Shown here: positions 1 to 64,000 of the stretch, one piece after another
Position numbering within the stretch: the first letter of the stretch is position 1
How the letters are laid out: every line of letters begins with the position of its first letter
Sequence record: NC_052663.1
Direction: 5' to 3' (one strand)
Source of the DNA: Escherichia phage VEcB
DNA length: 64,000 nt
Position numbers and translations under genes: made by a program
The notes under the pieces: model-generated
The model's database searches: none
What the model was told of the DNA's origin: nothing
What the model saw: only the letters and a program-made list of their open reading frames with translations

Positions 1-71
1 AGCCTACTCTTTTAAAAGCGCAATAAATCAGAATTATCTTGATTTTTAGTCGGTTTTATAGTACAGAAAGT

Positions 72-85
72 ATGCAAATGATAAT
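72..85. repeat. direct repeat ATGCAAATGATAAT, copy 1 (copy 2 at 267-280)
   Basis: identical 14-mer seen twice in the non-coding leader. Confidence 0.6.
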
Positions 86-266
86 CATTATCAGCTATCT
101 TCCACGGGTAGCACTATTTCACGCCAGATCATTTCATTTGGCAAGGTGTATATAGATGTTTAGACTTGCCAAGCCATTGATTTACTTAGAATTTATCTGT
201 TTTGTTGTGAGTAGTACCTTTCTTGCTCAGAAAATAATCAAAAGTCTTATAAGTCATTGAATGATA

Positions 267-280
267 ATGCAAATGATAAT
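267..280. repeat. direct repeat ATGCAAATGATAAT, copy 2
   Basis: identical 14-mer to 72-85. Confidence 0.6.
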
Positions 281-410
281 TATTCTCATTGATATTTGAG
301 GGGGACGGTCGGCAGAAATCGGGGGGCGCTGAAAATCGCGTTAAGCACCTCTCGCAAGCGAGCAGTATTTTGCGGCAAGTTATTGATATTATTGACTTTA
401 CGCTTATGGA

Positions 411-422
411 AAAGGGGTGTGT
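411..422. repeat. direct repeat AAAGGGGTGTGT, copy 1 (copy 2 at 488-499)
   Basis: identical 12-mer twice, 77 bp apart, in the leader. Confidence 0.6.
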
Positions 423-487
423 CGAAATAAATCGGGTATACCGGAAAATTTTTGTGGCATAGATATTTATTTGTTTATATTATGTAC

Positions 488-499
488 AAAGGGGTGTGT
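488..499. repeat. direct repeat AAAGGGGTGTGT, copy 2
   Basis: identical 12-mer to 411-422. Confidence 0.6.
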
Positions 500-601
500 T
501 AAAAATAATAGGTATATATAGAATAATTGATAGGGAATACCTATACTAATTCCTTCATTATTGCAGTGGGTGAAAGACAGAATCGAAGATGCAAATAATG
601 C

Positions 602-629
602 TTGCATTGAATAAAAATGTCTGTATAGT
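602..629 (+). promoter_or_regulatory. sigma70-like promoter TTGCAT-N16-TATAGT
   Basis: -35/-10 hexamers about 70 nt upstream of first gene (ATG 697). Confidence 0.5.
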
Positions 630-696
630 GGTTTGCATACCGCGCACGACGCGTTTCCATTTTCAATAAAATGTTAGCATTATGGGGAGGTAGAAA

Positions 697-1158
697 ATGA
701 GACAACTATCTATACTGGAAGCACATGTGCAATGTGTTGCAGATTATGTCAAAGAACACTCAAGTTTGTTGGATGTAACCTGTGCAGTGCAAAATGATGT
801 AGGTATTGTCTGTGTGCGACATATCTTATCTGAAACTCGTTATGAAGTATTTCGTGCCAAGTTGTTTGGATGTGATCAAGTGCATGTAAACTTCTTGGAT
901 TCCAATTTTCGTTATGCTTTAGAAAATATTGATGATTATCTTCCTTGCTCCCCGACCGGATATGTGATGATGGCAGCAAATGAAGTAACACCAAGCAACA
1001 ATGAGCGGGAAACTTTGTTACGGAAGAAAATACGCCAACTGCAAGTGTTGAATGAAATGAAAGAAGAGATTGAAAAAGAACTGAAAGAAGATTTTGGTAT
1101 GCTTCCAAAAGACGCTTTGAAATGGTATGATGAACTAGGAGAGGAAAGTTATGAATAA
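697..1158 (+). CDS. hypothetical early protein
   Basis: 153-aa ORF, GGGGAGG SD upstream, first gene of plus-strand array. Confidence 0.5.
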   Translation: MRQLSILEAHVQCVADYVKEHSSLLDVTCAVQNDVGIVCVRHILSETRYEVFRAKLFGCDQVHVNFLDSNFRYALENIDDYLPCSPTGYVMMAANEVTPSNNERETLLRKKIRQLQVLNEMKEEIEKELKEDFGMLPKDALKWYDELGEESYE

Positions 1159-1338
1159 AGAAACTACTGTGTACTTAGTAACAAAGAATACCCCAGGCTG
1201 GAGCCAATGCAGCACTGTACCTTATAAAATCTGTGCAACATTAGAACTAGCACAACGTGCAGAAGCAGAAGTGAATGCCATGCAATACAGCTATGGTGAG
1301 ATCATTCCTTTTACTCTTGAACAATAAGGAGTTGTGTA

Positions 1339-1791
1339 ATGTTTGAAATTGGTAAAGTGTATCGTTTTAAAAACCCATCTTATATCCGTAAGTTTGCTAA
1401 CGTGTCTGAGTGCAATAGCAGGATTGCTTCTTTTTTAGGTGATTCCTATTTTCGTGTATTAGATGTGGATGATTGGTATGGTGTCACTGCTTTGCAATCC
1501 TTAGCAGGAGAACAAGAAATTATCGCTCAAAATGAAGGAGACTTTCTTCAGTGTTACACGTTGCTTGCAAAAAGTGAGTTTGAGTATTTTGTAGAAGTCT
1601 TAGAGGAAGCACCAAAAAGTAAACACGAAGAGAAATACCTGCTTGTAGTGGATGGAGTTCCGATCATGGAAACCATCTCCCGTGAGGAAGTTGAAAAAGA
1701 GGCGAAACGTTACAAGCTGGATCGTACACAGAGTGTAGTTGAAATCTATTCTCTTGTTGGTGTTGCAGATATTAGTGTGAACATCGTATAA
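1339..1791 (+). CDS. hypothetical protein
   Basis: 150-aa ORF with AAGGAG SD. Confidence 0.5.
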   Translation: MFEIGKVYRFKNPSYIRKFANVSECNSRIASFLGDSYFRVLDVDDWYGVTALQSLAGEQEIIAQNEGDFLQCYTLLAKSEFEYFVEVLEEAPKSKHEEKYLLVVDGVPIMETISREEVEKEAKRYKLDRTQSVVEIYSLVGVADISVNIV

Positions 1792-1794
1792 TAT

Positions 1795-2007
1795 ATGTGT
1801 AATGACAGATACATTCTTCGTGTATCTGATAAGTCTCCTATGTTTGACTGGCGGGGCTGGTGGCTACTAGCTCCGATGCAAGGTCTGACAGACGTGGAAA
1901 AGGAGGCTTATGTGTATACAAAAGAAGAGATAGAAGATAATCTTTATTTGACAGATAACATTAAGAATGATATCTTTGAGTGTAAATTGAAAGGAGAGGA
2001 AGAATGA
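1795..2007 (+). CDS. hypothetical protein
   Basis: 70-aa ORF, 4-nt overlap with next gene (ATGA). Confidence 0.4.
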   Translation: MCNDRYILRVSDKSPMFDWRGWWLLAPMQGLTDVEKEAYVYTKEEIEDNLYLTDNIKNDIFECKLKGEEE

Positions 2008-2303
2008 CTATTACAGAAAAACTGCGCTGTATTGCGAAGCAAAGTGGAGAAGGCTTATGGTTTCCTATTGAGGAAATTATTCAGGACTGTTATGATCAGG
2101 CTAAGACTGGCAAATACTCCAAAGCATTTAAACCATCTGTTTTCGGTTTGGATGACTATCCAAAAAATGAACAAGCAAAGAAACGACAAGTTGATTTGAT
2201 TGATCTTGCTATGGAAGCACTACGAGAGCATGGGCTTAGTAAGGTGTATGCTTTAAACACCAAAGAGGGTTTTGTAGATTCAGTGATCGTAGACTGGTAT
2301 TAA
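2004..2303 (+). CDS. hypothetical protein
   Basis: 99-aa ORF translationally coupled to upstream gene. Confidence 0.45.
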   Translation: MTITEKLRCIAKQSGEGLWFPIEEIIQDCYDQAKTGKYSKAFKPSVFGLDDYPKNEQAKKRQVDLIDLAMEALREHGLSKVYALNTKEGFVDSVIVDWY

Positions 2304-2312
2304 GGAGAAGTC

Positions 2313-2681
2313 ATGCAAGAGAATAGTAAAGTGTGTAGCATGAAAAGCAGCCCCTATTTGCTACAATTTTATAAGTGGTGGTTAGAACAAGAAGATACAA
2401 ACTTTAGCAAAAAGCATTATGGTCTTTGCACGTGTCTTGTAGACTTCTTATACAATATTGCTTGGATAAAAGATGTTGAGAGTGTATCAAAGCTCCAATC
2501 CTCTGTACGAGAGGAAATGAAGGAACAGTTTAAGAAAGCGGGTTTGAACCATTTACATCCGTTTAATACGGATTTCTCGCACTACTTTACGGAAACAGAG
2601 CTAGGCATTGCACACCTTAATAAAGAACGTGTACAATGGGTGATTGATCGTATTCGTGATATGGAGGAATGCAATGATTAA
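2313..2681 (+). CDS. hypothetical protein, paralog family A
   Basis: 122 aa; shares LLQFY, HPFN and HLNKER-WV motifs with 3591-4175. Confidence 0.5.
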   Translation: MQENSKVCSMKSSPYLLQFYKWWLEQEDTNFSKKHYGLCTCLVDFLYNIAWIKDVESVSKLQSSVREEMKEQFKKAGLNHLHPFNTDFSHYFTETELGIAHLNKERVQWVIDRIRDMEECND

Positions 2682-2883
2682 GTTTAAAACTTTCTGTGCA
2701 ATCACTGTTTGTCTTATTCTTGCATACGTGTTATTCTCTAGTATCATTCGTTTAGGTGAGCATATGGCAAGAGAAGCTCGTGAAAGTGAAGCTAAAAAAG
2801 AACAGTGTATTGTGTTAAAGCATCAAAGGGATGCTGAAAAATTTCTTGAACAGGATTGTGGGCGCTATGTGAATTATAATTAG
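2674..2883 (+). CDS. small membrane protein, paralog family B
   Basis: start moved to ATG after GGAGG; one TM helix then KEQCIVLKH-AEKFL motif shared with 7270-7494. Confidence 0.45.
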   Translation: MIKFKTFCAITVCLILAYVLFSSIIRLGEHMAREARESEAKKEQCIVLKHQRDAEKFLEQDCGRYVNYN

Positions 2884-2892
2884 GAGGGAAGT

Positions 2893-3141
2893 ATGTTAGA
2901 TATTTTTACCTTTGATCGTGTTGGTACACCGATTACCGAAGAAGAACGTACCAAAATTGAACAAGAATTGGATGCTTTACGTGCGTCTCTTACAGACACA
3001 GCCTCACTACAACGTGAAGCTGCACATCTCACAGAGATCACTGGTATTCAGTGGAGCACGGAGTGGGTTGTAATTACAATTGAAGCGGATATTTGGGGAC
3101 ATGAAGAGACGCTACGTACCGGAGTAGTAACGGTTTGGTGA
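2893..3141 (+). CDS. hypothetical protein
   Basis: 82-aa ORF with AGGAGGG SD. Confidence 0.45.
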   Translation: MLDIFTFDRVGTPITEEERTKIEQELDALRASLTDTASLQREAAHLTEITGIQWSTEWVVITIEADIWGHEETLRTGVVTVW

Positions 3142-3187
3142 TAGATGTTATTCTTTTGTGTTTCTTGATATATAAATAGGAGGGTTT

Positions 3188-3412
3188 ATGGTAAAACGTC
3201 TGGAATGGGATGCGTGTACTGCTCACGCTTGCCACTGTGATATTGTTGAAGATCCTAATGGAGAGATGGTGTATTATGAAGATTACGAAGCATTGCACAA
3301 TGCTGTGATTGCTTTACTGGATGATATTAGCTCACGCTATCCAGGACAACAATTCACGTGTCCACATATCCAACTATTAGCCGAACTTACGGAGTATCCA
3401 AGTGTTCCATAA
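3188..3412 (+). CDS. hypothetical protein, paralog family C
   Basis: 74 aa; CDIVEDPNGEMV-EDY motif shared with 8146-8418. Confidence 0.45.
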   Translation: MVKRLEWDACTAHACHCDIVEDPNGEMVYYEDYEALHNAVIALLDDISSRYPGQQFTCPHIQLLAELTEYPSVP

Positions 3413-3590
3413 TATGGGTGTCCCTGAACAACTGCTCTTTATTGTAGGATTAGTAGGCTTATTGGCGGCTGGCGCTAAAGCCGCTTCTCACACGCATCAC
3501 ATAATGTTAAGATTTCTGTTCCTACTCCCTTCTATCCTTGTATTATTAGTCATATTGATTGATAACATTTTTCACAATTAAGGAGAGGTT

Positions 3591-4175
3591 ATGAGTAAAA
3601 TTATACCAAGCAGTTATGAATTATTGCAGTTTTATGTATATTACTTAGACTGGGTTAATAGATCGAATGTTAAAGACAATGCGATGTTTAGTAAAAACAT
3701 CTGTTTAACAGAAAGTATCTTCCGTTATTGGCACACAGGCAGAAAGTGTACACACAGTGAAGCTATGCGCATTGTAGGTGAATACCTGGAGCAATTGCAA
3801 AAAGCAGAACTTCCTGTCCTTCACCCATTCAACGAATCTAAAGAAGAATTAGAACAAGAGTGTAGAGAAGGTAAGTGCCATTTAAATGAAAAACGTATCG
3901 AATGGGTGAGGCAACGTTTAGCCGATGCAGGAAAGACTCCTAGTGACTCTGACTATACGTGGTATGATGTAGAGGGTTTAGTTCAAGGTTTTGAGGCTTG
4001 TGCTATAGATAATACCAACTTTGCCAAAGTTTTATGTGAGGCTTATGATCTGGCAGATAAAATCCGAAATCACGGATGGAAACAAGAGCATAAAGAATCA
4101 TATGAACGCCTTGACAAGATTTTCAAACAGATCTATTCTAACCACAAGAAGATGTTCCAAATGGAGGATGTGTAA
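3591..4175 (+). CDS. hypothetical protein, paralog family A
   Basis: 194 aa; motifs shared with 2313-2681. Confidence 0.5.
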   Translation: MSKIIPSSYELLQFYVYYLDWVNRSNVKDNAMFSKNICLTESIFRYWHTGRKCTHSEAMRIVGEYLEQLQKAELPVLHPFNESKEELEQECREGKCHLNEKRIEWVRQRLADAGKTPSDSDYTWYDVEGLVQGFEACAIDNTNFAKVLCEAYDLADKIRNHGWKQEHKESYERLDKIFKQIYSNHKKMFQMEDV

Positions 4176-4861
4176 TGAAAGAGATTATGTTTGAAGGGCA
4201 TTGTTACGAAGTTCCAGACAATGCAAATTTCATGGCTCGTGATATCACTGGAGATGTGTTCTGGTTTGAAGATGAACCTATGTTTTCTTCGAACAAACAC
4301 TGGTTTTCACAACAATCTTCTTCGGAAAATATGACTTTTGGCTACGTAGAGCCTAAAGTACGTTGCAAAGCAGCTTCTTCTTTGGTAAAAATTTCCCAAG
4401 ATGACCAAGAAAATACTCAAGATGTTGTTAGTGCGCTACTGAAGTACATTGCAGAACTTGAGAAGAAAATTAAAGAAGCAGAAACTAAGGTGAAAGCACG
4501 ATCAGCAATCATCGAAACTATGTCTGAACGTATTTTAGAACTAGAAGATTTGTGTGGAGAGGCTTATCAAGTGGTTGGTGCGCTGGCGTGTGAAGCACAA
4601 ATGTTTGAAACTTCAGAACAAGTTTCGCATATGTTAGATAATTTGAGTGAATGTAAAATGATTCATGATGATGTATTGCCATTTTGTTGCAATGTTAACA
4701 AAACAGAGCAAACACAAGATTCAGAAACAGTTTATGTTCCGCTAATGTGTGTTCCAGATCATCTAAAAGGTGTATTCTCTTGTAAATGGTCGCTGTTGAG
4801 CGTTACTAATTGTGGTGAAAACTATTCTGCCAACATTGAATTGCTAAAACACGTTAAATAA
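4175..4861 (+). CDS. hypothetical protein with coiled-coil segment
   Basis: 228-aa ORF, start overlaps upstream stop. Confidence 0.5.
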   Translation: MKEIMFEGHCYEVPDNANFMARDITGDVFWFEDEPMFSSNKHWFSQQSSSENMTFGYVEPKVRCKAASSLVKISQDDQENTQDVVSALLKYIAELEKKIKEAETKVKARSAIIETMSERILELEDLCGEAYQVVGALACEAQMFETSEQVSHMLDNLSECKMIHDDVLPFCCNVNKTEQTQDSETVYVPLMCVPDHLKGVFSCKWSLLSVTNCGENYSANIELLKHVK

Positions 4862-4871
4862 GGAGAGTAAT

Positions 4872-5276
4872 ATGTGGTCTGTTAAAATCAAATATAATGC
4901 GCAGTATTATGGTGGAAAGCCTTACGAAGTTGTTATTTGTGATTGTATCTCTAAAGAAGTTGCACAGCTTTGTGGCGCTGGTGTTAGTGAAGCTATGAAC
5001 AAAATGCATAACTCTACTGTGCGTTACTTGGATCAAGATATTCCAGAAGATGTAAATGACTATGCTTACGAAGTTATTTACAGTGAAGGTAAGAAGCTCT
5101 CTATTGAAGATGCACTTAAAGCACTACCTGCTATGTGCAGCCCAACACCAGAAGCAGTTAAAGAGATTTTACCAGAATCCAACCCCGATGAATATGCTGC
5201 TATGGTTGCTTCGGACATGTGGAATCTCTGTCGAGAAACTATGATTAAAAATCTGGTGGAAATGGCGCATGAGTAA
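4872..5276 (+). CDS. hypothetical protein
   Basis: 134-aa ORF with AAGGAG SD. Confidence 0.5.
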   Translation: MWSVKIKYNAQYYGGKPYEVVICDCISKEVAQLCGAGVSEAMNKMHNSTVRYLDQDIPEDVNDYAYEVIYSEGKKLSIEDALKALPAMCSPTPEAVKEILPESNPDEYAAMVASDMWNLCRETMIKNLVEMAHE

Positions 5277-5487
5277 AACGCACTTTATACATCCGTTTGA
5301 TCCAAAGAACAAGGCGGTTATACACCGCCGTTGGACTGAAACGCGCATTACAAAATGTCCTGTGCCAGCAGCACAGGAATATAACAAAACATATAAAGCA
5401 GAATTTGTGGAGTACACCTTTGTAAATAACAAAGGGAAGGAGGTTTATGTTCCAGAATACTGCCTTTGGATAAAATGGGAGGAATAA
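5269..5487 (+). CDS. hypothetical protein
   Basis: 72-aa ORF overlapping neighbours by a few nt. Confidence 0.4.
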   Translation: MSKTHFIHPFDPKNKAVIHRRWTETRITKCPVPAAQEYNKTYKAEFVEYTFVNNKGKEVYVPEYCLWIKWEE

Positions 5488-5654
5488 TGCAAACATTTTT
5501 TATCGACAAGTTCAATAAAAGTATGAACACGTGGATGGCAACATTCACTATGCAATTTGCGTCATTTAAAGAAGCTCAAGAATGGTGCGATCAACACAAG
5601 GATTTTGATTTTTACTATCAAGTTAATGCAAACCTTTCTCCAGAGGAGAAATAA
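5487..5654 (+). CDS. hypothetical protein
   Basis: start moved to ATG after GGAGG (ORF track 5466). Confidence 0.4.
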   Translation: MQTFFIDKFNKSMNTWMATFTMQFASFKEAQEWCDQHKDFDFYYQVNANLSPEEK

Positions 5655-5655
5655 T

Positions 5656-6000
5656 ATGTTGGCTGATATTGAAATCCTTATGTACCGACAAGGTATGATC
5701 AAAATGTGGCTAGATTCTTTTAGCAACATATACTGCACAGTACGATCAGCAGACGAGCGTAAAACGCTTATTTTATCTGCTATTGTTGATAAACAACGTT
5801 TCTTCAAAGAAGTTTTGCAAACAGGCTTCTCCGATGCAGGAGTAGAGATTGCAACGCTTAGTCTTGGAGTGCTGTCTTACTTGGAATCCGTTGTTTTATA
5901 TGTCTTCTCTTTAGAAGAACACTTGCAATTTGAAGCATTAAAACTTATCTTAGAAGCTGCAATTGACATAGAACAAAATCGAATTGATTCTTTTGAATAA
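5656..6000 (+). CDS. hypothetical protein
   Basis: start moved to ATG after GAGGAG (ORF track 5557). Confidence 0.45.
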   Translation: MLADIEILMYRQGMIKMWLDSFSNIYCTVRSADERKTLILSAIVDKQRFFKEVLQTGFSDAGVEIATLSLGVLSYLESVVLYVFSLEEHLQFEALKLILEAAIDIEQNRIDSFE

Positions 6001-6016
6001 AAATAAGGAGGAAACT

Positions 6017-6475
6017 ATGCAAGAGGTTAAACATTATCCACATGGTCGTAGTTTTGTAGCTGTATGGCATGTTCCTGCTCGTAATGAACTATTTTGCGCA
6101 TCTTTTCATTACAAAGATGGACAATATTTCACCTATGACGAGACGATGGATGATTTTATCCCAGAGTGCGATCATGGGTATACACCAATGTTCTTTAAAC
6201 GTATGAAAGCTCGTTTCTTCGTTACAGATGTTGATGGTGAACCTACTTGGCACATCGAAGAAGATTGGCAAGATTCTGTAGATATTAAAGAAGCCCCAGA
6301 ATGGGCTACACTACTGGTACACGTCAAAACCCCTACCCTTGACGTTATGGCGTGGGTTAATCATGATGACACCCATTTCCAATACATAAATAGTAGCACA
6401 GAAATTTCTGGCGAGATTATTGGTCGTTGGAAGCCTACGAATCAGGTTGCTATTGTCGGGTATAAGACTGTATAA
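6017..6475 (+). CDS. hypothetical protein
   Basis: start moved to ATG after AAGGAGG (ORF track 5984). Confidence 0.5.
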   Translation: MQEVKHYPHGRSFVAVWHVPARNELFCASFHYKDGQYFTYDETMDDFIPECDHGYTPMFFKRMKARFFVTDVDGEPTWHIEEDWQDSVDIKEAPEWATLLVHVKTPTLDVMAWVNHDDTHFQYINSSTEISGEIIGRWKPTNQVAIVGYKTV

Positions 6476-6476
6476 T

Positions 6477-6671
6477 ATGAAAAATAGTATAGATTGGGAT
6501 GATTTATCCGATTTTGAAAAATGGTTCTTAGGTAGTGGTTGTTATGCAGACGGGGATCTCGAAAGAGATCCTTCTGGAAACTACACTATGCCATTAACCC
6601 AAGGTTTTTATGAGTGCTGGTGCGCAGCACAAAACAACGTACTGAATAAGGAGACAACACAATGCAATTAA
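6477..6671 (+). CDS. hypothetical protein
   Basis: start moved to in-frame ATG just after upstream stop (ORF track 6420). Confidence 0.35.
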   Translation: MKNSIDWDDLSDFEKWFLGSGCYADGDLERDPSGNYTMPLTQGFYECWCAAQNNVLNKETTQCN

Positions 6672-6901
6672 ACATCGGACAACCAATTTTTGATGCAGAT
6701 ACTGGTCAATATGCAGTGATTGTTGCTCGTATGAGCGGTGATGACCTTATTGTTTCAGAACTACTGGAATCAGATCCGCAACTGCGTGTGGTTTGTGACC
6801 TATATCTTCGAGACGAAAGTGATCGCATTGCACTGAAAGAAGATGGTATGCTCTACTACACCTGGACTAGAGATCCTGGGGTAACGGAGGTAGAGGTATA
6901 A
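6662..6901 (+). CDS. hypothetical protein
   Basis: 79-aa ORF with AAGGAG SD. Confidence 0.45.
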   Translation: MQLNIGQPIFDADTGQYAVIVARMSGDDLIVSELLESDPQLRVVCDLYLRDESDRIALKEDGMLYYTWTRDPGVTEVEV

Positions 6902-7200
6902 TGGTAAGGAATAGGGGTTTACATAAAAGAAGACACCTTACTTACTGGCATCGTAAAGTACATGAACCTGTATCAAAGAAAGAATGGCAATATCTGCCTT
7001 ATGGGAAGGAGCGAAGAAAGTATCTGTTAGCTCATTTAAGGGTACATGGTTCTCTTCCTGTTAACAGTAAGTGGCAATTGCAAACAGCTTATGACGAGGA
7101 TATGAAATATCTGTTAAAGAGGGGCATTATTTGCCTTGTTAAGATAGGACGATGGAAATCTCGTCAATCTTATATCGTACTTAAACAGGAGAAACCATGA
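6901..7200 (+). CDS. hypothetical basic protein
   Basis: 99-aa lysine/arginine-rich ORF, start overlaps upstream stop. Confidence 0.45.
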   Translation: MVRNRGLHKRRHLTYWHRKVHEPVSKKEWQYLPYGKERRKYLLAHLRVHGSLPVNSKWQLQTAYDEDMKYLLKRGIICLVKIGRWKSRQSYIVLKQEKP

Positions 7201-7212
7201 ATATCAAAGATG

Positions 7213-7241
7213 TTGACACGATCTTAACTTCTTGTTAGTAT
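7213..7241 (+). promoter_or_regulatory. sigma70-like promoter TTGACA-N17-TAGTAT
   Basis: consensus -35 and good -10 upstream of gene at 7270. Confidence 0.5.
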
Positions 7242-7269
7242 CAATGTGTACTAACGATAAGGAGGGTTC

Positions 7270-7494
7270 ATGAAGTCTGTAAACAATTTGCAACAATTTT
7301 TGTTATCAACAGCAATCTTTTTGCTTTTGTTAATTGGTATTCTGTATGGTGCAGCTAACTTGTACAATCTACATAATGATGTAGAACAGAACAAAGAGAA
7401 GTGCATCATTCTAAAACACAATAAACAAGCAGAAGATTTCTTAAAGAATAAGTGTTACAACTACATTGATTATGAGGAGACAAACAATGATTAA
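7270..7494 (+). CDS. small membrane protein, paralog family B
   Basis: 74 aa, N-terminal TM helix, KEKCIILKH-AEDFL motif. Confidence 0.5.
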   Translation: MKSVNNLQQFLLSTAIFLLLLIGILYGAANLYNLHNDVEQNKEKCIILKHNKQAEDFLKNKCYNYIDYEETNND

Positions 7495-7729
7495 AGAATT
7501 AGGTATGCGAGTATACAGTGAGTGGACTCCAAGCAATGGCCCAGGAGTTGTTGCAGCTAAATGTATCAATGGTCGTATTGAGTACCTGGAAGGGTATGAA
7601 GATAATGAAGAGTTAGTAGATTATGCTAAATCTTTTATTGAAGATGATACAGACTTTATTGTATTATATGATACAGGAGAGTTAGAGTATGGATATGATG
7701 GAGATGGGGATATCTTTGAACTTCAATAA
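7487..7729 (+). CDS. hypothetical acidic protein
   Basis: start moved to ATG after GAGGAG (ORF track 7466). Confidence 0.4.
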   Translation: MIKELGMRVYSEWTPSNGPGVVAAKCINGRIEYLEGYEDNEELVDYAKSFIEDDTDFIVLYDTGELEYGYDGDGDIFELQ

Positions 7730-7936
7730 GAGTAGTAAGTAAGGTATAAAGAGTATATAATTAGTTATAGAGTTAGTAACATTACATATACTCTTTCCAT
7801 GTATAACATGGAATATTCTCTACCTCGCTATCGCTCGGTATATAAGATTAGGGTAGCATGTTTTTTAAGAAAAGTAAAACTGTTTATACCGATTGATAGC
7901 AGGTTTTTAATAGGTTCTATCTATGAGGAGTAGAAA

Positions 7937-8155
7937 GTGTACAAATTATATAAAGGAAAAGATAAGTTTACGGGTAATCCATCTGGTTTCTATGTAACAC
8001 CACGTGGCGTTGCTGTATTTGATTGGATCTCTGGTACTCCAGATCGTGAAATGATCTCTCTTGTAAAACTGTCAGAACAAGAGTACACTTACGGTGACAT
8101 TACAACATTCTATTCTCGTGCAGAAAATCCAAAACTGATTGCGGAGTGGGAATAA
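7937..8155 (+). CDS. hypothetical protein
   Basis: 72-aa ORF, GTG start after GAGGAG. Confidence 0.4.
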   Translation: MYKLYKGKDKFTGNPSGFYVTPRGVAVFDWISGTPDREMISLVKLSEQEYTYGDITTFYSRAENPKLIAEWE

Positions 8156-8418
8156 TGGTTACACGATATGATTTAGAGGTGTACAGCCAAGGTGCTGCTG
8201 GTCAATGTGATATTGTACCAGATCCAGAAGGAGACTATGTTCTTCTTGCTGATTACAATAAGCTAGAAGAAAGGCTTCTGGCTATGTATGCTAAAGAGAA
8301 CAAAACAATCTGTCCTTATTGCAGTGGAATGGGTTGGGTGGTTGCAGATGTCGGACAAATGTATGAATGTGTACCTTGTAAAACCACAGGCTTTATTGAA
8401 AAGGATACTGACAAATGA
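8146..8418 (+). CDS. hypothetical protein, paralog family C
   Basis: 90 aa; CDIVPDPEGDYV-ADY motif plus C-terminal CxxC-CxxC. Confidence 0.45.
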   Translation: MGIMVTRYDLEVYSQGAAGQCDIVPDPEGDYVLLADYNKLEERLLAMYAKENKTICPYCSGMGWVVADVGQMYECVPCKTTGFIEKDTDK

Positions 8419-8663
8419 CTGTAGCAGATAAAATGAGAGAACTGGCAGAAAACGCAGAACTTAACAAAGCAAAGGAGAGTTTACAAAATATCTACGCGTA
8501 TATTGAAAGAGCAGCTAAAGACGGGGACAGAGAGGTTGCTATATACACGCTTTATCCAACTTTTGTAAAAGTTAGCTTGGATGCTGAAGGTTTTTCAACT
8601 TTTATTGATACAGAAACATCTCATTACGATGAAAACTTTACTCGCATAGTTATTCGATGGTAA
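8415..8663 (+). CDS. hypothetical protein
   Basis: 82-aa ORF, ATGA overlap. Confidence 0.4.
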   Translation: MTVADKMRELAENAELNKAKESLQNIYAYIERAAKDGDREVAIYTLYPTFVKVSLDAEGFSTFIDTETSHYDENFTRIVIRW

Positions 8664-8768
8664 ATTTCTGATATTTATGCGCCCTGGCTACCTGGGCGTA
8701 ATAAATTCAGCTTATATTTGATCCGCGCCTTCGGCGCTTAGGCAAAGCCACGCCACACAGGAGGGTTT

Positions 8769-9179
8769 ATGTTCAAATGGTTAAAAGGGTTTCTAACATC
8801 TTTGGCAGAACCTAAGCAAGATGTTATTAAAAGCTCTATCACAGGAAAACCGCTTGTTATAGTTACAGGCGGCTTTGGTCATGGGTTTTCTCTTAAACAA
8901 ACAGATATAGGTTTACAGGGGTGTCTGATTAGCTTTAGAATCACTCAATTAGGAGATAATAGACAAACAATCTTAGATCTTTTCAATGGGGAGTTTGATG
9001 ATTATTTATCTAAGAGTGATAAAGAACGTCTGATCGAGCATATAAAACACCGCTATGAGCATGGTGGTTACTACTTAGATACAAAACGTAATGCACAAGG
9101 TGATCTTGACATAGTTCGTATAGCGTGGGATAATGAATTTAAAACTAAACTTGGTAAACTTCTGGAGGAGTTATGGTAA
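8769..9179 (+). CDS. hypothetical protein
   Basis: 136-aa ORF with AGGAGGG SD. Confidence 0.5.
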   Translation: MFKWLKGFLTSLAEPKQDVIKSSITGKPLVIVTGGFGHGFSLKQTDIGLQGCLISFRITQLGDNRQTILDLFNGEFDDYLSKSDKERLIEHIKHRYEHGGYYLDTKRNAQGDLDIVRIAWDNEFKTKLGKLLEELW

Positions 9180-9355
9180 ATATTAAAACAGGTGATATTG
9201 TACGTCTTGCCAGTGAAGAAATGTTAATGACTGTAATGGTATCTACCTATGATACTTGCGAAGTGGTATGGTTTGATGTTAATGAACAACTACAGAAAGC
9301 TACATTTGATAAACGTATGCTTCGTAAAGTTGAAGAAGTGAAGGAGGAAGAATAA
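9173..9355 (+). CDS. hypothetical protein
   Basis: 60-aa ORF overlapping upstream stop. Confidence 0.35.
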   Translation: MVNIKTGDIVRLASEEMLMTVMVSTYDTCEVVWFDVNEQLQKATFDKRMLRKVEEVKEEE

Positions 9356-9356
9356 T

Positions 9357-9569
9357 ATGACAATGTTGCTTCGTATGTTTGTGTTTCTTATGTTCTGGAT
9401 TATCGTTGGTAACGGTATTGTATTTTTGATTTTTCCTGAAGTAATGACAGGTAATGAAAATAAAGCAGTGCCTTACATTATGCTTATCGGTTACGGCATT
9501 GGTACACTTGGATTACTGTTTGCTGACTGGTTAGTCAATACTTTGTTCTCTAAGTACAGGAACAACTAA
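9357..9569 (+). CDS. small membrane protein (two TM helices)
   Basis: 70-aa hydrophobic ORF. Confidence 0.45.
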   Translation: MTMLLRMFVFLMFWIIVGNGIVFLIFPEVMTGNENKAVPYIMLIGYGIGTLGLLFADWLVNTLFSKYRNN

Positions 9570-9570
9570 T

Positions 9571-9843
9571 ATGTCGGAAAAATTACCTAATGTTTTCTTT
9601 TGTTTTGTAGATTGTGTTACACAAGAAATTATAGTTGACGAAGAAGGTATGTTTACTTATTTTGCATCTGAAGAAGAGGCAAAACTATCAGCTATGAAAT
9701 GTATAAGCCAATTGTCAGTACCTGCTGTCAACAGGTTCGGTATTGCACAGGTGTATAAAACAGTAACAGAGTTTACACCAGATCGAAAACTAACTTTTCT
9801 TAACGTTCACTTTGTTTGTAAGTTTAGTGAACTACGACATTAA
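9571..9843 (+). CDS. hypothetical protein
   Basis: 90-aa ORF. Confidence 0.4.
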   Translation: MSEKLPNVFFCFVDCVTQEIIVDEEGMFTYFASEEEAKLSAMKCISQLSVPAVNRFGIAQVYKTVTEFTPDRKLTFLNVHFVCKFSELRH

Positions 9844-9856
9844 ATCAGGAGTAAAA

Positions 9857-10456
9857 ATGAAAGAATATTGGAGTGGTGAGAAGGGCTTACTAAAGCCAGG
9901 AATGCTTTTACGAGTAAAGAACATGTTGATCACACAAGATTACATAATGCCTAATCCTGGAGCATTAGTAGAATTCCTTACTGCGCGAGATCAACCTGGG
10001 GTTGGTGAAATGTGGATTGTAACGTGGATATCTCTCGATGGTAAATTGCGCGTTGCTCCTATTGACCCAAAACACCTAGAATCTCCTTACGCCAGTATTG
10101 ATCCTCGGATCATAGATTTGGCTAGAGTTTATAAAGCTCGGACTGGTGTAGAATTAAATGTGGAAATTTTAAATCAATGTATTGACTTCTTACCGGAAAA
10201 AGTGCATAATGCTCAACAAGAAGGTAACGGTTTAGAAGTTGTTCTTCTTAATGATGGGATGTTCTCTGGTTTGGCATCCGTAGATTTTCCAATAACATTA
10301 AGATTGTTACCTGGAGAATATGTACTGGATGAAGATACTATTGCTATATCCTCTAAAATTTTAGAACTCATTCCAGGTGCAAGGTGTGTTGGTGATACAT
10401 CTTCCTTGCTGTTTACTCTGAATGAAGAAGCCATTATAGTTAAAAAGGAGAAGTAA
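9857..10456 (+). CDS. hypothetical protein
   Basis: start moved to ATG after AGGAG (ORF track 9812). Confidence 0.5.
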   Translation: MKEYWSGEKGLLKPGMLLRVKNMLITQDYIMPNPGALVEFLTARDQPGVGEMWIVTWISLDGKLRVAPIDPKHLESPYASIDPRIIDLARVYKARTGVELNVEILNQCIDFLPEKVHNAQQEGNGLEVVLLNDGMFSGLASVDFPITLRLLPGEYVLDEDTIAISSKILELIPGARCVGDTSSLLFTLNEEAIIVKKEK

Positions 10457-10611
10457 ATGATGACGTTTATTGTTGGTGTTGTTGTTGGTTATTTTGGTCA
10501 CAAGTACCAAGATGTTATCATCGCTAAAGTTGACGAAGTAATCGAAAAATTTAAATGCTAATTTTTAAAAGGCTGTACTGCTGTGCAGCCTATCTTTCAA
10601 AGGAGAGTAAA

Positions 10612-10785
10612 ATGTTCAAAGATACCAATTATAAATGTGTACATTGTGGTAAATCTTTTGGTGATCACAAAGCTAAAACATTCAATTGTCCACGAAAAGG
10701 GCGAGGTAGCTTTAAAGGTTTTAATCCATCCCACGTTTATTCTCCCGACTACGAGAAACCAGAAGAAGAAAAATTTGTAATCTGA
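10612..10785 (+). CDS. small zinc-finger-like protein
   Basis: start moved to ATG after AAGGAGAG; CxxC...C motif. Confidence 0.4.
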   Translation: MFKDTNYKCVHCGKSFGDHKAKTFNCPRKGRGSFKGFNPSHVYSPDYEKPEEEKFVI

Positions 10786-10794
10786 GGAGGCAAT

Positions 10795-11082
10795 ATGGAA
10801 CTAGTGCAAGAAGTTTATGAAAAACTGAAAGAAGAGAATCTTGATTGGCCTGAACATGCTCTTATTGTCGTCAAAGATACTAATGGTGAAATAAAATTCT
10901 CAAGTGTAAGTGAAGATGATGTTGTTTTAAGTCCTACAGGATATTATATGAGAGGTGTTACGTGTCTATTCAACACCAAAGTGTATCCTGAAATTAAACT
11001 TAGTTACGGTGAACCTGATCATCCAGAAATCGTTACACGTAATGAATATGAAAATTATTATTTTGCTCGTGAAAGCAAATAA
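10795..11082 (+). CDS. hypothetical protein
   Basis: 95-aa ORF with GAGGAGG SD. Confidence 0.45.
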   Translation: MELVQEVYEKLKEENLDWPEHALIVVKDTNGEIKFSSVSEDDVVLSPTGYYMRGVTCLFNTKVYPEIKLSYGEPDHPEIVTRNEYENYYFARESK

Positions 11083-11090
11083 GGAAAACT

Positions 11091-11414
11091 ATGCAAAAAA
11101 TAAACACTGGTTCTCGTCCTAAACAGAAGCAAACAAAAGCAAGGGTATCTTATGTTGACAACTCTTGTTATAATTTCAAAAATGTTAAAGAAGTTATCAT
11201 TGATGAAAAAGAAGGTTTGATTCACATTTCATCTGAACGTTTGAAAGGTAGTGTTACTCTTCGTGAGAATGTATCTATACCTATGAAAGTTGTGGCTACA
11301 CTCTGTGTTGATAAACCAGATGTTGTTAACTACTATGTGTTCCGTGATAGTTGTATTTCATTACATAATAAGATTTTTAAATCTTCGCACGTTAAAACAA
11401 AACACATTGTATAA
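11091..11414 (+). CDS. hypothetical protein
   Basis: 107-aa ORF with AAGGA SD; last gene of plus-strand early array. Confidence 0.45.
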   Translation: MQKINTGSRPKQKQTKARVSYVDNSCYNFKNVKEVIIDEKEGLIHISSERLKGSVTLRENVSIPMKVVATLCVDKPDVVNYYVFRDSCISLHNKIFKSSHVKTKHIV

Positions 11415-11420
11415 CACATA

Positions 11421-11442
11421 AACCCGCTTCGGCGGGTTTTCT
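11421..11442 (+). terminator. rho-independent terminator (CCCGC-TTCG-GCGGG + T-run)
   Basis: GC hairpin followed by TTTT right after stop of 11091-11414. Confidence 0.6.
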
Positions 11443-11787
11443 TGTATGTGTGTTTTTATTTGTCTTAGCATAAACAATAGGAGGTATTATATCTGTAGTT
11501 GTAGAAGGTAGTATTGGTTTCTTAGTAGATAACCCTCACCCTTTCGTGGTTAAGGTTCATATTCAAGAAAAGGTAAGCAACAATACGTGGTTGTGCTTGT
11601 TAGATAGTAAGATACACTCTTATACAGAGGTTTATCTTCACACTTGGCAAATTGGTACGATAACAGCAGAGGATGAATTGATAATTGAACTATATGAACG
11701 AGATCTGTAGATGACTTTATTAGAGAGTATCGTAGTGTTAATCATCTTTATCATTGTTGTCATAGGATATTTTACAGAAGACTAAAA

Positions 11788-11820
11788 TAAAGCCCCTAGA
11801 AGCGATTCTAGGGGCTTTTG
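11788..11820. terminator. bidirectional terminator hairpin
   Basis: AGCCCCTAG...CTAGGGGCT stem flanked by A-run and T-run at convergence of plus and minus blocks. Confidence 0.55.
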
Positions 11821-11885
11821 TTTGCATTAGATAGGGAAACGTATTACTAAAATAAAAAGTGCGTTAGAATGCGTTACAGGAGGTT

Positions 11886-12143
11886 TTAAGAATGCATAAA
11901 ATCTTCTTCAGGGCAGGTTGAGAGATAAGAGATGCACGTTGGGACAACAACAACATTATCTTTAAGGTTTGCAACCAAGCCTTTTGTAATTCCAGCCACT
12001 GCCCCGTTAATATCTGCTTGACGGATACCAAAACCTTGTTGTGCGGATAGATAACAAAATCCCTCACCTTTCTGTTGATTATTATTGAAGTAATAAACGT
12101 AGTGCATCATAAAATGGTCTTTAACGATTTGTTCTGTGGTCAT
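11886..12143 (-). CDS. hypothetical protein
   Basis: 85-aa ORF, last gene of minus-strand block. Confidence 0.4.
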   Translation of the reverse strand: MTTEQIVKDHFMMHYVYYFNNNQQKGEGFCYLSAQQGFGIRQADINGAVAGITKGLVANLKDNVVVVPTCISYLSTCPEEDFMHS

Positions 12144-12157
12144 AATATTCTCCTATA

Positions 12158-12180
12158 AGAAAAGGGGCTTTCGCCCCTTG
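12158..12180 (-). terminator. terminator hairpin GGGGC-GAAA-GCCCC (minus-strand sense) + U-run
   Basis: hairpin immediately downstream of Sir2 gene stop; same motif recurs at 22315 and 35757. Confidence 0.5.
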
Positions 12181-12186
12181 GTCAAG

Positions 12187-12999
12187 TTACTTAGTCAAAT
12201 GATCTTCTATCATTTTTATGAAAGCAGGATTGCTAAAAGCATCTGCTGCCTTTTCTCTGTAAACAAAGACTCCTCTATCTTCGTAAAGAAGAGTTTCTTC
12301 GTAATTAATTCCTGGGTTAACAACAATCATTTTTGTACCCATATTAAGTGCAGGGAATAATTCCCAATTAAAATTGATAACTTGGTTTGAACATCCTACT
12401 ACAACAACCAAATCTTGCATGGTCAAAGTATCAAACAAGTGAGCCATATCTGCATACAAAGGTGCAGCCTCACCAAAAAATACAACATTAGGCTTCACCC
12501 AGTTATAATCATCTATGTTTATACTATTGTAACCAATGTCTACCAGTGTTTTGTAATCTCCAGGATGCATACGGTAAACTACTTCATGGAGATACCCGTG
12601 CACGTGAATAACAGAATCCCTGTCCACACCTGCTCGCTCTAGTAGATCATCGACGTTTGTTGTCAAGTTTACTACTTGGTTAGGATATTCCTTAAACCAC
12701 TTTGCTATTTGAATATGTGCAGCATTAGGTTGTACATCTTTAAGCTCAACACGTCTTTTGTTATAAAATTCGTGTGTTTTGGCATACAAATCCATACCGT
12801 TCTCGTCTACACCACCGACCACTGGAAGATCTGGTGATGTTCTCACACGATAACCTGCTTGGAAAGCTCCAATATCGCAGATCTCTTCTAAATCCCATTC
12901 TTCCCATAGGGCACGACCACTATCTGTGTCTGTTCGGAATGTTCGAATCCCACTATCTGCACTTAAACCAGCTCCACTAACAAAAATTACTCTTCGCAT
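12187..12999 (-). CDS. Sir2-family NAD-dependent protein (deacylase/ADP-ribosyltransferase/NADase fold)
   Basis: GAGLSADSGIRTFR, PNAAH, TTNVDDLLERAG, HVHG and VFFGE motifs; no zinc-ribbon cysteines. Confidence 0.7.
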   Translation of the reverse strand: MRRVIFVSGAGLSADSGIRTFRTDTDSGRALWEEWDLEEICDIGAFQAGYRVRTSPDLPVVGGVDENGMDLYAKTHEFYNKRRVELKDVQPNAAHIQIAKWFKEYPNQVVNLTTNVDDLLERAGVDRDSVIHVHGYLHEVVYRMHPGDYKTLVDIGYNSINIDDYNWVKPNVVFFGEAAPLYADMAHLFDTLTMQDLVVVVGCSNQVINFNWELFPALNMGTKMIVVNPGINYEETLLYEDRGVFVYREKAADAFSNPAFIKMIEDHLTK

Positions 13000-13556
13000 T
13001 CAATATCCTCTTCGTAATCATCATCCCAAGAAGATGCGTCGTAACGCTCTTCCTCTTCGAAATCCCAGTTAATTTCTACCCCAAAATCTAAAAACAATTT
13101 AACAATGTTTTCTGTAGAGTAGTATTTATCATAAGCATTAGCTAATTCCCAATATTTATCACTCAATTTTTTATAAGTAGGATCATTATAGTCATAATCC
13201 ACTTTATAACCATAGTCATACATCTCTTGTTCAGCTTTAAGCATAGCTTCTGGTGTAAGAAGATTAGGGAACGGACGATTTCTTTCTTTTAACTTAGAAG
13301 CGATCCAGTTTGCAACATTCGCCACTTCACCATCTCGATTATCACCTAAACAACTTGCATAATCTCCATCTTCGTAAGTGCCTAAATCCCCACTTACTTC
13401 ATGTACAATAGATGAATACGATCCACACGTTTCACAATCTGAAAAAGTGTCTACTGTTGTAATATCAATAGATAAAACTGGTAAAGCCATAGCTTCTTTC
13501 ACACAAGCCTCCTCATATAATAACATGTCATCAAAACCCATATATCCTCCAGACAA
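12987..13556 (-). CDS. hypothetical highly acidic protein
   Basis: 189 aa, D/E-rich especially at C-terminus. Confidence 0.45.
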   Translation of the reverse strand: MSGGYMGFDDMLLYEEACVKEAMALPVLSIDITTVDTFSDCETCGSYSSIVHEVSGDLGTYEDGDYASCLGDNRDGEVANVANWIASKLKERNRPFPNLLTPEAMLKAEQEMYDYGYKVDYDYNDPTYKKLSDKYWELANAYDKYYSTENIVKLFLDFGVEINWDFEEEERYDASSWDDDYEEDIECEE

Positions 13557-13595
13557 ATAAAGCCCCTGCTTGGGGCTTTGGTTAAGTTTTACGGA

Positions 13596-14204
13596 TTATA
13601 CCAGACTTTTAAGGTACTTGTCAAGGGCTTCTTGATCACCTTGACAAACATAGCAACGGAAGTCTTGAGCAGAAGGTTCTTTGTCCTCGTCCCAATCCCA
13701 GTAGACAGTACCTTTATAACGTGAGCCTGGGAACTCGAAATATGCTGTATGAGTAATATGATGTGGGCCACCCCAAAACTGTGTAAAAGTAAATTGAGGA
13801 TACGCTGCTTTAACTGTATTTTCAAACCAAGTTTTACGATCTAATGCTTCGTTTATAAAATAAGCATGGCGTTCCATTTCATCCCAGTCTTTCCAAACGC
13901 ATTTTTCGTCCAGAGAAAAAACAAAATCTTCACTGTTGAATTCATCTGTATCTTCCAAAATATCATAATCATGTGCACTAGGTATCCACCATCCAGCTTC
14001 TAATAGTGCTTTCACGGGTACAAAACCTTTTTCAGCATATTGATCAAATTCTTTTACTCTACGTACAGTGCAGTATTCATCTTCACCACCAATGTCCAGT
14101 AGACAAGCACCTTTGCGTCTTGCTGCAAGACCATGTGTATCAAAAACTACAACACTACCTTCACCATCTTCACGATCTACTTGATATGCAACTTTTTGAG
14201 TCAT
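13596..14204 (-). CDS. hypothetical protein
   Basis: 202-aa ORF; terminator-like hairpin at 13561-13580. Confidence 0.45.
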   Translation of the reverse strand: MTQKVAYQVDREDGEGSVVVFDTHGLAARRKGACLLDIGGEDEYCTVRRVKEFDQYAEKGFVPVKALLEAGWWIPSAHDYDILEDTDEFNSEDFVFSLDEKCVWKDWDEMERHAYFINEALDRKTWFENTVKAAYPQFTFTQFWGGPHHITHTAYFEFPGSRYKGTVYWDWDEDKEPSAQDFRCYVCQGDQEALDKYLKSLV

Positions 14205-14327
14205 ATTACCCCCAATGTATATGGGAAATTAACCAAAAGATAAATTCCCAAAAACACCAACCAAGAAAAGTTAATGGAATTATAAAAGCTATCAGAGCAG
14301 TCTTCCAGCCTTTCCACAATGTTTCCA

Positions 14328-15317
14328 CTATTCCTCCATACATTTAAGAATATGTGCAATGACAGGTATAGTCCAACCGTTACCTAACATCTTATATGCT
14401 TGTGTGTTACTACTCACTTTAAAGTAGTCATCTGGCACACCTTGCAAACGGCAACACTCTTTAACGGTTAACTTTCTATAATGTACGCCTTCACTCAATT
14501 TTTCAAAAGCATCTAAATATCTTCCAGGTGGAATGTAAGCTAATAGTACGTCTTTCGGCACAGTCGTGAGGCAACGAGTTTTTTCACTGTCCTGAACTTC
14601 CAAACAATGTACCAAACGATCAGTTTTAGATGTACTACGTTTGCCATTTTCATTAATTCTACGCCCATATATTGCTGCTGGATAAAAAACCAGTTGTCTG
14701 CGACTCTTTTCAAAATACTGTTCTATATTACCACCTTTGGCATAATTTGCATCTATGCAATAAGCCTTATCTCTGTCTACAATACTATCATCTTCAATGA
14801 TATCTTGCAACACTTCATTGGTAATATCCCAAGGTTTTATTTCCCAGTTGCACCAGTATAAACGTTGTCTATTCTGTGCCGTGAAATCTGCGGAATTAAT
14901 GAATACGGGATCAACACCTAAGTAACTTGTGATCACGTTTTCCCACTCCACTTTCATCTTAACGTTTTCAAGCATGAACTTAACATTAGGGTTAAACTTT
15001 TTAATATGTTCAAGAATCTCAACATATTCGAAGAATAGCTTAGATCGCGGATCTTGAAAGTTCAAACCCTTACCAGAAGAAGAGAAGCCTTGACACGGAC
15101 TACCACCTAACAAAAGATCAATTTCTCCCCACGGGATATCCCATTCTCTCCATTTTGTAACATCACCTAACTGAATAATATCTGGAAAATTTGCTTGGCT
15201 TTCAGCTACGGCAAATTTGTCTAATTCTGAAGCGTAATATGTATCTACTTCAATACCTGCACTTTTTAGCGCAAGCATTCCTCCTGACATACCATCAAAA
15301 AGACTTAAAACTTTCAT
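14328..15317 (-). CDS. DNA (cytosine-5)-methyltransferase
   Basis: FDGMSGG (motif I), GGSPCQGFS (PCQ motif IV), MLENVK (ENV motif VI). Confidence 0.85.
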   Translation of the reverse strand: MKVLSLFDGMSGGMLALKSAGIEVDTYYASELDKFAVAESQANFPDIIQLGDVTKWREWDIPWGEIDLLLGGSPCQGFSSSGKGLNFQDPRSKLFFEYVEILEHIKKFNPNVKFMLENVKMKVEWENVITSYLGVDPVFINSADFTAQNRQRLYWCNWEIKPWDITNEVLQDIIEDDSIVDRDKAYCIDANYAKGGNIEQYFEKSRRQLVFYPAAIYGRRINENGKRSTSKTDRLVHCLEVQDSEKTRCLTTVPKDVLLAYIPPGRYLDAFEKLSEGVHYRKLTVKECCRLQGVPDDYFKVSSNTQAYKMLGNGWTIPVIAHILKCMEE

Positions 15318-15319
15318 TA

Positions 15320-15730
15320 TTACTTCTTCTCCTTAACACTAACTGGTAATTCTGCCTTGAGGCAGAAGTTTAAACGGTAAGCCTCATTCTCATTTAAAAG
15401 TACAGATTCACACGATAACCAGAACAAGAGATCCTCAATACCAGGGCTGTTAAGCCAACAGTGCAGAAGAGAATGTTGTTCTATATCAATGTAATTTAGT
15501 AACAAGGCTTGTAAGGCGTAACTAGTTCCTGTCGTTTTTGCTTTTTCAAGGATGATATTGTGTTTACTAACAACTTTCTTCCTAAGACCAAACCATTTAT
15601 TAACAACAACAGTCTCCTCTTGTAGTTGTTTTCTTATTTTCTCACATTCTTTAACTACAATCTGCATCTTATCCACTGCTGATTGAAGTTGTTCTTTTGT
15701 TGGGTTTACAAAATAATCACTATAATACAT
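15320..15730 (-). CDS. hypothetical protein
   Basis: 136-aa ORF directly upstream of C5-MTase. Confidence 0.45.
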   Translation of the reverse strand: MYYSDYFVNPTKEQLQSAVDKMQIVVKECEKIRKQLQEETVVVNKWFGLRKKVVSKHNIILEKAKTTGTSYALQALLLNYIDIEQHSLLHCWLNSPGIEDLLFWLSCESVLLNENEAYRLNFCLKAELPVSVKEKK

Positions 15731-15787
15731 GCTAACCTCCTCTTCTGTTTTTCTGTAGTTTATTCGAAAAAACTGGTGTTGTCAACA

Positions 15788-15810
15788 AAAAACCCGCCGA
15801 AGCGGGTTTA
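15788..15810 (-). terminator. rho-independent terminator (ACCCGC-CGAA-GCGGGT)
   Basis: on minus strand hairpin is followed by TTTTTT; downstream of 15813-16070. Confidence 0.55.
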
Positions 15811-15812
15811 TA

Positions 15813-16070
15813 TTATTCTACAGGAATTTCTTCACCAAGAGAAACTTCTAAACGGAATGCTTTACTTTCAATACATTCACTACCTTTTAGAAAATCAAAT
15901 TGCACTATAGACTGACTTAATAGAATAGATAGAATCACATCGCAATCTTCACTAGGAGCTAGATGTTTGTATTCTTCCTTCAAGGTAACATCATAAAAAC
16001 ATAAATCCCCTACTCCTAGTTCATCCCATCCTTCCCACGCATCTACAAAGTTAAACTCTAAACCTTTCAT
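15813..16070 (-). CDS. hypothetical protein
   Basis: 85-aa ORF. Confidence 0.4.
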   Translation of the reverse strand: MKGLEFNFVDAWEGWDELGVGDLCFYDVTLKEEYKHLAPSEDCDVILSILLSQSIVQFDFLKGSECIESKAFRLEVSLGEEIPVE

Positions 16071-16591
16071 ACAACCTCCTCGTAGTTGTTATTGTGTTTT
16101 ACTGTCTCAACATACAATAAAGATTCCATCTGTAATACATTACCAGAAATAATAAACCCATAAGCCATTTCAGATGTGTCTATATCATATGCCCCGTCTT
16201 CCGGTTTAGCAAAGTGTAAAACTATTTCATCTGGGTTTTCTTCATCCCATAGTTTAGAAATTTTCCGAACCAGAATGTTAGCTAAAATAGTTGACATTCG
16301 GGATAAAGCTGTATCCTCATATCTTTTAAAACCTAGCCAATAGAGGTTAAGAATTTCTACTTCTTCTTGTGTTAAGTTTTTGTCTAAAGTAATCAGATCT
16401 GTAGAGCACGGCGTTTTTGTTGAACCTACTGTTACAAAACCTGGAGTGTTATGAAAAACAATCTTAACTTTATCACGTATAAAGTTTAAACCTTGTGCCT
16501 CAACTATATATTGTATTGTAGGTACAATATCGTTTGTTACGTCAATAAAACTATCTTTAATGATGCTTATATTATTTCTGGACAAGACCAT
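16067..16591 (-). CDS. hypothetical protein
   Basis: 174-aa ORF. Confidence 0.45.
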   Translation of the reverse strand: MVLSRNNISIIKDSFIDVTNDIVPTIQYIVEAQGLNFIRDKVKIVFHNTPGFVTVGSTKTPCSTDLITLDKNLTQEEVEILNLYWLGFKRYEDTALSRMSTILANILVRKISKLWDEENPDEIVLHFAKPEDGAYDIDTSEMAYGFIISGNVLQMESLLYVETVKHNNNYEEVV

Positions 16592-17150
16592 TCTCCTCTA
16601 AAATAGGCTTAATAAATTCGAAAATTTGTTTTTTACTTTTACCTCGAATATTAAAACAAGGGACATTAAACTTTTTAGCCAACATCCAAGCTGTTCTTGT
16701 ACCACCTAAAGGATCTCCATTTTTATCTGTATTTGCACAAGCTAAAAGAAAACAAGATGGTTTTGGATTCTCAAGATCTCTTCCAAGAACTTGGTGGATA
16801 TTTCTTTGATGTAATTTTTTAGCACCTTGAGATAATCTGTCCCAAGCTGGATGCAATTCTTTTGCATATTGCAAGGTTAGAGCATAGTTTACACTATCTG
16901 GTCTGTCAAGAACAATAACCTCTCCCTCTATTTCATTACCTTTAAACGAGAGCCAAGGGATGTATATTTCTTTCTTTGTATTGTTCCCACTATCATATAC
17001 CCCGCATTCAAATGCGGAATCTGCACCTTCTGCTTTACCAGATCGCAAAATGAACCATGTAGACAACCATTTTGCAACAGATACCATAGTATCCCATTCT
17101 TCGTCTGTAATATCTCTGCTACCAACACCTGTGTAGAATAAATCGCTCAT
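16572..17150 (-). CDS. DprA/SLOG-like Rossmann-fold protein
   Basis: start moved to internal Met after AAGGAG (ORF track end 17234); GVGSRD...SGKAEGADSAF resembles DprA-type motif. Confidence 0.35.
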   Translation of the reverse strand: MSDLFYTGVGSRDITDEEWDTMVSVAKWLSTWFILRSGKAEGADSAFECGVYDSGNNTKKEIYIPWLSFKGNEIEGEVIVLDRPDSVNYALTLQYAKELHPAWDRLSQGAKKLHQRNIHQVLGRDLENPKPSCFLLACANTDKNGDPLGGTRTAWMLAKKFNVPCFNIRGKSKKQIFEFIKPILEENGLVQK

Positions 17151-17160
17151 GGTTTTCTCC

Positions 17161-17481
17161 TTAACAAGTAATATTGGGAGTAACAATTGGATTAACAATT
17201 GGAGTAATAGGGTACGTAAACCAAGGGCTTCCAATTTCCCAAGGATTATAAGGTCTACGAGGATCGTATGGAGGAGTTACTTCAGGCTTTTTCCAAATCT
17301 CCGCTAATTGTTTCTTCCATTTATCCCTTGCTGTCTCATTATCTTCATCCAACTGTTCATCATTATCTTTTATTTCTGGTTTTGGAAATAAAAGCTCTTT
17401 GACTAACTCAACATCTTCCGTCTCAATAGTAGTTTCTTTCGTAAGTTCTCCTACTGTTTCTTTAATTGTGATTTTATACAT
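17161..17481 (-). CDS. hypothetical proline-rich protein
   Basis: 106-aa ORF. Confidence 0.35.
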   Translation of the reverse strand: MYKITIKETVGELTKETTIETEDVELVKELLFPKPEIKDNDEQLDEDNETARDKWKKQLAEIWKKPEVTPPYDPRRPYNPWEIGSPWFTYPITPIVNPIVTPNITC

Positions 17482-18227
17482 TAGTCCTCCTCTAAAGTAG
17501 AATAAAATTGTAACGTATTTGAATCATCAAAATATGCAAAGGTTAAATTACCATTGAAGCAAGATCCTGTGTCCATATATACCCTATTACTGCTAATTAC
17601 AGGTTTAGGAACATAAGAATGCCCGTGAAATACATAATCTACTCCTGAGACTCTAGGAAGAAGAATCCCTTCAAGTGCGCAATCTATCATATCACGATCC
17701 CACATTAAAGATTCTGTGAATCGAGAAACTTGCTCTTTATTCATATTCAAACAAAATGGCAAAACTTCTGTCACTGGTAAATGTTCCAAAACTGAAGGAT
17801 ACCCACCGTGAATAAAGCCTAGTTTCATATTACGATAATTGACAACAAGTACAACAGGTAAATCTTCTAGCATCAAAGCAAGAGCAGTTGCACCCTCTTC
17901 TCCACACTCGTCTAGAACTGTATGGCCTCCGTTCTGAAACCAACATTCGTAATATCGTCTATCACCTTCTAGCAACCCTTTAATCATCATATCTTCATGA
18001 TTTCCACGAATACCATAACGATTTAGCTTCCTGGTGAATTCAACAACACAACGAAAATTCTGCTTGCCGCGATCTGTAAGATCTCCTAAAGATACAACAA
18101 CATCTTGATCTCGGATACCTAAAGTATTAACACCTTTCTGGTACAAATCAAAGCAACCATGTAAATCACCAATAATAAACAGGTCTTGATCATCTTTTAC
18201 ACTAATTTCTTGATATACTAGCATCAA
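17481..18227 (-). CDS. Ser/Thr protein phosphatase (PPP family, lambda-PPase-like)
   Basis: GDLHG, GDLTDRG, GNHE metallophosphatase motifs. Confidence 0.85.
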   Translation of the reverse strand: MMLVYQEISVKDDQDLFIIGDLHGCFDLYQKGVNTLGIRDQDVVVSLGDLTDRGKQNFRCVVEFTRKLNRYGIRGNHEDMMIKGLLEGDRRYYECWFQNGGHTVLDECGEEGATALALMLEDLPVVLVVNYRNMKLGFIHGGYPSVLEHLPVTEVLPFCLNMNKEQVSRFTESLMWDRDMIDCALEGILLPRVSGVDYVFHGHSYVPKPVISSNRVYMDTGSCFNGNLTFAYFDDSNTLQFYSTLEED

Positions 18228-18550
18228 CTCTCCTCAAAATCCATAAGTATAAAGATATTAACTTTACCTTCTATATTATGTTCTACAACAAGATCTGCAA
18301 ATTCTTTGTAGGCTTTTTCTTCTATTTGTTCAATGTGAGACGCTACATCTTTGTATATAGCGTCACCATCTACTTTAACAAGGAGGAATAGAGATCTCAC
18401 TTCAATCTCTTTATTTTTACGGGGTAGAAAATCGACGGCTTCTTGTATACGCCAGCCGAGATACCCTGGAGTCCTTTGAATATCCTCCAAATGACTTTCT
18501 AAGATTTCCCTTCCTTTGTCTATTAAAGCCTGTTCTGTCGTTATTTTCAT
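18224..18550 (-). CDS. hypothetical protein
   Basis: 108-aa ORF, ATGA-type coupling. Confidence 0.45.
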   Translation of the reverse strand: MKITTEQALIDKGREILESHLEDIQRTPGYLGWRIQEAVDFLPRKNKEIEVRSLFLLVKVDGDAIYKDVASHIEQIEEKAYKEFADLVVEHNIEGKVNIFILMDFEES

Positions 18551-18560
18551 CCCCTTCTCC

Positions 18561-19133
18561 TTAATGTGTTAATGAAACTGCATAACTAAACACAGGTTCA
18601 GATATTACATCGGCTACAGTAATAAAAACGTCTTCGTCTTGAGTTGTTTCTACACGACATACAGTTACACCATTCACCACGAATTCAACGCAATGTGGAA
18701 TATCTTCACAAACGAAGGTAGTGTAAGTAACACCCAAAGCATCATACAAAGATTTAACAGTGTTTGCAAGTGCCGCAGTTTCTTCTTTTTCTGAGACAAT
18801 GAATGCTGTAACAATAAGATTGTTTGCATAGTTTAAACTGTCCTCTATAGCCAATGATTTACAAGGTAGTAATGCAAAATATTTACCTGGTTTAATCAGA
18901 CCTGCTTCCCATTGATTCAAAATTGCCTGGGATGGTTTAGTAATATAAAACAGATTTTCACTTGGGTTATCAATATTACTTCTGGCGATACAACGTGAAG
19001 GATTATTAATATCAAATACATGATCAAAATCTACACAAACAGGTAAACTGAAAGGTGTGAATTTTTTATCTAATAATCCTATGGCTGATAATATGTTTGC
19101 TGTGCTTATCTTCCCGTTAAAAGCTAAACGCAT
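18561..19133 (-). CDS. hypothetical protein
   Basis: 190-aa ORF. Confidence 0.45.
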   Translation of the reverse strand: MRLAFNGKISTANILSAIGLLDKKFTPFSLPVCVDFDHVFDINNPSRCIARSNIDNPSENLFYITKPSQAILNQWEAGLIKPGKYFALLPCKSLAIEDSLNYANNLIVTAFIVSEKEETAALANTVKSLYDALGVTYTTFVCEDIPHCVEFVVNGVTVCRVETTQDEDVFITVADVISEPVFSYAVSLTH

Positions 19134-19144
19134 ATTTAACTCCT

Positions 19145-19348
19145 TTAACTAGCAACCGTAACTTCCGAACTTTCTTCTTTCGTGCTGTCTACGATATGCC
19201 TGGTGGCAATATACGAGACTTGCCAGTTACCATCTGGTGTAGTCTCAATAAGTACCCTATCTACTTCGAGAAAATGCAAAAATTCAACCATCGCTCGCTT
19301 CGATAGGAATTGTTTTTTAACAGTCTCCTCAAAAGATTGAACTGCCAT
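19145..19348 (-). CDS. hypothetical protein
   Basis: 67-aa ORF. Confidence 0.35.
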   Translation of the reverse strand: MAVQSFEETVKKQFLSKRAMVEFLHFLEVDRVLIETTPDGNWQVSYIATRHIVDSTKEESSEVTVAS

Positions 19349-19357
19349 GTTTCCTCC

Positions 19358-20020
19358 TTATTTAATATTCAATTTTGCACAAAGACGTTGTACCGCTTTG
19401 GCATCGAACAAACTCCCACGAATAGTTCTCTTTCCTGATTCATTCAGATGCTTTGCAATCGTCATATATGGCGTTTTACAAGCTCTGTATGCAACTAAAG
19501 AATCTTTTAAAGAAAGCGCAAACTCTCTTGAGCGTTTTGCTTCTTCCGTTTTCGTATAATCTGTTCTTTTGTATTTAGGGTTTGCTGCACCAAGAAGCGT
19601 TCCCTTCGCTTTTGCTACCTTAAGGCTCTTCTTAACACGATCAGATATTGCACGAGCCTCTTCTTCTGCCAGAACTGCTAAAATATTTATTATCATATTT
19701 TCAGCGGAGGGCATAGTTGCTATCCGTACATTAATCATCTCTAACAAGGTTGCAACAGAAGCTGTGTTACGTCCCAGACGGTCAACCTTAGCAACAACAA
19801 GTGTAGCACCTGTTTCTTTGCAAAGATTAACAGCTTTTACAAGCTCTCTACGTTGCTTCCAATCGCCTTTACCAGAATAAAACTCTGCAAAGCTACCTAC
19901 AATAGTATAATTTTCTTGTGAATCCAGGAAGCGTTGGATATCTGCTTCCTGTGATTCTATACCATACTGGTTGCCTTGTTGTTTCTTCTTAGAAAGTCGA
20001 TGATACAGTACAAACTTCAT
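19358..20020 (-). CDS. serine recombinase (resolvase/invertase family)
   Basis: N-terminal YHRLS catalytic Ser context, GATLVVAKVDRLGRN motif, C-terminal HTH. Confidence 0.75.
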   Translation of the reverse strand: MKFVLYHRLSKKKQQGNQYGIESQEADIQRFLDSQENYTIVGSFAEFYSGKGDWKQRRELVKAVNLCKETGATLVVAKVDRLGRNTASVATLLEMINVRIATMPSAENMIINILAVLAEEEARAISDRVKKSLKVAKAKGTLLGAANPKYKRTDYTKTEEAKRSREFALSLKDSLVAYRACKTPYMTIAKHLNESGKRTIRGSLFDAKAVQRLCAKLNIK

Positions 20021-20077
20021 AATACCCTCCTGTTCTGTTGCAGGAAGTATGCACTACCTTAATGTTAAAGTCAACAG

Positions 20078-20281
20078 TTAAGTAGTGGTAATATCATCTT
20101 CTTGAATATCAGGGTCAACTTCTGCAAAGATAGCCTCTACAGGAATTTCTTCACCTGCTATTCTAGAAAGAAGCACTGAACCAATAGCTTTTGCGTGTTC
20201 TTCGGATTCCGCATAAACATTAGTTCCTGTGTCTTTTTTCTTAGTTTCGTTAAAATATACCAGATAGTAATTGTATGCCAT
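20078..20281 (-). CDS. hypothetical acidic protein
   Basis: 67-aa ORF. Confidence 0.35.
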   Translation of the reverse strand: MAYNYYLVYFNETKKKDTGTNVYAESEEHAKAIGSVLLSRIAGEEIPVEAIFAEVDPDIQEDDITTT

Positions 20282-20532
20282 TATTCATCCCAATCGTTGT
20301 TGCGAGCACTTTCAAGAACCTTGACAACTTCTGCGTACTCTACAGCTAAACCAGCACACACTTCAGCTTGTTTTGCAATTGCTTGCTTAAAGAACATAGC
20401 GATTGCAACACTCTGTGTCGTGTGAATGTTATCTGCTTTAGTTGATACGTGAAGATCAAAATCTTCTTCATCAAAGGTGAGTTCCATAGTAACAATAAAT
20501 TTCTCGGTCATAAAAATGCTCCTCTTAAACAA
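20281..20532 (-). CDS. hypothetical protein
   Basis: 83-aa ORF. Confidence 0.4.
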   Translation of the reverse strand: MFKRSIFMTEKFIVTMELTFDEEDFDLHVSTKADNIHTTQSVAIAMFFKQAIAKQAEVCAGLAVEYAEVVKVLESARNNDWDE

Positions 20533-21034
20533 AATAGAAAGGTTGAGTTAAACCCAGCCTGTTTTTTGGGTCGTAGACGTACCAAGCATATGCTGTCTTA
20601 TCAGTACCACCTGCAACAAAAGATGGTCGTTCAGAAAGAACAATCAAATTTGTTGGTGGGTTCTGTTTATGGAATTCCCTTCGTTTAATAGACTCTAGGA
20701 ACCCAAGACGCAACAAGTATATGCAAACGTCTGCTTCTTTTAAGCTCTTTTGCAAGAACTCAAGTGCAAGTCTGAATGGTGGATTTGTGATTATAATATC
20801 CGGCTTAGTATGCCATTCGTGGTTAAAATAATCCTTCCCTTCTTCTAACTCACAATATTCTGATCCTTCTGGAAAATGTTGATAAATTGCAGCAGCAGCG
20901 CCTTTACACGGTTCTGCAAAAATAAAACCTTCTTCTTTAAGGTTATTAAAATCTATTACACTAAATAATGCATTTATACATTTTTGTGGAGTAGGATAGT
21001 AATCAGTTGGTGGACGATCATACTTATTTGCCAC
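20525..21034 (-). CDS. putative DNA N6-adenine methyltransferase (small phage Dam-like family)
   Basis: DYYPTP N-terminal motif and IITNPPF catalytic motif IV in a 169-aa protein. Confidence 0.5.
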   Translation of the reverse strand: MANKYDRPPTDYYPTPQKCINALFSVIDFNNLKEEGFIFAEPCKGAAAAIYQHFPEGSEYCELEEGKDYFNHEWHTKPDIIITNPPFRLALEFLQKSLKEADVCIYLLRLGFLESIKRREFHKQNPPTNLIVLSERPSFVAGGTDKTAYAWYVYDPKNRLGLTQPFYFV

Positions 21035-21452
21035 TACTTAAAATCTCCTCTTTTGTGATTTCAGGGTTTTCTTCAAAAACCATAATATCTCTTAAGAACG
21101 TTAATTCTTCCATAGATACTGGTATTGTATCTTCTTCTGTTTTTCGTTTACATAAATCGTCAAGAAAGTTTTTAATGTTTTCTGACACATCGTAAAATTT
21201 CAACAGTTGATAATCACAGGAGGAGATCCTATCTAGTTCTAACATTCTTTCTAAGATATTTTCTGTGTTGCCGTACAACACACGAACTTCTCCGAAAGGG
21301 TTGACTGAATATTGTGAAGTTCTGAACCATCCCTTTTTAGATACAGTGTAACGCTGTTCTGCTAAACTTTCAATAAAATTTTTAGCTCTTTTACAGTTTT
21401 GTTCTAAAGAGTAGTAGGCTTTTTCTACAAAGGTTACAGGTACTGGTAACAT
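21024..21452 (-). CDS. hypothetical protein
   Basis: 142-aa ORF. Confidence 0.45.
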   Translation of the reverse strand: MLPVPVTFVEKAYYSLEQNCKRAKNFIESLAEQRYTVSKKGWFRTSQYSVNPFGEVRVLYGNTENILERMLELDRISSCDYQLLKFYDVSENIKNFLDDLCKRKTEEDTIPVSMEELTFLRDIMVFEENPEITKEEILSSGK

Positions 21453-21463
21453 ATCTCCTCCTA

Positions 21464-21485
21464 ATAACCCCCCCTTGAGGGGGTT
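21464..21485 (-). terminator. terminator-like hairpin CCCCC-TCAA-GGGGG
   Basis: GC hairpin between PhoH stop and next gene. Confidence 0.4.
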
Positions 21486-21494
21486 TATACTAGA

Positions 21495-22298
21495 TTAATT
21501 ATCAGAGGACACTTTATCAAGTTTTTCAGAGACTGTCAATACTTTTTCTTGTGATTCTTTCATTTCTGCTAAAATACTTTCAGCTTCATCGCTATCAGGA
21601 TCACCAGTCAACAGCATACTAATTAGTTGCTCCTTGCTGAAGTTCAGAATATCTTCCGCTGTTAACTCCAGTTGTTCTTCGATCTCTTCGATAAAAGTTT
21701 CACCGCCGGAAAAAGCATCTCGCAGTTTTGCAACTTCCATCGCTTCTTCTGGAGTTGCCCCTGCATCTAAAGCTGCTAAAGCAAAATCTGCCCCACTACC
21801 AACAGCATAATAATCTTCAGTTAAAGGATATGCTCGCGTTGGATTATTACCCTCGTGCATATAAATTTTACCGTCTGGATGAACAACCAATGCCACAAAC
21901 TCTTCATCTTCTTTATCGGGATCTGACTGGATCACCAAACCTGGGATTGTCTCTTGTGCTGCTAGTTTATCAGTCTTATCTCCAGATAAGAAACCAATTT
22001 GATCATCACCTACTTCTGTCGGGTTTTTAAGGAAAATCAACTTTCTGAAATCACCAGCTTTAAGCATTTGCAATGCTTTCCATAGTGCTGTTGTCGTTTT
22101 TCCTGTTCCTGCTGGGGCATTAACAATGGTTAAATCATTCCAAACCATGCTTCTTACAATAGCTTCTTGATTCCCAACAGGGGTAAATTCATCAAGACGG
22201 TAATCATCATTTCCTACTGCTTTAGCCGCATAACGACTGGCACGTTTGTCATCATTGGCTGCTGATTGACGACGAGCCTTTGCGGTTTTATTTCCCAT
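21495..22298 (-). CDS. phoH: PhoH-like ATPase
   Basis: Walker A AGTGKTT in PhoH-like context. Confidence 0.6.
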   Translation of the reverse strand: MGNKTAKARRQSAANDDKRASRYAAKAVGNDDYRLDEFTPVGNQEAIVRSMVWNDLTIVNAPAGTGKTTTALWKALQMLKAGDFRKLIFLKNPTEVGDDQIGFLSGDKTDKLAAQETIPGLVIQSDPDKEDEEFVALVVHPDGKIYMHEGNNPTRAYPLTEDYYAVGSGADFALAALDAGATPEEAMEVAKLRDAFSGGETFIEEIEEQLELTAEDILNFSKEQLISMLLTGDPDSDEAESILAEMKESQEKVLTVSEKLDKVSSDN

Positions 22299-22314
22299 GT
22301 TTGCACTCCTTATA

Positions 22315-22334
22315 AAAGGGGCTTTCGCCCCTTT
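22315..22334 (-). terminator. terminator hairpin GGGGC-GAAA-GCCCC + U-run
   Basis: same motif as 12158 and 35757; just downstream of lysozyme stop. Confidence 0.5.
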
Positions 22335-22336
22335 GT

Positions 22337-22837
22337 TTAGTTATAAGCGTCTAATGTTCCAGTTTTAAGTACCTGAATTACACGCTCTGCGCGATTAGGC
22401 GTTTGGCGATACCATTTACTTTTACGTAAATTTATAGAGGCTTGAGTATAATATGAATTACTCACTAAAGTCAAGCTATTTTTGAAAGATTCTGCACCTT
22501 TCAATCCCATTTGAAATACCATATTAATAATAGCCATTTTACGATTAGGACTTACTTTATCGTAAATAGGAGATAATATGGCACTTGAATGGATTTGTTG
22601 TATCGCTTTCTTTACGTCACTCTCAAAGATTCTTCTAGCTTCCGCTTCAGTAATAACCCCATTGGTTTTTCTACCTACTAAGTTATCAAGAATACGTATA
22701 GCTTCTGCTTTATCTTTGAGTTTTGTCAGAAGGTGTCCAATACCAACTGTCCAATACCCTTCGGTATCAGGATATACAGTTAGCTTTAGTCCTTCATCAA
22801 AACGTAACATATCAAACACATCAACTACTTTAGCCAT
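22337..22837 (-). CDS. endolysin, T4 lysozyme (gpe) family
   Basis: near-colinear similarity to T4 lysozyme: DEGLKLTVYPDTEGYWTVGIGHLLTK, NMVFQMG, WYRQTPNRAERVI. Confidence 0.9.
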   Translation of the reverse strand: MAKVVDVFDMLRFDEGLKLTVYPDTEGYWTVGIGHLLTKLKDKAEAIRILDNLVGRKTNGVITEAEARRIFESDVKKAIQQIHSSAILSPIYDKVSPNRKMAIINMVFQMGLKGAESFKNSLTLVSNSYYTQASINLRKSKWYRQTPNRAERVIQVLKTGTLDAYN

Positions 22838-22997
22838 GTTTTCCTTATATTAGTCGCCCTCCCCATGATCTAGCTCTTGAAACAGTAGGTGTTCAGGAGA
22901 CATTTCACGTTTAGGCTTCGTCTTTTTAGTTTGGGACTTAAGCTCTGTTGCCAAAGCACGAGAAAAGATCTTACGTTTCTGTTTACCTTTCATATTG

Positions 22998-23264
22998 TTA
23001 CTCCGCAATCTGAGCCATGAATTCACGTAGTTCAGAAAAACCTCCTACGTGGGTTAGCTGTTCACCATCTTCCACAAAAATCTGAGGAAATGTACGTGGT
23101 AGAACACCTGTTTTCTCTAAGACCAGAGTCTGAATCTGATCTAAAGAATAGTCTTCATCTAAGGTAAGGTATTTAAAATCCTGTTCACGCTGTTCTAGTA
23201 GAATCTTAGCGTTAGTGCAGAAAGGACAATTTGGTTTACCGTAGATAATAAAATTCATTTTCAC
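22998..23264 (-). CDS. glutaredoxin-like protein
   Basis: CPFC active site in an 88-aa protein. Confidence 0.7.
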   Translation of the reverse strand: MKMNFIIYGKPNCPFCTNAKILLEQREQDFKYLTLDEDYSLDQIQTLVLEKTGVLPRTFPQIFVEDGEQLTHVGGFSELREFMAQIAE

Positions 23265-24091
23265 TCCTTGTTTAAAAGTATAGTTAAAGTTCTTACAATA
23301 CCGCTATCAACACTTCGCGGATTTAAAGTAGGATCTGTTTTTAAATAAGATGTTGCTGGTCTGACTGCTTTGGAATTATAGGTTGAAGCAGATACAGGAT
23401 TAACTGTAACAGATAAATCTATAACAAGAAATATCTTTCGTGCAAAATCATACCAAGAAATATAATCTGCACCTGCATAGTGTACAATTTTACTATTTAC
23501 ACCATCTTTTACAAGTTTAAAAATTGTTTCTGCAAGATCAGGTGCATAAGTAGGACATGATAAATGATCACATACTACATTAAATTCTTTTTGACCACCG
23601 TTGTAGCGTTCCAACATAGTTTTCAAAAAGTTATGTCCAAATTCACTATAAACAGAAGCTGTTCTGATAATAAGTGCTGTAGGACAAACTGTTTGTACTA
23701 AAGTTTCACCTAATTGTTTACTGTAACCGTAGGTGTTCAAGGGGTTTGTTTTACTATCTTCTGTGCCAGCAACATGCCCATCAAAAACATAGTCTGTTGA
23801 AATATGTACAAACTGTATCAGTAAATCATTACATGCTTTGGCAATGTTTGTTGCACCGTATGCATTAACATTTATACAGGTGTTAACATCTTCTTCAGCT
23901 TTATCTACTGCCGTGTAAGCCGCACAATTCACAACAACATCAGGCACGTGCTGTACAAGACTATTCATAACATCTTTAAAGTTGGTAATGTCTATATCAC
24001 TTGCTTCAATCAAAATAACATCTTCTGGTGCAACTTTTGCCAAAGATTGTCCTAATTGACCTTTTGAACCAAAGATTAAAAATTTTGTCAA
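23261..24091 (-). CDS. rmlD: dTDP-4-dehydrorhamnose reductase
   Basis: N-terminal GSKGQLG Rossmann motif, size and operon position after rmlC. Confidence 0.75.
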   Translation of the reverse strand: MTKFLIFGSKGQLGQSLAKVAPEDVILIEASDIDITNFKDVMNSLVQHVPDVVVNCAAYTAVDKAEEDVNTCINVNAYGATNIAKACNDLLIQFVHISTDYVFDGHVAGTEDSKTNPLNTYGYSKQLGETLVQTVCPTALIIRTASVYSEFGHNFLKTMLERYNGGQKEFNVVCDHLSCPTYAPDLAETIFKLVKDGVNSKIVHYAGADYISWYDFARKIFLVIDLSVTVNPVSASTYNSKAVRPATSYLKTDPTLNPRSVDSGIVRTLTILLNKE

Positions 24092-24642
24092 AATATGATC
24101 TCCTTTAGTGTTTTGGCTTCCTTATCTTTTTGTGACAAGATAGGTTTAAAATTAATATCATTAAAGATTAAATCAAAACCCCAATCAATATTGATATCTG
24201 GATCATTCCACGCAAGACTACACTCTGAAGTCGGATCGTAATATTCTGTACATTTATATTCAAAATCAGCAATGTCACTAATCACAACAAAGCCATGAGC
24301 GAAACCAGGAGGAATCCAAAATTGTGTTTTATTCTTTTCAGATAAGAGAACACCTACCCATTCTCCAAATGTTGGACTACCAACCCTAATATCTACAGCA
24401 ACATCATAAACTTCACCACGAACACAACGTACTAACTTCCCTTGTGGGTTTTTCTTTTGAAAATGAAGCCCACGTAGAACTCCTCGAATAGAACGTGAAT
24501 GGTTATCTTGGACAAAGTTTTGTTTACCTATGTATTGATCATATAAAGCCTGATTAAAACTTTCTAAGAAAAAACCACGTTCATCTCCGTAAACGTCAGG
24601 TTGAATGATCAACAAATCTTCGATTTTTGTTGCTTGAATCAT
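24088..24642 (-). CDS. rmlC: dTDP-4-dehydrorhamnose 3,5-epimerase
   Basis: RGLHFQ, KLVRC, DVAVDIR, GFAHGF cupin motifs. Confidence 0.9.
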   Translation of the reverse strand: MIQATKIEDLLIIQPDVYGDERGFFLESFNQALYDQYIGKQNFVQDNHSRSIRGVLRGLHFQKKNPQGKLVRCVRGEVYDVAVDIRVGSPTFGEWVGVLLSEKNKTQFWIPPGFAHGFVVISDIADFEYKCTEYYDPTSECSLAWNDPDINIDWGFDLIFNDINFKPILSQKDKEAKTLKEIIF

Positions 24643-24654
24643 TTAATTCCCCCT

Positions 24655-25524
24655 TTATTTTAATTTAAGTAAATACTTACCGTAGTCTGTTTTACTTAAA
24701 ACCTCTCCAGAACTTTTTACAGAGTCTAAAGTAATCCATTCATTTTTAAAAGCAATCTCTTCCAGGCATGCAACCTTCATACCTTGTTGCTTTTCTATTG
24801 CATGAACAAATTGAGATGCTTCCATAAGACTTTCATGTGTTCCTGTATCCAGCCAAGTGAAACCTCTTCCTAGTTTACAGACACGTAAAGTCTTTTCTTT
24901 CCAGTACATCTCATTTATATCTGTGATCTCTAATTCCCCTCTAGCAGAAGGTTTAACGCTTTTAGCTTTCTGTATAACAGAATTATCGTAAAAGTACAAG
25001 CCTGTAATTGCATAATTGCTTTTTGGTGCTTTTGGTTTTTCTTCAATACTTACCACTGTACCTTCAGAATCAAACTCAACAACACCAAATCTTTCAGGAT
25101 CATTTACGTGATACCCAAAAATATTAGCTCCACCATTCTTTTCAATATGTTCTTTAGCAGAATCTAAAATGCTACCAAAACTCTGACCAAAGAACAAATT
25201 ATCACCTAGAACAAGTGCTACAGAATCTTCACCAATAAAGCTCTCACCAATAATAAACGCTTCTGCTAAACCTTTTGGGTTGTCCTGTATTGCATACTGT
25301 AGGGAAATACCAAAAGAAGAACCATCACCTAGAAGATTTACAAAATTAATTTGATCTTCTGGTGTCGTAATTATTAGTATTTCCCTAATTCCAGAAAGCA
25401 TTAGGACAGAGAGTGGATAATAAATCATAGGTTTATCGTAAATTGGTAATAGTTGTTTACTAACCCCTTTAGTAACTGGGTAAAGTCTTGTTCCACTACC
25501 ACCTGCTAAGATAATACCTTTCAT
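24655..25524 (-). CDS. rmlA: glucose-1-phosphate thymidylyltransferase
   Basis: [16 protein letters not shown] nucleotidyltransferase motif, 289 aa. Confidence 0.9.
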
Positions 25525-25532
25525 ACTCCTCC

Positions 25533-26522
25533 TTAAACTTTATTTTCCCACCACTCTTTGTTATCTACATACCAATCAATGGTTGAATAAAGTTTTTCTT
25601 CAAATGTGCCTTTAGCTTTCCACCCTAATTCCTTTTCAATCTTATAAGGATTCACTTCATATCTTAAATCATGCCCAGGCCTATCTGTAACCATCTCAAT
25701 GAGGCTACAAGCATCTGTTTCAGATGGATACACCGCATCCATATAATCACAAATCATATAGATTACATCAATATTAGTTCTAGGGTTTCTGCTCCCAATA
25801 TTATATGTTTCTCCAGATTTGCCTTTAGTTACTACTAGGTGTAATGCTTCTGCGTGATCGTCAACGTATAACCAATCTCTTACTTGAAGACCATTGCCAT
25901 AAACAGGGATTGGTTTATGCATCAAAATATTTGTTATCGTTTTAGGTATTAGTTTTTCTGGATGATGATACGCTCCAAAATTATTTGAACAATTTGTTAT
26001 AACTGTCGGAATACCATAAGTACGATGCCACGCTCTTACCAAATGATCGCTTGCTGCCTTAGATGCAGCATATGGACTACTTGGCTTATAAGGATTCTGT
26101 TCTGTAGACGGATAATCCCCTTCTTCCAGATCACCATACACTTCATCTGTTGAAATATGATGAAACATTTTAAGATTTGATTTATCTCCCATTAAACGAA
26201 CAGCTTCTAGAAGATTAAATGTTCCAACAATATTTGAATTTATAAAAACACTCGGTGATGCTATTGAATTATCTACGTGACTTTCTGCTGCAAGATGCAT
26301 TATATAATCTGGATTAACATCTGCCACAATCTTAGCAGTTAACTGAGCATTTGTCAAGTCAACACGACAAAACTTTACATTAGGTGTTTCTGATAAATTT
26401 CTAGGGTCTGAAGCGTAACCCCATTTATCTATAACGTAAATATCATTCTTAGTGTTTTTAGCCAGGAAACGAACTACCGCACTTCCAATAAAGCCTAAAC
26501 CACCTGTTACTAAGTATTTCAT
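25533..26522 (-). CDS. rmlB: dTDP-glucose 4,6-dehydratase
   Basis: [12 protein letters not shown]-binding motif, short-chain dehydrogenase layout, 329 aa. Confidence 0.85.
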
Positions 26523-26719
26523 TTAGTCTCCTTCCAATTATTCCCTTCAGTAAAAATAATACCTTCATAAAACAACCATCTGGAACCTTTTTTAACAGGA
26601 ACAGGAAGCTCTTCTTCAGTAAAGTTATAAACCTCTCTAGCATCTTCTAAAAGTGATGCAAATGTTTTTGGACTTACTGTTACGCGAGGAGCATTGATCA
26701 GTTGATCTAGCATCATTCT
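26519..26719 (-). CDS. hypothetical protein
   Basis: start moved to internal ATG with AAGGAGG SD (ORF track end 26809) to remove 80-nt overlap. Confidence 0.35.
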   Translation of the reverse strand, partial: RMMLDQLINAPRVTVSPKTFASLLEDAREVYNFTEEELPVPVKKGSRWLFYEGIIFTEGNNWKETK

Positions 26720-26729
26720 ACTATCCTCC

Positions 26730-27056
26730 TTACCAAACGTGTTGAGAAATAATAGTTTCCGTTTCAATGTTATATTTTTCAAGAATTTGTGCATAGGCTT
26801 CTTTTGCATTCTTATTTAGTTGCTCAAGATCTACAGCTACACTTCCTTCGCCACCTTCTAAATAAATGCCATATATGCAATAAGATTCATCAGCGTCATA
26901 GAAAGGAGAGATACGACTTAAATCAAGACCTTCTTGTAAGAACCAGTTAAAATCTCCATCAAATTCTTCTTCAATTCTAGGATCTTCTCCTACAGCCTCT
27001 TCCCATTTATTAAAAGGCGCACCCTGTAACATACGCCATTCAATATTAGTTCCCAT
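26730..27056 (-). CDS. hypothetical acidic protein
   Basis: 108-aa ORF. Confidence 0.45.
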   Translation of the reverse strand: MGTNIEWRMLQGAPFNKWEEAVGEDPRIEEEFDGDFNWFLQEGLDLSRISPFYDADESYCIYGIYLEGGEGSVAVDLEQLNKNAKEAYAQILEKYNIETETIISQHVW

Positions 27057-27194
27057 TATCTTCCTCCTCTTCTTTTTCTTCCGTATGAACGAAACCTAAA
27101 CCGTTACAATTCCAACAAGGAATAAATTGTTCCATACTAACAATAAAATTCCCAGTACCCCCGCAGATAGGACAAATACTTACATCATCCATTA

Positions 27195-27401
27195 TTAAAG
27201 CTCCTCAATCTTTTCTAACATCTGTTTTAACTCATTCTCTGTTAACAGAATTTCTGTGATACCATCATAAGTTTCTACCATCAGAGTAAAACATTTTTCC
27301 CCATCTGAACACACAAAAGCGCCACCTTCATCTTCTGTTAAGTCAGAATTAATATCTACATCAACAAAATCAATCATCTTTTTCTCCTTTGATAATTTCA
27401 A
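27195..27401 (-). CDS. hypothetical protein
   Basis: 68-aa ORF. Confidence 0.4.
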   Translation of the reverse strand: MKLSKEKKMIDFVDVDINSDLTEDEGGAFVCSDGEKCFTLMVETYDGITEILLTENELKQMLEKIEEL

Positions 27402-27588
27402 ACTTGGCTACACCATTAACTATAATATGACCGCAAGACAGAACTCCTAGCCAATGATCACCATTCTTTTTTAAACGTTTACCGTAAACATCACAGAAAC
27501 CATTCTGCAATTCGGAAGCCTCGTAAGAGGCTCCCTTTTCGAAAACGTCTTTGAAGTCAGAAATTAATCCAACACAAAGTAGTTTCAT
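27370..27588 (-). CDS. hypothetical protein
   Basis: 72-aa ORF. Confidence 0.4.
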   Translation of the reverse strand: MKLLCVGLISDFKDVFEKGASYEASELQNGFCDVYGKRLKKNGDHWLGVLSCGHIIVNGVAKFEIIKGEKDD

Positions 27589-28673
27589 TAAAAATCTAAC
27601 TCCTCGTCGTCACTTACATCTTTATTTGCTGAATTCAGTTTGTAAGCTGTAATTTGGATCTCCTGTGCTGCTGCTTGAATTTGATCTGGATTTAACCAAA
27701 CATCCATCCAAGGCAGTGGACTTTTCTTCGGTGCACGGAATTTGTGTTTCATTTTCAGTCTGCGATAGATAGGCGCGGCATTGAAGTAAACCCAAAGTTT
27801 GAACAACTCTGCGTTACCACCAACGATAACCCTTCCTTCACTAAACAGATAGTCACACCAATCTTCCTCTTGTCCAACTACCGTATCAAGAATTTCTGTC
27901 AGAACGTCGATATTGTCTTCGTATACTTTTCTCCAAACAGGATCTTTCAGCAGTGCATCAATAATAGCATAATCCATTTTAACGTGCAATAGTTCATCCA
28001 ACATAATTTTTTGAATGAGTTTAGCTGCACCTACAAACAGTTGCTGCTCTGCTAAGGCAAATGTTGCAGCAAAAGATGATATGAATTGAATGCCTTCCAG
28101 ACCGATAAGTGCAATCATTCCTTTCAGAATCAGTAGACGAAGGTTATCATCCTTCTCAATCAGACCTAGAGCATACTTATGCCCTGCCTCTGCCAGATCA
28201 CTCATTATCTCTTCAACTATACCCATCCTCTGGAAGATTCTTTCGTTCTCCATAATCTGATCGATAACTTCATTTGGATTAGGGATACACTGACGAATAA
28301 TTTCAGAATATGTCAAAGCGTGTAAAACTTCCATTTCTGATTGCTTCATCATCATTGCACATGCTTCGTTGTTGCTTAAAAATGGTGCAAACAAAGTGAT
28401 GATTGATTTAGCAAGTGAATCATTTTCCCATTGGAAAGATAGGTTTTTGATCATAACATCATAGTTGCTTTTAGAACAAGCTACGAAATCTTTTCGTGTC
28501 TGATCTAAGTTTACTTCGTTTTCATCCCAATCTTGCTGTTTTTGTAGTTTGTACAGACGATGCATTTCTGGGTATGTTACGTTAATAGAATCAAAAATAC
28601 CTAACTGTTCTCCCAAAAATACAGGGTAGAAACCTTCTTTGTAAGTGTCGTTGTATAAATTAATTGCTGCCAT
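27588..28673 (-). CDS. nrdB: ribonucleotide reductase small subunit
   Basis: 361-aa ferritin-like protein next to nrdA, acidic C-terminal tail. Confidence 0.8.
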   Translation of the reverse strand: MAAINLYNDTYKEGFYPVFLGEQLGIFDSINVTYPEMHRLYKLQKQQDWDENEVNLDQTRKDFVACSKSNYDVMIKNLSFQWENDSLAKSIITLFAPFLSNNEACAMMMKQSEMEVLHALTYSEIIRQCIPNPNEVIDQIMENERIFQRMGIVEEIMSDLAEAGHKYALGLIEKDDNLRLLILKGMIALIGLEGIQFISSFAATFALAEQQLFVGAAKLIQKIMLDELLHVKMDYAIIDALLKDPVWRKVYEDNIDVLTEILDTVVGQEEDWCDYLFSEGRVIVGGNAELFKLWVYFNAAPIYRRLKMKHKFRAPKKSPLPWMDVWLNPDQIQAAAQEIQITAYKLNSANKDVSDDEELDF

Positions 28674-28692
28674 TTAAATCCTCCACAATAAA

Positions 28693-28712
28693 AAAGGGGC
28701 CGAAGCCCATTT
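28693..28712 (-). terminator. terminator hairpin (GGGC-TTCG-GCCC + U-run on minus strand)
   Basis: hairpin followed by TTTTTT in minus sense, between nrdB and upstream gene. Confidence 0.5.
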
Positions 28713-28716
28713 ATAT

Positions 28717-29373
28717 TTAGCCTCGAAATACTGTTTTTGTTTCCGCCAGGTGACAATAGAAATCCGCTTTGTTTACAAGAGTGTTGTACACCTCTGGATA
28801 AAAATGTTCTTCCTCTTTGTAACGATCCGCTGTTTCCCTGATTGACTTAGCTTTATCCTTTAGCCAAGCAAAGTGTGCCTCTTCCTCTGTAGCGAAGTAG
28901 CCTAAATGCTTACCTTTACTTCCAGAGGCTTTTGCATAAATCTTACCATCTTTCCTAACATGTGCTCCTAGTAAGTATTTTCTTTCATACCTTTTAGCAT
29001 AACTTAAGAGTGTATTTATGTAAGGAGGAACAAACCTACAATATTCAGGACAATAAACAGTATTTCCTTCAAGAACAAGATCTTTATCTAAAACAAAGCC
29101 TTCCACGCTATGTTCCTGATACCAGTTATCAAAGTTTGAAAAGGTGAACCAAGCATCACACACGGTAACATCTTTATAACCTGGTCTAATGTTTTCCATA
29201 TTATATGCACGATTAAACATACCCTTCCAAGCTGCATAAGAAGGGTCTATGAATGTATTAACCCTTTTCCCATTGATAACACCACCTTCCCACAATCTAC
29301 GTTCAACATCCACAATCAAGGGGATTTCTCCCCTCTCTGTGAGAACGGTAACTTTACGTTTACCCTTCTTCAT
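28717..29373 (-). CDS. homing-endonuclease-like protein with C-terminal AP2 domain
   Basis: LGYFATEEEAHFAW AP2-type motif; paralog of 40297-40926; sits between nrdB and nrdA. Confidence 0.4.
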   Translation of the reverse strand: MKKGKRKVTVLTERGEIPLIVDVERRLWEGGVINGKRVNTFIDPSYAAWKGMFNRAYNMENIRPGYKDVTVCDAWFTFSNFDNWYQEHSVEGFVLDKDLVLEGNTVYCPEYCRFVPPYINTLLSYAKRYERKYLLGAHVRKDGKIYAKASGSKGKHLGYFATEEEAHFAWLKDKAKSIRETADRYKEEEHFYPEVYNTLVNKADFYCHLAETKTVFRG

Positions 29374-29384
29374 CTGTTCTCCTA

Positions 29385-31649
29385 CTACATTTTACAGGCA
29401 CTACACCCTTCGTCTTCAGAATCTTCTTGTGCAAAAGAGTCTGCTGATTTTGTTCTACTATTTAGATAGTACAAAGATTTACCACCAAGTTTTGCAAACT
29501 GAAGGATATATTGCATTTCTGATTTAATGGATAAACGACCACCTTCCATTTTAGAATAGTCAATCCACTTGTCACATGATGCGCCTTGATCTAAGAATTT
29601 AGTCAATAGTCCATATGCTTCAGCCATATCTTTATCTGGCGTATCCCAAGCCGATTGGTAAATATCTTTTAGTTTATCGTAATCTGGCACAATAAACAAG
29701 ACATTACCTTTTTGGCTTTGTTTATAAACTATAGTATCACGTACAGGATACACAGAGTTAGTCGTATTACTTACAAGACTACTGGACTCATTCGGAGCAA
29801 TAGCTGCTAATACACTATTTCTGATACCACCTTGTGCAATTATATCTTGTCGTAAACCTTCCCAATCCATTTTAAGTTTAAAATTACCAATATCATCTAC
29901 AGCTTTAGCGTAGGTATCAATAGGCAACCATCCTTCAGGCCATTTGGTTTTATGCATCCATTCTGCATTACCTTTCTCTTTTGCCAAACGAAGAGAAGCT
30001 CTTGCTAACCAATAATAATGTCTTTCTGCTAATTCGTGAATTAGTTTTTTGCCGTAAGGATCTGAATAAGTAACAAAATTACTTGCCAGATAATGTGCAA
30101 GGTTTGTAATACCTACACCGATAGACCTACGTGCTTTAGCAGTGATTTCGTTATGTTTAAACGGATACTGCATTGTTTCAATCACATTATCAATAGTTAG
30201 AACGGTATAATATGCAACATCTTCATATTCTTCTGGTGTAACACGACCAGCTACAATAGAAGACAGGAAGCATAATGCCAATTCTTGGTCTTCTGTATTC
30301 TCACCTGTGAAAAGATCAGTCATACTGTGAAATGCTTTCGTAGGTAAGAAAATTTCTTGGCACAAGTTTGACTGATAAATAACATCCTTAAACGGAGTAT
30401 GCTTATTAGCATTATCCGCAAAGAACATATAAATACGTCCTGTCTCTGCTCTTTGTGTAATAATTTCTGCCAGAAGATCTCGTGCTTTTACAAACTTCTT
30501 CTTAATTCGTTTGCGACTAACTTTTTCATATACTTCTTCAAACTCTTCCTCGCTTTTATAAAGCGCCTCATAGAGTTCTGGTGCTTCGTCATAACTGACT
30601 AGCATCCAATCTTTACCTTTTGCTGCACGGCGCAGGAAAGCATTGTTTACTACAATAGAGTAATCAAGTTTATCTACTCGTTTTTCACTAACAGTAGTTG
30701 GGTTTTTCAAACGTACCAGATCTTCAAAATCAGGTTCTAATATTGTAAACGTTACTGTTGCACTTCCACCACGACTTGCTTGTTTTGATGCTCCAACACT
30801 TGTTTCCATCCATTTCAGATATGGTAAAAGACCACCGTGAACGATACGGTTGTTCTTAACACCTTGTCCTGTAGCACGGGTTTGGAGGTTAACACCAATA
30901 CCTGCATTATTCAATGTATATTCATGAGCAAGATAGTTAGCAATTGCTAAAGATTCTGCTGTATCATCTGCTCTAAACAGACAACAAGAAGCACTACCTT
31001 TAATCTTAGTACGCAACGTTGTTAAATAAGGTGATGGTAAATTAATCTTAAGATCACTTACGTAGGTATATAGACGTTTAATGTCTTCTACTCTGCGATC
31101 TTTTGGTTGGATTTCCATTACCTTCATTGCTACACCAATGAATAAAAATTGTGGTGATTCAAAAACCACATCATTGATCGCATCTTTCACAAGATACTTA
31201 TCAACCATCTGGCGCAGTACGGAATAACCATAAGTTAGGTTTTTATCATGATTGATAATTTTACCAATCTCAATAATTTCTTCTTCTGTATAATCCATTT
31301 TCCCCCAATAGCCTTTACTTACAGACATATTGTAGAAATCCAGGAGGGAGGGGATATTATGATATCCCCCATGAGCCTGTTTATAGATCATACCAAGAAG
31401 TAACCGACCTGCCATATCACTATATGCCTGATCTTTCTTATCAATACATGCTGCTATCATAGCTTTATGTAAATCACGAGTAGGCACACCGTCGTAACAA
31501 CGTTTAACAGCTTCGAGTTCGATTTCAGACCAATTTAATTTACCAGCAGCAAACTCTGACCATTTACGAAGTTTTTCTGGATTAAATTCTTCTTTCTTGC
31601 CGTTTGTTTTTGTTACATAACGGATAGATTTGCTTAGATACTGAGTCAC
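29385..31649 (-). CDS. nrdA: ribonucleotide reductase large subunit (class I)
   Basis: 754 aa, C-terminal CSAC redox pair, adjacent nrdB. Confidence 0.9.
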   Translation of the reverse strand: MTQYLSKSIRYVTKTNGKKEEFNPEKLRKWSEFAAGKLNWSEIELEAVKRCYDGVPTRDLHKAMIAACIDKKDQAYSDMAGRLLLGMIYKQAHGGYHNIPSLLDFYNMSVSKGYWGKMDYTEEEIIEIGKIINHDKNLTYGYSVLRQMVDKYLVKDAINDVVFESPQFLFIGVAMKVMEIQPKDRRVEDIKRLYTYVSDLKINLPSPYLTTLRTKIKGSASCCLFRADDTAESLAIANYLAHEYTLNNAGIGVNLQTRATGQGVKNNRIVHGGLLPYLKWMETSVGASKQASRGGSATVTFTILEPDFEDLVRLKNPTTVSEKRVDKLDYSIVVNNAFLRRAAKGKDWMLVSYDEAPELYEALYKSEEEFEEVYEKVSRKRIKKKFVKARDLLAEIITQRAETGRIYMFFADNANKHTPFKDVIYQSNLCQEIFLPTKAFHSMTDLFTGENTEDQELALCFLSSIVAGRVTPEEYEDVAYYTVLTIDNVIETMQYPFKHNEITAKARRSIGVGITNLAHYLASNFVTYSDPYGKKLIHELAERHYYWLARASLRLAKEKGNAEWMHKTKWPEGWLPIDTYAKAVDDIGNFKLKMDWEGLRQDIIAQGGIRNSVLAAIAPNESSSLVSNTTNSVYPVRDTIVYKQSQKGNVLFIVPDYDKLKDIYQSAWDTPDKDMAEAYGLLTKFLDQGASCDKWIDYSKMEGGRLSIKSEMQYILQFAKLGGKSLYYLNSRTKSADSFAQEDSEDEGCSACKM

Positions 31650-31660
31650 TTCCTCTCCTA

Positions 31661-31921
31661 TTAATTGTGCATGTTTAGAACATCTACATCATAACCGCCA
31701 CGCATCTCATTATATAAACCATTTGCGTATAGAAAACCTTCAAAATGATCTATACCTTCAAAACCTTTTGCCTTTGCTTTGCGGTCTGCTTCTTGTCTTT
31801 TTGGGGATAATCTTTTAGATGTATCAAGGATAACTGTTACATTGCAACCTAATGTTTCATCAAAATAGACTTCAATTTCACAGCCTTCATATTTATTACT
31901 TTCTGTCATTTGGCCTCTCAA
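31661..31921 (-). CDS. hypothetical protein
   Basis: 86-aa ORF. Confidence 0.4.
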   Translation of the reverse strand: MRGQMTESNKYEGCEIEVYFDETLGCNVTVILDTSKRLSPKRQEADRKAKAKGFEGIDHFEGFLYANGLYNEMRGGYDVDVLNMHN

Positions 31922-32332
31922 TTAGAATTCAGAATCATCATCTCGTGATGGATCATGTTCATTTCCGAAGTCTTCCATTTTGATATGAGAGCTACCCCAA
32001 CCTGTAAAATCTTCTTCTCCAAAGTGCAAAATATCTACACCTTGATAGATTCGCTTATATTTATAGTCTTGTCGAACTGGGAAAGTATACAATGTAGTAT
32101 TTGCAAACACCACACGTCGATTGTTGTTACTACGAATATTAACACCACGTTCTACTGTATAATGTCCATCGGTAGACATACCAAGCATTACTAATGCTGC
32201 TCGCAATGTGGTGTTATGATACTCGTGAGGAATTTTTCCTCCGTGCTTTTTAGCCATTTCTTTCCAGATCGGTGTAGCCTTAATGGTAGACATACTTACG
32301 GTCGCCCAAATGGTTGTATTAATTAGTGACAT
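31922..32332 (-). CDS. hypothetical protein
   Basis: 136-aa ORF. Confidence 0.45.
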   Translation of the reverse strand: MSLINTTIWATVSMSTIKATPIWKEMAKKHGGKIPHEYHNTTLRAALVMLGMSTDGHYTVERGVNIRSNNNRRVVFANTTLYTFPVRQDYKYKRIYQGVDILHFGEEDFTGWGSSHIKMEDFGNEHDPSRDDDSEF

Positions 32333-32429
32333 AAATTCTCCTTCTCTCTTTTAAGGAGAGCATAGCTCTCCTAACGTTAGCCTATACTACACGAATCTCA
32401 ATTAAAAGTCAACTATAATTTTAAGTTGA

Positions 32430-33401
32430 TCACCATTTTGTATGGTTCGTCAAAAGTTGACGATGTTGAATCCAACCACAGAAGTTTCCACTCCACAAAC
32501 GATGTTTACGATCCATATGTGTAATACCTTCTTCCCAAGAGGAAGGGAACGGAGGAATATTAATACCACCTTTCTGTTGTTTTAATCCTGACAAATCCAT
32601 TTCTTTCATTGGCGTTGCCTGGTGTTCAAACGGAGATGCATGTACCTTTTGTCCAGACAGCAAACGAGAATAGATATCCAATGCTTTATCTTTAGTATCA
32701 TTCAATTTACGATAACTTACCTGAGCGCAACAAGAAGCTGAAATAGCTTTTGCTTCCTCTTCTGTCAACATTTTCTCGTTGGAGAAGGTTTCACCCAAGA
32801 AATAACGGATCATACCAGTTTCTGGATCTCGATCACGATTAACGTAAGGTGTATGCCATTCCCCTGGGAAAAGAAGATATGGTTCAGAAGATTCATACAG
32901 TTTTTTAATTTCTTTAGCAAGAGCCTCAATAGTAGGATCTGCATCAGCATCTACGCGCAACCACAAGAAGTTTTCTAGCTCTGTAGCGGTTACTACAGTC
33001 TTCATACGCTGGAATGGTTCTAGTAGGCGGTTTGCAACCTGTTTATGATAACCAGCAAGGGCAAACTCTTCTGCAAAACGTGCAGCACTTAGTGCAGCCA
33101 AGTCCCACCATTCTTTTGCAGTGTAACCTGCATCAATCAGGGCATCGTGATCTGTGCCTTTATCTTGCATACCTGGTTGGTTAGCACCAAAACGATAAGG
33201 ACGTGCTGGAGATTGCCGTACCATTTCAATTAGAGTTTTAACAGGGATAGCTCGACTTGATGCGGCATTACGAGAAAACAAACGATGCGTCATCAATTCA
33301 GAGTGAATGATTCGAGGATATTCAAGTTCAAAGGTAACAATATCCTTACCTTCGGATGTTTGAGAGTGTGCAATAATTTTTGCTGAAATAGAATTTGTCA
33401 T
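32430..33401 (-). CDS. thyX: flavin-dependent thymidylate synthase
   Basis: ELMTHRLFSRNAASSR matches the ThyX RHR-x7-S-x-R signature. Confidence 0.7.
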   Translation of the reverse strand: MTNSISAKIIAHSQTSEGKDIVTFELEYPRIIHSELMTHRLFSRNAASSRAIPVKTLIEMVRQSPARPYRFGANQPGMQDKGTDHDALIDAGYTAKEWWDLAALSAARFAEEFALAGYHKQVANRLLEPFQRMKTVVTATELENFLWLRVDADADPTIEALAKEIKKLYESSEPYLLFPGEWHTPYVNRDRDPETGMIRYFLGETFSNEKMLTEEEAKAISASCCAQVSYRKLNDTKDKALDIYSRLLSGQKVHASPFEHQATPMKEMDLSGLKQQKGGINIPPFPSSWEEGITHMDRKHRLWSGNFCGWIQHRQLLTNHTKW

Positions 33402-33410
33402 TATTTCTCC

Positions 33411-34001
33411 TTAAGGTAGTAAAATACTTTCAATTTCTTCCCACTGATTATCTAAACCAGTGATAATTACATTAGGAAGTTTCTTTAACTCTTCCAAGTA
33501 TGGATCTTCGTAAATAGTGTTGAAATATATTTTCAACGTTTCATCTGGAAATAGGACAAGATTTTCAGCCCTATCGTCAATAGTTACGTCGCAAGGTAAT
33601 AAGTATTTTTCTTTTGTTGCGAAAAAGCCATTACCAGATGTTCTGCTAAAGTCCACTTTATCTAAAGATCGTGTTACGTGTCTATATTTAGAACTAAGGT
33701 GTCCACCCTTAGTGTGGCTTGCTATAGATATATTAGCTCCATTTGCAATTATACGATGAACAACATCTGTACTATTAGGTACTACTCCCATAGTATCATA
33801 TAGATGTTGGTTATCCCAAAAAGAGTAAGGATCTACACCAAATTGCTTTTTAAAATCAGGAAAATATTTCGTAATATCATAATGCACAGTCTTTTGTGTC
33901 TTATCAAACTTGATATTAGATCTACTTACCGCATTTAACCAACTCAACCATTCTATATCGGCAGGAGCTATTACTAAATCCCAATCACATACTAGACGCA
34001 T
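33411..34001 (-). CDS. putative 5'(3')-deoxyribonucleotidase (HAD family)
   Basis: start moved to internal Met so CDWDLV (DxD motif) is N-terminal; IDDRAEN downstream; ORF track end 34115 overlapped tdk. Confidence 0.45.
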   Translation of the reverse strand: MRLVCDWDLVIAPADIEWLSWLNAVSRSNIKFDKTQKTVHYDITKYFPDFKKQFGVDPYSFWDNQHLYDTMGVVPNSTDVVHRIIANGANISIASHTKGGHLSSKYRHVTRSLDKVDFSRTSGNGFFATKEKYLLPCDVTIDDRAENLVLFPDETLKIYFNTIYEDPYLEELKKLPNVIITGLDNQWEEIESILLP

Positions 34002-34548
34002 TATTTCTCCTGTTATAACATTTTCTACACATTGTTTCGTAAATATCTTCTCCTCCAATAACAATCTGTTCTTTAGAGTCGATAAGTCTAGCATTGAAAA
34101 TAGCTTTTCTTCCACATTTACAAATGCTTTTCAATTCTGTAATTGAATCTGCTATGGCTAATAACCGTTCAGAACCTTCAAACAATTCTGTAGCAAAATC
34201 TGTTTTAAGCCCATAACAGAATACAGGAATATCGTAATTATCTACCACATCTCCAAGAATGTCAACCATATCTTTAGTTAGGAATTGTGATTCGTCCACA
34301 AACACTGCATCTACTGGATTTTCTTTAAGTTGTGTATAAATTTCCAGCATATCTTCTTTTGTTTTTACTGGTTTTGCTTCCTCTTTAATACCTATCCTAG
34401 AAGCAATAGCACAACCAGATCTGGTATCTAAAGCTGAAGTTAAAAGAAGAACTTTCATATTTCTTTCTTTATAGTTCCAAGCTGTTTGTAGCAGATGTGT
34501 GCTTTTACCACTGTTCATCGGACTATATCGGAAATAAAGTTTAGCCAT
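33985..34548 (-). CDS. tdk: thymidine kinase
   Basis: P-loop SPMNSGKST, C-terminal CKCG...CRKC zinc motif. Confidence 0.85.
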   Translation of the reverse strand: MAKLYFRYSPMNSGKSTHLLQTAWNYKERNMKVLLLTSALDTRSGCAIASRIGIKEEAKPVKTKEDMLEIYTQLKENPVDAVFVDESQFLTKDMVDILGDVVDNYDIPVFCYGLKTDFATELFEGSERLLAIADSITELKSICKCGRKAIFNARLIDSKEQIVIGGEDIYETMCRKCYNRRNNASSM

Positions 34549-34562
34549 ATTTTCTCCTCTAA

Positions 34563-34582
34563 CGCTCCCATTTGTGGGAGCG
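34563..34582. other. stem-loop CGCTCCCA-TTTG-TGGGAGCG between HNH gene and tdk
   Basis: 8-bp perfect inverted repeat; orientation of function unclear. Confidence 0.4.
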
Positions 34583-34593
34583 ATAATACTTTA

Positions 34594-35169
34594 TTATTTC
34601 TCTTCGTCAAGAAGAATTTTTACTATTTGTTTTCTTCGCTTACTTACTGTACTTTCTGGTGAAATTCCGCGCTTCGTTAGCCAATTTTTATCCTTTTTAG
34701 ACTGGCATAAAGCTATCGCTTCCTTCTCCGCTTTTGCTTCCCTGAATGTCATATCGTGCTTGTCAGCATAAGCCAAGATAGCGTTACACTGCTTACAAAC
34801 TACACGCAGGTCGTCTTCTGTTACGTACAATAGGCGTAAAACAAAACTTGGGATATCTTCATAACAGGTTAATGTACCTGCTGCATTAATATGGTCTACT
34901 TGAAAGTCTTTCATACCTCCTGTATGTCCACACAATTCACACTTACAATTCCAAACCTGTTTCGGTTTGCCTGTTTTCTTATCTAAAACTATATTTCCAT
35001 CTTTATCCAACCTATCCGCTTTAAATCGTACAGATTGGATCTTTTTTATCTTATTCGGGTGTCTCACCCATGCTTTCCTTAAGCAACCCCTTAAATATGT
35101 ATAAAAGGCTGCTTGAGTTTTCCAAGGTGTTCCATCTCCCCAAATAACTTTAGGTTCTTTATTTTCCAA
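34594..35169 (-). CDS. HNH endonuclease
   Basis: CELCGHTG...DHINAAG...CKQCN HNH zinc motif. Confidence 0.7.
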   Translation of the reverse strand: MENKEPKVIWGDGTPWKTQAAFYTYLRGCLRKAWVRHPNKIKKIQSVRFKADRLDKDGNIVLDKKTGKPKQVWNCKCELCGHTGGMKDFQVDHINAAGTLTCYEDIPSFVLRLLYVTEDDLRVVCKQCNAILAYADKHDMTFREAKAEKEAIALCQSKKDKNWLTKRGISPESTVSKRRKQIVKILLDEEK

Positions 35170-35353
35170 TAGTGCTCACCTTTTTAGCTACATAATCTCC
35201 TGGTGGAATGTTATATTTAAAGAAAAGCATACGGTCTAAACCAGCCTTACACATGTTTTCTGGGATTGTGATTGTATATAAGAGTTTATCTCCACGTTTA
35301 TTGTATATTTTATATACTTCACCCTCTCCGTATTGTTTACCGTGAGAAGCCAT
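35159..35353 (-). CDS. hypothetical protein
   Basis: 64-aa ORF. Confidence 0.35.
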   Translation of the reverse strand: MASHGKQYGEGEVYKIYNKRGDKLLYTITIPENMCKAGLDRMLFFKYNIPPGDYVAKKVSTIGK

Positions 35354-35738
35354 CTACGCTCTCCTTCAATGTTTCAATAGCATCTGCTGCTTCAATATAC
35401 TTACCTTTGTACATTGCTTTTAAAGCCTTACGAACAAGATCATCATCTGTGTATAAATCAATTAGCTGATTAGCTAACTCAATTTTTACAGGATTTTTTA
35501 AGTTAGGGTAGGCTTCATACAACATATTGTAATACTTATCACTTAATTCTTTTTCAATATGAATAACGTGAATCGCTTTGTTTAGGTTGATCATACGATC
35601 ACCTTTGTTTCGACAAGCATACTTAGCTAACTTAGTGAAACAAGGAGTTGCACCAATTAGATATGCAAGTTCCAAAGGTTGCATACGCATACGTTTGTAG
35701 TGATCACCATCAATTTGAATATCCAGTGCTGTAGTCAT
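35337..35738 (-). CDS. hypothetical protein
   Basis: 133-aa ORF. Confidence 0.45.
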   Translation of the reverse strand: MTTALDIQIDGDHYKRMRMQPLELAYLIGATPCFTKLAKYACRNKGDRMINLNKAIHVIHIEKELSDKYYNMLYEAYPNLKNPVKIELANQLIDLYTDDDLVRKALKAMYKGKYIEAADAIETLKESVDGFSR

Positions 35739-35756
35739 AAATCCTCCAAAAATAAA

Positions 35757-35770
35757 GGGGCTTTCGCCCC
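35757..35770 (-). terminator. terminator hairpin GGGGC-GAAA-GCCCC flanked by A/T runs
   Basis: third copy of the motif; downstream of exonuclease gene. Confidence 0.5.
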
Positions 35771-35777
35771 TTTTTTA

Positions 35778-36740
35778 TTAAATTCCAATAACAGTGTTTA
35801 CACGCTTCTCTTTGCTACGCAAATTAACACGTCCACGAGACAGGCTATTACATGATGTGCATCTTAGCACTTGGAATGTACTAACCGCTGTTGTGTAAAC
35901 CTTACCAGGAACAACTTCAAGGTGCTCTTTACCGCAACGAGGACAACGAAGTTTTTCATCGTCATAGAATGCAGATACGTTAGGATGTTGTGGAATCCAT
36001 GCACGAAGTTTGATGTAAAGATCTCTAAGAGAAACAACATCACCATCATTGTATGTTTGCATACGGAAGAAGGCATGTCTATCTCCTTCGCAACATGCTT
36101 TCCACAAAGGAAAACCTTCATTATCAAGTTTAAAGTTTTCTGTATCAAAATACAAACACATTTCTTTAAGCGCATTAGAAGGTAGTGCAAACTGCTTCTT
36201 AGCTGCCTTGAGTGTATCAATTACAACATAATGTGATGGTGGCTCCATACCGTGAAAAGCAAAACGTTGGTTAATATAAGCCTTATCAAACTTAATACCA
36301 TTGTGCGCGATCACAATATCTGCATCGTCAAGCAAGTGCCAGAGATCTTGACATAATTCCCAATCATCTGTATGATCTATGTCAAACAAAGGGTAATTGC
36401 TAAGGTTCTTACCTTCTACTTCCCCTGTTTCTAAATCAGCAGATGAATAGGAAAGCAAGTAACCTCGACGAATAACTTGTTCAGGTGCAATAAAGGCTTT
36501 GAAACGTGAGAAGCTATACACAATCTCCGGTGCTGTCTCTACGTCAATAATTTTAATTACTGGCCCACCTTTATCTTGCGGAGCACCTCGATGTGGTGAA
36601 TTTACACGAGCTAAGTAATCATTTACTGTGCTCTTCTTAGTAGAACTTCCCAACACCTCTTGTGCAATCTTACGCGAAGAATAACCTTGTGCTTTCATAG
36701 ATACAATCAAGGCTTTCTGTTCGTCTGTTAATTTACTCAA
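35778..36740 (-). CDS. DnaQ-like 3'-5' exonuclease with N-terminal HTH and C-terminal zinc ribbon
   Basis: IIDVETAP (Exo I DxE) and VIAHNGIKFDKAY motifs; CPRCG...CTSCN. Confidence 0.55.
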   Translation of the reverse strand: MSKLTDEQKALIVSMKAQGYSSRKIAQEVLGSSTKKSTVNDYLARVNSPHRGAPQDKGGPVIKIIDVETAPEIVYSFSRFKAFIAPEQVIRRGYLLSYSSADLETGEVEGKNLSNYPLFDIDHTDDWELCQDLWHLLDDADIVIAHNGIKFDKAYINQRFAFHGMEPPSHYVVIDTLKAAKKQFALPSNALKEMCLYFDTENFKLDNEGFPLWKACCEGDRHAFFRMQTYNDGDVVSLRDLYIKLRAWIPQHPNVSAFYDDEKLRCPRCGKEHLEVVPGKVYTTAVSTFQVLRCTSCNSLSRGRVNLRSKEKRVNTVIGI

Positions 36741-37771
36741 TGTTCCTCCTGCTCTGAAATATATGCTTGTAGCATACTTTCAAAAGTTGTTTCATCATTC
36801 GCCCAACGTTTCATATATACCAACTGAAAAATTGTCTCTATCCATTCATCAGTTGTCATTTCTACTTCTTCACCATCCCAAGAAGTAAATTTAACGCCAT
36901 CTGGGAACCATTCATAATACTGATCTTTAACTGTCTGAAAAAGTTCAGCCTGTGTTTTACATTTGGAAATAAGATTAAAGCAAGTAATATCTCCAAACTT
37001 AACATCGAAATCTTGGTAAGGTCGAATACTATCTGTCTTATCGCCCATTAGCATTTGATAAGCTAACCAGTAACTACCCCAACCCTTAACTTCTTTTTTC
37101 TTACCTTTTTCTACGATCCAGATATCACCGATAGATTCATCAATCAGAATAACACAAGGATTTTTATAAACACCATCCTCTTTATAAAAGTTAAAGAGTA
37201 AACTTGGTGTGTGTAAGCTATCTTTGTCGATAGATGCTACAATATGAGAAAACTTACCAGTTTCCTTGTAGGCTTTATACCCTGCATATCCATAGATTTC
37301 TAAAGCATCATCTGCCTCAATACCAGTAACAACGTCACCGTTATGTTTTTCAACTAGATAATCTTTAGTATCTGATAATTGGATTGGTCTTAAATCTGAT
37401 CGTTCTGATTTATATTCTTTTGGCATTTTGAAAGAATGCCGGAAGGTTTTTCCTACCCCGATGACACCGCAATACTTTTGAAGTTTTAGGTGATCCACCA
37501 TCTGGGTTATTTTTGTCTTTGCAGCTTGAAACGTAAAAGAAATATTCTCTGGGACTATTTGAACATCTTTTATTTCAAAATCTTCCTTGGAGAACAACTT
37601 CTTACCAGCAGCTTCGCGTTGCGCGTTAAGTGCTCCTAACCATCCTCCAATATTTTTTGAAGATTTACCCCAAAAATCTGTTCTTGTTTCAAACTCTTTT
37701 ACATTACCGGAAGCCTTGTGTACAGCGTGGATTTTTCTTTGTTCTAAAGCTGAAGACGCTTGGAACGCCAC
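36737..37771 (-). CDS. putative 5'-3' exonuclease / flap endonuclease (RNase H-like)
   Basis: GIEADDALE and LMGDKTDSI resemble FEN family metal-binding motifs. Confidence 0.45.
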   Translation of the reverse strand: MAFQASSALEQRKIHAVHKASGNVKEFETRTDFWGKSSKNIGGWLGALNAQREAAGKKLFSKEDFEIKDVQIVPENISFTFQAAKTKITQMVDHLKLQKYCGVIGVGKTFRHSFKMPKEYKSERSDLRPIQLSDTKDYLVEKHNGDVVTGIEADDALEIYGYAGYKAYKETGKFSHIVASIDKDSLHTPSLLFNFYKEDGVYKNPCVILIDESIGDIWIVEKGKKKEVKGWGSYWLAYQMLMGDKTDSIRPYQDFDVKFGDITCFNLISKCKTQAELFQTVKDQYYEWFPDGVKFTSWDGEEVEMTTDEWIETIFQLVYMKRWANDETTFESMLQAYISEQEEH

Positions 37772-37863
37772 TTGATCGTAGTCTATTGCAAGAATTGTGT
37801 TCTCGTCAACATATTTGTGCAGGTCTTCCGGTTGGATTAAAATGTAACCGCTAATATTACCTC

Positions 37864-38076
37864 CTATTCATCATCTGAAATCTCTGTTGAGAATGTTCGT
37901 GTGTAGGGACACTGACGACTTGCAGAAACCTCTATAACCTTGTCGTACATACCGTTAGAGTAAAAACAGTATTTTGTACTTCCAGAAACTTGTTCTCCAG
38001 AATTAATTAAAGTTATTTGACCAGCATAAGAATAAGAACTGATTACTAAAAGTAAACCGACAAGAAGTTTTTTCAT
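37864..38076 (-). CDS. small secreted protein or lipoprotein
   Basis: N-terminal signal peptide MKKLLVGLLLVISSYSYA. Confidence 0.45.
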   Translation of the reverse strand: MKKLLVGLLLVISSYSYAGQITLINSGEQVSGSTKYCFYSNGMYDKVIEVSASRQCPYTRTFSTEISDDE

Positions 38077-38151
38077 TGGTGTGTCTCCTTAAAAGCCCAC
38101 CTAACTAAGTAGGTAGGCATATTAACACATATTAAATTAGTAAGTCAAGTA

Positions 38152-39036
38152 TTATTTTTGAATAGTTGACTTAATAAGGTCTTGCATAATACCACGGATT
38201 TCATTAAAGCACAGAAGGACAGATGCTTCAAAAGATCCTTCTTCATCGTTAAAGTATTTAGGGAATTTAATACCACTCAACTTAAATTCTTTATCAACAA
38301 TAAAGTTAACGAAACCGTCATATTCCAGGCCAATGGCAACAACGTGCTTACCATCTTCCATAAGTTCTACTGCACGAGATTCATAAAGGGATTCTTTACT
38401 CCATACAACCACACCTTCAGAATCTTCAAGTTTAATATAATTACCAAGGGTCAGTCGTTCAGCCTCATGTTCTTCTAAGATGGTATCAAAACCTTTAATA
38501 ATGGCCTCTTCGTGTACACTAAACGGCAGGACTGGGAAAGTACCCAACACCTCACGAAGAAACACAGCAATATCTTCACTAATTTTCTTAGTACCATTAA
38601 GAACGTAGGTAATACTGTTTTCAGTGTCTACAACAACATAGTTATAGAAATCATCTGCCTCTGTCTCTGGGAGCAGAGAAAACACGATATCAGCCTCAAT
38701 TGCTTTTTTACTTTCTTTGTCCAAGAAGAATTCTTTAGTAGGATTTGCAGCAATAAACTCTTGTTCCATCTCTTGGAGTTTTTCATTAAGAATGCGTTTA
38801 ACTTTTTTCTTGTTAACTTTCTTAACAGATTGCCCTACTTTAATAACCTCTAAACCAGAGAACACTTTTACATAGGAACCATCATCTTCAAAACGAACAA
38901 GACCAATGGTATGTGCTTGTTGACCCTGTGCCATAACAAAATCCAGCGGTTTGTCTGTTACTGTGTTCAGTGCGGAAATAGACAGACCATCACCAGAAAT
39001 CAGGGTTACGCAAGATTTGAAATTTTTAGCAAACAT
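38152..39036 (-). CDS. RdgC-like recombination-associated protein
   Basis: 294 aa; FSLLPETE and FLREVLGTFPVLPFS regions resemble E. coli RdgC. Confidence 0.45.
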   Translation of the reverse strand: MFAKNFKSCVTLISGDGLSISALNTVTDKPLDFVMAQGQQAHTIGLVRFEDDGSYVKVFSGLEVIKVGQSVKKVNKKKVKRILNEKLQEMEQEFIAANPTKEFFLDKESKKAIEADIVFSLLPETEADDFYNYVVVDTENSITYVLNGTKKISEDIAVFLREVLGTFPVLPFSVHEEAIIKGFDTILEEHEAERLTLGNYIKLEDSEGVVVWSKESLYESRAVELMEDGKHVVAIGLEYDGFVNFIVDKEFKLSGIKFPKYFNDEEGSFEASVLLCFNEIRGIMQDLIKSTIQK

Positions 39037-39046
39037 AGTTTTCTCC

Positions 39047-39325
39047 TCAAATAATAACTACAAAATATTTTACACCATCATATTCGACAATATGATCAGG
39101 ATATTTAAATCCTTTATAAGATTTACCAAACAGACTAACAGCCTCATTAGCTTTGTTTTGCGGATTACTCAGCCACTGTTCTTCTGTGTAAAACTTAAAC
39201 TCTGTTCTCTTACCTTCTTTTTCTAAACCAACAATTTCCTGTGTGATATCTTCAATACCTGCATTCTTCAAGGATTTGATTACCTGACGCAAACCGTGTT
39301 TAAAGATATCTTCTGCTGTTAACAT
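39047..39325 (-). CDS. hypothetical protein
   Basis: 92-aa ORF. Confidence 0.4.
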   Translation of the reverse strand: MLTAEDIFKHGLRQVIKSLKNAGIEDITQEIVGLEKEGKRTEFKFYTEEQWLSNPQNKANEAVSLFGKSYKGFKYPDHIVEYDGVKYFVVII

Positions 39326-39338
39326 AATACCTCCAATA

Positions 39339-39357
39339 AGCCCCCGAATGGGCTTTA
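39339..39357 (-). terminator. terminator-like hairpin AGCCC-CCGAAT-GGGCT
   Basis: GC stem immediately downstream of 39362-40084 stop. Confidence 0.4.
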
Positions 39358-39361
39358 TTTC

Positions 39362-40084
39362 TTAAGCAATGATTGCTGCGATATTAGGTTTAACAAAGGT
39401 AGATGGTTTCATAATTTTACCTTTGTCATCAAAGAATACGTATACCTTTTGAACTTCGTTATATACAGCATGTACCCCAGTATAAGAACCTTCTGCACGA
39501 TCTTTGCTTCGCATCTCGATAGCATCGCACTCTTTTTCAAGAGCTTCAATAATATCCTTAGTTTCCCAAATAGCCAGGAGTTGCTTCTTGGTAGGATACT
39601 TGGACTCATTGCTATTCAACACTTCACGCATAACCTTCTTCTCGTTATAAACAGAACGCACCAAAGTATCTCGTGCCATACGGGTAAGTGTAAGAGACAT
39701 TAAGGCAAATTGCAAGTCATTTTCTACCATTTTATCAAATTCAATGATAACATCGTAAATGTTCTCTGCCAGAACATCTCCTGTCGGCATTTCCAGAGCT
39801 TTATCAACACCTTCTTTACCAAAGAACATAAATGCCAGATAGGATGCTACCACAAAAATATCTGCTGCTGCATCAAGTAATTCAACGTGATCATTTTCCT
39901 GTGCTGCTGCTTGGAACTCTTTAAGTTCTTCTCGTACAAAAGAAAGTTGAGCTTCAAACATCTCTTGAGTAAACTCTGGAGTTACTCCACCACGTGCCTT
40001 AGCATTCCAAGCAACAATTTGATCGGCAGCTTTGATAAAGAAGCTATTGTCCACTTTTACTTGTTTGAAAAAATTCTCGATCAT
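39362..40084 (-). CDS. putative MazG-like nucleoside triphosphate pyrophosphohydrolase
   Basis: EELKEF...ELLDAAADI pattern typical of all-alpha NTP-PPases. Confidence 0.4.
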   Translation of the reverse strand: MIENFFKQVKVDNSFFIKAADQIVAWNAKARGGVTPEFTQEMFEAQLSFVREELKEFQAAAQENDHVELLDAAADIFVVASYLAFMFFGKEGVDKALEMPTGDVLAENIYDVIIEFDKMVENDLQFALMSLTLTRMARDTLVRSVYNEKKVMREVLNSNESKYPTKKQLLAIWETKDIIEALEKECDAIEMRSKDRAEGSYTGVHAVYNEVQKVYVFFDDKGKIMKPSTFVKPNIAAIIA

Positions 40085-40093
40085 TGTTTCTCC

Positions 40094-40285
40094 TTATTTA
40101 AAATATTGTTTTGTAAATTCCACCAGATATACAACAACTGCACCCATTTGTACACCTGCTGCACCGTAGACAATCATCAGACTAGCCTTCTGCCACCATG
40201 TTGGGTGAGGGAAAGTTGATGCGACAATTATACCACAAGCAACAATAGAAAGCAACACAAGAATCAAAATAACTTCAATGCTCAT
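40094..40285 (-). CDS. small membrane protein (two TM helices)
   Basis: 63-aa hydrophobic ORF. Confidence 0.45.
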   Translation of the reverse strand: MSIEVILILVLLSIVACGIIVASTFPHPTWWQKASLMIVYGAAGVQMGAVVVYLVEFTKQYFK

Positions 40286-40296
40286 TGCAACCTCCT

Positions 40297-40926
40297 TTAT
40301 GTTTTAATCTTGCCAAAATACAATACTTCAGCTTCCTGTCTTGCTGATATAGCATCTTCAATATCAATAAATGCTCCAAGACGGATATCTTTTCCTTGAT
40401 AGGATATACGAGCAATCCATCTTTTTTCTTTCTCGCTCCACACAACACCTGTTTTACCAGAAGTGTTATTTTTCTGTTTTCGTGTATTGTATGACTGGAC
40501 AGACCTTGTAGCCCAGCGACAATTTTCTTTACTGTAATCTTTTTCAGAGTCTATTCTGTCAAGAGATAAACCTTTAGGTCTATCTCCCATATCCTCAAAG
40601 AATGCAGAGAATGAATTTCTCCAAGCATCACAAACCTTAATACCACGACCACCGTAGTATTCAAAGTGAGTATTGTTTTTGTTATAGCATCTCCCTAACA
40701 TAGCTTCCCACGATTTGTATGCTCCTGTTTGTGTTGTTTTCGGTCTACACTTGGAACAATAAGAACTTCTATTCTTCCTAAGTGTTTCCATAGTTACCGT
40801 GCAAATATTACCACAATCACAAGAACAAGTAAAACGTCTTTTGCCATGTTTGTCCCTTTCAATCTCTTCTAAGACAGTATAACAACCGCATTTCTTACCT
40901 ACAAGGTCTACTCTCTTGGCTCCCAT
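40297..40926 (-). CDS. homing-endonuclease-like protein with Cys-rich N-terminus and AP2 domain
   Basis: RWIARISYQGKDIRLGAFIDIEDAISA AP2-type motif; paralog of 28717-29373. Confidence 0.4.
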   Translation of the reverse strand: MGAKRVDLVGKKCGCYTVLEEIERDKHGKRRFTCSCDCGNICTVTMETLRKNRSSYCSKCRPKTTQTGAYKSWEAMLGRCYNKNNTHFEYYGGRGIKVCDAWRNSFSAFFEDMGDRPKGLSLDRIDSEKDYSKENCRWATRSVQSYNTRKQKNNTSGKTGVVWSEKEKRWIARISYQGKDIRLGAFIDIEDAISARQEAEVLYFGKIKT

Positions 40927-42023
40927 GTTCCCTCCACCATTTCCCGTAAACGGACACCTGTTGGTTTCGTAGGTATTCCACCATCGGAAAACTCTTCATA
41001 CTCAATCTCAACAAATTTACCAATTAACATTTCGGCATTTTCTGCTTTACGATAGTTAATGGTTTCATCTGAATCCTTACGCATCAGGAATTCGACTACT
41101 TTACCATTTTCCATCTCTCCTGTCAATACCCCGTCACCATTTTTATCACGCTTTGCACTTACCACTTTAACTTCAAGCGTCTGACGTGGTTTACGTTTAA
41201 TAACATCATAAGAACGTTTATCGAATTCGTAAACACCTTTTGCGTTACGATACACTACACCTTCCGCTTTCTCACGTAGAGCTTTTGCATAGAAAGCATC
41301 AAACTGTTCTTGGTTTTCAATGTACTCTGTATGTACTACACAAATAAGTTCATCTAAACCTTTATCTTCAACAACTTCTTTTAGAGCAGCCAAAACTTGA
41401 ACCCTCTTCTCAAATGGTACAGATGCCACAGGAACATCGTATACATAATATTTAAGAAGCGGTGTGTTAGCATTATGCTTTTTCCACGCACTATTAATTT
41501 GTTGAAGGCTAAGGACACCCAAGCCAGCAAAAACTTCACCGTCAAGAGGATGACCAACTACTTCTTTAATGAAGGTTGGAATTTCTTCCCAGTGAGGTGG
41601 AAGTTTATATACCTCCCCAGCTTTAGATAAACATTCACCTTGCATGTTAATCATTGAACGTAGACCATTCAATTTATATTGTGCATAACCTGGGAACAAA
41701 ACACGGTCAGCATAATCTTTATAATCCTGACATTTCATGGGTGTGGAAGGAACATGGTTTTCAGCTTCCTCTTTTGTTTTATAATACCCATTCTTAAGTT
41801 GCTTTGTCCACTTGGCAAGAGCTTCTATTTCAGCTTGTTCTTCTGCTGTTGTTTCATTTGAGCGACCAATATTTTTAGGTTCTGCCGTATAAGATTTGCT
41901 AGTAATCTTTCCACCTAATTGACCATGAGCAACAGTTACAACACTACCTTCGGTATAGACTGACCACTGTTTAATTTTACCTGTAGAAGTTTTACCATAT
42001 AACGTAGGATTAGTTTGTTTCAT
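40908..42023 (-). CDS. ATP-dependent DNA ligase
   Basis: motif I KLNGLR, III DGEVF, IV EGVVYR, V VIKRKP; start placed at internal Met (ORF track end 42071). Confidence 0.75.
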   Translation of the reverse strand: MKQTNPTLYGKTSTGKIKQWSVYTEGSVVTVAHGQLGGKITSKSYTAEPKNIGRSNETTAEEQAEIEALAKWTKQLKNGYYKTKEEAENHVPSTPMKCQDYKDYADRVLFPGYAQYKLNGLRSMINMQGECLSKAGEVYKLPPHWEEIPTFIKEVVGHPLDGEVFAGLGVLSLQQINSAWKKHNANTPLLKYYVYDVPVASVPFEKRVQVLAALKEVVEDKGLDELICVVHTEYIENQEQFDAFYAKALREKAEGVVYRNAKGVYEFDKRSYDVIKRKPRQTLEVKVVSAKRDKNGDGVLTGEMENGKVVEFLMRKDSDETINYRKAENAEMLIGKFVEIEYEEFSDGGIPTKPTGVRLREMVEGTWEPRE

Positions 42024-42213
42024 CTTTAACCTCCAGTTGCGAAAGAACCCATTTAGCCATTTCAATTTCACCGTGCAGTCTGCCTAGTTCATAGGCATCA
42101 TCAATATTACCACCAGTGTAATCATCCACCATAAAGTAAGGATCTTCGCTACTGTTAGGTGCGTTTGCAATTCTCGTTAGTTCTTCAATAAATGTCATAG
42201 TTACCCTTACCAA
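42010..42213 (-). CDS. hypothetical protein
   Basis: 67-aa ORF. Confidence 0.35.
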   Translation of the reverse strand: MVRVTMTFIEELTRIANAPNSSEDPYFMVDDYTGGNIDDAYELGRLHGEIEMAKWVLSQLEVKDETN

Positions 42214-42431
42214 TTATACACAAGAGTTTGAATCTCTTCCATCAAGTCTTCAAGATCTGTATCAACATATTCAGAAGATGTTGCCATAAAGTATGTAATC
42301 ATTGTGAACCCTTCCGAAGAAAGGGCATCAAGGATATCATTAAACATATCTTCCATTTCAGTATTCTCACCAAATGAGAATAACATTTGTTGATCTTCGC
42401 TTACACCTTTAACATAGATAGCTGTACTCAT
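42207..42431 (-). CDS. hypothetical acidic protein
   Basis: 74-aa ORF. Confidence 0.4.
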   Translation of the reverse strand: MSTAIYVKGVSEDQQMLFSFGENTEMEDMFNDILDALSSEGFTMITYFMATSSEYVDTDLEDLMEEIQTLVYNW

Positions 42432-42434
42432 ATA

Positions 42435-42755
42435 TTAATCCTTAAGACGTTCATTTAAATCTGCAATAACATCACCTAAATCTTCACATTCCAGTGTTAA
42501 CTCTGAAACTTGTCCACTCAAATAACAAACCTCTTCATTTAGATCTGAAATAATGTTTTCTAATGAATCTACTTGGTCATCATACGAACGTTTTGTTTCT
42601 TCAAGTTCTTCCGTAAGATCATTAATCAAACTGAGCAAAGATAAGATATAGCCGTCTCCTGTCTCGTTCCTCCACTCACTTCCGTAGCGATAAATAATAA
42701 TTTCACCATTATCGACTACTGTAAAATACTTACCTTCACCAGAATAAATTTCCAT
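42435..42755 (-). CDS. hypothetical protein
   Basis: 106-aa ORF. Confidence 0.4.
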   Translation of the reverse strand: MEIYSGEGKYFTVVDNGEIIIYRYGSEWRNETGDGYILSLLSLINDLTEELEETKRSYDDQVDSLENIISDLNEEVCYLSGQVSELTLECEDLGDVIADLNERLKD

Positions 42756-42764
42756 ACGCTCTCC

Positions 42765-43169
42765 TTATTGTAGCTTAAGTGAACTGCGAAGACGTTTCTC
42801 TTGCTGATCACGAATATGTTGTGGAACCTCATGAATTGAGTCGTTACCGTGCCTATTTTCAACAACTAAAGAGATAACTTGATAACCAAACTCTTCGGCA
42901 AGAGTAAAATAAGGTTTAAGTTCTTTCTCTGTGGTTGAAGTGTTAGAGACAATAATCTTTTTAATATTAGATGCCATAGCATCACGAACAATACTCTGAC
43001 ACCATGCGTGTGCTTTACCTACATTTTCTGGCTTCCAATCGTAAGCCCCGTTTTCTGTGTAATGATATTGATCTGCCTCACAGATAGGCCAATAACCTTC
43101 AGAAATAATTTCTGCTACTGTAGATTTACCTGCACCTGAAACACCACGTAAAATGATAAGTTGTTTCAT
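42765..43169 (-). CDS. P-loop kinase (polynucleotide-kinase-like)
   Basis: Walker A GVSGAGKST in a 134-aa protein directly downstream of the ligase-like gene. Confidence 0.55.
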   Translation of the reverse strand: MKQLIILRGVSGAGKSTVAEIISEGYWPICEADQYHYTENGAYDWKPENVGKAHAWCQSIVRDAMASNIKKIIVSNTSTTEKELKPYFTLAEEFGYQVISLVVENRHGNDSIHEVPQHIRDQQEKRLRSSLKLQ

Positions 43170-44102
43170 TTAGCCTCCAAAGAAGTTTTCTATTTCTTTA
43201 CGTCGCTCTTGTGGGTCTAGAGCAGCCCATTGAACCTTCGTAAAGTTATTTCGAAGCCATTCTAGCAAAGTATAATATTCTTCGTCAACAATTTGTTTAG
43301 CATTTTTTGGGTTGTCCCAAATCATATCCCACTTCTTATTGCCACCACGCATAAGGAACTTCTTAGCAAGATAGTATGGTGACTTAATCTTTAAGAGTAA
43401 GTTAAACGGATAGTTTGTTTCACGAACAACAAAGCCTTCGTGTCTACAATGTTTAGACATTTCAACAACATCTGAAAATTTAATCATCGGATAAACTTCA
43501 GGACGTTTAAATTTTGTAATAGATGCAATCCCATCAAGAACACCTTCAGGTAACATGAAACTTGTCCCATCCAGGTTTTGAATTCTTGCTCCAATTAAGT
43601 ACGCGCCTGGTTCTTCTTCGACAATATGTGGATCAGAAGGATCGCAGATTTCAAAAAGAAAAGTTGCTTTTGCACTTTCTGTCCACTTAATGAAATACTC
43701 TATGTCGTCACACTCGGAAACAATACGGTTCTTTGCCATAATTGCAAAATCTGATTCTAGGCTCCCTGTTGTTGATACAACAAGTTTCCCTTTGTACACA
43801 CCTACAGATGCCATAAAACCGTTTACTTTACGGACAGCATCTACAAGTTGGTCTGCTGGAAGATCTGTACCATTTTCAAAACGATTAAAGATTTTAGTAA
43901 AAGGCCAAATAACAACATTGTCTTCTGAGTCAACAACCAACCCACGACAATCTAGAAGGCGTTTGTCTACGTCCCACAAATTGTCCCAGAATACATTGTT
44001 TTTGTATTTAAGTACAGCAAGACCAGCATACTCTCCAGATTTAACTTCTTTTTTATGCACTAAACCTTTTGCAATCAGGTCATCACAATTGAACTTAGCC
44101 AC
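43170..44102 (-). CDS. RNA-ligase-like covalent nucleotidyltransferase
   Basis: motif I KVNG, motif IV EGFVVR, motif V LKIK. Confidence 0.5.
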   Translation of the reverse strand: MAKFNCDDLIAKGLVHKKEVKSGEYAGLAVLKYKNNVFWDNLWDVDKRLLDCRGLVVDSEDNVVIWPFTKIFNRFENGTDLPADQLVDAVRKVNGFMASVGVYKGKLVVSTTGSLESDFAIMAKNRIVSECDDIEYFIKWTESAKATFLFEICDPSDPHIVEEEPGAYLIGARIQNLDGTSFMLPEGVLDGIASITKFKRPEVYPMIKFSDVVEMSKHCRHEGFVVRETNYPFNLLLKIKSPYYLAKKFLMRGGNKKWDMIWDNPKNAKQIVDEEYYTLLEWLRNNFTKVQWAALDPQERRKEIENFFGG

Positions 44103-44103
44103 C

Positions 44104-44655
44104 TTAATCTCCTTTGATTATCTTATGATGATCTACAACAACAATATCACGCTTATCCATAATAGAGATGATTTCGTCAAAATGCAAGATTTTTCCGTGT
44201 ACGTCCCAACCAACATCCAACATTTTCCCATACAAATGATCAGGGAATGATCCGTGAGAGTGCCCGTGTAGCATGATTGATCCATGCCCTTGTTTATTCC
44301 AGGCAGCCATAGGGTAATGACTTAAGACGAAGAACAGTTTCTGATATTTCACTTCGTCATAATATACCACTTCACCATACTCTGCAAGCACTTTTCTGTG
44401 CTTACTGTAATCATGGTTCCCAACACAGTAAGTAATATCCCCTTGGAGACGGGAAGCAATCTTACGGGTATCTTCTTCAGTCCCGAAACAGAAGTCCCCA
44501 AGATGGTACATTTTTACTCCTGGTGTTGTGGCACATTTGTTCCATGCTTCGATCAGTGCTTCTGTCATATGCTCCATATCTTCCCACGGGCGATATTCAG
44601 GAGCAAACTCTCGAATACGTTTGTGCATAAAATGCAAATCACTTGTAATAAACAT
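44104..44655 (-). CDS. calcineurin-like metallophosphoesterase
   Basis: SDLHF, GDFCFG, GNHD, HGHSHG motifs. Confidence 0.7.
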   Translation of the reverse strand: MFITSDLHFMHKRIREFAPEYRPWEDMEHMTEALIEAWNKCATTPGVKMYHLGDFCFGTEEDTRKIASRLQGDITYCVGNHDYSKHRKVLAEYGEVVYYDEVKYQKLFFVLSHYPMAAWNKQGHGSIMLHGHSHGSFPDHLYGKMLDVGWDVHGKILHFDEIISIMDKRDIVVVDHHKIIKGD

Positions 44656-45017
44656 TAGTATAATCCCTCGCTGAATAGTTCACTGTCGTGACCATTTCTT
44701 TCATAGTTAATTTGTTTGGCGTTATCTGCAATGATATAAGCATCTTTGCGACTCCACCAATTATAATACTGATCAATAAACCCTTGATTATCAGGTAAGC
44801 AAAACAGTTTATCGATCAATCCTGCATCTTTTAAAACATTAAGTTGTGCAGATAGTACAGGATTTGCATGCCTAACACAAGGAATAATTAACTCTTCGCC
44901 ATTGTTGAGAATATACTTATTCGCAGCGCAGACTATAACACGTTGAGCATAGTGATCCTCACCAATCCAGGTAAGAGGTTGGTAACAAATATCATGTTGA
45001 TTAGTAGCGCACATCAA
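44655..45017 (-). CDS. hypothetical protein
   Basis: 120-aa ORF. Confidence 0.45.
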   Translation of the reverse strand: MMCATNQHDICYQPLTWIGEDHYAQRVIVCAANKYILNNGEELIIPCVRHANPVLSAQLNVLKDAGLIDKLFCLPDNQGFIDQYYNWWSRKDAYIIADNAKQINYERNGHDSELFSEGLY

Positions 45018-45169
45018 TTTTCTTCATACTCTTCGTCTGTATATATATCGTAAAAGCAATCTTCAAAAGTTGCAAGTGCTTTTTCTACATCGGGCCAATG
45101 GTTAGTGTGTTTGTATACATAAAACCCATCCCCTTCATCTACCCAAATAACATAAAGCATAACACCTCC

Positions 45170-45544
45170 TTAATAGTTAACACGTTTAATTTCAACACCA
45201 TAGGATGAAATAAAATTTTCCTTAGCTAACATATATTTACCAGCAGCAGAAGGATTTGATGTATGAACATAGATAGTTTTAAGAGCATCCCATTCACCTG
45301 CGTACAACATACATTCTACATCTAAGAACGCATGATATCCTTCTTGATCTTCCCCAAGATCATTATCGAAGTGTATTTCTGAGATGTTATTGAAATTATC
45401 TTCATCTGAAACAAAAGATGACCAATCCCCAAAAGATTTTAACCAAATGGCATCCTCATAACCATAATCTTTAGGATCTCTTAAATCGTCTAACCAAAGA
45501 ATTTTAGCCACTATCAACCCCCTTCCTGTTTCTCTTCTTTCCAA
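45170..45544 (-). CDS. hypothetical protein
   Basis: 124-aa ORF. Confidence 0.45.
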   Translation of the reverse strand: MERRETGRGLIVAKILWLDDLRDPKDYGYEDAIWLKSFGDWSSFVSDEDNFNNISEIHFDNDLGEDQEGYHAFLDVECMLYAGEWDALKTIYVHTSNPSAAGKYMLAKENFISSYGVEIKRVNY

Positions 45545-45705
45545 GTTTTACCTTTATCTACCAATTGCTTAGAAACAGCAAATCTTTCTCCATTGACATA
45601 AAACAGATAAAGAATAAAGGATTTTCCTATAGTTACAGTATCTACTACTTCTACACGCTTTACACCTTGCATGTATTTGGCTTTACCTGAATAAATAAGG
45701 AACAT
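45514..45705 (-). CDS. hypothetical protein
   Basis: 63-aa ORF. Confidence 0.35.
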   Translation of the reverse strand: MFLIYSGKAKYMQGVKRVEVVDTVTIGKSFILYLFYVNGERFAVSKQLVDKGKTWKEEKQEGG

Positions 45706-45983
45706 TATTTATTCCTTTTGTTGTTGATCACATCTAAAGCTGTGTAAGGTTTGTTTGTACCGCTGTATTCAAGAATAATTGGTGCATGTTCATAGACAAA
45801 CTCAAAAGTACCATACACAGAATCTGCAACTGAAATAAGCATTTCAGTGCCTTCATCGTTCTTAATTAATGAAAACCTTGCCCCTGGTTTATTGAGCACT
45901 TCATATTTCTTACCTGCTGTCAGCAAACCTGAATACCATTCATTTTGCACAACAGACAAACACTTCAGATAGGTTTTTCTCAT
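45705..45983 (-). CDS. hypothetical protein
   Basis: 92-aa ORF. Confidence 0.4.
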   Translation of the reverse strand: MRKTYLKCLSVVQNEWYSGLLTAGKKYEVLNKPGARFSLIKNDEGTEMLISVADSVYGTFEFVYEHAPIILEYSGTNKPYTALDVINNKRNK

Positions 45984-46321
45984 TTCTTTTTGCTCCTTCT
46001 TTTAGGCTTCTCGTATAAACCTAACACAGCAGACTCTTTTGCACAAATAGGAACTGACTTCATTCCTCGTTTTTTGGCTTCTGGTAGATTCAAAACCCAC
46101 CAGCCAAACCAATACAATTCATCTTCTGTGAAAGGATCTGCCATAGGATCTGCATCACGTTCTTCAAATCTAGCAAGAGCTTCTTCTATCTTCTCTATTG
46201 GAGTATCAAAGACAAAAGCCTCTGTGTCAAATTTTTGTTTCTTAGGAGCGGCCTTTGCCGCCCCATCTTTAGATGCGTGCTTTGTTACGGATCGCTTCTT
46301 CGGTGTTTTCGCCATCAACAA
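45980..46321 (-). CDS. hypothetical basic protein
   Basis: 113-aa ORF, lysine-rich termini. Confidence 0.45.
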   Translation of the reverse strand: MLMAKTPKKRSVTKHASKDGAAKAAPKKQKFDTEAFVFDTPIEKIEEALARFEERDADPMADPFTEDELYWFGWWVLNLPEAKKRGMKSVPICAKESAVLGLYEKPKRRSKKK

Positions 46322-46508
46322 CCTCCATACGGTGTAAGAAATCTTGCTGGAATCGCCAATACTGTTGACCAGTCCTTACATCTTCGTAGATCACAACAGG
46401 ATCAAACACTTTAGATACACCAGCTGGTTTAGGAAAACCAACTACACGATATAAACCACCTTTACTAATACAAGAATATGTTACATCAGTTAAAATTTCT
46501 TTTTTCAT
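46269..46508 (-). CDS. hypothetical protein
   Basis: 79-aa ORF. Confidence 0.35.
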   Translation of the reverse strand: MKKEILTDVTYSCISKGGLYRVVGFPKPAGVSKVFDPVVIYEDVRTGQQYWRFQQDFLHRMEVVDGENTEEAIRNKARI

Positions 46509-46702
46509 TTTTTAATAAACTCCAAAACAGGTACGTGATCAGCAGTCAAAGTTACACAATTGTAACTTACCTTTTCAACTTCAGAGAATGCTTCAACCCA
46601 AAGCAAGAAATTCTCTTTAGCTTCTTCATAATTCAATGTTGACTTAACAACATGGAACTCACCAAGAATTACTCTATAGATTGTTTGCATAGTTTGATTC
46701 AT
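46505..46702 (-). CDS. hypothetical protein
   Basis: 65-aa ORF. Confidence 0.4.
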   Translation of the reverse strand: MNQTMQTIYRVILGEFHVVKSTLNYEEAKENFLLWVEAFSEVEKVSYNCVTLTADHVPVLEFIKK

Positions 46703-46768
46703 TTATTTTTCCTTTGTTTAAAATGTGTTAAACAATCGCAAATGCTTGTGACGCACTTTGTGATCCCA

Positions 46769-47137
46769 CTAATTAACGTCAGCACTATGATTGTTGAGAG
46801 TATAGGATACTCCATCGCCCAAGTCAACATGAATCTCAACTCCTAACTGTCTTTCTAATGGTAAACGTTTTGAGAATTGATAATTACAAAGTTTGCAATC
46901 TAAGTCAAGCAACTCATGTTTGCTTAAGCCTGGGATGATAACTTTGCTTCCTACTGTCCACTCAATACCTTCAAAGTTATCTCTTCTTTTCAAAATGTCA
47001 AGTAAGAAGATGATTTGTTGCCATTCCGTAGACAAGTCTTCTTCATAGAACGCAGAACAAAAAGTTTTATCATCGTAGAAAGCATACATTATGCCTCCAT
47101 CTATTGTTTCACTTCTAACGTACCGTGTGACCCTCAT
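46769..47137 (-). CDS. hypothetical protein
   Basis: 122-aa ORF, first gene of minus block. Confidence 0.45.
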   Translation of the reverse strand: MRVTRYVRSETIDGGIMYAFYDDKTFCSAFYEEDLSTEWQQIIFLLDILKRRDNFEGIEWTVGSKVIIPGLSKHELLDLDCKLCNYQFSKRLPLERQLGVEIHVDLGDGVSYTLNNHSADVN

Positions 47138-47479
47138 TATTCCCTCCTATACGGCTCTGTAACGAGCTAATGGCCTTTAAGATATGCAATCACCTTACCT
47201 CACAGTAAAACTCGTTACAATCGTTTTTAGGAGGTTTAGGTTGTACTTAAAAATAATCCAAAAAGGTGTTGACAAACGCAAAAAAGTATGCTACCCTAAC
47301 CCCCGAAAAACGCCGAGCGCAGCGAGGGGGGTGTTATCTAATCTTGTGATACATGATCTAACAGACAACTGAGTAGTCTACATATAGCACTATGTTATGT
47401 CTATAATACTAACATACGTACTCTATACTAACAATAGATTCTTTAATAATTTTATTATTAATTAAATAATAAATATCTA

Positions 47480-47508
47480 TTGACTTTAGATCTATCTGTA
47501 TGTAGAGT
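47480..47508 (+). promoter_or_regulatory. sigma70-like promoter TTGACT-N17-TAGAGT
   Basis: hexamers 40 nt upstream of PRPP-synthetase-like gene in AT-rich divergent region. Confidence 0.5.
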
Positions 47509-47547
47509 AGAGAACATAAAGTCCTAACTCAACTAAGGAGATAAACA

Positions 47548-48441
47548 ATGAAAGTTAGTATTCTACATGGTGTTGACTGTTATGTTACTGATGTAGACGT
47601 TAAAGTCTTTACATTCTCTGGTGGAGAACAACATGTTCAACTAGACACGAATCTATCAGGTTTCAATCATGCTACAGACAGAATCTTACTCTCTTTAGAA
47701 GTAAGATCTGCTAAAGACTTGATGACTTTGGTTATGACTAAGAATGCATTGGACAATATGCTATATCATAAACCATATTGTGTTGATTTGCTCATGTTGT
47801 ATGTGCCATATGCACGACAAGACAGAGTGTGTGAACCTGGGGAAGCATTCGGAGTTAAAGCATTTGCTTCTATAATTAATTCATTAAATTTCTCACGTGT
47901 TATCGTTGCTGATCCACATAGTGATGTTACTCCAGCGGTGTTTGACAGACTCTGTGTAATACCTCAAGAAGAGATTGCTTACGAAACTTTAAAGTGGAAG
48001 TTACGTATGGAGAATTTTGCTCTTGTTAGTCCTGATGGTGGTGCTCTTAAGAAAATATTTAAATTATCTAAGAAAATGTCTTTAGATGTGTTCTGTGCAG
48101 AGAAGGTTAGAGATACTGCAACAGGTGCTATTGTTCGTACAGACATTTCTGTACAGGATTTCAATAAGCGTAACCTGATGATCGTAGATGATATCTGTGA
48201 TGGTGGTAGAACTTTTATCGAATTGGCTAAAGTGCTACGTGCTCGTAACGCAGGTAAGATTGAGTTATATGTTACACACGGTATCTTTTCTAAAGGTCTT
48301 AAAGAGTTAAGTGAGCACTTTGACTGCATTCATTCTCTTAATGTGTGGGAAGATAACATCCAAGAAGATTCCGGTGTTCTTGTTAAGAATCAGTCAGATT
48401 TGCAACAACAAATTGTATCTCCATACGTGTGGAATTTTTAA
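47548..48441 (+). CDS. ribose-phosphate pyrophosphokinase family protein (PRPP-synthetase-like; candidate Adps of an NAD+ reconstitution pathway)
   Basis: YARQDR, VSPDGG, MIVDDICDGGRT motifs. Confidence 0.8.
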   Translation: MKVSILHGVDCYVTDVDVKVFTFSGGEQHVQLDTNLSGFNHATDRILLSLEVRSAKDLMTLVMTKNALDNMLYHKPYCVDLLMLYVPYARQDRVCEPGEAFGVKAFASIINSLNFSRVIVADPHSDVTPAVFDRLCVIPQEEIAYETLKWKLRMENFALVSPDGGALKKIFKLSKKMSLDVFCAEKVRDTATGAIVRTDISVQDFNKRNLMIVDDICDGGRTFIELAKVLRARNAGKIELYVTHGIFSKGLKELSEHFDCIHSLNVWEDNIQEDSGVLVKNQSDLQQQIVSPYVWNF

Positions 48442-48451
48442 ATAATAAATG

Positions 48452-48480
48452 TTGACAATAGGGAGTATGCTTAGTAAGAT
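48452..48480 (+). promoter_or_regulatory. sigma70-like promoter TTGACA-N17-TAAGAT
   Basis: consensus -35 and -10 directly upstream of the Nampt-like gene. Confidence 0.55.
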
Positions 48481-48512
48481 ACTCCCACACTAACAAACAA
48501 GGAGACATAACT

Positions 48513-50246
48513 ATGAATATTTTTGCACCTTTTGCTACTGATTGGTATAAGCCTGGTCACAAGCAGATGTACAACCAAAATACAAAACTCATTTTCTCTA
48601 ATTTAACTCCTCGTAATGATAAAAACTTTGCACACTATGCAGATCGTGAAGCACGTGGTGTCATTGTTTTAGGTATTCGTCGAGCAGTAACCGATGCTCT
48701 TGTAACTATGTGGGACGGCTTCTTTAAAATGTCTCGTAGTGCAGCAGTAAATAAATTTTATCGTATGTCTAAAAATGCATTAGGTGCTTCTGCTCCTTCT
48801 GCTGAATGTTGGGGAGAATTGCACGATTTAGGTTATCTTCCGCTAGAAGTTCGATCTCTGCCAGAAGGTGTTTTGTGTCCTATTGGTGTTCCTGTGTTTA
48901 CTGTGCATAACACTTTAGAAAAATTCTTTTGGTTAACTAACTATGTGGAAACACTATTGTCAGATGAAACTTGGAAGACAATGACTAACGCCACAGCAGC
49001 TTTTCAGTATAAGCGTATCGCTATGGCGTATGCGATGGCAACGTGTGATAACATTGATCACGTTAATTTCCAGTGTCATGACTTTAGTCTACGTGGCTTA
49101 AGCAATATCGAAGATGGTTATAAGAGTGGTATCGCTCATTTGGCATCTTTCACAGGAACAGATAATATTCTGGCTATTGAGACTGTGCATGATTATTATG
49201 GTATTGATTATGATCAGTTTGTTGCAGGTTCTATTCCGGCAACAGAACATTCAGTAGCAACGACTAACATTGGAGCTATTGTTGAAGATCTGAAGAAACA
49301 TTTCCCACATCTTAAAGATGATGTTGATGGGCTTCGTTATGTAGCAGAGAAAGAGTTTCTTCGCCGCTATATCGAAGAAATTGTTCCAGAAGGTTTTTGT
49401 TCATATGTAGCAGATTCTTATGACTACTGGGCTGTCTTGACTCGCATTCTGGTAGAATTGAAAGAATCCATTATGTCACGAAATGGTCGTCTTGTTATTC
49501 GTCCAGATTCAGGAGATCCGGTTAAAGTTGTTGCAGGATACAATGTTGAATCTTTTGATAACTATGAAGACCTTTTAAATAATGGTATTGCTCCAGCCAC
49601 TGAAGTAGTTCATTTGGCTGATGTTAATAAGTATTACAATGTTCTTCAGGATTGCAGTGTTGCTGATTGTATTGATGAAACTTATGAGATTCCTTATTGT
49701 GAAGCAGTAGGTTCTATTCAAATCCTTTGGGAAGTGTTTGGTGGTACTATCAACCGAAAAGGCTACAAGGTTCTTGATCAGCACATCGGTATGATTTATG
49801 GTGATTCTATTACTGTTGAACGAGAACACGAAATCTTACGCCGACTGAAGAAGAAAGGTTTTGCAGCTTCCAATATTGTATTTGGTGTTGGTAGTTATAC
49901 TTATCAGTTCAATACACGAGATACTTTTGGTTTTGCTGTTAAAGCAACAGGTAGTATCATCGGTGAACACGAAATTTTGGTAAGTAAGGAGCCTAAAACT
50001 GATCCTGGTAAACGTTCTGCAAAAGGTTTTATTAAGGTTGTTAAGGATACAAACGGTAAACTTTCTCTCGTGGATAATCTTTCTTTTAAAGATATTCAAG
50101 ATGAAGACAATGAGTTAAAAGTTATCTTCAGGGATGGTACGGTTATTACACCACAAGTAGAAGGACGTGATGAAACATTTACGGATATCCGCAATCGTGT
50201 TGATGTAGAGGTTCTTCGTACTATGGGAACCATCCAGGTTGACTAA
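48513..50246 (+). CDS. nicotinamide phosphoribosyltransferase family protein (Nampt/NadV-like; candidate Namat)
   Basis: 577 aa; N-terminal FATDWYKPGHKQMY and overall layout typical of the Nampt family. Confidence 0.8.
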   Translation: MNIFAPFATDWYKPGHKQMYNQNTKLIFSNLTPRNDKNFAHYADREARGVIVLGIRRAVTDALVTMWDGFFKMSRSAAVNKFYRMSKNALGASAPSAECWGELHDLGYLPLEVRSLPEGVLCPIGVPVFTVHNTLEKFFWLTNYVETLLSDETWKTMTNATAAFQYKRIAMAYAMATCDNIDHVNFQCHDFSLRGLSNIEDGYKSGIAHLASFTGTDNILAIETVHDYYGIDYDQFVAGSIPATEHSVATTNIGAIVEDLKKHFPHLKDDVDGLRYVAEKEFLRRYIEEIVPEGFCSYVADSYDYWAVLTRILVELKESIMSRNGRLVIRPDSGDPVKVVAGYNVESFDNYEDLLNNGIAPATEVVHLADVNKYYNVLQDCSVADCIDETYEIPYCEAVGSIQILWEVFGGTINRKGYKVLDQHIGMIYGDSITVEREHEILRRLKKKGFAASNIVFGVGSYTYQFNTRDTFGFAVKATGSIIGEHEILVSKEPKTDPGKRSAKGFIKVVKDTNGKLSLVDNLSFKDIQDEDNELKVIFRDGTVITPQVEGRDETFTDIRNRVDVEVLRTMGTIQVD

Positions 50247-50317
50247 ATAAAAACTTCGTGATAAGATTAAGGTAAGGAGAGCCTGCAACTGCCCTGGATG
50301 GGCTTCACGAAGGATTT

Positions 50318-50539
50318 ATGAAACAACATAATTTTTATTTTCGTTGCCGAGCCTGTAACAGACACTTGACTAATCATTCCCGTAGAGACAGGAATGGTAA
50401 TATTCAAGAGTCGGATCTATGCTCGATTTGTACAAGTTTGGCATTCGACGACAGTCCCGAAAGGGTTTATCAACATCAAAGTGTAACTGATCTTCTTCTA
50501 AATTACACAGCACCAGAGGAGGAATTAGATTTCACATAA
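50318..50539 (+). CDS. small zinc-ribbon protein
   Basis: CRACNRH...CSIC cysteine pairs in a 73-aa ORF. Confidence 0.4.
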   Translation: MKQHNFYFRCRACNRHLTNHSRRDRNGNIQESDLCSICTSLAFDDSPERVYQHQSVTDLLLNYTAPEEELDFT

Positions 50540-50659
50540 TTAAGGAAACAGTATGTCTACAGAAATTATTTTTGGCTTATCTGTTTTTATTGCTCTTGTA
50601 TCTTTTGTATGCGGTTATACACTAGGTTACAGATCAAGAAAAAATATTGTAAAAACTAG

Positions 50660-50689
50660 TTGACAACATAGCTAGTTATTTGCTAAGAT
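50660..50689 (+). promoter_or_regulatory. sigma70-like promoter TTGACA-N18-TAAGAT
   Basis: hexamers upstream of 50720 gene and the first tRNA block. Confidence 0.5.
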
Positions 50690-50719
50690 AAGCCCAAGTT
50701 AAACAAAAAGGAGAAAACT

Positions 50720-50986
50720 ATGACAGAACGTACTTATGGTAAAGAATTGATTGAGAAGCACGTATTGATTGATAATAAAGGTGGAGCAATCTTTATTTTT
50801 GAACCTGAATCAGTTCTTACTGAAAACGAAAATGGTAGCGTTAGCCTTAAAACAGAAAGTTTGGTAATTGACTTCCTTGCTCTTCTGGATGAAATGGGGC
50901 TTCCTCACGAAGAAGAAGCAGCTATTGCTTTGATTGCAGTTCTTCTGGAGAAACGCGAAGCTGGTGAAATGACCCAGTATGCTTAA
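50720..50986 (+). CDS. hypothetical protein
   Basis: 88-aa ORF with AAGGAG SD. Confidence 0.45.
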   Translation: MTERTYGKELIEKHVLIDNKGGAIFIFEPESVLTENENGSVSLKTESLVIDFLALLDEMGLPHEEEAAIALIAVLLEKREAGEMTQYA

Positions 50987-50994
50987 TATTCAAG

Positions 50995-51070
50995 GTTCCA
51001 TAGCTCACTGACGAGAGCGCACACCTCATAAGTGTCGAGGGCAGGGATTGTAACCCTGGGGAACCACCAT
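50995..51070 (+). tRNA. tRNA-Met (anticodon CAT)
   Basis: acceptor GGTTCCA/GGGAACC, anticodon loop CTCATAA, CCA encoded; T-loop atypical. Confidence 0.6.
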
Positions 51071-51101
51071 TTAAAAGGAGGTGCTATGCATCTCCTATAT
51101 G

Positions 51102-51187
51102 CAAGTGTGGTGGAATTGGTGATACACATTGTGCTTAAAACGCAACGCTTAAATGATTGAGGGTTCGAATCCCTCCACTTGCACCAA
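51102..51187 (+). tRNA. tRNA-Leu (anticodon TAA), class II
   Basis: acceptor GCAAGTG/CACTTGC, anticodon loop CTTAAAA, long variable arm, T-loop TTCGAAT, CCA. Confidence 0.7.
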
Positions 51188-51189
51188 CG

Positions 51190-51295
51190 CCTAGTAGGGT
51201 ATTTGGTAATTCCGAGGCCATCAAAGCCTGAAAAATATGTTAGACCGTTTTGTCTAACTAAATACGAAATATGGTTCGATTCCATAACTAGGCTC
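51190..51295 (+). tRNA. atypical tRNA-like gene (about 106 nt; anticodon-like loop CATCAAA, TCA)
   Basis: perfect 7-bp acceptor GCCTAGT/ACTAGGC and T-arm TATGG-TTCGATT-CCATA but about 30 extra nt with a 7-bp extra hairpin. Confidence 0.35.
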
Positions 51296-51329
51296 CCGAT
51301 TTAAATAGTAATTTTTTAATAAAAATATC

Positions 51330-51358
51330 TTGACATTTACTTAGTTTTTTGTTATAGT
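51330..51358 (+). promoter_or_regulatory. sigma70-like promoter TTGACA-N17-TATAGT
   Basis: consensus hexamers immediately upstream of tRNA-like gene at 51370. Confidence 0.6.
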
Positions 51359-51369
51359 TACTATGAAAA

Positions 51370-51451
51370 CGGGGTGTATCTCACCTGACTTCTAATCAGG
51401 CGTTAACCGAGTAATTGGAGTATGCAGGTTCGAATCCTGTCACCCCGGCCA
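51370..51451 (+). tRNA. atypical tRNA-like gene (anticodon-like hairpin with TCT, no canonical D-arm)
   Basis: acceptor CGGGGTG/CACCCCG, T-arm GCAGG-TTCGAAT-CCTGT, CCA; hairpin CCTGA-CTTCTAA-TCAGG lies too close to the 5' end. Confidence 0.35.
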
Positions 51452-51469
51452 AAAAGTTTTAAAAACTAC

Positions 51470-51499
51470 TTGACAAGCAAGATAGTTTTATGTTAGATT
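51470..51499 (+). promoter_or_regulatory. sigma70-like promoter TTGACA-N18-TAGATT
   Basis: hexamers upstream of tRNA-Ser at 51515. Confidence 0.55.
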
Positions 51500-51514
51500 T
51501 AAAGTATGGTAACA

Positions 51515-51604
51515 GGAAGGTAGGGCGCAGCGGTGCGCAACCAGGTTTGAACCCTGGCCCATTGTAGCGATACGGTGATGGTTCGACTCCATTATCTTCC
51601 TCCA
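51515..51604 (+). tRNA. tRNA-Ser (anticodon TGA), class II
   Basis: acceptor GGAAGGT/ATCTTCC, anticodon stem-loop CCAGG-TTTGAAC-CCTGG, long variable arm, CCA. Confidence 0.7.
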
Positions 51605-51782
51605 AATTCAATGAGTGATTTTATGAATTATAAAACTATTGGACAGGTTGTTACCGGAGTTAAGATTGTAAATAATAAAGTTGTTTATGAGTATTCTAAT
51701 CTTCAACAATCTGAAGATGGTAAGAATATTCGTATGGTAAAAGCAGAACAAAAAGATTCCGGTTGTTTTGAATAATTAAAAA

Positions 51783-51868
51783 CGGTAGATTGGTGAAATG
51801 GTAGCCACAACAGTTTGCTAAACTGTCGTCGGAAACGGCGTGTAGGTTCAAGTCCTACATCTACCGCC
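51783..51868 (+). tRNA. tRNA-Ser (anticodon GCT), class II
   Basis: acceptor GGTAGAT/ATCTACC, anticodon stem-loop ACAGT-TTGCTAA-ACTGT, long variable arm, CCA. Confidence 0.7.
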
Positions 51869-51997
51869 AAGTTATCTTTAATGTAGCGTTGAGGCTACTT
51901 ACTTTAGCAGAGTAAACTTTCGGCAGATGGTGGCAGCCATTTTACCGATACCTCATAGTCAGTGCCGCAAACACTGGCTATTTTAAAGATAATTTAT

Positions 51998-52072
51998 ACA
52001 TCGTTAGCTTAGTTGGTAGAGCAAGGGCTTTTAACTCCAAGGTCGAAGGTTCGAATCCTTCACGATGTACCA
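51998..52072 (+). tRNA. tRNA, probably Lys (anticodon TTT)
   Basis: acceptor ACATCGT/ACGATGT, D-loop AGTTGGTA, loop CTTTTAA, T-loop TTCGAAT, CCA; anticodon stem weak. Confidence 0.5.
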
Positions 52073-52077
52073 AACAC

Positions 52078-52164
52078 GTAGGTATCGCATAGCGGCAATT
52101 GCTGGAGACTGTAAATCTCCTGCCCTTCGGGGCTTCGTTGGTTCGAGTCCAACTACCTGCACCA
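52078..52164 (+). tRNA. tRNA-Tyr (anticodon GTA), class II
   Basis: acceptor GTAGGTA/TACCTGC, anticodon stem-loop GGAGA-CTGTAAA-TCTCC, long variable arm, CCA. Confidence 0.7.
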
Positions 52165-52171
52165 AATTAAA

Positions 52172-52256
52172 GATGGATTGGCCTAGTGGTTGGGCGACGG
52201 ACTGTTAATCCGTGAACGAAAGTTCTAGCAAGGTTCAAATCCTTGATCCATCGCCA
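52172..52256 (+). tRNA. class II (long-variable-arm) tRNA with anticodon GTT
   Basis: acceptor GATGGAT/ATCCATC, perfect anticodon stem ACGGA/TCCGT with loop CTGTTAA, 15-nt variable arm, discriminator G, CCA. Confidence 0.55.
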
Positions 52257-52260
52257 AATA

Positions 52261-52329
52261 GTGCTTGTAGAGTTAATAGAAACCTCTAGAATTTTCTAGA
52301 ATTGTAGGTATCAAATCCTACCAAGCAAA
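52261..52329 (+). other. degenerate tRNA-like element
   Basis: 6-bp acceptor-like pairing and T-arm-like GTAGG-TATCAAA-CCTAC but palindromic TCTAGAATTTTCTAGA instead of anticodon arm, no CCA. Confidence 0.25.
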
Positions 52330-52335
52330 TATTTT

Positions 52336-52410
52336 GCTCCTATCGTATAACGGCTATTACGGTTGCCTTGTAAGCAACTTATCAGGGTTCGAGTCCTTGT
52401 GGGAGCACCA
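52336..52410 (+). tRNA. tRNA-Thr (anticodon TGT)
   Basis: acceptor GCTCCTA/TGGGAGC, anticodon stem-loop GTTGC-CTTGTAA-GCAAC, T-loop TTCGAGT, CCA. Confidence 0.7.
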
Positions 52411-52427
52411 ATTTTAACTCTAAAGGA

Positions 52428-52757
52428 GTGTATGTGACAGAAAAAGAGTTAGAGAAATATTTTAATATCAATGTTTTCGATGGTTTTGATGATATTGAAG
52501 ATGTTGAAAGATATTATGAAGTAGAGTTAGATAGGGATAACATTGTAATTCTTTCTGCCACTTATGATTGTGCATATTATGAAGGCGAATCTCACGTTTA
52601 TTTTTATGATATGAAAACATCTTTGTTTTATGAAGTACACGCATATCATTGTTCTTGTTATGGCTTAGAAGGTCAGTGGGAACCTGAAGAAATAGGTGAT
52701 TTGGACTTTACTATTGCATATCTAAACAGACGTGGTTCATCTACTATTTTAAAATAA
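52428..52757 (+). CDS. hypothetical protein
   Basis: 109-aa ORF (GTG start after AAGGAG) inside the tRNA cluster. Confidence 0.45.
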   Translation: MYVTEKELEKYFNINVFDGFDDIEDVERYYEVELDRDNIVILSATYDCAYYEGESHVYFYDMKTSLFYEVHAYHCSCYGLEGQWEPEEIGDLDFTIAYLNRRGSSTILK

Positions 52758-52771
52758 ATATCAAAAGCCTC

Positions 52772-52801
52772 TTGACAAAGGGGCTAATAATATGTTAGAG
52801 T
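52772..52801 (+). promoter_or_regulatory. sigma70-like promoter TTGACA-N18-TAGAGT
   Basis: hexamers upstream of tRNA-Gly. Confidence 0.5.
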
Positions 52802-52812
52802 AATATTGTTAA

Positions 52813-52887
52813 GCGGGTATAGTGTTAATGGTAGCATATGAGGTTTCCACCCTCCAGGTGCAGGTTCAAGTCCTGTTACTCGCTCCA
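52813..52887 (+). tRNA. tRNA-Gly (anticodon TCC)
   Basis: acceptor GCGGGTA/TACTCGC, anticodon loop TTTCCAC, T-loop TTCAAGT, CCA. Confidence 0.65.
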
Positions 52888-52986
52888 AGATTATTTAAAT
52901 GGAATCGCTAGAGAAAATTTCTCTTTTTGCTCATGGTTTTCTCCTTCAAACTCTAGCGGTTCTTTTTAAGTGATTTTTTAGTTTAT

Positions 52987-53061
52987 TGGAGATTAGCCTA
53001 GTGGGAAGGCAACGGCCTTTGAAGTCGTGATGACTAGGTTCGATTCCTAGATCTCCAGCCA
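52987..53061 (+). tRNA. tRNA-Gln (anticodon TTG)
   Basis: acceptor TGGAGAT/ATCTCCA, anticodon stem-loop ACGGC-CTTTGAA-GTCGT, T-loop TTCGATT, CCA. Confidence 0.65.
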
Positions 53062-53103
53062 ATTAATTGCATAGCATGAGTATTTCTCATTGGTTAAAAG
53101 GAG

Positions 53104-53469
53104 ATGCAAGTGAATTGTGAACATTGTGGTAGTGAGTTTACTTTGATAAAAGGTCATGGTGGACAAAACAGATTATACTGTTACACTTGTATTCCAGAAG
53201 GTTTAGATAAACAAGTACACACAAGATTACATCAAGAGCTTAGAAGAGAGCGATCTCATAGGATGAAACTTGATTTAGGTTGCAAAGTGTGTGGTTATGC
53301 TAAATGTGCAGTAGCACTAGAATGGCATCACCCAGAGGACGATAAGAAACACAATCCATCAAATGCAATCAAAAGATCTTGGTCTGCTTACTTAGAAGAG
53401 ACTGAAAAGTGTATCTTACTATGTGCCAATTGTCATAGAGAAGTACATGCTGGTCTTATACAGGTTTAA
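53104..53469 (+). CDS. HNH endonuclease (free-standing, inside tRNA cluster)
   Basis: CEHCG...CYTC zinc ribbon then WHHPEDDKKHN...CANCHREVH HNH motif. Confidence 0.7.
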   Translation: MQVNCEHCGSEFTLIKGHGGQNRLYCYTCIPEGLDKQVHTRLHQELRRERSHRMKLDLGCKVCGYAKCAVALEWHHPEDDKKHNPSNAIKRSWSAYLEETEKCILLCANCHREVHAGLIQV

Positions 53470-53470
53470 T

Positions 53471-53546
53471 CAGTGCGTAGCGCAGTTGGTAGCGTGGGAG
53501 CCTTGGACGCTTCAGGTCGCAGGTTCGAGTCCTGCCGCACTGACCA
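53471..53546 (+). tRNA. tRNA-Pro (anticodon TGG)
   Basis: acceptor CAGTGCG/CGCACTG, D-loop AGTTGGTA, anticodon stem-loop GGAGC-CTTGGAC-GCTTC, T-loop TTCGAGT, CCA. Confidence 0.7.
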
Positions 53547-53551
53547 AATTT

Positions 53552-53626
53552 GCAGAGATAGCTGAGACGGATTAGTGCTACCCTGAAAAGGTAGAAAGGA
53601 TGGATCGTTACCATCTCTCTGCACCA
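53552..53626 (+). tRNA. tRNA-Phe (anticodon GAA)
   Basis: acceptor GCAGAGA/TCTCTGC, anticodon stem-loop CTACC-CTGAAAA-GGTAG, CCA; T-loop ATCGTTA atypical. Confidence 0.65.
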
Positions 53627-53703
53627 AATAACACCATCCAAGGAGTAGACTTGGTTAACTGTCAATAGCACATTGAGGCTTCTTACAGTGGTGTACTTAT
53701 TAT

Positions 53704-53788
53704 GGCTAAGTGGTGGAATGGTATACACGATACGCTTAGAACGTATTGCCCCAAGGGATTGTGAGTTCGAGTCTCACCTTAGCTACCA
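53704..53788 (+). tRNA. tRNA-Leu (anticodon TAG), class II
   Basis: acceptor GGCTAAG/CTTAGCT, anticodon stem-loop ATACG-CTTAGAA-CGTAT, long variable arm, T-loop TTCGAGT, CCA. Confidence 0.7.
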
Positions 53789-53803
53789 AATTATTACAGA
53801 TTG

Positions 53804-53882
53804 TGCGGGATAGAGGAGTCTGGTCGTCCTCGCCAGTTTCATATGCTGGAGATCATCGGTTCGAATCCGATTCCCGCCTCCA
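53804..53882 (+). tRNA. tRNA with anticodon CAT (Met or lysidine-type Ile)
   Basis: acceptor TGCGGGA/TCCCGCC (1:72 unpaired), anticodon stem-loop CCAGT-TTCATAT-GCTGG, T-loop TTCGAAT, CCA. Confidence 0.6.
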
Positions 53883-53947
53883 ATAAATACCTCCCTTCTG
53901 GTGTAATGATTAAGTTACATTGACACTTCAAGGAAATCATAGCCGGG

Positions 53948-54023
53948 TAGATTTAAAAGAGTATGGTACTCAATATGGCTCCAAACCATAGATCAAGGGG
54001 TTCGATTCCTCACCTTGCTGCCA
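53948..54023 (+). tRNA. tRNA-like gene, possibly Trp (anticodon CCA); acceptor pairing not confirmed
   Basis: anticodon stem-loop TATGG-CTCCAAA-CCATA and T-loop TTCGATT plus CCA, but no 5' strand complementary to CCTTGCT found. Confidence 0.3.
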
Positions 54024-54028
54024 ATTAT

Positions 54029-54104
54029 TGTGGTATCGTACAGATGGTTAGTACACTCGACCGATAATCGAGAAACAACGGTTCGACTCCGTTTACCACG
54101 ACCA
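54029..54104 (+). tRNA. tRNA-Ile (anticodon GAT)
   Basis: acceptor TGTGGTA/TACCACG, anticodon stem-loop CTCGA-CCGATAA-TCGAG, T-loop TTCGACT, CCA. Confidence 0.65.
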
Positions 54105-54161
54105 AACTCCGTGCCAGCGGTGTCTTCGAAGAACAAGCCTAGTTCCTTCTGAGATGGAGGG

Positions 54162-54485
54162 GTGCGACTCCTTAACGCACAACATACTACTACTAAATAC
54201 TTATCAGGAGATATCATGTATACTTTAAAAGTAATTCGCAAGTTTCCTCAAGAAGAGGAAGTAAGAATTTATAACACTGTACCATTCGTAGTAAATGAAG
54301 AAGAATTCTTTTATTGCTTAGAAGATGAAGTAATTATTCAATATCATTGGGAAGGTTACGACAGACAAGATGGTGTTGTAGCTTCTGTGCTTGCTGGTGA
54401 TAGAGTGTTATTCATTCACAAGACTGAATCAGCATATTTAATGAATGATAAAGGACAAACTGTTAAAGTAATTAACAGACCATAA
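54162..54485 (+). CDS. hypothetical protein
   Basis: 107-aa ORF (GTG start) right after tRNA cluster. Confidence 0.4.
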   Translation: MRLLNAQHTTTKYLSGDIMYTLKVIRKFPQEEEVRIYNTVPFVVNEEEFFYCLEDEVIIQYHWEGYDRQDGVVASVLAGDRVLFIHKTESAYLMNDKGQTVKVINRP

Positions 54486-54561
54486 AGAATTTTATAAAAG
54501 CCTCCTCTTTGGAGGTTTTTTATTATCTATAAAATAAAGATCTTTACAAAACGTATAAAAT

Positions 54562-54882
54562 ATGTTATCCTTAAGTAAGGAGGTGCATATTATGCCTAAA
54601 TTGAAAAGAGGTCGAGGTAGACCTACAGCCGAAATGCAACAGATTTATGCTATGGATGCTGCACAGGCGCAAGTAAAAGAAATTTTTGCTGGTCGTTATT
54701 TAGATGCTATGCGTTACATTGCAGATCTTGTTGTAGATGAAAAGGCTTCTGCTAATATTAAGTTGACTGCTTCTAAGATCATCAAAGAACAAGTAGAAGA
54801 ATGGCTGGAAGAACATTATGAATCTATGGAAGAAGAAGATATTCTTCCAGAAAATTCTCCCCCTCAAAAAATCGTTATCTAA
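54562..54882 (+). CDS. hypothetical DNA-binding protein (possible small terminase subunit)
   Basis: probable start at internal MPKLKRGRGRPT after AAGGAGG; position upstream of large terminase. Confidence 0.35.
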   Translation: MLSLSKEVHIMPKLKRGRGRPTAEMQQIYAMDAAQAQVKEIFAGRYLDAMRYIADLVVDEKASANIKLTASKIIKEQVEEWLEEHYESMEEEDILPENSPPQKIVI

Positions 54883-54930
54883 TTCTCCTCTCTTGGGAAC
54901 TTTGTTCCCCCCCTCTCCTTGTTAATTAAC

Positions 54931-54962
54931 ACCCCTTTCCGAAAGGTTAGGGGGTTTTTTAT
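54931..54962 (+). terminator. rho-independent terminator
   Basis: CCTTT-CCG-AAAGG hairpin nested in CCCC/GGGGG followed by TTTTTT after 54882 stop. Confidence 0.6.

Positions 54963-64000: not shown

Follow-up and report, generated by a model that had tools for sequence, protein, structure and literature searches.

A cluster of small, tightly packed genes lies near the left end of the genome of Escherichia phage VEcB (sequence record NC_052663.1), a phi92-like myovirus of Justusliebigvirus. Six of these genes had been singled out in an original prediction as three pairs of paralogs (A, B and C), of the kind that often reflects an arms race with host defences; the locus raises the questions of whether the members of each pair are truly related, and whether they carry the marks of such a contest. 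The analysis covered a window of 64,000 nucleotides (the whole stretch of DNA analysed), together with related phages; the features discussed are collected in Table 1.

Table 1. Features of the VEcB window, with phi92 ortholog names in brackets
Feature	Position	Strand	Description
A1 (gp006)	2313–2681	+	122 aa; one family A all-alpha domain
A2 (gp010)	3591–4175	+	194 aa; family A domain (residues 1–114) plus C-terminal extension of ~80 aa
Remnant of third family A gene	561–614	+	last 17 codons and stop, LQWVKDRIEDANNACIE*
B1 (gp007)	2674–2883	+	69 aa; hydrophobic helix (residues 7–25), then KEQCIVLKH...AEKFL..C..Y..Y
B2 (gp022)	7270–7494	+	74 aa; predicted signal/anchor helix (residues 10–28), then two-cysteine motif of B1 type
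C1 (gp008)	3188–3412	+	74 aa, pI 4.3; N-terminal module (~1–45) plus C-terminal part
C2 (gp025)	8155–8418	+	87 aa; N-terminal module plus putative zinc-finger module, CxxCxGxG...CxxCxxxG
Sigma-70-like promoter candidate	7213–7241	+	TTGACA-17-TAGTAT with TG preceding the -10; lies in the gap of 69 bp before B2
ORF of putative zinc-finger module	27046–27192	-	48 aa; CPICGGTG...CWNCNGLG; BLASTP E = 5e-4 to the C2 C-terminus (all-versus-all)

The three gene pairs

All six open reading frames are present where they had been placed, with one amendment: the frame predicted at 8146–8418 stands, but its start is most likely the ATG at 8155 rather than the GTG at 8146, and the gene is annotated from the equivalent ATG in phi92, EmilieFrey and Antha. 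Pairwise alignment, the check originally proposed, gave significant BLASTP matches within each pair: 31% identity over 114 aa for A1 and A2 (E = 8e-12), 45% over 33 aa for B1 and B2 (E = 1e-10) and 36% over 44 aa for C1 and C2 (E = 4e-7). When 380 ORFs of the window are compared all-versus-all, these pairs rank first, second and fifth, with database-corrected E-values of 1.5e-9, 6.8e-8 and 1.9e-4. Smith-Waterman z-scores are 16.0, 16.5 and 10.0 for A, B and C, with 0 of 2000 shuffles reaching the observed scores; between the three families, scores are at background only. Each member of a pair also matches its partner’s PHROG family (for B, phrog_15662 and phrog_23204; for C, phrog_23083 and phrog_22955), and HMMs built with outside homologs find exactly two members per family in the window, both at E < 1e-29. 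The motifs originally quoted (LLQFY, HPFN and HLN..R..WV for A; KE.CI.LKH...AE.FL for B; CDIV.DP.G...DY for C) are all seen in the alignments, and the family motifs are kept in the sister genus as well.

Alignments, shuffles, PHROG families and HMMs together establish the three pairs as true intragenomic homologs. The proteins are short, with B and C alignments of just 30–45 aa, and chance or low-complexity matching was the objection that the original prediction had raised against itself; the shuffles, ORF ranking, PHROG and HMM results and sister-genus motifs effectively rule it out. The extent of homology differs: in pair A it spans A1 entirely, and A2 from the N-terminus to residue ~115; for pair B it is strong in the C-terminal ~30 aa only, with an N-terminal transmembrane architecture in common, and for pair C it is confined to the N-terminal ~45 aa.

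Family A, a multicopy domain with a predicted all-alpha fold

Family A is a phage- and prophage-specific all-alpha domain of ~110 aa, represented by 556 clusters. A family HMM, built from 117 diverse members, matches A1 with E = 4e-34 and residues 1–114 of A2 with E = 1e-31; the C-terminal extension of A2 scores at noise level and is no repeat of the domain. The conserved core reads LxxFY...W...GLC...E..QF..AGL...PFN...HLN..R..WV, in which P83, F84, R106 and W109 (A1 numbering) are invariant and present in both proteins, and L16, F19, Y20, W23, G37, L38, C39, E68, Q72, F73, L78, N103 and V110 are near-invariant. A1 carries every residue of both classes; A2 deviates at several near-invariant positions (e.g. 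W23 to Y, GLC to NIC, F73 to L). An AF2 model of A1 (pLDDT 90.5, pTM 0.82) predicts helices at residues 14–25, 38–50, 55–75, 88–97 and 104–120, and has structural neighbours in BFVD at TM 0.6–0.74; the predicted fold is, then, an all-alpha arrangement of five helices. Pfam and NCBIfam hold no model for the domain, and no solved structural relative was found.

Both proteins match profiles of a PHROG clan annotated as of unknown function (phrog_2510, phrog_27059 and phrog_6418), A1 with E = 7e-26 to phrog_2510, and A2 with E = 9e-140 to phrog_27059 and 7e-18 to phrog_2510; neither among these families nor among the prophage fusions did we find a member with a described function or solved structure. 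Among homologs the domain occurs stand-alone, in tandem within one ORF or embedded in a prophage protein, and it is contained in the ‘Ea-region’ mosaic proteins of lambdoid/P22-like prophages, which are encoded next to an Ead/Ea22-like gene of the early-left operon. The VEcB proteins differ from these fusions in lacking their coiled-coil N-termini and ‘...ACRAAMLNGGKS’ tails.

The comparison with related phages that had been suggested does reveal copy-number variation. Family A is multicopy across the Stephanstirmvirinae, with 2–4 copies within the genus (VEcB two plus a remnant, Antha three, EmilieFrey and Paula four each) and up to seven in phAPEC8. The remnant, recognised from its translation and from how it aligns with the copies in Antha and EmilieFrey, is what is left of a third gene that is intact in Antha and present as a tandem duplicate in EmilieFrey and Paula; these extra copies are 37–42% identical to A1. 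A hybrid copy is also seen, and one cassette looks to have been swapped between genera (90% identity). Copies of family A are gained and lost through tandem duplication, unequal recombination, deletion and cassette exchange.

Family B, predicted exported miniproteins

The hydrophobic helices of B1 and B2 have Kyte-Doolittle values of 2.4–2.6 (2.55 over 19 residues for B1), with flanks that are basic or neutral on the N-terminal side and neutral to acidic on the C-terminal side, and in the phi92 record an old SignalP annotation assigns a signal peptide to gp022 and none to gp007. On these grounds we predict that both are single-pass miniproteins, either exported or membrane-anchored. The architecture is found in phAPEC8 as well; the two-cysteine motif, KE.CI.LKH...AE.FL...C, is specific to Stephanstirmvirinae, and neither protein has a match at meaningful score in Pfam, NCBIfam or PADLOC.

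T4 offers familiar examples of small exported proteins that begin with a signal or signal-anchor: Sp (spackle), Imm and the antiholin RI. B1 and B2 resemble these in size, in carrying an N-terminal hydrophobic helix ahead of a short soluble domain with a predicted periplasmic location, and in coming from a region whose genes are small and probably early; they differ in that no sequence similarity to described families was detected.

Family C, a shared module and a putative zinc finger

On the sequence, pair C is the sharing of one module rather than a whole-gene duplicate. The ~45-aa N-terminal module, probably a beta-hairpin and helix (a guess as to structure), has C-terminal partner modules that vary from phage to phage: the C-terminal part of C1 is common to proteins of 148–152 aa in phAPEC8-like phages (by tblastn), whilst the full-length form of C2, for which the predicted model is of low confidence (pLDDT 43.5), is restricted to Justusliebigvirus. 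The short ORF on the opposite strand, which consists of the putative zinc-finger module of C2 alone, shows C2 to be a mosaic of two modules.

This C-terminal module is a putative zinc finger of DnaJ type. CPYCSGMG is an exact CxxCxGxG motif and CVPCKTTG fits CxxCxxxG, with the spacing of one zinc centre of the DnaJ cysteine-rich domain (PF00684), and the short ORF has two exact motifs; a zinc-centre motif in a small protein also recalls anti-TRAP (PF15777/NF058604). Both likenesses have limits, as there is one zinc centre and not two, nothing in DnaJ or anti-TRAP corresponds to the N-terminal module of C1 and C2, and C2 falls below the curated cut-offs of all three models (15.1 versus 32.7 bits for PF00684, 15.9 versus 32 for PF15777 and 17.7 versus 65 for NF058604).

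A kinship of pair C with Lar-like restriction alleviation proteins was considered, as C1 is small and acidic and its N-terminus weakly matches phrog_3592 (E = 7.7e-4), and rejected: C2 has no phrog_3592 match, neither protein matches the Pfam family Lar_restr_allev at E <= 1, and the paired CxxC of a Lar-like zinc ribbon is absent, the N-terminal cysteines being C10, C15 and C17 in C1 and a single one in C2.

Position and likely timing of expression

The description of the cluster as an early, host-takeover region holds in part. In phi92 the cluster lies directly beside the left terminal repeat, with its genes reading away from the repeat, and a 64-nt segment containing the promoter candidate is 100% identical in seven relatives, where neighbouring genes have dS of ~0.1; a generic scan for consensus promoters is not enriched (50 found versus 45.4 +/- 6.5 in shuffles). 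One fused family A member lies within the cIII-kil-recombinase-abc2 early-left operon of a lambdoid/P22-like prophage. From terminal-repeat position, conserved promoter-like site and prophage operon context, we infer early expression of the cluster. No transcriptome for the phi92-like group was found.

Selection, age and the case for an arms race

An active arms race, in which each copy would counter a different, fast-changing host defence, predicts fast evolution and frequent turnover. Turnover is evident in family A, with its range of copy number, deletion remnant, hybrid copy and cross-genus exchange, and also in the neighbourhood, where gp001, the gene at 2893–3141 and gp020/gp021 have been gained or lost among relatives. 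The focal genes themselves, however, are intact in all nine relatives and are real coding genes under constraint, with dN/dS (omega) of 0.10 and 0.09 for A1 and A2, and 0.06 for both C1 and C2. Of the clearly coding genes for which dS is usable, those of pair B show the highest omega (0.37 for B1 and 0.25 for B2), and the C-terminus of B1 occurs as two alleles, but these omega values are still below 1. Third-codon-position identity between paralogs is 0.30–0.35, and because similarity at the DNA level is thus saturated, the duplications must be ancient.

Also in favour of an arms race, related phages encode small proteins relevant to defence; one from Stephanstirmvirinae is Ksap2 (Bas60_220), an activator of KpAvs2 (PMC11564622). 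Ksap2 is located between nrdA and nrdB, outside the left-end cluster, and is unrelated to families A, B and C: its best match is 9 residues in C1 (E = 0.4), the family A HMM gives no hit in it, and no homolog was found among the ORFs of the window. Defence-related models give no match to the six genes. The BASEL study found these phages to be exceptionally sensitive to restriction-modification systems (PMC8594841), which argues against effective anti-restriction genes, an argument that leaves other counter-defences unaffected. The evidence as a whole does not resemble a sequence-level arms race still under way; the turnover of family A and the omega of pair B speak for this part of the original prediction, which we regard as unlikely.

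Origin of the pairs

It is similarly doubtful that all three pairs arose from one ancient segmental duplication of an A-B-C cassette, followed by later insertions and the replacement of one C-terminus. A1, B1 and C1 lie in one contiguous run, with no gene between them in phi92, and their counterparts A2, B2 and C2 come after them in matching order; the chance probability of this arrangement is ~0.009–0.024 in a post hoc test, designed once the pattern was already known. Divergence is much the same in all three pairs (31–37% overall), and an A-to-B-to-C block is kept in phAPEC8. That phage has, however, just one B and one C module alongside its seven A copies, with the zinc-finger gene separate, so that the second B-C set was either not ancestral to the subfamily or has been lost there. 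Moreover, the family A tree groups A1 with the tandem extra copies and does not pair it with A2.

A proposed role for the cluster

Synthesising these observations, we favour a reading in which the pairs are genuine, ancient intragenomic homologs that encode early-made accessory binding proteins with diverged roles, held under purifying selection; for this reading as a whole we would put the probability at a little over one half (roughly 55%). The A, B and C proteins would be non-enzymatic and expressed from promoters of host type shortly after the DNA enters the cell, with A and C acting by binding host or phage partners in the cytoplasm and B by binding partners in the envelope or periplasm. 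Old duplications or acquisitions of modules would have placed copies in different roles, each then being kept by purifying selection.

Small-gene families like these are common in phage accessory regions. It is chiefly in the small accessory genes towards the ends of phage genomes that uncharacterised functions in host manipulation and counter-defence reside, and paralog families offer natural sets of variants for target identification. What is newly defined here is a large, unannotated all-alpha family that is confidently modelled and has a documented series of copy gains and losses, along with a predicted family of exported two-cysteine miniproteins and a shuffled N-terminal module of ~45 aa. 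That most copies are old and conserved tempers the arms-race story, and the practical value, rather than any new principle, lies in the choice of experiments in the tractable BASEL phages (Bas60–62).

A1 and B1 share 8 nt, where the start of B1 runs into the end of A1. The overlapping A-to-B arrangement recurs in phAPEC8, and its conservation suggests that A1 and B1 are co-expressed; they may also work together. Going further, and as rather a long shot, we speculate that family A might be a structurally new and widespread phage domain whose repeated expansion to 2–7 divergent copies represents specificity variants, each neutralising or redirecting a different host factor, such as an immune sensor, and that the A-to-B pair might form a two-part module of a cytoplasmic binder and an exported envelope miniprotein.

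Results

The three pairs of small genes are homologous, with BLASTP, shuffles, PHROG cross-matches and profile HMMs all in agreement, and every motif quoted in the original prediction was found in the alignments. Pairwise BLASTP gave E = 8e-12 for pair A (31% identity, 114 aa), 1e-10 for pair B (45%, 33 aa) and 4e-7 for pair C (36%, 44 aa); in an all-vs-all comparison that took in each window ORF of at least 40 aa (n = 380) the same pairs ranked first, second and fifth, their E-values after database correction being 1.5e-9, 6.8e-8 and 1.9e-4, respectively. Smith-Waterman scores lay 10-16 standard deviations over those of 2000 shuffles, none of which attained the observed score, and likeness across the three families stayed at background. 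Each of the six proteins matched the PHROG family of its partner, and profile HMMs built with outside homologs found exactly two members per family in the window. A weakly matching third B-like ORF (11290-11421) lacks the motif and is probably spurious.

The pairs differ in extent: pair A is related over nearly all of A1, whereas in pair B the likeness covers only the C-terminal ~30 aa, together with the transmembrane architecture, and in pair C only the N-terminal ~45 aa. The second copy of C is hence not that of a whole gene. The N-terminal module of the family is followed by one of at least four C-termini (those of C1, C2 and the outside homologs P0157 and P0158), and it also occurs in the recombinant P0156. 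Full-length C2 was found in Justusliebigvirus only; outside this genus its match is the zinc-finger module alone, in small free-standing proteins that records often wrongly call ‘DNA ligase’. Because the N-terminal module carries several C-termini, and the zinc-finger module also occurs alone, pair C is a case of module sharing. In a low-confidence AF2 model of C2 (pLDDT 43.5) the secondary structure gives a hint of a beta-hairpin with a helix after it. The ORF of C2 exists, although its start is most likely not the 8146 first proposed but the ATG at 8155, which relatives have as the annotated start and which shares bases with the stop of gp024. A weak Lar-like PHROG match of C1 found no counterpart in C2 or in Pfam, and CxxC pairs are absent.

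Between 2000 and 9000 the window shares 96.5-98.9% identity with about 50 phi92-like phages in Justusliebigvirus, a genus of the subfamily Stephanstirmvirinae, Escherichia phage Antha being the nearest, and it begins where the map of phi92 places the left terminal repeat. In its first 12000 nt about 35 small genes are tightly packed on the plus strand, and the coding strand flips near 12000, past two hairpins (see table). All six focal genes are annotated as hypothetical proteins, with the additions ‘DnaJ-like zinc finger’ on gp025 and a SignalP signal peptide on gp022. Each genome compared (the window plus nine Justusliebigvirus genomes) has all of them intact; their pooled Nei-Gojobori dN/dS values across this set show that all six are real, constrained coding genes, and only pair B evolves comparatively fast.

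Features of the window, with phi92 gene names and pooled dN/dS
Feature	Position	Strand	phi92 name	dN/dS	Remarks
A1	2313-2681	+	gp006	0.10	
B1	2674-2883	+	gp007	0.37	
C1	3188-3412	+	gp008	0.06	
A2	3591-4175	+	gp010	0.09	
B2	7270-7494	+	gp022	0.25	
C2	8155-8418	+	gp025	0.06	
Neighbouring genes				mostly 0.02-0.19	
Family A remnant	561-614				last 17 codons + stop, LQWVKDRIEDANNACIE*; also in phi92
Promoter candidate	69-bp gap upstream of B2				TTGACA-17-TAGTAT, extended -10
Third gene made of the zinc-finger module	27046-27192	-			
Bidirectional terminator-like hairpins	11420-11439 and 11789-11818				strong; end of plus-strand small-gene cluster

Third-codon-position identity between paralogs is 0.30-0.35, a level of saturation, and their DNA similarity is not meaningful; it follows that the pairs arose long ago, by duplication or module acquisition, and DNA comparison revealed no recent gene conversion between paralogs. 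A1, B1 and C1 are contiguous (directly adjacent in phi92), in an order that A2, B2 and C2 repeat, so that one ancient block duplication of A-B-C might have yielded all of the pairs at once. The recurrence of this order has a permutation P of about 0.009-0.024, in a test that is post hoc. phAPEC8 keeps the A-B-C block but with one B and one C module only; a single block event is possible but not established.

Word-indexed homolog searches reached close relatives only for all three families, and Pfam, NCBIfam, PADLOC and PDB sequence searches returned only sub-threshold noise (ATG11, DREPP, CD20, KwaA, PtuB and designed helical bundles). A farther reach came, for family A, from searching 1.84 billion representatives exhaustively with a profile, which gave 556 clusters (E <= 1e-3). 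Stand-alone proteins of 100-125 aa make up the majority; some members have two domain copies within one ORF (the outside homologs P0005 and P0006), and in some the domain is part of a longer mosaic protein. Neither A1 and A2 nor any of the 556 clusters matched a Pfam or NCBIfam family or a PDB sequence. Across a 117-sequence alignment P83, F84, R106 and W109 are invariant, and L16, F19, Y20, W23, G37, L38, C39, E68, Q72, F73, L78, N103 and V110 nearly so, with no conserved stretch of 7-10 columns. A test ruled out the C-terminal extension of A2 (~80 aa) as a degenerate second A domain.

Comparison with related phages, which the original prediction had proposed, shows that the copy number of family A varies between genomes. 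By tblastn the family has 462 places across 175 phage records; a Justusliebigvirus genome holds 2-4 of them and a Phapecoctavirus genome up to 6. Seven copies lie within the first 20 kb of phAPEC8, and five within 18 kb of phiWec190. In EmilieFrey and Paula the stretch ahead of the gp001 position holds a tandem of two further 122-aa copies (37-42% identity with A1, 46% between themselves); in Antha it holds one hybrid copy. Branches in the neighbour-joining tree are long and deep, and the family therefore diversified long ago. One extra copy in EmilieFrey (bas61_0145, 521-889 of its record, L001) is 90% identical to gp244 of phAPEC8 (7356-7724 of L013), which suggests a recent cassette exchange between genera, because copies otherwise share only about 30-45%. 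At window 602-629, ahead of gp001, a promoter-like TTGCAT-N14-TGTATAGT runs across the stop codon of the family A remnant; a similar TTGTAA-N17-TATAAT, with TG immediately 5' of the -10, lies ahead of the extra copies in EmilieFrey and Antha.

In both family B proteins the N-terminal helix is strongly hydrophobic (Kyte-Doolittle 2.4-2.6 over 19 residues), basic or neutral on its N-terminal flank and neutral to acidic on its C-terminal flank. Behind it comes KE(Q/K)CI(V/I)LKH...AE(K/D)FL...C..Y(V/I).Y, in which two cysteines (C45 and C62 in B1) are invariant and lie 17 residues apart. This architecture recurs in the homolog from phAPEC8, and the cysteines are retained in both C-terminal alleles of B1. 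We infer from these sequence features an N-in, C-out arrangement, with an exported domain that would contain a disulfide bond. B1 starts 8 nt ahead of the A1 stop, and the same overlapping A-to-B order in phAPEC8 suggests co-translation.

We found no transcriptome of this phage group in the literature, and a generic promoter scan gave no enrichment over shuffles. Upstream of B2, a 64-nt segment spanning the promoter candidate and ribosome-binding site is 100% identical in seven relatives, and the neighbouring genes have a dS of about 0.1. A fused family A member, P0148, lies in a lambdoid/P22-like prophage 3' of cIII, kil, a Rad52-like recombinase, SSB, Abc2 and an Ead/Ea22-like gene, which is the position of an early-left operon. 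Early transcription of the cluster by host RNA polymerase is plausible, because the B2 promoter candidate is conserved, the cluster sits by the terminal repeat and the prophage context is that of an early operon.

Discussion

The finding is real, and the feature is of an ordinary kind: a phage accessory region with shuffled modules and with families of small genes that are old and diverged. The most useful product of the analysis is the definition of family A, a large phage domain that carries no annotation, has no structural match and shows a clear history of gained and lost copies. As for mechanism, we propose that the A, B and C proteins are most likely small binding proteins made soon after infection, those of families A and C acting in the cytoplasm and those of family B in the envelope, and that the paralogs took on different roles in which purifying selection would keep them.

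The arms race with host defences that the original prediction read from these duplications fares less well. Only two things speak for it, that copies of family A come and go and that dN/dS is moderately raised in pair B; against it, the families are old and diverged, and A and C are constrained. Defence-system models (PADLOC) gave no meaningful matches. The exceptional sensitivity to restriction-modification systems that the BASEL study reports for phi92-like phages (PMC8594841) argues against effective anti-restriction functions in the cluster.

Ksap2 (Bas60_220), a small Stephanstirmvirinae protein that activates KpAvs2 (PMC11564622), sits between nrdA and nrdB in PaulScherrer (bas60_0220, 6605-6940 of its record, L005). 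It is unrelated in sequence to families A, B and C; its C-terminal MCDIVEDLNG resembles HCDIVEDPNG of C1 at a non-significant E = 0.4. No Ksap2 homolog was found among the window ORFs, so the phage may escape the KpAvs2 sensor.

Several smaller observations concern the same region. An extra 82-aa gene (2893-3141), which phi92, ESCO9 and A145 do not have, is labelled ‘M20/M25/M40 family metallo-hydrolase’ in some records, implausibly at that length. The gp033 ortholog in the cluster (10612-10785) encodes a small cysteine-rich protein (CVHCG...CPRKG) without kinship to the C2 zinc-finger module. A 207-bp gap (7730-7936) contains a terminator-like hairpin (7795-7813) and a 44-aa ORF (7799-7933) that some relatives' records annotate as a gene; it is probably non-coding, because its dN/dS is about 1.04. 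At 7200-7270 phi92 gp020 and gp021 (about 400 bp) are missing, with a junction common to the ‘Campylobacter phage’ A145 group. Four ‘Campylobacter phage’ records (A145, A110a, A150 and C3; L008, MG065645, and related) carry an UNVERIFIED flag and share about 97% identity with these coliphages; their host label is doubtful. Finally, the all-vs-all comparison contains two more paralog pairs, of larger minus-strand genes: 23261-24091 with 25533-26522 (BLASTP E = 2e-7), and 40297-40926 with 28717-29373 (8e-7).

Follow-up and report, generated by a model that had tools for sequence, protein, structure and literature searches.

The minus-strand gene at 12187-12999 of the window (the whole stretch of 64,000 nucleotides of Escherichia phage VEcB that was analysed; record NC_052663.1) raises the question of what a sirtuin devoid of zinc-binding cysteines does for a phage. 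An earlier note on the sequence had read the loss of zinc as typical of NADase or ADP-ribosyltransferase effectors. Two points are at stake: can a sirtuin function in the absence of zinc, and does it act on a protein acyl-lysine or on an RNA 2'-phosphate? Whichever of the two substrates proves right, the answer would close a real gap in the picture of how phages and bacteria contend over NAD+, and would clarify why a sirtuin gene travels with RNA-repair and NARP1-type genes. Carriers of the gene include the model phage T5 and the therapy-relevant rV5- and phi92-like phages.

The ORF starts with ATG and encodes 270 aa. Its product matched the Pfam SIR2 family (PF02146) with an E value of 1.3e-22 (81 bits, cutoff 24) and PHROG 2162, 'Sir2 (NAD-dependent deacetylase)', over the full length (E 1.4e-104). 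Both sequence matches are well past chance level, and the protein is a bona fide single-domain sirtuin. The source genome is a phi92-like Justusliebigvirus, the DNA of the gene being 97.6-99% identical to phi92-like genomes. The gene is already known as an annotated Sir2/CobB-like gene, phi92 gp038, and adds nothing beyond this annotation and two published analyses.

12187..12999, minus strand: Sir2-family CDS, 270 aa, phi92 gp038 orthologue and PHROG 2162 member (99-100% identity to annotated Justusliebigvirus phage genes)

Protein identity was ~52% with T5, 47% with rV5-like phages and 56% with Mydo (98-99% of the length for the 47-56% matches), and 38-39% with the Vibrio phage homologues. 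A homologue was present in 981 of 50,697 phage genome records (~2%), including T5-, rV5- and KVP40-like phages. The clade is large and consists almost wholly of phage genomes and phage-sized contigs (phi92 gp038, T5 Sir2-like, rV5/Mydo and KVP40-type). By homology to the rV5, Mydo and T5-like/SP15-type proteins and by its PHROG, the protein belongs to the phage 'RNA-repair' sirtuin clade which was defined in 2022 with a predicted role in RNA repair (Iyer et al. 2022, section 3.7.3, PMC9503650). A search of the literature found no experimental work on any member of the phage sirtuins. The best sequence match in the PDB was E. coli CobB (E 6e-18, 27% identity), and all NCBIfam CobB/deacylase models scored far under their cutoffs (best 106 bits vs 243).

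The motifs and other segments recognised in the protein were as follows.

12934..12975, minus strand: GAGLSADSGIRTFR, residues 9-22, NAD-binding glycine loop with cofactor-loop Phe21/Arg22 (G9, A10, G11, S13, F21 and R22 invariant in the family)
12778..12867, minus strand: lineage-specific insertion, residues 45-74 (alignments; missing in rV5/Mydo-type and most other relatives)
12751..12768, minus strand: FYNKRR with Y79-x-x-R82 (and R83), class III sirtuin signature (aligns with CobB FYNARRR)
12643..12663, minus strand: TTNVDDL, residues 113-119, with catalytic Asn115 and Asp117 (Thr114 in place of the Gln of classical TQN(I/V)D)
12595..12606, minus strand: HVHG, residues 132-135, containing catalytic His134 (sequence reading, alignment)
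12469..12492, minus strand: PNVVFFGE, residues 170-177, FGE substrate/NAD loop (sequence reading, alignment)
12349..12396, minus strand: GCSNQV followed by clade-specific INFNWELFPA, where classical sirtuins have GTSxxVxPAA (alignments; lower pLDDT, 68-74)

Every NAD-site motif quoted in the earlier note was found, including PNAAH at residues 91-95, and its assignment of the protein to the Sir2 family was borne out. The NAD-site residues (GAGxS, Asn and Asp in xxN(I/V)D, and the His that serves catalysis in HG) were invariant in 24 homologues. Residues invariant in the 24 family members were G9, A10, G11, S13, F21, R22, Y79, R82, R83, N92, H95, T113, T114, N115, V116, D117, H134, G135, K169, P170, N171, V172, F174, F175, E177, G202, S204 and N228. 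The acyl-pocket residues of CobB, taken as those in the PDB titles of the Foldseek matches, were mapped by a hand-counted alignment, which placed Y92 at Y79, R95 at R82, I131 at V116, H147 at H134 and V187 at V172. The Y-x-x-R motif for acidic-acyl recognition is present as Y79 and R82; the CobB pair Y92/R95 is taken by us, from the CobB/SIRT5 literature, to be the succinyl-binding pair. Four departures from the deacylases are invariant in the clade: Thr114 for Gln, Cys41 for Ala76 of the CobB pocket, four residues inserted into the cofactor loop, and INFNWELFPA at the VxPAA peptide-binding wall.

The sole cysteines of the phage sirtuin are C41 and C203, both outside the zinc site. None lies in the segment between HG and FGE, which bears CxxC...CxxC in zinc sirtuins, and cysteines were absent from this segment in the 24 family members too. 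The four zinc-binding cysteines of classical deacylase sirtuins are missing, in agreement with the earlier note. Its description of a protein lacking the zinc ribbon was right for the ligands and not for the ribbon, which is kept.

12493..12594, minus strand: Cys-free counterpart of the zinc-binding module, core DIGY, residues 136-169 (alignment and model, pLDDT 90-95)

The module comprises 34 residues, against ~37 for its zinc-binding counterpart in the nearest Cys4 relatives, which amounts to the same length. Its predicted beta strands span residues 135-143 and 151-154 and run on into 167-172 (pLDDT 90-95), Y142 and H145 sit where the first CxxC would be, and the second knuckle is shortened. 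The zinc ligands are gone and, by the model, the beta module itself is kept. A His-based metal site in place of the cysteines was ruled out, H138 and H145 being unconserved in the family. The nearest Cys4 relatives match deposited phage genomes only at <50% identity. The classical sirtuins studied up to now need zinc for their structure, and zinc-free activity of the phage sirtuin is thus an assumption.

The AF2 model (pLDDT 86, pTM 0.84) showed the sirtuin fold of a Rossmann domain and a small domain. The top Foldseek match was CobB (1s5p; E 1e-16, target TM 0.86), and the best 50 PDB matches were all CobB, Sir2-Af1/Af2, SIRT5 or Sir2Tm deacylase sirtuins. A fold nearer to an unrelated Rossmann protein, the refuting outcome named in the earlier note, was not seen, the best 50 Foldseek matches all being sirtuins. 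By sequence and predicted fold, the closest characterised relatives are the CobB/Sir2-Af1/SIRT5 deacylases, and the fold was not closest to the defence-associated Sir2 NADase branch (ThsA, DSR, Sir2-HerA, SPARSA, KomC). The structural comparison with SirTM, ThsA and DSR that had been proposed earlier came out in favour of the deacylase branch.

The gene lies in a leftward transcription unit with the following elements.

13595..13624, minus strand: sigma-70 promoter with perfect consensus, TTGACA and TG-TATAAT spaced by 18 nt, preceding gp039 and sir2
12987..13541, minus strand: upstream gene of phi92 gp039 type, 184 aa (13 nt at its end are shared with the start of Sir2)
13007..13010, minus strand: GAGG ribosome-binding site, 7 nt before the ATG (sequence reading; phi92 annotates the same motif)
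12162..12179, minus strand: terminator-like hairpin, AAGGGGC-GAAA-GCCCCTT, 7 bp stem, GAAA loop, tail TTCTTAT, 8 nt past the Sir2 stop codon
11886..12143, minus strand: downstream small gene of phi92 gp037 type, 85 aa, last of the leftward unit, with its own ribosome-binding site
11789..11818, both directions: strong bidirectional terminator, 13 bp stem, at a convergent junction (hairpin analysis)

The terminator hairpin that the earlier note had placed directly after the gene was confirmed (-15.1 kcal/mol, z -2.3), and a terminator at its position also stands, as an independent annotation, in the Paula genome record. The hairpin is probably a leaky or internal terminator; the next gene has its own ribosome-binding site and the strong terminator stands at 11789-11818. 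The upstream gp039, an orphan protein, has an acidic tail and the invariant cysteines C13, C36xxC39 and C64. It was rejected as an obligate partner or as a zinc module in trans; only 5 clusters were found among 5.8 billion proteins, and the 73%-identical relative L009 lacks it, as do the T5 and rV5 families. Its label of 'putative aminoacyl-tRNA synthetase' in the PaulScherrer record was unsupported in Pfam and PDB sequence searches, and the 'HisRS-like' neighbour at 18561-19133 likewise had no match in PDB or Pfam. The lambda-phosphatase-like neighbour at 17481-18227 showed homology to 1G5B (E 2e-29) and a weak one to the phosphatase domain of C. thermocellum Pnkp; judged by sequence, it is compatible with dephosphorylation of proteins or of RNA ends alike and does not discriminate between them. 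The neighbours of the Sir2 gene were orphan proteins, with no partner conserved across phage families. No Macro domain was found among the 10 neighbouring proteins, and no sensor or partner (SLOG, HerA, Argonaute, STAND etc.) was fused to the Sir2 domain or encoded next to it. The genome of the relative PaulScherrer carries a macrodomain gene at 59.9-60.6 kb, a region outside this window, and also YbiA/NADAR genes.

Regeneration of NAD+ had been proposed at 47548-50246, where Prs-like and Nampt-family genes are indeed present.

47548..50246, plus strand: Prs-like and Nampt-like two-gene operon, probably NARP1 (Adps and Namat); 47548-48441 Prs-like, 48513-50246 Nampt-family

The pair consists of a Prs-family gene (PF14572) and, directly behind it in the same orientation, a Nampt-family gene (PF04095), which is the described NARP1 architecture, and NARP1 (Adps and Namat) is a known counter-defence pathway that converts ADP-ribose and nicotinamide to NAD+ (bioRxiv 10.1101/2024.02.11.579819). 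Homologues of the pair in Felixounavirus and Pseudomonas phages shared 39-44% identity with it, and one of them bears the annotation 'nicotinamide ADP-ribosyltransferase'. The pair is most likely NARP1 and not classical PRPP/NMN salvage, among other reasons because the genome of the close relative PaulScherrer has no annotated NMNAT. The earlier note was right that the phage carries NAD+-restoring genes. Nampt-like genes also lay 1.6-8 kb from the Sir2 gene in at least 3 different genome arrangements.

The window further carries 15 tRNA genes and a nucleic-acid end-repair block.

40908..45544, minus strand: nucleic-acid end-repair block of DNA ligase, small kinase, RNA ligase, metallophosphoesterase and cREC
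42765-43169, minus strand: small kinase of the block
43170-44102, minus strand: T4 Rnl1-type RNA ligase of the block
44104-44655, minus strand: metallophosphoesterase of the block
45170-45544, minus strand: cREC of the block

Overall, the product of 12187-12999 is, from its sequence, quite probably an active NAD+-consuming sirtuin of a known phage clade, and the leading candidates for its function are deacylase and RNA 2'-phosphotransferase. Lysine deacylation may be put forward tentatively as its specific chemistry on the strength of homology and predicted fold; the single likeliest substrate would be an acylated lysine and the enzyme a CobB-like protein deacylase. The sirtuin would then be active without zinc, with NAD+ in the canonical site (GAGxS, F21/R22, N115, D117). 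Nicotinamide would be expelled, the substrate oxygen nucleophile would attack the ribose C1', and the adduct would be resolved once His134 activates the ribose 2'-OH. The retained Y79-x-x-R82 pocket suggests that negatively charged acyl groups, e.g. succinyl, could be accepted, and the targets would be host or phage proteins in early infection. Hydrolysis of O-acyl-ADP-ribose would give ADP-ribose, from which, together with the released nicotinamide, the NARP1-like pair could remake NAD+. The deacylase reading is favoured by the Pfam, PHROG and CobB homology, the predicted fold, the invariant active site and the folded zinc-less module, as well as by the consensus promoter with ribosome-binding site and the Nampt-like genes nearby. 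The missed NCBIfam CobB cutoffs, the clade-invariant departures, the non-protein gene neighbourhoods and the assumed zinc-free activity count against it.

The gene neighbourhoods bear directly on the second candidate, an RNA 2'-phosphotransferase acting as a sirtuin-fold analogue of Tpt1/KptA, which was predicted by Iyer et al. 2022 (PMC9503650) and which we regard as possible but doubtful. Host anticodon nucleases would cut tRNAs to 2',3'-cyclic phosphates, cREC/2H/phosphoesterase enzymes would turn these into 2'-phosphates, and kinase and RNA ligase would reseal the strand. The sirtuin would then move ADP-ribose from NAD+ onto the 2'-phosphate, and activation of the ribose 2''-OH by His134 would yield repaired RNA and ADP-ribose 1'',2''-cyclic phosphate, a chemistry parallel to the usual sirtuin two-step reaction. 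Across the surveyed loci the Sir2 neighbourhoods never indicated a protein substrate; they indicated RNA-end processing or nucleotide/NAD metabolism. The Sir2 gene lies inside the end-repair block in rV5/Mydo-type phages (RNA ligase, cREC, (kinase), Sir2, DNA ligase in rV5-like AlexBoehm and in Mydo), and a repair block was at most 3.5 kb away in 13-17 of the 64 loci. In T5, a HAD_SAK_2 'RNA repair' phosphatase (E 4e-20) follows ~0.4 kb downstream of the Sir2 stop, and in a 607-kb phage contig a Rnl1-type ligase ends ~1.2 kb upstream of the Sir2 gene. The full repair block and the tRNA genes of the window fit this pattern, but here the Sir2 gene is ~30 kb away from the RNA-repair genes (42.8-45.5 kb). 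The phyletic overlap with the RNA ligase is also only partial: among Salmonella phage records the Sir2 gene occurred in 289 and this ligase in only 15, and Pseudomonas and Streptomyces phages with the ligase were without the Sir2 gene. Within the protein, a phosphate could be held by the invariant Y79, R82 and R83, and a change of substrate would fit the clade-specific changes in the active site; however, the narrow lysine tunnel keeps the residues that line it, and the acidity of the family (median pI near 5) sets it apart from typical RNA-binding enzymes. T4-type healing and sealing, moreover, leaves no 2'-phosphate to be removed. The broader idea that the Cys-free, Thr-for-Gln clade switched substrate, to RNA 2'-phosphate removal or to a kindred transfer of ADP-ribosyl groups onto nucleic-acid ends, coupled to tRNA-repair and NAD+-rebuilding genes against host anticodon nucleases, is conceivable though on the unlikely side. 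It was already proposed in silico in 2022, and novelty would lie in its demonstration and not in the hypothesis.

An NAD+-consuming effector, which would ADP-ribosylate host or phage macromolecules for takeover of the cell, in the manner of T4 Alt/ModA/ModB, whose fold is different, or would simply hydrolyse NAD+, is unlikely. Besides the lost zinc ligands, the trait that speaks for it is Thr114, which makes TTNVD resemble the TTNYD of the NADase ThsA (6LHX); a literature search on the TTNYD motif gave no result. In the set of 107 parsable representatives, TTN went with zero cysteines in 26 and with three or more in 5, and TQN with three or more in 61 and with none in 5. Weak ADP-ribosyltransferase activity is known for some classical sirtuins, and the Sir2 gene co-occurs with NAD+-rebuilding genes. 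Yet an NADase beside NARP1 would create an ATP-wasting futile cycle, which argues against a plain, constitutive NADase. The protein is a stand-alone domain of 270 aa, no sensor or partner recurs beside it from family to family, there was no SIR2_2-type match, and the PADLOC defence models gave only a 13.7-bit, 37-residue hit to PDC-S65, which is no real hit. SirTM, the characterised ADP-ribosylating class, keeps its zinc domain and has exchanged HG for QG, and the phage sirtuin keeps HG. The earlier use of zinc loss as a mark of effectors is poorly supported, the beta module being kept, the catalytic His, Asn and Asp with FGE and Y-x-x-R being invariant and the best fold matches being deacylases; the Thr-for-Gln exchange is the one trait on its side. 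A different small-molecule or signal role, such as action on ADPR-derived immune signals or by-products (ADPR-cyclic phosphate), NAD+/NMN base exchange or non-catalytic NAD+/ADPR binding, appears quite improbable. It would suit the repeated neighbours from nucleotide/NAD metabolism, namely Nrd (T5-like), a nucleoside 2-deoxyribosyltransferase-like gene (L064) and Nampt-like genes (several lineages), the macrodomain and YbiA/NADAR genes of PaulScherrer, and the first finding of CobB through a phosphoribosyltransferase-like activity (as cited in PMC9503650), but the invariant catalytic set and the FGE peptide-loop motif fit a macromolecular substrate.

Among known systems, E. coli CobB (PDB 1S5P, 6RXJ; class III) was the best match in sequence and fold and shares the catalytic His/Asn/Asp, FGE and Y-x-x-R. 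It binds zinc via cysteines and has TQNID and a GTSxxVYPAA wall, all three of which the phage sirtuin lacks. Tpt1/KptA would resemble the phage sirtuin in its NAD+ dependence, release of nicotinamide and two steps via an ADP-ribosylated intermediate, and in a context where relatives of the Sir2 gene adjoin RNA ligase, kinase and cyclic-phosphate enzymes; its fold is unrelated (ADP-ribosyltransferase superfamily) and there is no sequence similarity. The defence Sir2 NADases (ThsA, DSR2, Sir2-HerA, KomC) have a zinc-site-free sirtuin Rossmann core as here, and the likeness in the Thr-Thr-Asn motif was seen directly in ThsA only. Identity with SirTM was rejected: SirTM keeps the zinc domain, has QG for the catalytic HG and is linked to macrodomain, GcvH-L and LplA2 (PMC4518038), and none of these features occurs in the phage sirtuin, which retains H134-G135, lacks the zinc domain and has no adjacent macrodomain. 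The Sir2/CobB proteins of the Vibrio phages phiSt2, phiGrn1 and KVP40 were modelled on CobB and reported in 2016 to miss the zinc ligand, as here (Skliros et al., PMC5107563); they differ by more distant sequences and much larger genomes. The same study treats the Vibrio phage gene alongside phage NAMPT and nicotinamide recycling, and proposes, as a prediction only, that acetyl-CoA synthetase is activated by deacetylation (PMC5107563). Finally, phi92 gp038, the T5 Sir2-like protein (T5p100) and the PHROG 2162 sirtuins represent the same gene as the one described here, all without zinc cysteines and with TTNVD and the other invariant motifs in common, and only the genomic position varies between the phage families.

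The Sir2-family CDS (12187-12999, minus strand) encodes a 270 aa protein, with a GAGG ribosome-binding site in the sequence 7 nt upstream of the ATG. The protein matched Pfam SIR2 (E 1.3e-22) and, over its full length, PHROG 2162 "Sir2 (NAD-dependent deacetylase)" (E 1.4e-104). The window belongs to a phi92-like phage (Justusliebigvirus, Stephanstirmvirinae), with 98.9% identity to Justusliebigvirus alia and 97.6% to phi92 over 11000-15500, and the gene corresponds to phi92 gp038. Depositors have labelled it as Sir2-like, sirtuin family, CobB and NAD-dependent deacetylase/deacylase. Homologues were found with tblastn in 981 of 50,697 phage records, with identities of 56% in Mydo, ~52% in T5-like phages, 51% in Salmonella phage 7-11, 47% in rV5-like phages and 29-39% in Vibrio, Erwinia and E. 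coli jumbo phages. A collection of 5.8 billion proteins held 683 homologue clusters (E ≤ 1e-5), many on 90-155 kb contigs, and named members were nearly all phage proteins. One homologue was mislabelled "nicotinamide-nucleotide adenylyltransferase" in a Klebsiella phage record and another "tail assembly protein" in Pectobacterium phage DU_PP_V. Several "Campylobacter phage" records (MG065656, MG065652, MG065655, MG065666) also carried the gene; the protein of MG065656 (C3) shared 98% identity with its phi92-type counterpart from E. coli phages, and that of MG065666 (A12a) showed an rV5-like level of identity (47%). The host assignments of these records seem questionable.

Skliros et al. 2016 modelled the Sir2/CobB of phiSt2 and phiGrn1 on CobB, reported the zinc ligand absent there and likewise in KVP40, named T5 among further carrier phages and connected the gene with the NAMPT of phages and the recycling of nicotinamide (PMC5107563). 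Iyer et al. 2022 predicted a KptA-like role, the removal of RNA 2'-phosphates (PMC9503650). The literature search found no experimental study of phage sirtuins. Overall, the Sir2 gene is real, well conserved, previously annotated and previously treated in the literature; describing a zinc-less phage Sir2 restates a known annotation, and the question of its function is worthwhile, though not new.

The gene lies in a leftward unit with these features:
13624-13595, minus strand: sigma-70 promoter, 12/12 consensus (TTGACA, 18 nt spacer, extended -10 TG-TATAAT)
13579-13559, minus strand: terminator-like hairpin, the first element after the promoter and before gp039
13541-12987, minus strand: gp039, an orphan gene upstream of sir2, with a GGAGG ribosome-binding site between the hairpin and the gene
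12179-12162, minus strand: hairpin after sir2
12143-11886, minus strand: gp037, after the second hairpin
11818-11789: strong bidirectional terminator, the end of the unit

The promoter and the stop codon of the preceding gene overlap. The first hairpin begins ~10 nt past the expected transcription start, therefore transcripts from this promoter would open with a hairpin. The last 13 nt of gp039 are also the first 13 nt of sir2, and the terminator-like hairpin between sir2 and gp037 is the one that the earlier note had placed directly after the gene. Further upstream on the same strand were a Dcm-like methyltransferase, a DprA-like protein, a lambda-phosphatase homologue, a "HisRS-like" PHROG and PhoH. 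gp039 formed 5 clusters in all among the 5.8 billion proteins and has a very acidic C-terminal tail and four invariant cysteines (C13, C36xxC39, C64) that could make up a metal site. Its AF2 model (pLDDT 82) had no fold match in the PDB, and the label "aminoacyl-tRNA synthetase" in one record was unsupported.

Zinc sirtuins carry CxxC...CxxC between the HG and FGE motifs. All the Sir2 NAD-binding motifs quoted in the earlier note were found in the protein and its only cysteines, C41 and C203, both lie outside the HG to FGE segment, therefore the observation that the zinc-binding cysteines are missing was correct and the gene had been accurately described. No cysteine was found in the zinc region in any sequence of the 24-member family alignment. 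A profile search of 1.84 billion representatives gave 4797 matches, with both motifs parsable in 107 of the best 150. Among these 107, the HG to FGE segment held 0, 1-2 and ≥3 cysteines in 5, 0 and 61 TQN(I/V)D proteins and in 26, 7 and 5 TTN(V/I)D proteins, respectively; the Gln-to-Thr change tracks zinc-cysteine loss across the clade, in counts drawn from related sequences and not from independent events. The segment was nearly equal in length in the two groups (median 34 vs 37 residues) and the central (D)IGY motif was kept in both. In the alignment, the protein has Y142 and H145 where the first CxxC would be, together with a shortened second knuckle. The AlphaFold2 model (pLDDT 86, pTM 0.84) predicted the zinc-module segment as beta strands with pLDDT 90-95. 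Because of these counts, the similar lengths, the shared (D)IGY and the confident strand prediction, the ligands were evidently lost inside a clade whose nearest relatives retain them, with the module itself surviving. The wording "lacking the zinc ribbon" thus holds for the cysteine ligands and is overstated for the ribbon.

The best solved relative by sequence was E. coli CobB (E 6e-18), followed by Sir2-Af2, Sir2Tm, SIRT5 and Sir2-Af1, and the top 50 Foldseek matches in the PDB were all CobB, Sir2-Af1/Af2, SIRT5 or Sir2Tm. The structural comparison figures were 21.8 for Sir2-Af1, 18.9 for PfSir2A, 18.1 for SIRT4, 17.7 for SIRT1 and SIRT2, 17.5 for Hst2, 14.4 for SirTM, 14.3 for SIRT6, 14.2 for PsSIR2, 12.4 for KomC and Sir2-HerA, 11.8 for ThsA and 10.6 for Avs5. 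The PADLOC defence models gave no real match, and the protein fell far under the cutoffs of the NCBIfam CobB models. SirTM, the only well-characterised ADP-ribosylating class, keeps its zinc domain, has QG for HG and is macrodomain-linked (PMC4518038), whereas all three traits are absent from the phage protein. In the structural comparison that the earlier note proposed, the protein therefore falls on the deacylase branch.

The catalytic residues are kept. Family-invariant positions in the 24-member alignment were GAGxS, F21, R22, Y79, R82, R83, N92, H95, T113, T114, N115, V116, D117, H134, G135, K169, P170, N171, V172, F174, F175, E177, G202, S204 and N228. The CobB acyl-pocket residues named in PDB titles, mapped by hand count through the CobB sequence alignment, correspond to Y79 (CobB Y92), R82 (R95), V116 (I131), H134 (H147) and V172 (V187), and pocket residue A76 to C41, invariant in the clade. 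In SIRT5 and CobB, the carboxylates of succinyl and malonyl groups are bound by Y-x-x-R, the class III signature. Clade-specific departures were Thr114 in place of the universal Gln, a 4-residue cofactor-loop insertion (FRTDTDSG) and GCSNQV-INFNWELFPA versus GTSxxVxPAA in classical enzymes. Some lineages also have a 30-residue insertion (residues 45-74).

Gene neighbourhoods were surveyed in 59 IMG/VR loci and reference genomes. In rV5/Mydo-type phages (13-17 loci) the order was Nampt-like, Prs-like, phosphoesterase, RNA ligase, cREC (cyclic-phosphate processing receiver), kinase, Sir2 and DNA ligase, verified in AlexBoehm and Mydo, with cREC confirmed by Pfam. T5-like phages have NrdA, NrdB, PhoH and NrdD upstream of the Sir2 gene and a HAD_SAK_2 "RNA repair" phosphatase (E 4e-20) ~0.4 kb downstream of its stop, while phi92-like phages share the promoter, gp039, sir2, gp037 arrangement of the window. 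Elsewhere, a complete Nampt lies ~0.5 kb upstream (L063), Prs-like and Nampt-like genes 2.5-4.5 kb away (L061), an Rnl1-type ligase ends ~1.2 kb upstream (a 607-kb contig) and a nucleoside-deoxyribosyltransferase-like gene is directly downstream (L064). The whole rV5/Mydo-type block, minus the Sir2 gene, is present in the window, as the Prs-like and Nampt-like genes at 47548-50246 and an end-repair part at 40908-45544:
40908-42071, minus strand: DNA ligase
42765-43169, minus strand: kinase, 134 aa
43170-44102, minus strand: RNA ligase, T4 Rnl1-type
44104-44655, minus strand: metallophosphoesterase
45170-45544, minus strand: cREC

The phi92-lineage Sir2 gene thus lies ~30 kb from the block that houses it in rV5/Mydo-type phages. 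Its distribution among phages coincides with that of the RNA ligase only in part: among Salmonella phage records the Sir2 gene was found in 289 and an RNA ligase of this type in only 15, and many phages of Pseudomonas and Streptomyces have the ligase and lack the Sir2 gene. Separately, four ORFs at 23261-26522 (minus strand) correspond in position, by coordinate offset, to PaulScherrer genes for a reductase, an epimerase, a thymidylyltransferase and a dehydratase, annotated there as a full dTDP-L-rhamnose pathway, an unusual phage cargo.

The NAD+-regenerating genes proposed earlier at 47548-50246 were recovered as an operon:
47548-48441, plus strand: Prs-like gene, 297 aa
48513-50246, plus strand: Nampt-like gene, 577 aa

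Its architecture is exactly that of NARP1 (Adps and Namat), which converts ADP-ribose, nicotinamide and ATP to NAD+ and counters NAD+-depleting defences (bioRxiv 10.1101/2024.02.11.579819). The likely product of the pair is NAD+, made anew from ADP-ribose and nicotinamide, and not NMN. The Nampt-like protein showed 39-44% identity to homologues from Felixounavirus and Pseudomonas phages, including one annotated nicotinamide ADP-ribosyltransferase; PaulScherrer, a close relative, has no annotated NMNAT. PaulScherrer (MZ501100) carries, outside the region matching the window, a macrodomain gene beside phosphoribosyltransferase and HAD genes (59.9-62.1 kb) and a YbiA/NADAR-like N-glycosidase gene (82.0-82.6 kb); phi92-like phages therefore have a broad NAD/ADP-ribose toolkit beyond Sir2 and NARP1. 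Poa1p-like macrodomain proteins of NARP1 operons convert ADPR-1''-phosphate to ADPR, and any ADP-ribose derivative released by the sirtuin could in principle be recycled. Directly downstream of the operon is a cluster of 15 tRNA genes (50994-54104, plus strand), including Lys(UUU), Tyr, Asn and Gln, typical anticodon-nuclease targets.

Family membership, the fold, the kept catalytic residues, the lost zinc ligands and the gene contexts are established, whereas we infer all that concerns activity, including that the Sir2 protein is probably catalytic. In all candidate chemistries NAD+ would be bound, nicotinamide expelled and C1' attacked by a substrate oxygen, after which His134 would activate the ribose 2'-OH. 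Such activation suits acyl transfer, as in sirtuins, and equally attack on a phosphate, as in Tpt1. The best explanation, though a tentative one, is a deacylase, because the nearest homologues are deacylases and the acyl-lysine pocket is preserved. Its main rival, an RNA 2'-phosphotransferase with Tpt1-like chemistry, is somewhat less likely: three or more independent phage groups show RNA-repair neighbourhoods around the gene, and the clade-specific active-site changes would fit it, whereas the family pI is acidic (median ~5), the overlap with RNA ligase is partial and the gene stands apart from the repair block in this genome.

The earlier note had proposed an NADase or ADP-ribosyltransferase effector. 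Beside the deacylase reading this is unlikely, given the branch placement, the PADLOC result and the missing SirTM traits, and a plain NADase would be expected to run a futile cycle with NARP1; other roles are more improbable still. The sole feature favouring an effector is a likeness to the ThsA NADase, which has Thr-Thr-Asn in its TTNYD motif with N112 (6LHX, 8BTO), as in the TTN of the phage protein.

Follow-up and report, generated by a model that had tools for sequence, protein, structure and literature searches.

Orphan DNA methyltransferases are a textbook theme of phage biology. The closest characterized relative of the small methyltransferase considered here is bas51_0176 of Escherichia phage WalterGehring (Bas51), an N6-adenine enzyme that generates m6A at GATC on phage DNA and, rather than host Dam, is the source of nearly all GATC methylation of the virion DNA, which is nearly abolished by the substitution T83P (PMC12548924). 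The enzyme is toxic when over-expressed and triggers the retrons Asa1 and Squ1; phages carrying T83P, D69G or D79G are viable and form normal plaques when no retron is present (PMC12548924). Another phage methyltransferase, the C5-cytosine enzyme Dcm of phage K42, triggers retron Ec86 and was superposed by its authors on DNMT3A.

The window analyzed here (64,000 nucleotides of Escherichia phage VEcB, NC_052663.1) belongs to a phi92-like coliphage (Justusliebigvirus), and about 50 GenBank genomes are 98-99% identical to it. It encodes a C5-cytosine and a small adenine methyltransferase among minus-strand genes for nucleotide metabolism and replication, at exactly the coordinates given in a preliminary description of the sequence. 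The features of the locus are as follows:

13559-13579, minus strand: terminator-like hairpin at the presumed end of the C5 methyltransferase transcription unit (consensus scan)
14328-15317, minus strand: C5-cytosine DNA methyltransferase, 329 aa, ortholog of phi92 gp043 and bas61_0190, annotated in GenBank
15320-15730, minus strand: homolog of phi92 gp044, 136 aa, no Pfam domain (ORF list and sequence)
15757-15809, minus strand: terminator-like hairpin (15809-15790) and then a sigma-70-like promoter (TTGACA-17-TAAACT, 15785-15757; consensus scan)
20525-21034, minus strand: putative minimal N6-adenine DNA methyltransferase with gamma-class motif order, 169 aa, without a target-recognition domain, ortholog of phi92 gp056, bas61_0203 and bas51_0176
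21024-21452, minus strand: conserved hypothetical ORF, homolog of phi92 gp057 (phrog_15078), overlapping the start of the small methyltransferase gene by 11 nt
21511-21539, minus strand: sigma-70-like promoter (TTGACA-17-TAAAGT, with TG; pattern match only) that precedes both the gp057 homolog and the small methyltransferase

Both methyltransferase genes are already known, as numerous GenBank records of the genus label them as cytosine and adenine methyltransferases. Each is found at 95% identity or higher in 53-54 phage records and is preceded by a ribosome-binding site (AAGGAG, 11 nt ahead of the ATG start at 15317; GAGGAG, 10 nt ahead of the GTG start at 21034). The stop codon of the gp044 homolog lies 2 nt ahead of the start of the C5 methyltransferase gene and, given this short gap, the two genes are probably co-transcribed and translationally coupled; the promoter at 15785-15757, a pattern match only, would drive the gp044 homolog, the C5 methyltransferase and two small ORFs. 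Sigma-70-like matches are located upstream of both methyltransferase genes, such promoter calls being consensus matches near background frequency whose total count does not exceed the shuffled expectation. A functional tie between the gp057 homolog and the small methyltransferase was rejected because this ORF is unlinked to the methyltransferase in Bas51.

No nuclease domain was detected in any of the 14 flanking ORFs scanned, in agreement with the preliminary description, which listed no cognate restriction endonuclease. Among relatives of either enzyme, no neighboring nuclease was found in the seven genomic contexts sampled, three of the small-methyltransferase family included, all of these being phage-like. 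Both methyltransferases are therefore orphans. The pair of C5 and small methyltransferases is also present in one unrelated phage contig.

The 14328-15317 product had been described as a full C5-cytosine methyltransferase, and this is borne out by its matches to PF00145 (E = 2.1e-43; 149.4 bits against a cutoff of 22; profile positions 1-322 of 324) and TIGR00675 (142.2 bits against a cutoff of 100.65) and by the presence of all catalytic motifs, namely I (FDGMSGG), IV (GGSPCQGFS, with Cys75), VI (LENV, with Glu117), VIII (QNRQR), IX (RKLT..E..RLQ) and X (GNGWT), which are invariant or nearly so among 40 relatives. The top sequence match in PDB is DNMT3A/B (E = 1.6e-23, residues 2-159), with the aligned segments VLSLFDG...G, GGSPC, ENV and W..PVI. 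In a Foldseek search with the AF2 model (pLDDT 84), the catalytic domains of DNMT3A, 3B and 3C were the nearest structures and made up the top 43 matches (DNMT3A/B: E = 4e-20, TM 0.73-0.77). The enzyme belongs to a DNMT3-like clade of phage orphans, with a catalytic core that is DNMT3-like and not Dcm-like. The label "Dcm-like", given to this gene by GenBank curators, was rejected: the NF007772 score is 30 bits against a cutoff of 710, and only residues 280-328 (motifs IX-X) align. What the phage enzyme has in common with E. coli Dcm and M.EcoRII, which recognize CCWGG, is the C5 chemistry; CCWGG itself is not strongly avoided in the phage genome (O/E 0.74-0.91).

Unlike DNMT3A, 3B and 3C, the phage protein has neither PWWP nor ADD domains and no DNMT3L partner, and it has a longer recognition region (spanning about aa 165-275), conserved in its first half and hypervariable in its second. 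The block VDRDK..CIDANY.KGGN within this region is confined to the phage clade and absent from DNMT3. The K42 Dcm is shorter, at 236 aa against 329 aa. Neither CpG nor CCWGG specificity is to be assumed from the likeness to DNMT3 or Dcm, and no linked nuclease that could serve as a clue to specificity was found near the two closest C5 relatives sampled outside the phi92 group (P0131 and P0124), which reside in phage contexts.

The product of 20525-21034 presents the gamma-class motif order, which is kept throughout its family: X (Y13-P14-T15-P16), I (E41-P42-C43-K44-G45) and IV (N84-P85-P86-F87), colinear with HsdM in the profile alignment. Its class-I Rossmann methyltransferase fold is superposable on those of M.TaqI and HsdM, but the chain stops about 20 residues past the last core strand, so that the C-terminal target-recognition domain is missing, and no S-subunit-like gene adjoins it among the scanned neighbors. 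Compared with the gamma-class enzymes M.TaqI, HsdM (type I), MmeI and M.EcoRI, it is less than half the size and lacks a target-recognition domain or specificity subunit. The search yielded 237 homologs, and the 120 of these that were listed span 95-203 aa (mostly 160-200 aa); the conserved blocks of the family are DxYPTP, EPCKGxG, TNPPF and RPSF. The protein matches PHROG 799, a phage "DNA methyltransferase" (E = 1.7e-56, residues 2-163). Its sole Pfam match is EcoRI_methylase (13.4 bits, below the gathering cutoff of 26.4), and no match was obtained in NCBIfam or, with phmmer, in PDB. Across the family, EcoRI_methylase is matched weakly and consistently (30 of 40 relatives), along with Eco57I and N6_Mtase (best E = 3e-4, sub-threshold), the window protein falling under the gathering thresholds of all three; a profile of 40 family sequences gave only marginal PDB matches (best E = 0.018). 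Some relatives carry a Cys4 insertion in the beta6-beta7 loop (aa 133-148).

This protein had also been called Dam-like. The label is apt in a functional sense, given that the Bas51 ortholog makes GATC m6A, but not as a family assignment, because neither MethyltransfD12 (PF02086) nor PF05869 is matched; among the relatives, PF05869 appears below threshold in 7 of 40 (best E = 0.006). From the alpha-class Dam enzymes of E. coli and T4 (MethyltransfD12) and from PF05869, the small methyltransferase differs in sequence family and motif order; it resembles the Dam families in being an orphan, in being phage-borne and, by orthology, in its probable GATC m6A product. Judged by its sequence, it represents a minimal gamma-order family missed by curated protein libraries, and not the Dam family.

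The small methyltransferase and bas51_0176 align over the full length (47% identity, E = 8e-46) and share synteny (methyltransferase, protease, PhoH), and the loss-of-function residues D69, D79 and T83 of bas51_0176 correspond to D68, D79 and T83 in the window protein. The two differ in length (177 aa in Bas51, 169 aa here), in 53% of residues and in motif IV, which is NPPY in bas51_0176 and NPPF here. For the methyltransferases of the window, fold, motifs, orphan status, orthology and conservation are established, and GATC m6A on DNA is established in the ortholog only; carried over from Bas51 at 47% identity, the target of the window enzyme is most probably GATC. The 75-120 kb stretch of Bas51 contains no C5 or beta-class methyltransferases of the phi92 type, so the division of labor among the enzymes may differ. 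In the phage studied here, a third, beta-class methyltransferase (PF01555, N6_N4) is encoded outside the window and is genus-specific to phi92-like phages; it could be the GATC enzyme, leaving another motif to the small one. The BME3 paper asserts four methyltransferase genes on the basis of BLASTx, and three were located in phage EmilieFrey (Bas61) outside its 50-101.6 kb stretch. Tentatively, the small proteins could form a phage-restricted, structurally uncharacterized family of sequence-specific DNA m6A enzymes, absent from Pfam, NCBIfam and PDB and devoid of any target-recognition domain, that would recognize a 4-bp site solely through catalytic-core loops, of which the beta6-beta7 loop is one candidate, and might bind the palindrome as a dimer; among the phi92-like phages with three methyltransferases, the small enzyme may no longer share the GATC specificity of Bas51. 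We consider this doubtful.

Both genes encode intact DNA methyltransferases, which differ in chemistry, one being of the 5mC and the other of the m6A type. The best joint explanation, to which we assign a probability of about 0.72, is that they are stand-alone orphan enzymes that mark the replicating DNA of the phage itself, to narrow benefit. We infer the target motifs of both enzymes, the timing of their expression and the physiological benefit as follows. Host-type promoters would most likely drive both methyltransferases, with S-adenosylmethionine as the methyl donor for replicating phage DNA. The C5 enzyme would flip out the target cytosine and methylate C5 via Cys75 (PCQ) and Glu117 (ENV), as all C5 methyltransferases do. 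The small enzyme, a stripped-down amino-methyltransferase core, would methylate DNA at adenine N6, most probably within GATC as judged from its Bas51 ortholog, and would finish the GATC methylation where host Dam cannot keep up with the fast replication of phage DNA. The benefit could be the shielding of the enzymes' own motifs from cognate nucleases, and GATC methylation could also avoid MutH nicking or control replication or packaging. Both kinds of enzyme also come at a cost to the phage, being sensed by retrons.

A broader role, in which both methyltransferases pre-methylate progeny DNA against host type II (possibly type I/III) nucleases, is possible but questionable. Orphan methyltransferases without nucleases are the classical phage pattern (reviews cited in the BME3 paper); both genes belong to a block of replication genes and follow sigma-70-like promoters, and the recurrence of the pair in an unrelated phage contig also fits. 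However, EmilieFrey, which is about 99% identical to the source phage across the methyltransferase block, forms zero plaques on EcoRI, EcoRV and EcoP1I hosts and plates at an EOP of 0.1-0.4 on EcoKI and EcoCFT_II, and the BASEL authors find phi92-like phages exceptionally susceptible to restriction-modification despite a putative dTDP-sugar machinery and conclude that effective protection is absent. Given that so close a relative is still restricted, any protection must be narrow, confined to the enzymes' own motifs. In the accessible literature, we found methylation data for no phi92-like phage: the 2026 Durham DNA-modification paper covers T-even-like phages only, and neither Picton 2021 nor the rV5 paper offers anything pertinent.

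The main visible restriction defense of the genome is extreme site avoidance, with 0 sites observed against 13-39 expected for HindIII, PstI, KpnI, BamHI, ScaI and AvaII. Many other palindromes are purged, but GATC is not avoided (255 sites in the window, about 4 per kb, O/E 0.93), and GCGC, GCWGC, ACGT and TGCA are tolerated in the genome as well; the persistence of GATC, GCGC and CCWGG amid strongly purged palindromes is what protection predicts. These statistics exclude the absent sites (GGWCC and others) as methyltransferase targets and pick out no single target. Enteric hosts are Dam+, and nucleases that cut unmethylated GATC, although tolerable there, are not known to be common in them, which weighs against the shielding role. 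Self-protection, as proposed in the preliminary description, is supported insofar as two orphan DNA enzymes of the 5mC and m6A types are present, but as a general shield it agrees poorly with the data; its suggestion that methylation adds to an rml-dependent sugar modification found no support in this analysis.

Somewhat less probable still is a role in the DNA metabolism of the phage, where full methylation of GATC (or another motif) would keep MutHLS from nicking GATC sites that are hemimethylated or unmethylated, or would set the timing of replication, packaging or gene expression, as Dam methylation times the packaging of P1. The abundance of unavoided GATC in the window is consistent with such a role, as is the finding that the Bas51 enzyme outdoes host Dam on virion DNA (PMC12548924). 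Furthermore, the small methyltransferase is an ancestral core gene of the rV5-like supergroup (Justusliebigvirus; Phapecoctavirus, ~87%; Vequintavirus, 47%; Seunavirus- and Certrevirus-like phages, ~50%), which fits housekeeping better than an arms race. The viable Bas51 mutants nevertheless indicate that the enzyme is dispensable in the laboratory, and such a role would leave the C5 methyltransferase unexplained.

It is very improbable that the 169-aa protein is instead an RNA (tRNA/rRNA) m6A or m2G methyltransferase. The missing DNA-recognition domain, the name TrmN6 given to a homolog in one GenBank record and tRNA-synthetase-like fragments among the neighboring genes point that way. However, the N-terminal YPTP motif X and the colinearity of motifs X-I-IV with HsdM are features typically seen in DNA enzymes of the gamma class, the Pfam families matched most consistently below threshold are those of DNA methyltransferases, and the loss of GATC m6A from DNA in Bas51 T83P argues against methylation of RNA or protein, the outcome named in the preliminary description as refuting its proposal. 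Least credible of all is that one of the genes, or the pair, has become an inactive or decaying passenger, as the high restriction sensitivity of the phage and the liability of methyltransferases before retrons might suggest, given that every catalytic motif is intact, more than 50 independent isolates retain both frames at full length with 95% identity or higher, and each gene has a ribosome-binding site and lies close against neighboring ORFs.

The novelty of these findings is slight, since the genes are annotated and the activity of the small-methyltransferase ortholog is published; the gain lies in corrected family assignments. Broad restriction resistance is not conferred by these methyltransferases, and phi92-like phages visibly depend on purged restriction sites. 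The methyltransferases are double-edged, in that retrons use such enzymes as sensors of infection, and this sensing is relevant to the choice of phi92-like phages, with their broad host range, for therapy.

The two methyltransferase genes named in the preliminary description were found exactly at 14328-15317 and 20525-21034, on the minus strand, which is the coding strand for the window genes between ~12 kb and 48 kb. This block is rich in genes for nucleotide metabolism and replication (RNR, thymidylate synthase, ligase, exonucleases, rmlABCD), and the genes for the Sir2-family, DprA-like, histidyl-tRNA-synthetase-like and RmlD proteins belong to the same block as the methyltransferases. More than 50 GenBank phages of the genus Justusliebigvirus, phi92, EmilieFrey (Bas61), muut, alia, Paula and BME3 among them, match window positions 14000-21500 at 98-99% identity over the whole segment, and the first ~64 kb of phi92 are colinear with the window. 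The EmilieFrey orthologs are already denoted 'Dcm-like C5 cytosine methyltransferase' (bas61_0190) and 'putative N6 adenine methyltransferase' (bas61_0203) in GenBank, the phi92 counterparts being gp043 and gp056; the presence of both genes is confirmed, is not new, and represents an already known, ordinary feature.

Features of the methyltransferase block (window coordinates; promoters and terminators from consensus scans)
12187-12999, minus strand, Sir2-family protein
13579-13559, minus strand, predicted terminator after the C5 methyltransferase unit
14328-15317, minus strand, C5 methyltransferase, 329 aa
15785-15757, minus strand, predicted promoter TTGACA-17-TAAACT, after the 15809-15790 hairpin
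15809-15790, minus strand, terminator-like hairpin
16572-17234, minus strand, DprA-like protein
18561-19133, minus strand, histidyl-tRNA-synthetase-like fragment
19358-20020, minus strand, serine recombinase/DNA invertase (Resolvase domain, E 8e-22)
20525-21034, minus strand, small methyltransferase, 169 aa
21495-22298, minus strand, in-frame fusion ORF, 267 aa
21539-21511, minus strand, predicted promoter TTGACA-17-TAAAGT, preceding the homolog of phi92 gp057 and the small methyltransferase
23261-24091, minus strand, RmlD, part of the rmlABCD set

The phage is strictly lytic, and the gene for its serine recombinase/DNA invertase falls between those for the C5 and the small methyltransferase; the glycosyltransferase genes are located elsewhere in the phage genome, away from this block. 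The fusion ORF (junction at 21955-21962) encodes the N-terminus of PhoH (Walker A, aa 5-114) followed in frame by the C-terminal portion of the HslV-like protease. It arose when 1130 bp were lost between two occurrences of an 8-bp microhomology, TGTGCTGC; the protease gene thereby lost its 5' end, phoH its 3' portion, and the gp059 homolog disappeared entirely. Because no record among the 54 matching phages spans the junction, the deletion is private to this genome, or an assembly artefact. Several GenBank 'Campylobacter phage' records (MG0656xx; A145, A150, A138 and others; host C. jejuni) carry methyltransferase genes 98-99% identical to those of E. coli phi92-like/rV5-like phages; mislabelled hosts or contaminated preparations are the probable cause.

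The product of 14328-15317 is a full C5-cytosine methyltransferase, as originally proposed: PF00145 is matched over its whole extent (E 2.1e-43), and TIGR00675 scores above its cutoff. The ATG start of the gene lies 2 nt past the stop of the ORF before it, with AAGGAG 11 nt upstream. Each catalytic motif is intact and conserved, namely I (FDGMSGG), IV (GGSPCQGFS), VI (ENV), VIII (QNRQR), IX (RKLT..E..RLQ) and X (GNGWT); in the recognition region, the first half is conserved (VDRDK..CIDANY.KGGN..YFEK.RRQ) and the second half (~aa 212-275) is hypervariable. Assignment to Dcm is ruled out by a score of 30 bits against the 710-bit cutoff of the Dcm subfamily model. The best sequence matches in the PDB are the catalytic domains of DNMT3A/3B (E 1.6e-23), with M.HhaI and M.HaeIII ranking just behind, and the top 43 Foldseek matches of the AF2 model (pLDDT 84) are DNMT3A/B/C (TM 0.73-0.77 on the target); a different phage 'Dcm' was likewise superposed on DNMT3A by the authors of a retron-Ec86 study. 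At 95% identity or more, the protein is found in Justusliebigvirus only (53 records), and the next relatives, at ~50% identity, come from ICP1-like vibriophages and jumbo coliphages. One close relative (P0238, 58% identical) carries a fused dCMP/cytidine deaminase domain (PF00383).

Neither gene appears to have a partner nuclease, in agreement with the preliminary description: no nuclease domain was detected in the 14 flanking ORFs, nor was a nuclease present in 7 sampled genomic contexts of relatives, among them the phage contexts of two close metagenomic relatives of the C5 enzyme. The pairing of a C5 enzyme with a minimal m6A enzyme recurs outside the phi92 group, given that in an unrelated phage-like contig (2501-4471) the gene for a 156-aa methyltransferase of the small family begins 10 bp after that for a 496-aa C5 DNA methylase. 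The predicted C5 unit runs from the 15785 promoter through the homolog of phi92 gp044, the C5 methyltransferase and two small ORFs to the 13579-13559 terminator. Early or middle expression would fit the host-type promoters, the timing being tentative because the promoter calls are pattern matches at background density.

The proposed role of these enzymes in self-protection against host restriction is supported in part: orphan DNA methyltransferases are compatible with it, but in the BASEL raw data EmilieFrey forms zero plaques on hosts with EcoRI, EcoRV or EcoP1I, and plates with an efficiency of 0.1-0.36 on EcoKI and 0.1-0.4 on EcoCFT_II. The BASEL authors describe phi92-like phages as exceptionally susceptible to restriction-modification despite their putative dTDP-glycosylation machinery, and no protective effect of the dTDP-sugar pathway is visible in these data. 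The sites of the fully restricting enzymes (EcoRI, EcoRV, EcoP1I) occur in the window at the expected frequency, and in ~105 kb of phi92-like sequence other sites are purged; the purge was noted in the window and in EmilieFrey 1-50 kb.

Restriction site counts
GAATTC, window: observed 17, expected 18.5
GATATC, window: observed 26, expected 27.1
AGACC, window: observed 26, expected 24.0
AAGCTT (HindIII), ~105 kb: observed 0, expected 34.6
CTGCAG (PstI), ~105 kb: observed 0, expected 27.6
GGWCC (AvaII), ~105 kb: observed 0, expected 38.9
GGTACC (KpnI), ~105 kb: observed 0, expected 16.7
GGATCC (BamHI), ~105 kb: observed 0, expected 12.8
AGTACT (ScaI), ~105 kb: observed 0, expected 18.1
CAGCTG (PvuII), ~105 kb: observed 1, expected 16.5

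Therefore, the conspicuous anti-restriction signature is site avoidance, not methylation. NcoI sites are likewise absent (expectations across the zero-count enzymes, 9-39), and CATG is depleted in the ~105 kb (O/E 0.48, z -9.9); this extreme purge hits many 5-6-bp palindromes. GATC (428 observed vs 455 expected) and GCGC (77 vs 75) are tolerated, and any cover that methylation gives would be limited to tolerated motifs, e.g., GATC, GCGC or CCWGG. Unlike the phi92-like phages, the vequintavirus Bas51 shows no comparable purge. Methyltransferases also come at a documented cost: retron Ec86 is triggered by C5 'Dcm' enzymes, and in Bas51 (PMC12548924) the small m6A enzyme sets off retrons Asa1 and Squ1.

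The gene for the small methyltransferase has a GTG start, preceded at 10 nt by GAGGAG, and shares 11 nt with the upstream ORF. The protein has no sequence matches in Pfam, NCBIfam or the PDB and matches PHROG 799 'DNA methyltransferase' (E 1.7e-56). A database search yielded 237 homologs; among the 120 listed (95-203 aa, mostly 160-200 aa), none has a Pfam assignment. When 40 diverse members were aligned, the (near-)invariant blocks were motif X (DxYPTP), the AdoMet loop of motif I (EPCKGxG), acidic E62 and D68-Y69 (motifs II and III), motif IV (D79-x-IITNPPF), and RPSF and TD..YAW near the C-terminus, a motif order that is the one of gamma-class amino-methyltransferases. Recurrent Pfam signals in these 40 proteins, all sub-threshold, are EcoRI_methylase (30), MTS (14), Dam PF05869 (7), Eco57I (6) and N6_Mtase (5). 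In the confident AF2 model (pLDDT 90.5, pTM 0.87), the protein is little more than a Rossmann core, which bears an N-terminal helix and lacks any additional domain. About a quarter of the relatives contain, between RPSF and TD..YAW (alignment columns ~183-220; aa ~139-143 of the window protein), a 25-35-residue insertion with four cysteines (C..C/KxC ... CxCGG) that looks like a zinc ribbon; as a minimal DNA-reading element, the loop that carries it is the strongest candidate.

The experimental evidence comes from Bas51 (phage WalterGehring, MZ501111). All Bas51 mutants that escaped retrons Asa1 and Squ1 had changes in the 'Bas51 N6 adenine methyltransferase', retron defence was abolished by the engineered substitutions D69G, D79G and T83P, native nanopore sequencing of Bas51 DNA revealed a GATC m6A motif that was nearly eliminated by T83P, and over-expression of the enzyme was toxic (2025 PLoS Biology paper; PMC12548924). 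The gene product, bas51_0176 (177 aa), is 47% identical to the small methyltransferase over the full length (E 8e-46); in both phages the gene has a protease gene on one side and small ORFs on the other, with PhoH nearby, and D69, D79 and T83 align to D68 (DY motif), D79 and T83 (TNPPF) of the window protein. The Bas51 data establish the family as DNA adenine methyltransferases. GATC would be the best guess for the target of the window enzyme, a guess that is not secure because the identity is only 47%, because motif IV is NPPF whereas that of Bas51 is NPPY, and because phi92-like phages have an additional genus-specific beta-class methyltransferase. The latter, which complicates the assignment of GATC, is encoded outside the window:

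35999-36730 of the EmilieFrey 1-50 kb stretch, minus strand, beta-class N6_N4_Mtase, bas61_0037, 243 aa (PF01555, E 1.9e-30; DPPY ... FSGSATT)

This protein is found in 54 records at 99% identity or more, with the next relative at 46%, and no methyltransferase of this type was detected in the examined Bas51 stretch. The small methyltransferase is common to the rV5-like supergroup, with identities of at least 95% in Justusliebigvirus, ~87% in Phapecoctavirus and 47% in Vequintavirus, and has relatives at ~50% in phages of Salmonella, Cronobacter, Klebsiella, Erwinia and Pectobacterium; the C5 and beta-class enzymes are genus-specific additions. The residual interest lies in the 169-aa protein, which appears to achieve sequence-specific DNA methylation with no recognition domain and whose family has no entry in Pfam, NCBIfam or the PDB.

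Follow-up and report, generated by a model that had tools for sequence, protein, structure and literature searches.

A conserved small serine recombinase, orthologous to Phi92_gp053, in virulent phi92-like phages and its possible resolvase-type role

The open reading frame (ORF) at 19358..20020 on the minus strand of the Escherichia phage VEcB DNA analysed here (64,000 nt, hereafter the window) encodes a small serine recombinase. The protein is an already known and annotated entity, the orthologue of Phi92_gp053. Its gene appears to be a vertically inherited core gene of the Stephanstirmvirinae, which are virulent myoviruses of the phi92-like and phAPEC8-like types. Strong purifying selection acts on the gene, which is not a decaying passenger, and the active site of its product looks intact, as expected of a catalytically competent enzyme. 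Our best guess, held with low confidence, is that the product is a resolvase-type enzyme that may act early on one site of the phage DNA, either in the resolution of unit genomes or in cyclisation.

The ORF listing gave an ATG-start ORF of 220 aa plus a stop codon, with the same coordinates as in the first-pass annotation, which had called a small serine recombinase from the letters of the DNA. That call was confirmed by several lines of evidence. Pfam PF00239 (Resolvase) matched aa 4–141 with an E-value of 8.4e-22 and 78.3 bits (cut-off 23.3), and the protein also matched PHROG 125 'DNA invertase' and PHROG 95 'integrase'. A Foldseek search with the AlphaFold model matched Bxb1, gamma-delta resolvase, Sin, TP901-1, and PhiC31; the probability was 1.00 for Bxb1, gamma-delta, and Sin, and the best match was Bxb1.

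The catalytic domain was N-terminal according to both Pfam and the model. Together with the long helix E (residues 108–138 in the model), it occupied aa 1–141 (19598..20020, minus strand). A linker connected helix E to a C-terminal four-helix domain of the DNA-binding type (aa 142–220; 19361..19597, minus strand), which was related to the start of PF07508 'Recombinase'. The model was built on 34 homologues and had a mean pLDDT of 88.2. The helices of the C-terminal domain (160–170, 172–180, 185–194, and 207–216) had pLDDT values of 82–94. The window protein itself had no PF07508 match in Pfam, and weak matches to this family (best 3.3e-7) were observed in 25 of the 34 family members in a scan at E up to 1. 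HTH_7 was not detected in the window protein at E up to 0.01, and when the 34 family members were scanned at E up to 1, the listing of the 25 most frequent families did not include it. Positions 88–307 of the 651 positions in the PHROG 95 integrase profile covered aa 1–213, and positions 10–225 of the 542 in NCBIfam CcrB aligned with the whole recombinase. Given this alignment to the first ~220 positions in integrase-type profiles and the PF07508 matches in the family, the small serine recombinase of the window can be described as having the build of the first third of a large one.

The N-terminal motif read YHRLSKKKQQGNQYGIESQ, with R8 and S10 in place, and the catalytic domain contained the integrase-like motif YxRLSkkkQxxxxYGIxSQ. 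The motif had the longer Ser-to-Gln spacing, which is associated with large serine recombinases. The catalytic-domain residues were R8, S10 (the nucleophile), D80, R81, R84, E121, and R128. In the alignment of the 34 homologues, whose identities ranged from 31 to 88%, the last five were invariant, and R8 and S10 were at least 90% conserved, with at least one of the exceptions being an N-terminally truncated sequence. The stretch D80-R81-L82-G83-R84 aligned with the DRLGR motif conserved in gamma-delta and Tn3 resolvase, which we take to be D67–R71 of gamma-delta resolvase in the standard numbering. The active-site set of gamma-delta (R8, S10, D67, R68, and R71) thus had its counterparts in R8, S10, D80, R81, and R84.

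The relationship to integrases (PHROG 95, CcrB, and the Bxb1 fold), and the fact that such genes are common markers of temperate phages, could indicate an integrase that serves a cryptic lysogenic or episomal state. However, the recombinase is only 220 aa long, and zinc-ribbon and coiled-coil domains were not detected by Pfam or in the model. No close copy was found among 185,579 species, each represented by one genome; a profile search there returned only relatives of 30–41% identity in unrelated taxa (Rhodobacterales, Cytophagales, and Acetobacteraceae), and the 5,426 complete E. coli genomes gave no match. Moreover, the phage group is described as lytic. The integrase explanation is not supported, and we consider it scarcely credible.

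The window region was 98–99% identical to more than 50 genomes of Justusliebigvirus (phi92-like; Stephanstirmvirinae). This group has been described as lytic, which agreed with the first-pass description of an apparently virulent phage in which no lysogeny module was recognised. Phi92_gp053 (YP_009012384.1) was 99.5% identical to the window protein and had the same neighbours, the same strand, and almost the same coordinate. The window protein was 100% identical in phages outra, AV123, ESCO32, KMB37, and PaulScherrer and 99–99.5% identical in ~49 more, and 54 records contained the recombinase at a protein identity of at least 99%. In phi92, gp053 was annotated as 'putative recombinase, resolvase family protein / DNA invertase', and the deposited labels of the orthologues varied among 'DNA invertase', 'resolvase', 'integrase', and 'hypothetical'. 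All of these are homology labels. A literature search found no functional study or discussion of the Phi92_gp053 protein.

The position amid hypothetical genes and a DNA methyltransferase, far from the tail fibres, was also as first read. Downstream, the start codon of the gp052 homologue (67 aa; 19145..19348, minus strand) was located 9 nt past the recombinase stop; this homologue was 51% identical to the corresponding neighbour in L002 and 36% identical to t226 of Phapecoctavirus tuntematon. Upstream, the recombinase was preceded by the gp054 homologue (67 aa; 20078..20281, minus strand; PHROG 15892), which marks the conserved position of the recombinase, and then by the gp055 homologue (20281..20532), another small hypothetical gene. 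The DNA methyltransferase (169 aa; 20525..21034; PHROG 799) was two genes upstream of the recombinase. Pfam and PHROG also placed a PhoH/HslV region and a NinI-like phosphatase nearby. The accessory early genes around the recombinase included methyltransferases, Sir2, PhoH, HslV, and the phosphatase. A DprA-like gene was found in the window 2 kb downstream of the recombinase, and the tail-fibre genes were ~54 kb away in genome coordinates.

The window lacked 1,130 bp that were present in every listed relative, with the junction at 21955–21963, 1.9 kb from the recombinase. Two copies of the 9-bp TGTGCTGCT were joined at this junction. In the resulting fused ORF (21495..22298, minus strand), the N-terminal ~116 aa of PhoH were followed in frame by the last ~145 aa of the HslV-like peptidase, and gp059 was lost. 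The window thus looks like a microhomology-mediated deletion mutant. Since the deletion affected the PhoH, gp059, and HslV-like genes, these three genes would be dispensable. The deletion was also considered as a product of the recombinase and rejected, because the 9-bp microhomology junction pointed to slippage or illegitimate recombination and not to a site-specific event.

The spacers beside the recombinase gene were short, with 57 bp upstream, filled by the promoter and the ribosome binding site (RBS), and 9 bp downstream. A consensus scan of the upstream spacer identified a sigma-70-type promoter-like site (TTGACT, 17 nt, CATACT) at 20046..20074 on the minus strand. The RBS (GGAGG) was found at 20027..20031 on the same strand, and the phi92 annotation has an RBS at the corresponding position. 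Most relatives inspected, from several clades, had a TTGACA/T box equally far upstream, even with differing neighbours (L002, L003, L005, L007, L008, L011, and L086, in addition to the window). Because this conserved sigma-70-type box precedes the gene, the recombinase is probably expressed early by the host RNA polymerase from its own predicted promoter. No dyad element upstream of the recombinase was conserved across clades. A perfect 10-5-10 palindrome over the −10 box in Klebsiella phage phi1_175008 was considered as a site and rejected, as the window and eight other relatives either lacked it or had a degenerate form.

Alternatively, the recombinase could have become a site-specific DNA-binding regulator, for example an autorepressor, for which recombination no longer matters. 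Resolvases commonly repress their own promoters, the only non-coding DNA beside the gene was the promoter, and the palindrome of the Klebsiella phage copy overlapped the −10 box. However, this palindrome was conserved neither in the window nor in other clades, and the invariance or near-invariance of R8, S10, D80, R81, R84, E121, and R128 over such deep divergence would be unexpected for a pure binder. A regulator of this kind is therefore judged very unlikely.

The tblastn search found the recombinase gene in 160 phage records. The numbers of records with the gene (105 for Escherichia, 5 for 'Campylobacter', and those for unannotated Justusliebigvirus and Phapecoctavirus) were the same as the numbers matching the surrounding 6 kb. 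From these totals, which were equal but were not matched as lists, we infer that every relative in the collection carries the recombinase, including 105 of 105 Escherichia phage records. The protein in Klebsiella phage phi1_175008 (78% identity) and that in Klebsiella phage 05F01 (44%) were encoded at the same site. The order of methyltransferase, gp054, and recombinase was kept in the Klebsiella phage clades and in the 42-kb metagenomic contig L009, where the protein identity was 39%, and gp054 homologues directly preceded the recombinase in L002, L086 (05F01), and L009. The homologue was at a different site in Phapecoctavirus (57%) and in a different context in Vibrio myoviruses of 128–148 kb (~34%). 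The dN/dS of the gene relative to phi92 was 0.035. Relative to the clades with 87 and 78% identity, the non-synonymous difference was 0.10–0.16, with the synonymous sites saturated.

Several of the relatives had features of their own. In Klebsiella phage 05F01, the recombinase (2908–3579) was in the phi92-type position and had a different N-terminus (MNRNIAYKRVSTDQQ..., with the short 'classical' spacing). It may be chimeric, because its similarity to the window protein began only at residue 44. In Schickermooser (NC_048196.1, 2800–3550), the orthologue was broken by several frameshifts; ~20 bases were missing over 1.2 kb, the identity to tuntematon was 96.8%, and only a 128-aa C-terminal piece was annotated. 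This copy is either a pseudogene or the result of homopolymer sequencing errors. It was rejected as proof that the recombinase is dispensable, because so many small indels over 1.2 kb could equally be sequencing errors. In Vibrio phage 1.063.O, a 128-kb myovirus, the homologue (region 5001–8745) was directly upstream of a 712-aa 'ATPase' gene with a histidine-kinase/GyrB-type note, which we take to be rIIA-like, and of rIIB; NAD-salvage genes were located on the other side of the recombinase. Five 'Campylobacter phage' (C. jejuni) records of the MG0656xx series were, over the whole region, 98% identical to the coliphage genus treated here and are probably coliphage contaminants or mislabelled.

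The different site in Phapecoctavirus bears on the possibility that the promoter and the recombinase form a selfish single-gene cassette, which moves between intergenic sites with little benefit to the phage. The first-pass annotation had suggested a small mobile cassette, and in Phapecoctavirus a clean pair of filled and empty sites was indeed found. There, the homologue followed the t185 homologue (a homologue of the window ORF 5275–5478) in the opposite early arm. The locus corresponding to the phi92-type site in Phapecoctavirus tuntematon was an 'empty site' without a recombinase, comprising the gp054 homologue t227 (66%), a terminator hairpin, and the gp052 homologue t226 (36%). The predicted promoter of the gene itself would also suit a cassette. 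Other observations spoke against self-mobility. The two locations were similar over no more than the stretch between the −35 box and the stop codon, and no direct or inverted repeats flanking the recombinase were found at either of them. There was one copy per genome, seemingly throughout the subfamily, the phi92-type site was kept down to 39% protein identity, and purifying selection was strong. Self-mobilisation would explain the location pattern less well than the ordinary shuffling of early genes that are transcribed independently, and a selfish cassette is considered improbable.

Another suggestion was an invertible DNA switch, in which a DNA invertase would flip a phage segment or promoter in a Gin/Cin/Hin-like or Mpi-like manner. 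The database annotation 'DNA invertase' pointed in this direction, as did NCBIfam, in which the Mpi master invertase was weakly similar (32.6 bits, with a cut-off of 272), and Mpi-type enzymes are able to act on distant sites. However, HTH_7 was not detected in the recombinase, and paired inverted crossover sites were sought near the gene and genome-wide with no convincing candidate. For the repeat search, the full genome of 145 kb was rebuilt from the window and EmilieFrey 8771–90223. Around the gene, in the window, and in the rebuilt genome, no direct or inverted repeats were found beyond chance-level matches, terminators, and Fur-box-like palindromes, and the inverted repeats of at least 18 nt in the window, like the strongest ones in the rebuilt genome, belonged to these three kinds. 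The number of perfect inverted repeats of at least 12 nt at distances of 60–4000 bp was 59, compared with 53.8 in shuffles, and the longest was 15 nt. The repeat search around 71 distant homologues was noisy, and no common pattern of flanking repeats was found. A palindrome TGATAT...ATATCA in the 3′ end of gp054 was rejected as a site, since it was a repeated Asp-Ile coding sequence and was absent in L002.

Structural comparison of the relatives gave the same result. Four megablast comparisons were made: two with the window (1–25 kb and 25–50 kb), one with the block of tail-fibre and baseplate genes, and one with the early block at the right end. About 50 Justusliebigvirus records were collinear over ~117 of 146 kb, with the tail-fibre block wholly included and no inversion, and the extra match places that were checked were record ends. 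The switch was thus not upheld, and we regard it as highly improbable.

The strongest 'inverted repeats' were accounted for by terminator hairpins. Near-identical bidirectional hairpins, for example AAAACCCGCCGAAGCGGGTTT and AAAGGGGCTTTCGCCCCTTT, recurred through the genome, and those in the window were located at 11418–11440, 15789–15811, 11789–11818, 12161–12179, 22315–34, and 35752–81. Past the left edge of the window, EmilieFrey (MZ501063.1) contained at least nine strong sigma-70-type promoters at ~79.0–88.4 kb (TTGACA, 17 nt, TAAGAT-like). A GC-rich stem-loop was found within ~8 nt after each of these promoters, for example GGCGGGAAATGGTTTCCCGCC, and they formed repeated units before small early genes.

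The genomes of Stephanstirmvirinae have short direct terminal repeats, with a length of 342 bp in BME3. This BME3 repeat mapped to window positions 74–416 (96.8% identity). It opened with a perfect Fur-box 7-1-7 motif, TGATAATCATTATCA (79–93), and a second copy with one mismatch was located at 274–288. In EmilieFrey, four more Fur-box motifs were clustered at ~78.08–78.17 kb and two were found at ~89.36–89.42 kb, and similar motifs were present in the gene-free terminal region (4.6–5.6 kb) of Phapecoctavirus tuntematon. These Fur-box-like motifs may reflect iron/Fur control or a titration of Fur by the phage. Those in the terminal repeat were considered as candidate recombinase sites, but host Fur is the simpler and more probable explanation: they had the exact E. 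coli Fur 7-1-7 consensus; the same sequence was kept in Phapecoctavirus despite a recombinase of 57% identity; and they were centred on a single base pair. At the ends of the BME3 record (PP239276.1), a 788-bp block was duplicated (1–788 = 146169–146956) and 1–342 was repeated at 147030–147371. This odd duplication suggests an assembly artefact around the terminal repeat.

The repeat searches of the window and the rebuilt genome did not find a recombination site for the recombinase. One explanation would be that the enzyme acts early on host DNA, rearranging or breaking a host locus for take-over or counter-defence. The predicted promoter, which suggests early expression, and the placement among accessory early genes would be compatible with this, and host Pin-type serine recombinases are reported to affect phage adsorption. 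However, there was no candidate host site. In addition, homologues occurred in Escherichia, Klebsiella, and Vibrio phages and in recombination modules of marine phages, and a host target shared across such diverse phages is unlikely. We consider an action on host DNA unlikely.

The resolvase-type role on phage DNA was proposed because of three observations taken together: the relatives on plasmids, the recombination modules of marine phages, and the terminal repeats. Full-length relatives (aa 1–220) with ~35% identity were found on small plasmids, such as pP18_i of Phaeobacter piscinae and pIITB3_2 of Synechococcus elongatus. On the 7.3-kb pP18_i, the relative was accompanied by rep, parA, and an RHH gene. 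Such company is the classical setting of multimer-resolution recombinases. In marine phages, the genes adjoining the homologues encoded a YqaJ exonuclease, a DNA ligase, a PD-(D/E)XK nuclease, or a protein similar to DprA, and the window, too, has its DprA-like gene near the recombinase. The comparison with plasmids and marine phages draws on relatives of 30–36% identity, the functions of which are themselves deduced from their neighbours. Short direct terminal repeats, in turn, imply that recombination is needed for the formation of replicative circles or concatemers. The resolution of replication intermediates, which was among the first-pass suggestions, would be the reading most compatible with the context of the distant relatives.

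In the proposed mechanism, each phage genome would have one specific site, to which the recombinase would bind as a dimer. Where this site occurs twice, as in dimers, concatemers, or a terminally repeated chromosome, the two copies would then be synapsed and exchanged by the usual mechanism of serine recombinases, that is, double-strand cleavage with a phosphoserine link, subunit rotation, and religation. The products would be unit-length or circular replication templates. As the 57-bp upstream spacer was filled by the promoter and the RBS, a res of the Tn3 or Sin type (90–120 bp) could not fit there. A counterpoint to the resolvase-type role is that multimers would not obviously need resolution in phages that package from concatemers.

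A more specific version of this proposal is that the virulent lineage uses its core early recombinase in a Cre/lox fashion on a single site of its own, which may lie within or close to the 342-bp terminal repeat, where 15-bp palindromes are clustered, and thereby circularises the infecting DNA or cuts unit-length templates. We regard this version as a long shot. If it is true, such a Cre/lox-like step would be a replication-initiation step new for lytic tailed phages; to our knowledge, it has not been described for them.

These results are relevant to the practical use of the phages. The phi92-like and phAPEC8-like phages have been used and proposed for therapy and biocontrol, and genome screens take 'recombinase' or 'integrase' matches as markers of temperate phages. 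The shortness of this orphan recombinase and the absence of prophage copies in the 185,579 species genomes and the 5,426 E. coli genomes argue against reading it as a lysogeny marker. The varying labels of the gene are a recurrent source of mis-annotation, and one genome report claimed that no recombinase was present although the orthologue was there. A conserved and apparently active recombinase without a visible substrate in a lytic phage is also a small scientific puzzle.

Among the known systems, the Hin/Gin/Cin/Pin invertases share the catalytic fold, and they are likewise small and phage-encoded (Gin in Mu, Cin in P1). However, HTH_7, flanking inverted crossover sites, and an invertible segment were not found here, and there was no linkage to tail fibres. 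The Tn3/gamma-delta/Sin resolvases have the fold and the catalytic residues in common with the window recombinase, and the action proposed here, the resolution between directly repeated copies of one site, is also theirs. They differ in that HTH_7 was not detected in the window protein, the sequence similarity was low (E ~1e-5), and there was no space for a multi-subsite res beside the gene. The serine transposases of the IS607 family have an N-terminal MerR-like HTH and a C-terminal catalytic domain, which is the reverse of the order in the window recombinase.

The large serine recombinases (Bxb1, PhiC31, TP901-1, and CcrB) resemble the window protein in the extended S...Q...(Y/S)(G)(I/L)xxQ spacing and in the start of a 'Recombinase' domain after helix E. 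However, they comprise 450–650 aa in contrast to 220 aa here, and the remaining recombinase domain, the zinc-ribbon domain, and the coiled coil were not detected in the window protein, for which neither an attP/attB pair nor prophage copies were found. P1 Cre, also phage-encoded, acts at a single site, where it resolves dimers and circularises infecting DNA that is terminally redundant. Its likeness to the recombinase is a functional analogy only, limited to the type of role suggested above; Cre belongs to the tyrosine recombinases and comes from a temperate plasmid-prophage, and no lox-like site was found here. The 'recombinase family protein' genes of small plasmids differ in being plasmid-borne beside rep/parA, and their function is likewise deduced from context, whereas their products aligned with the window protein over its full length at ~35% identity and belonged to the same two-domain size class.
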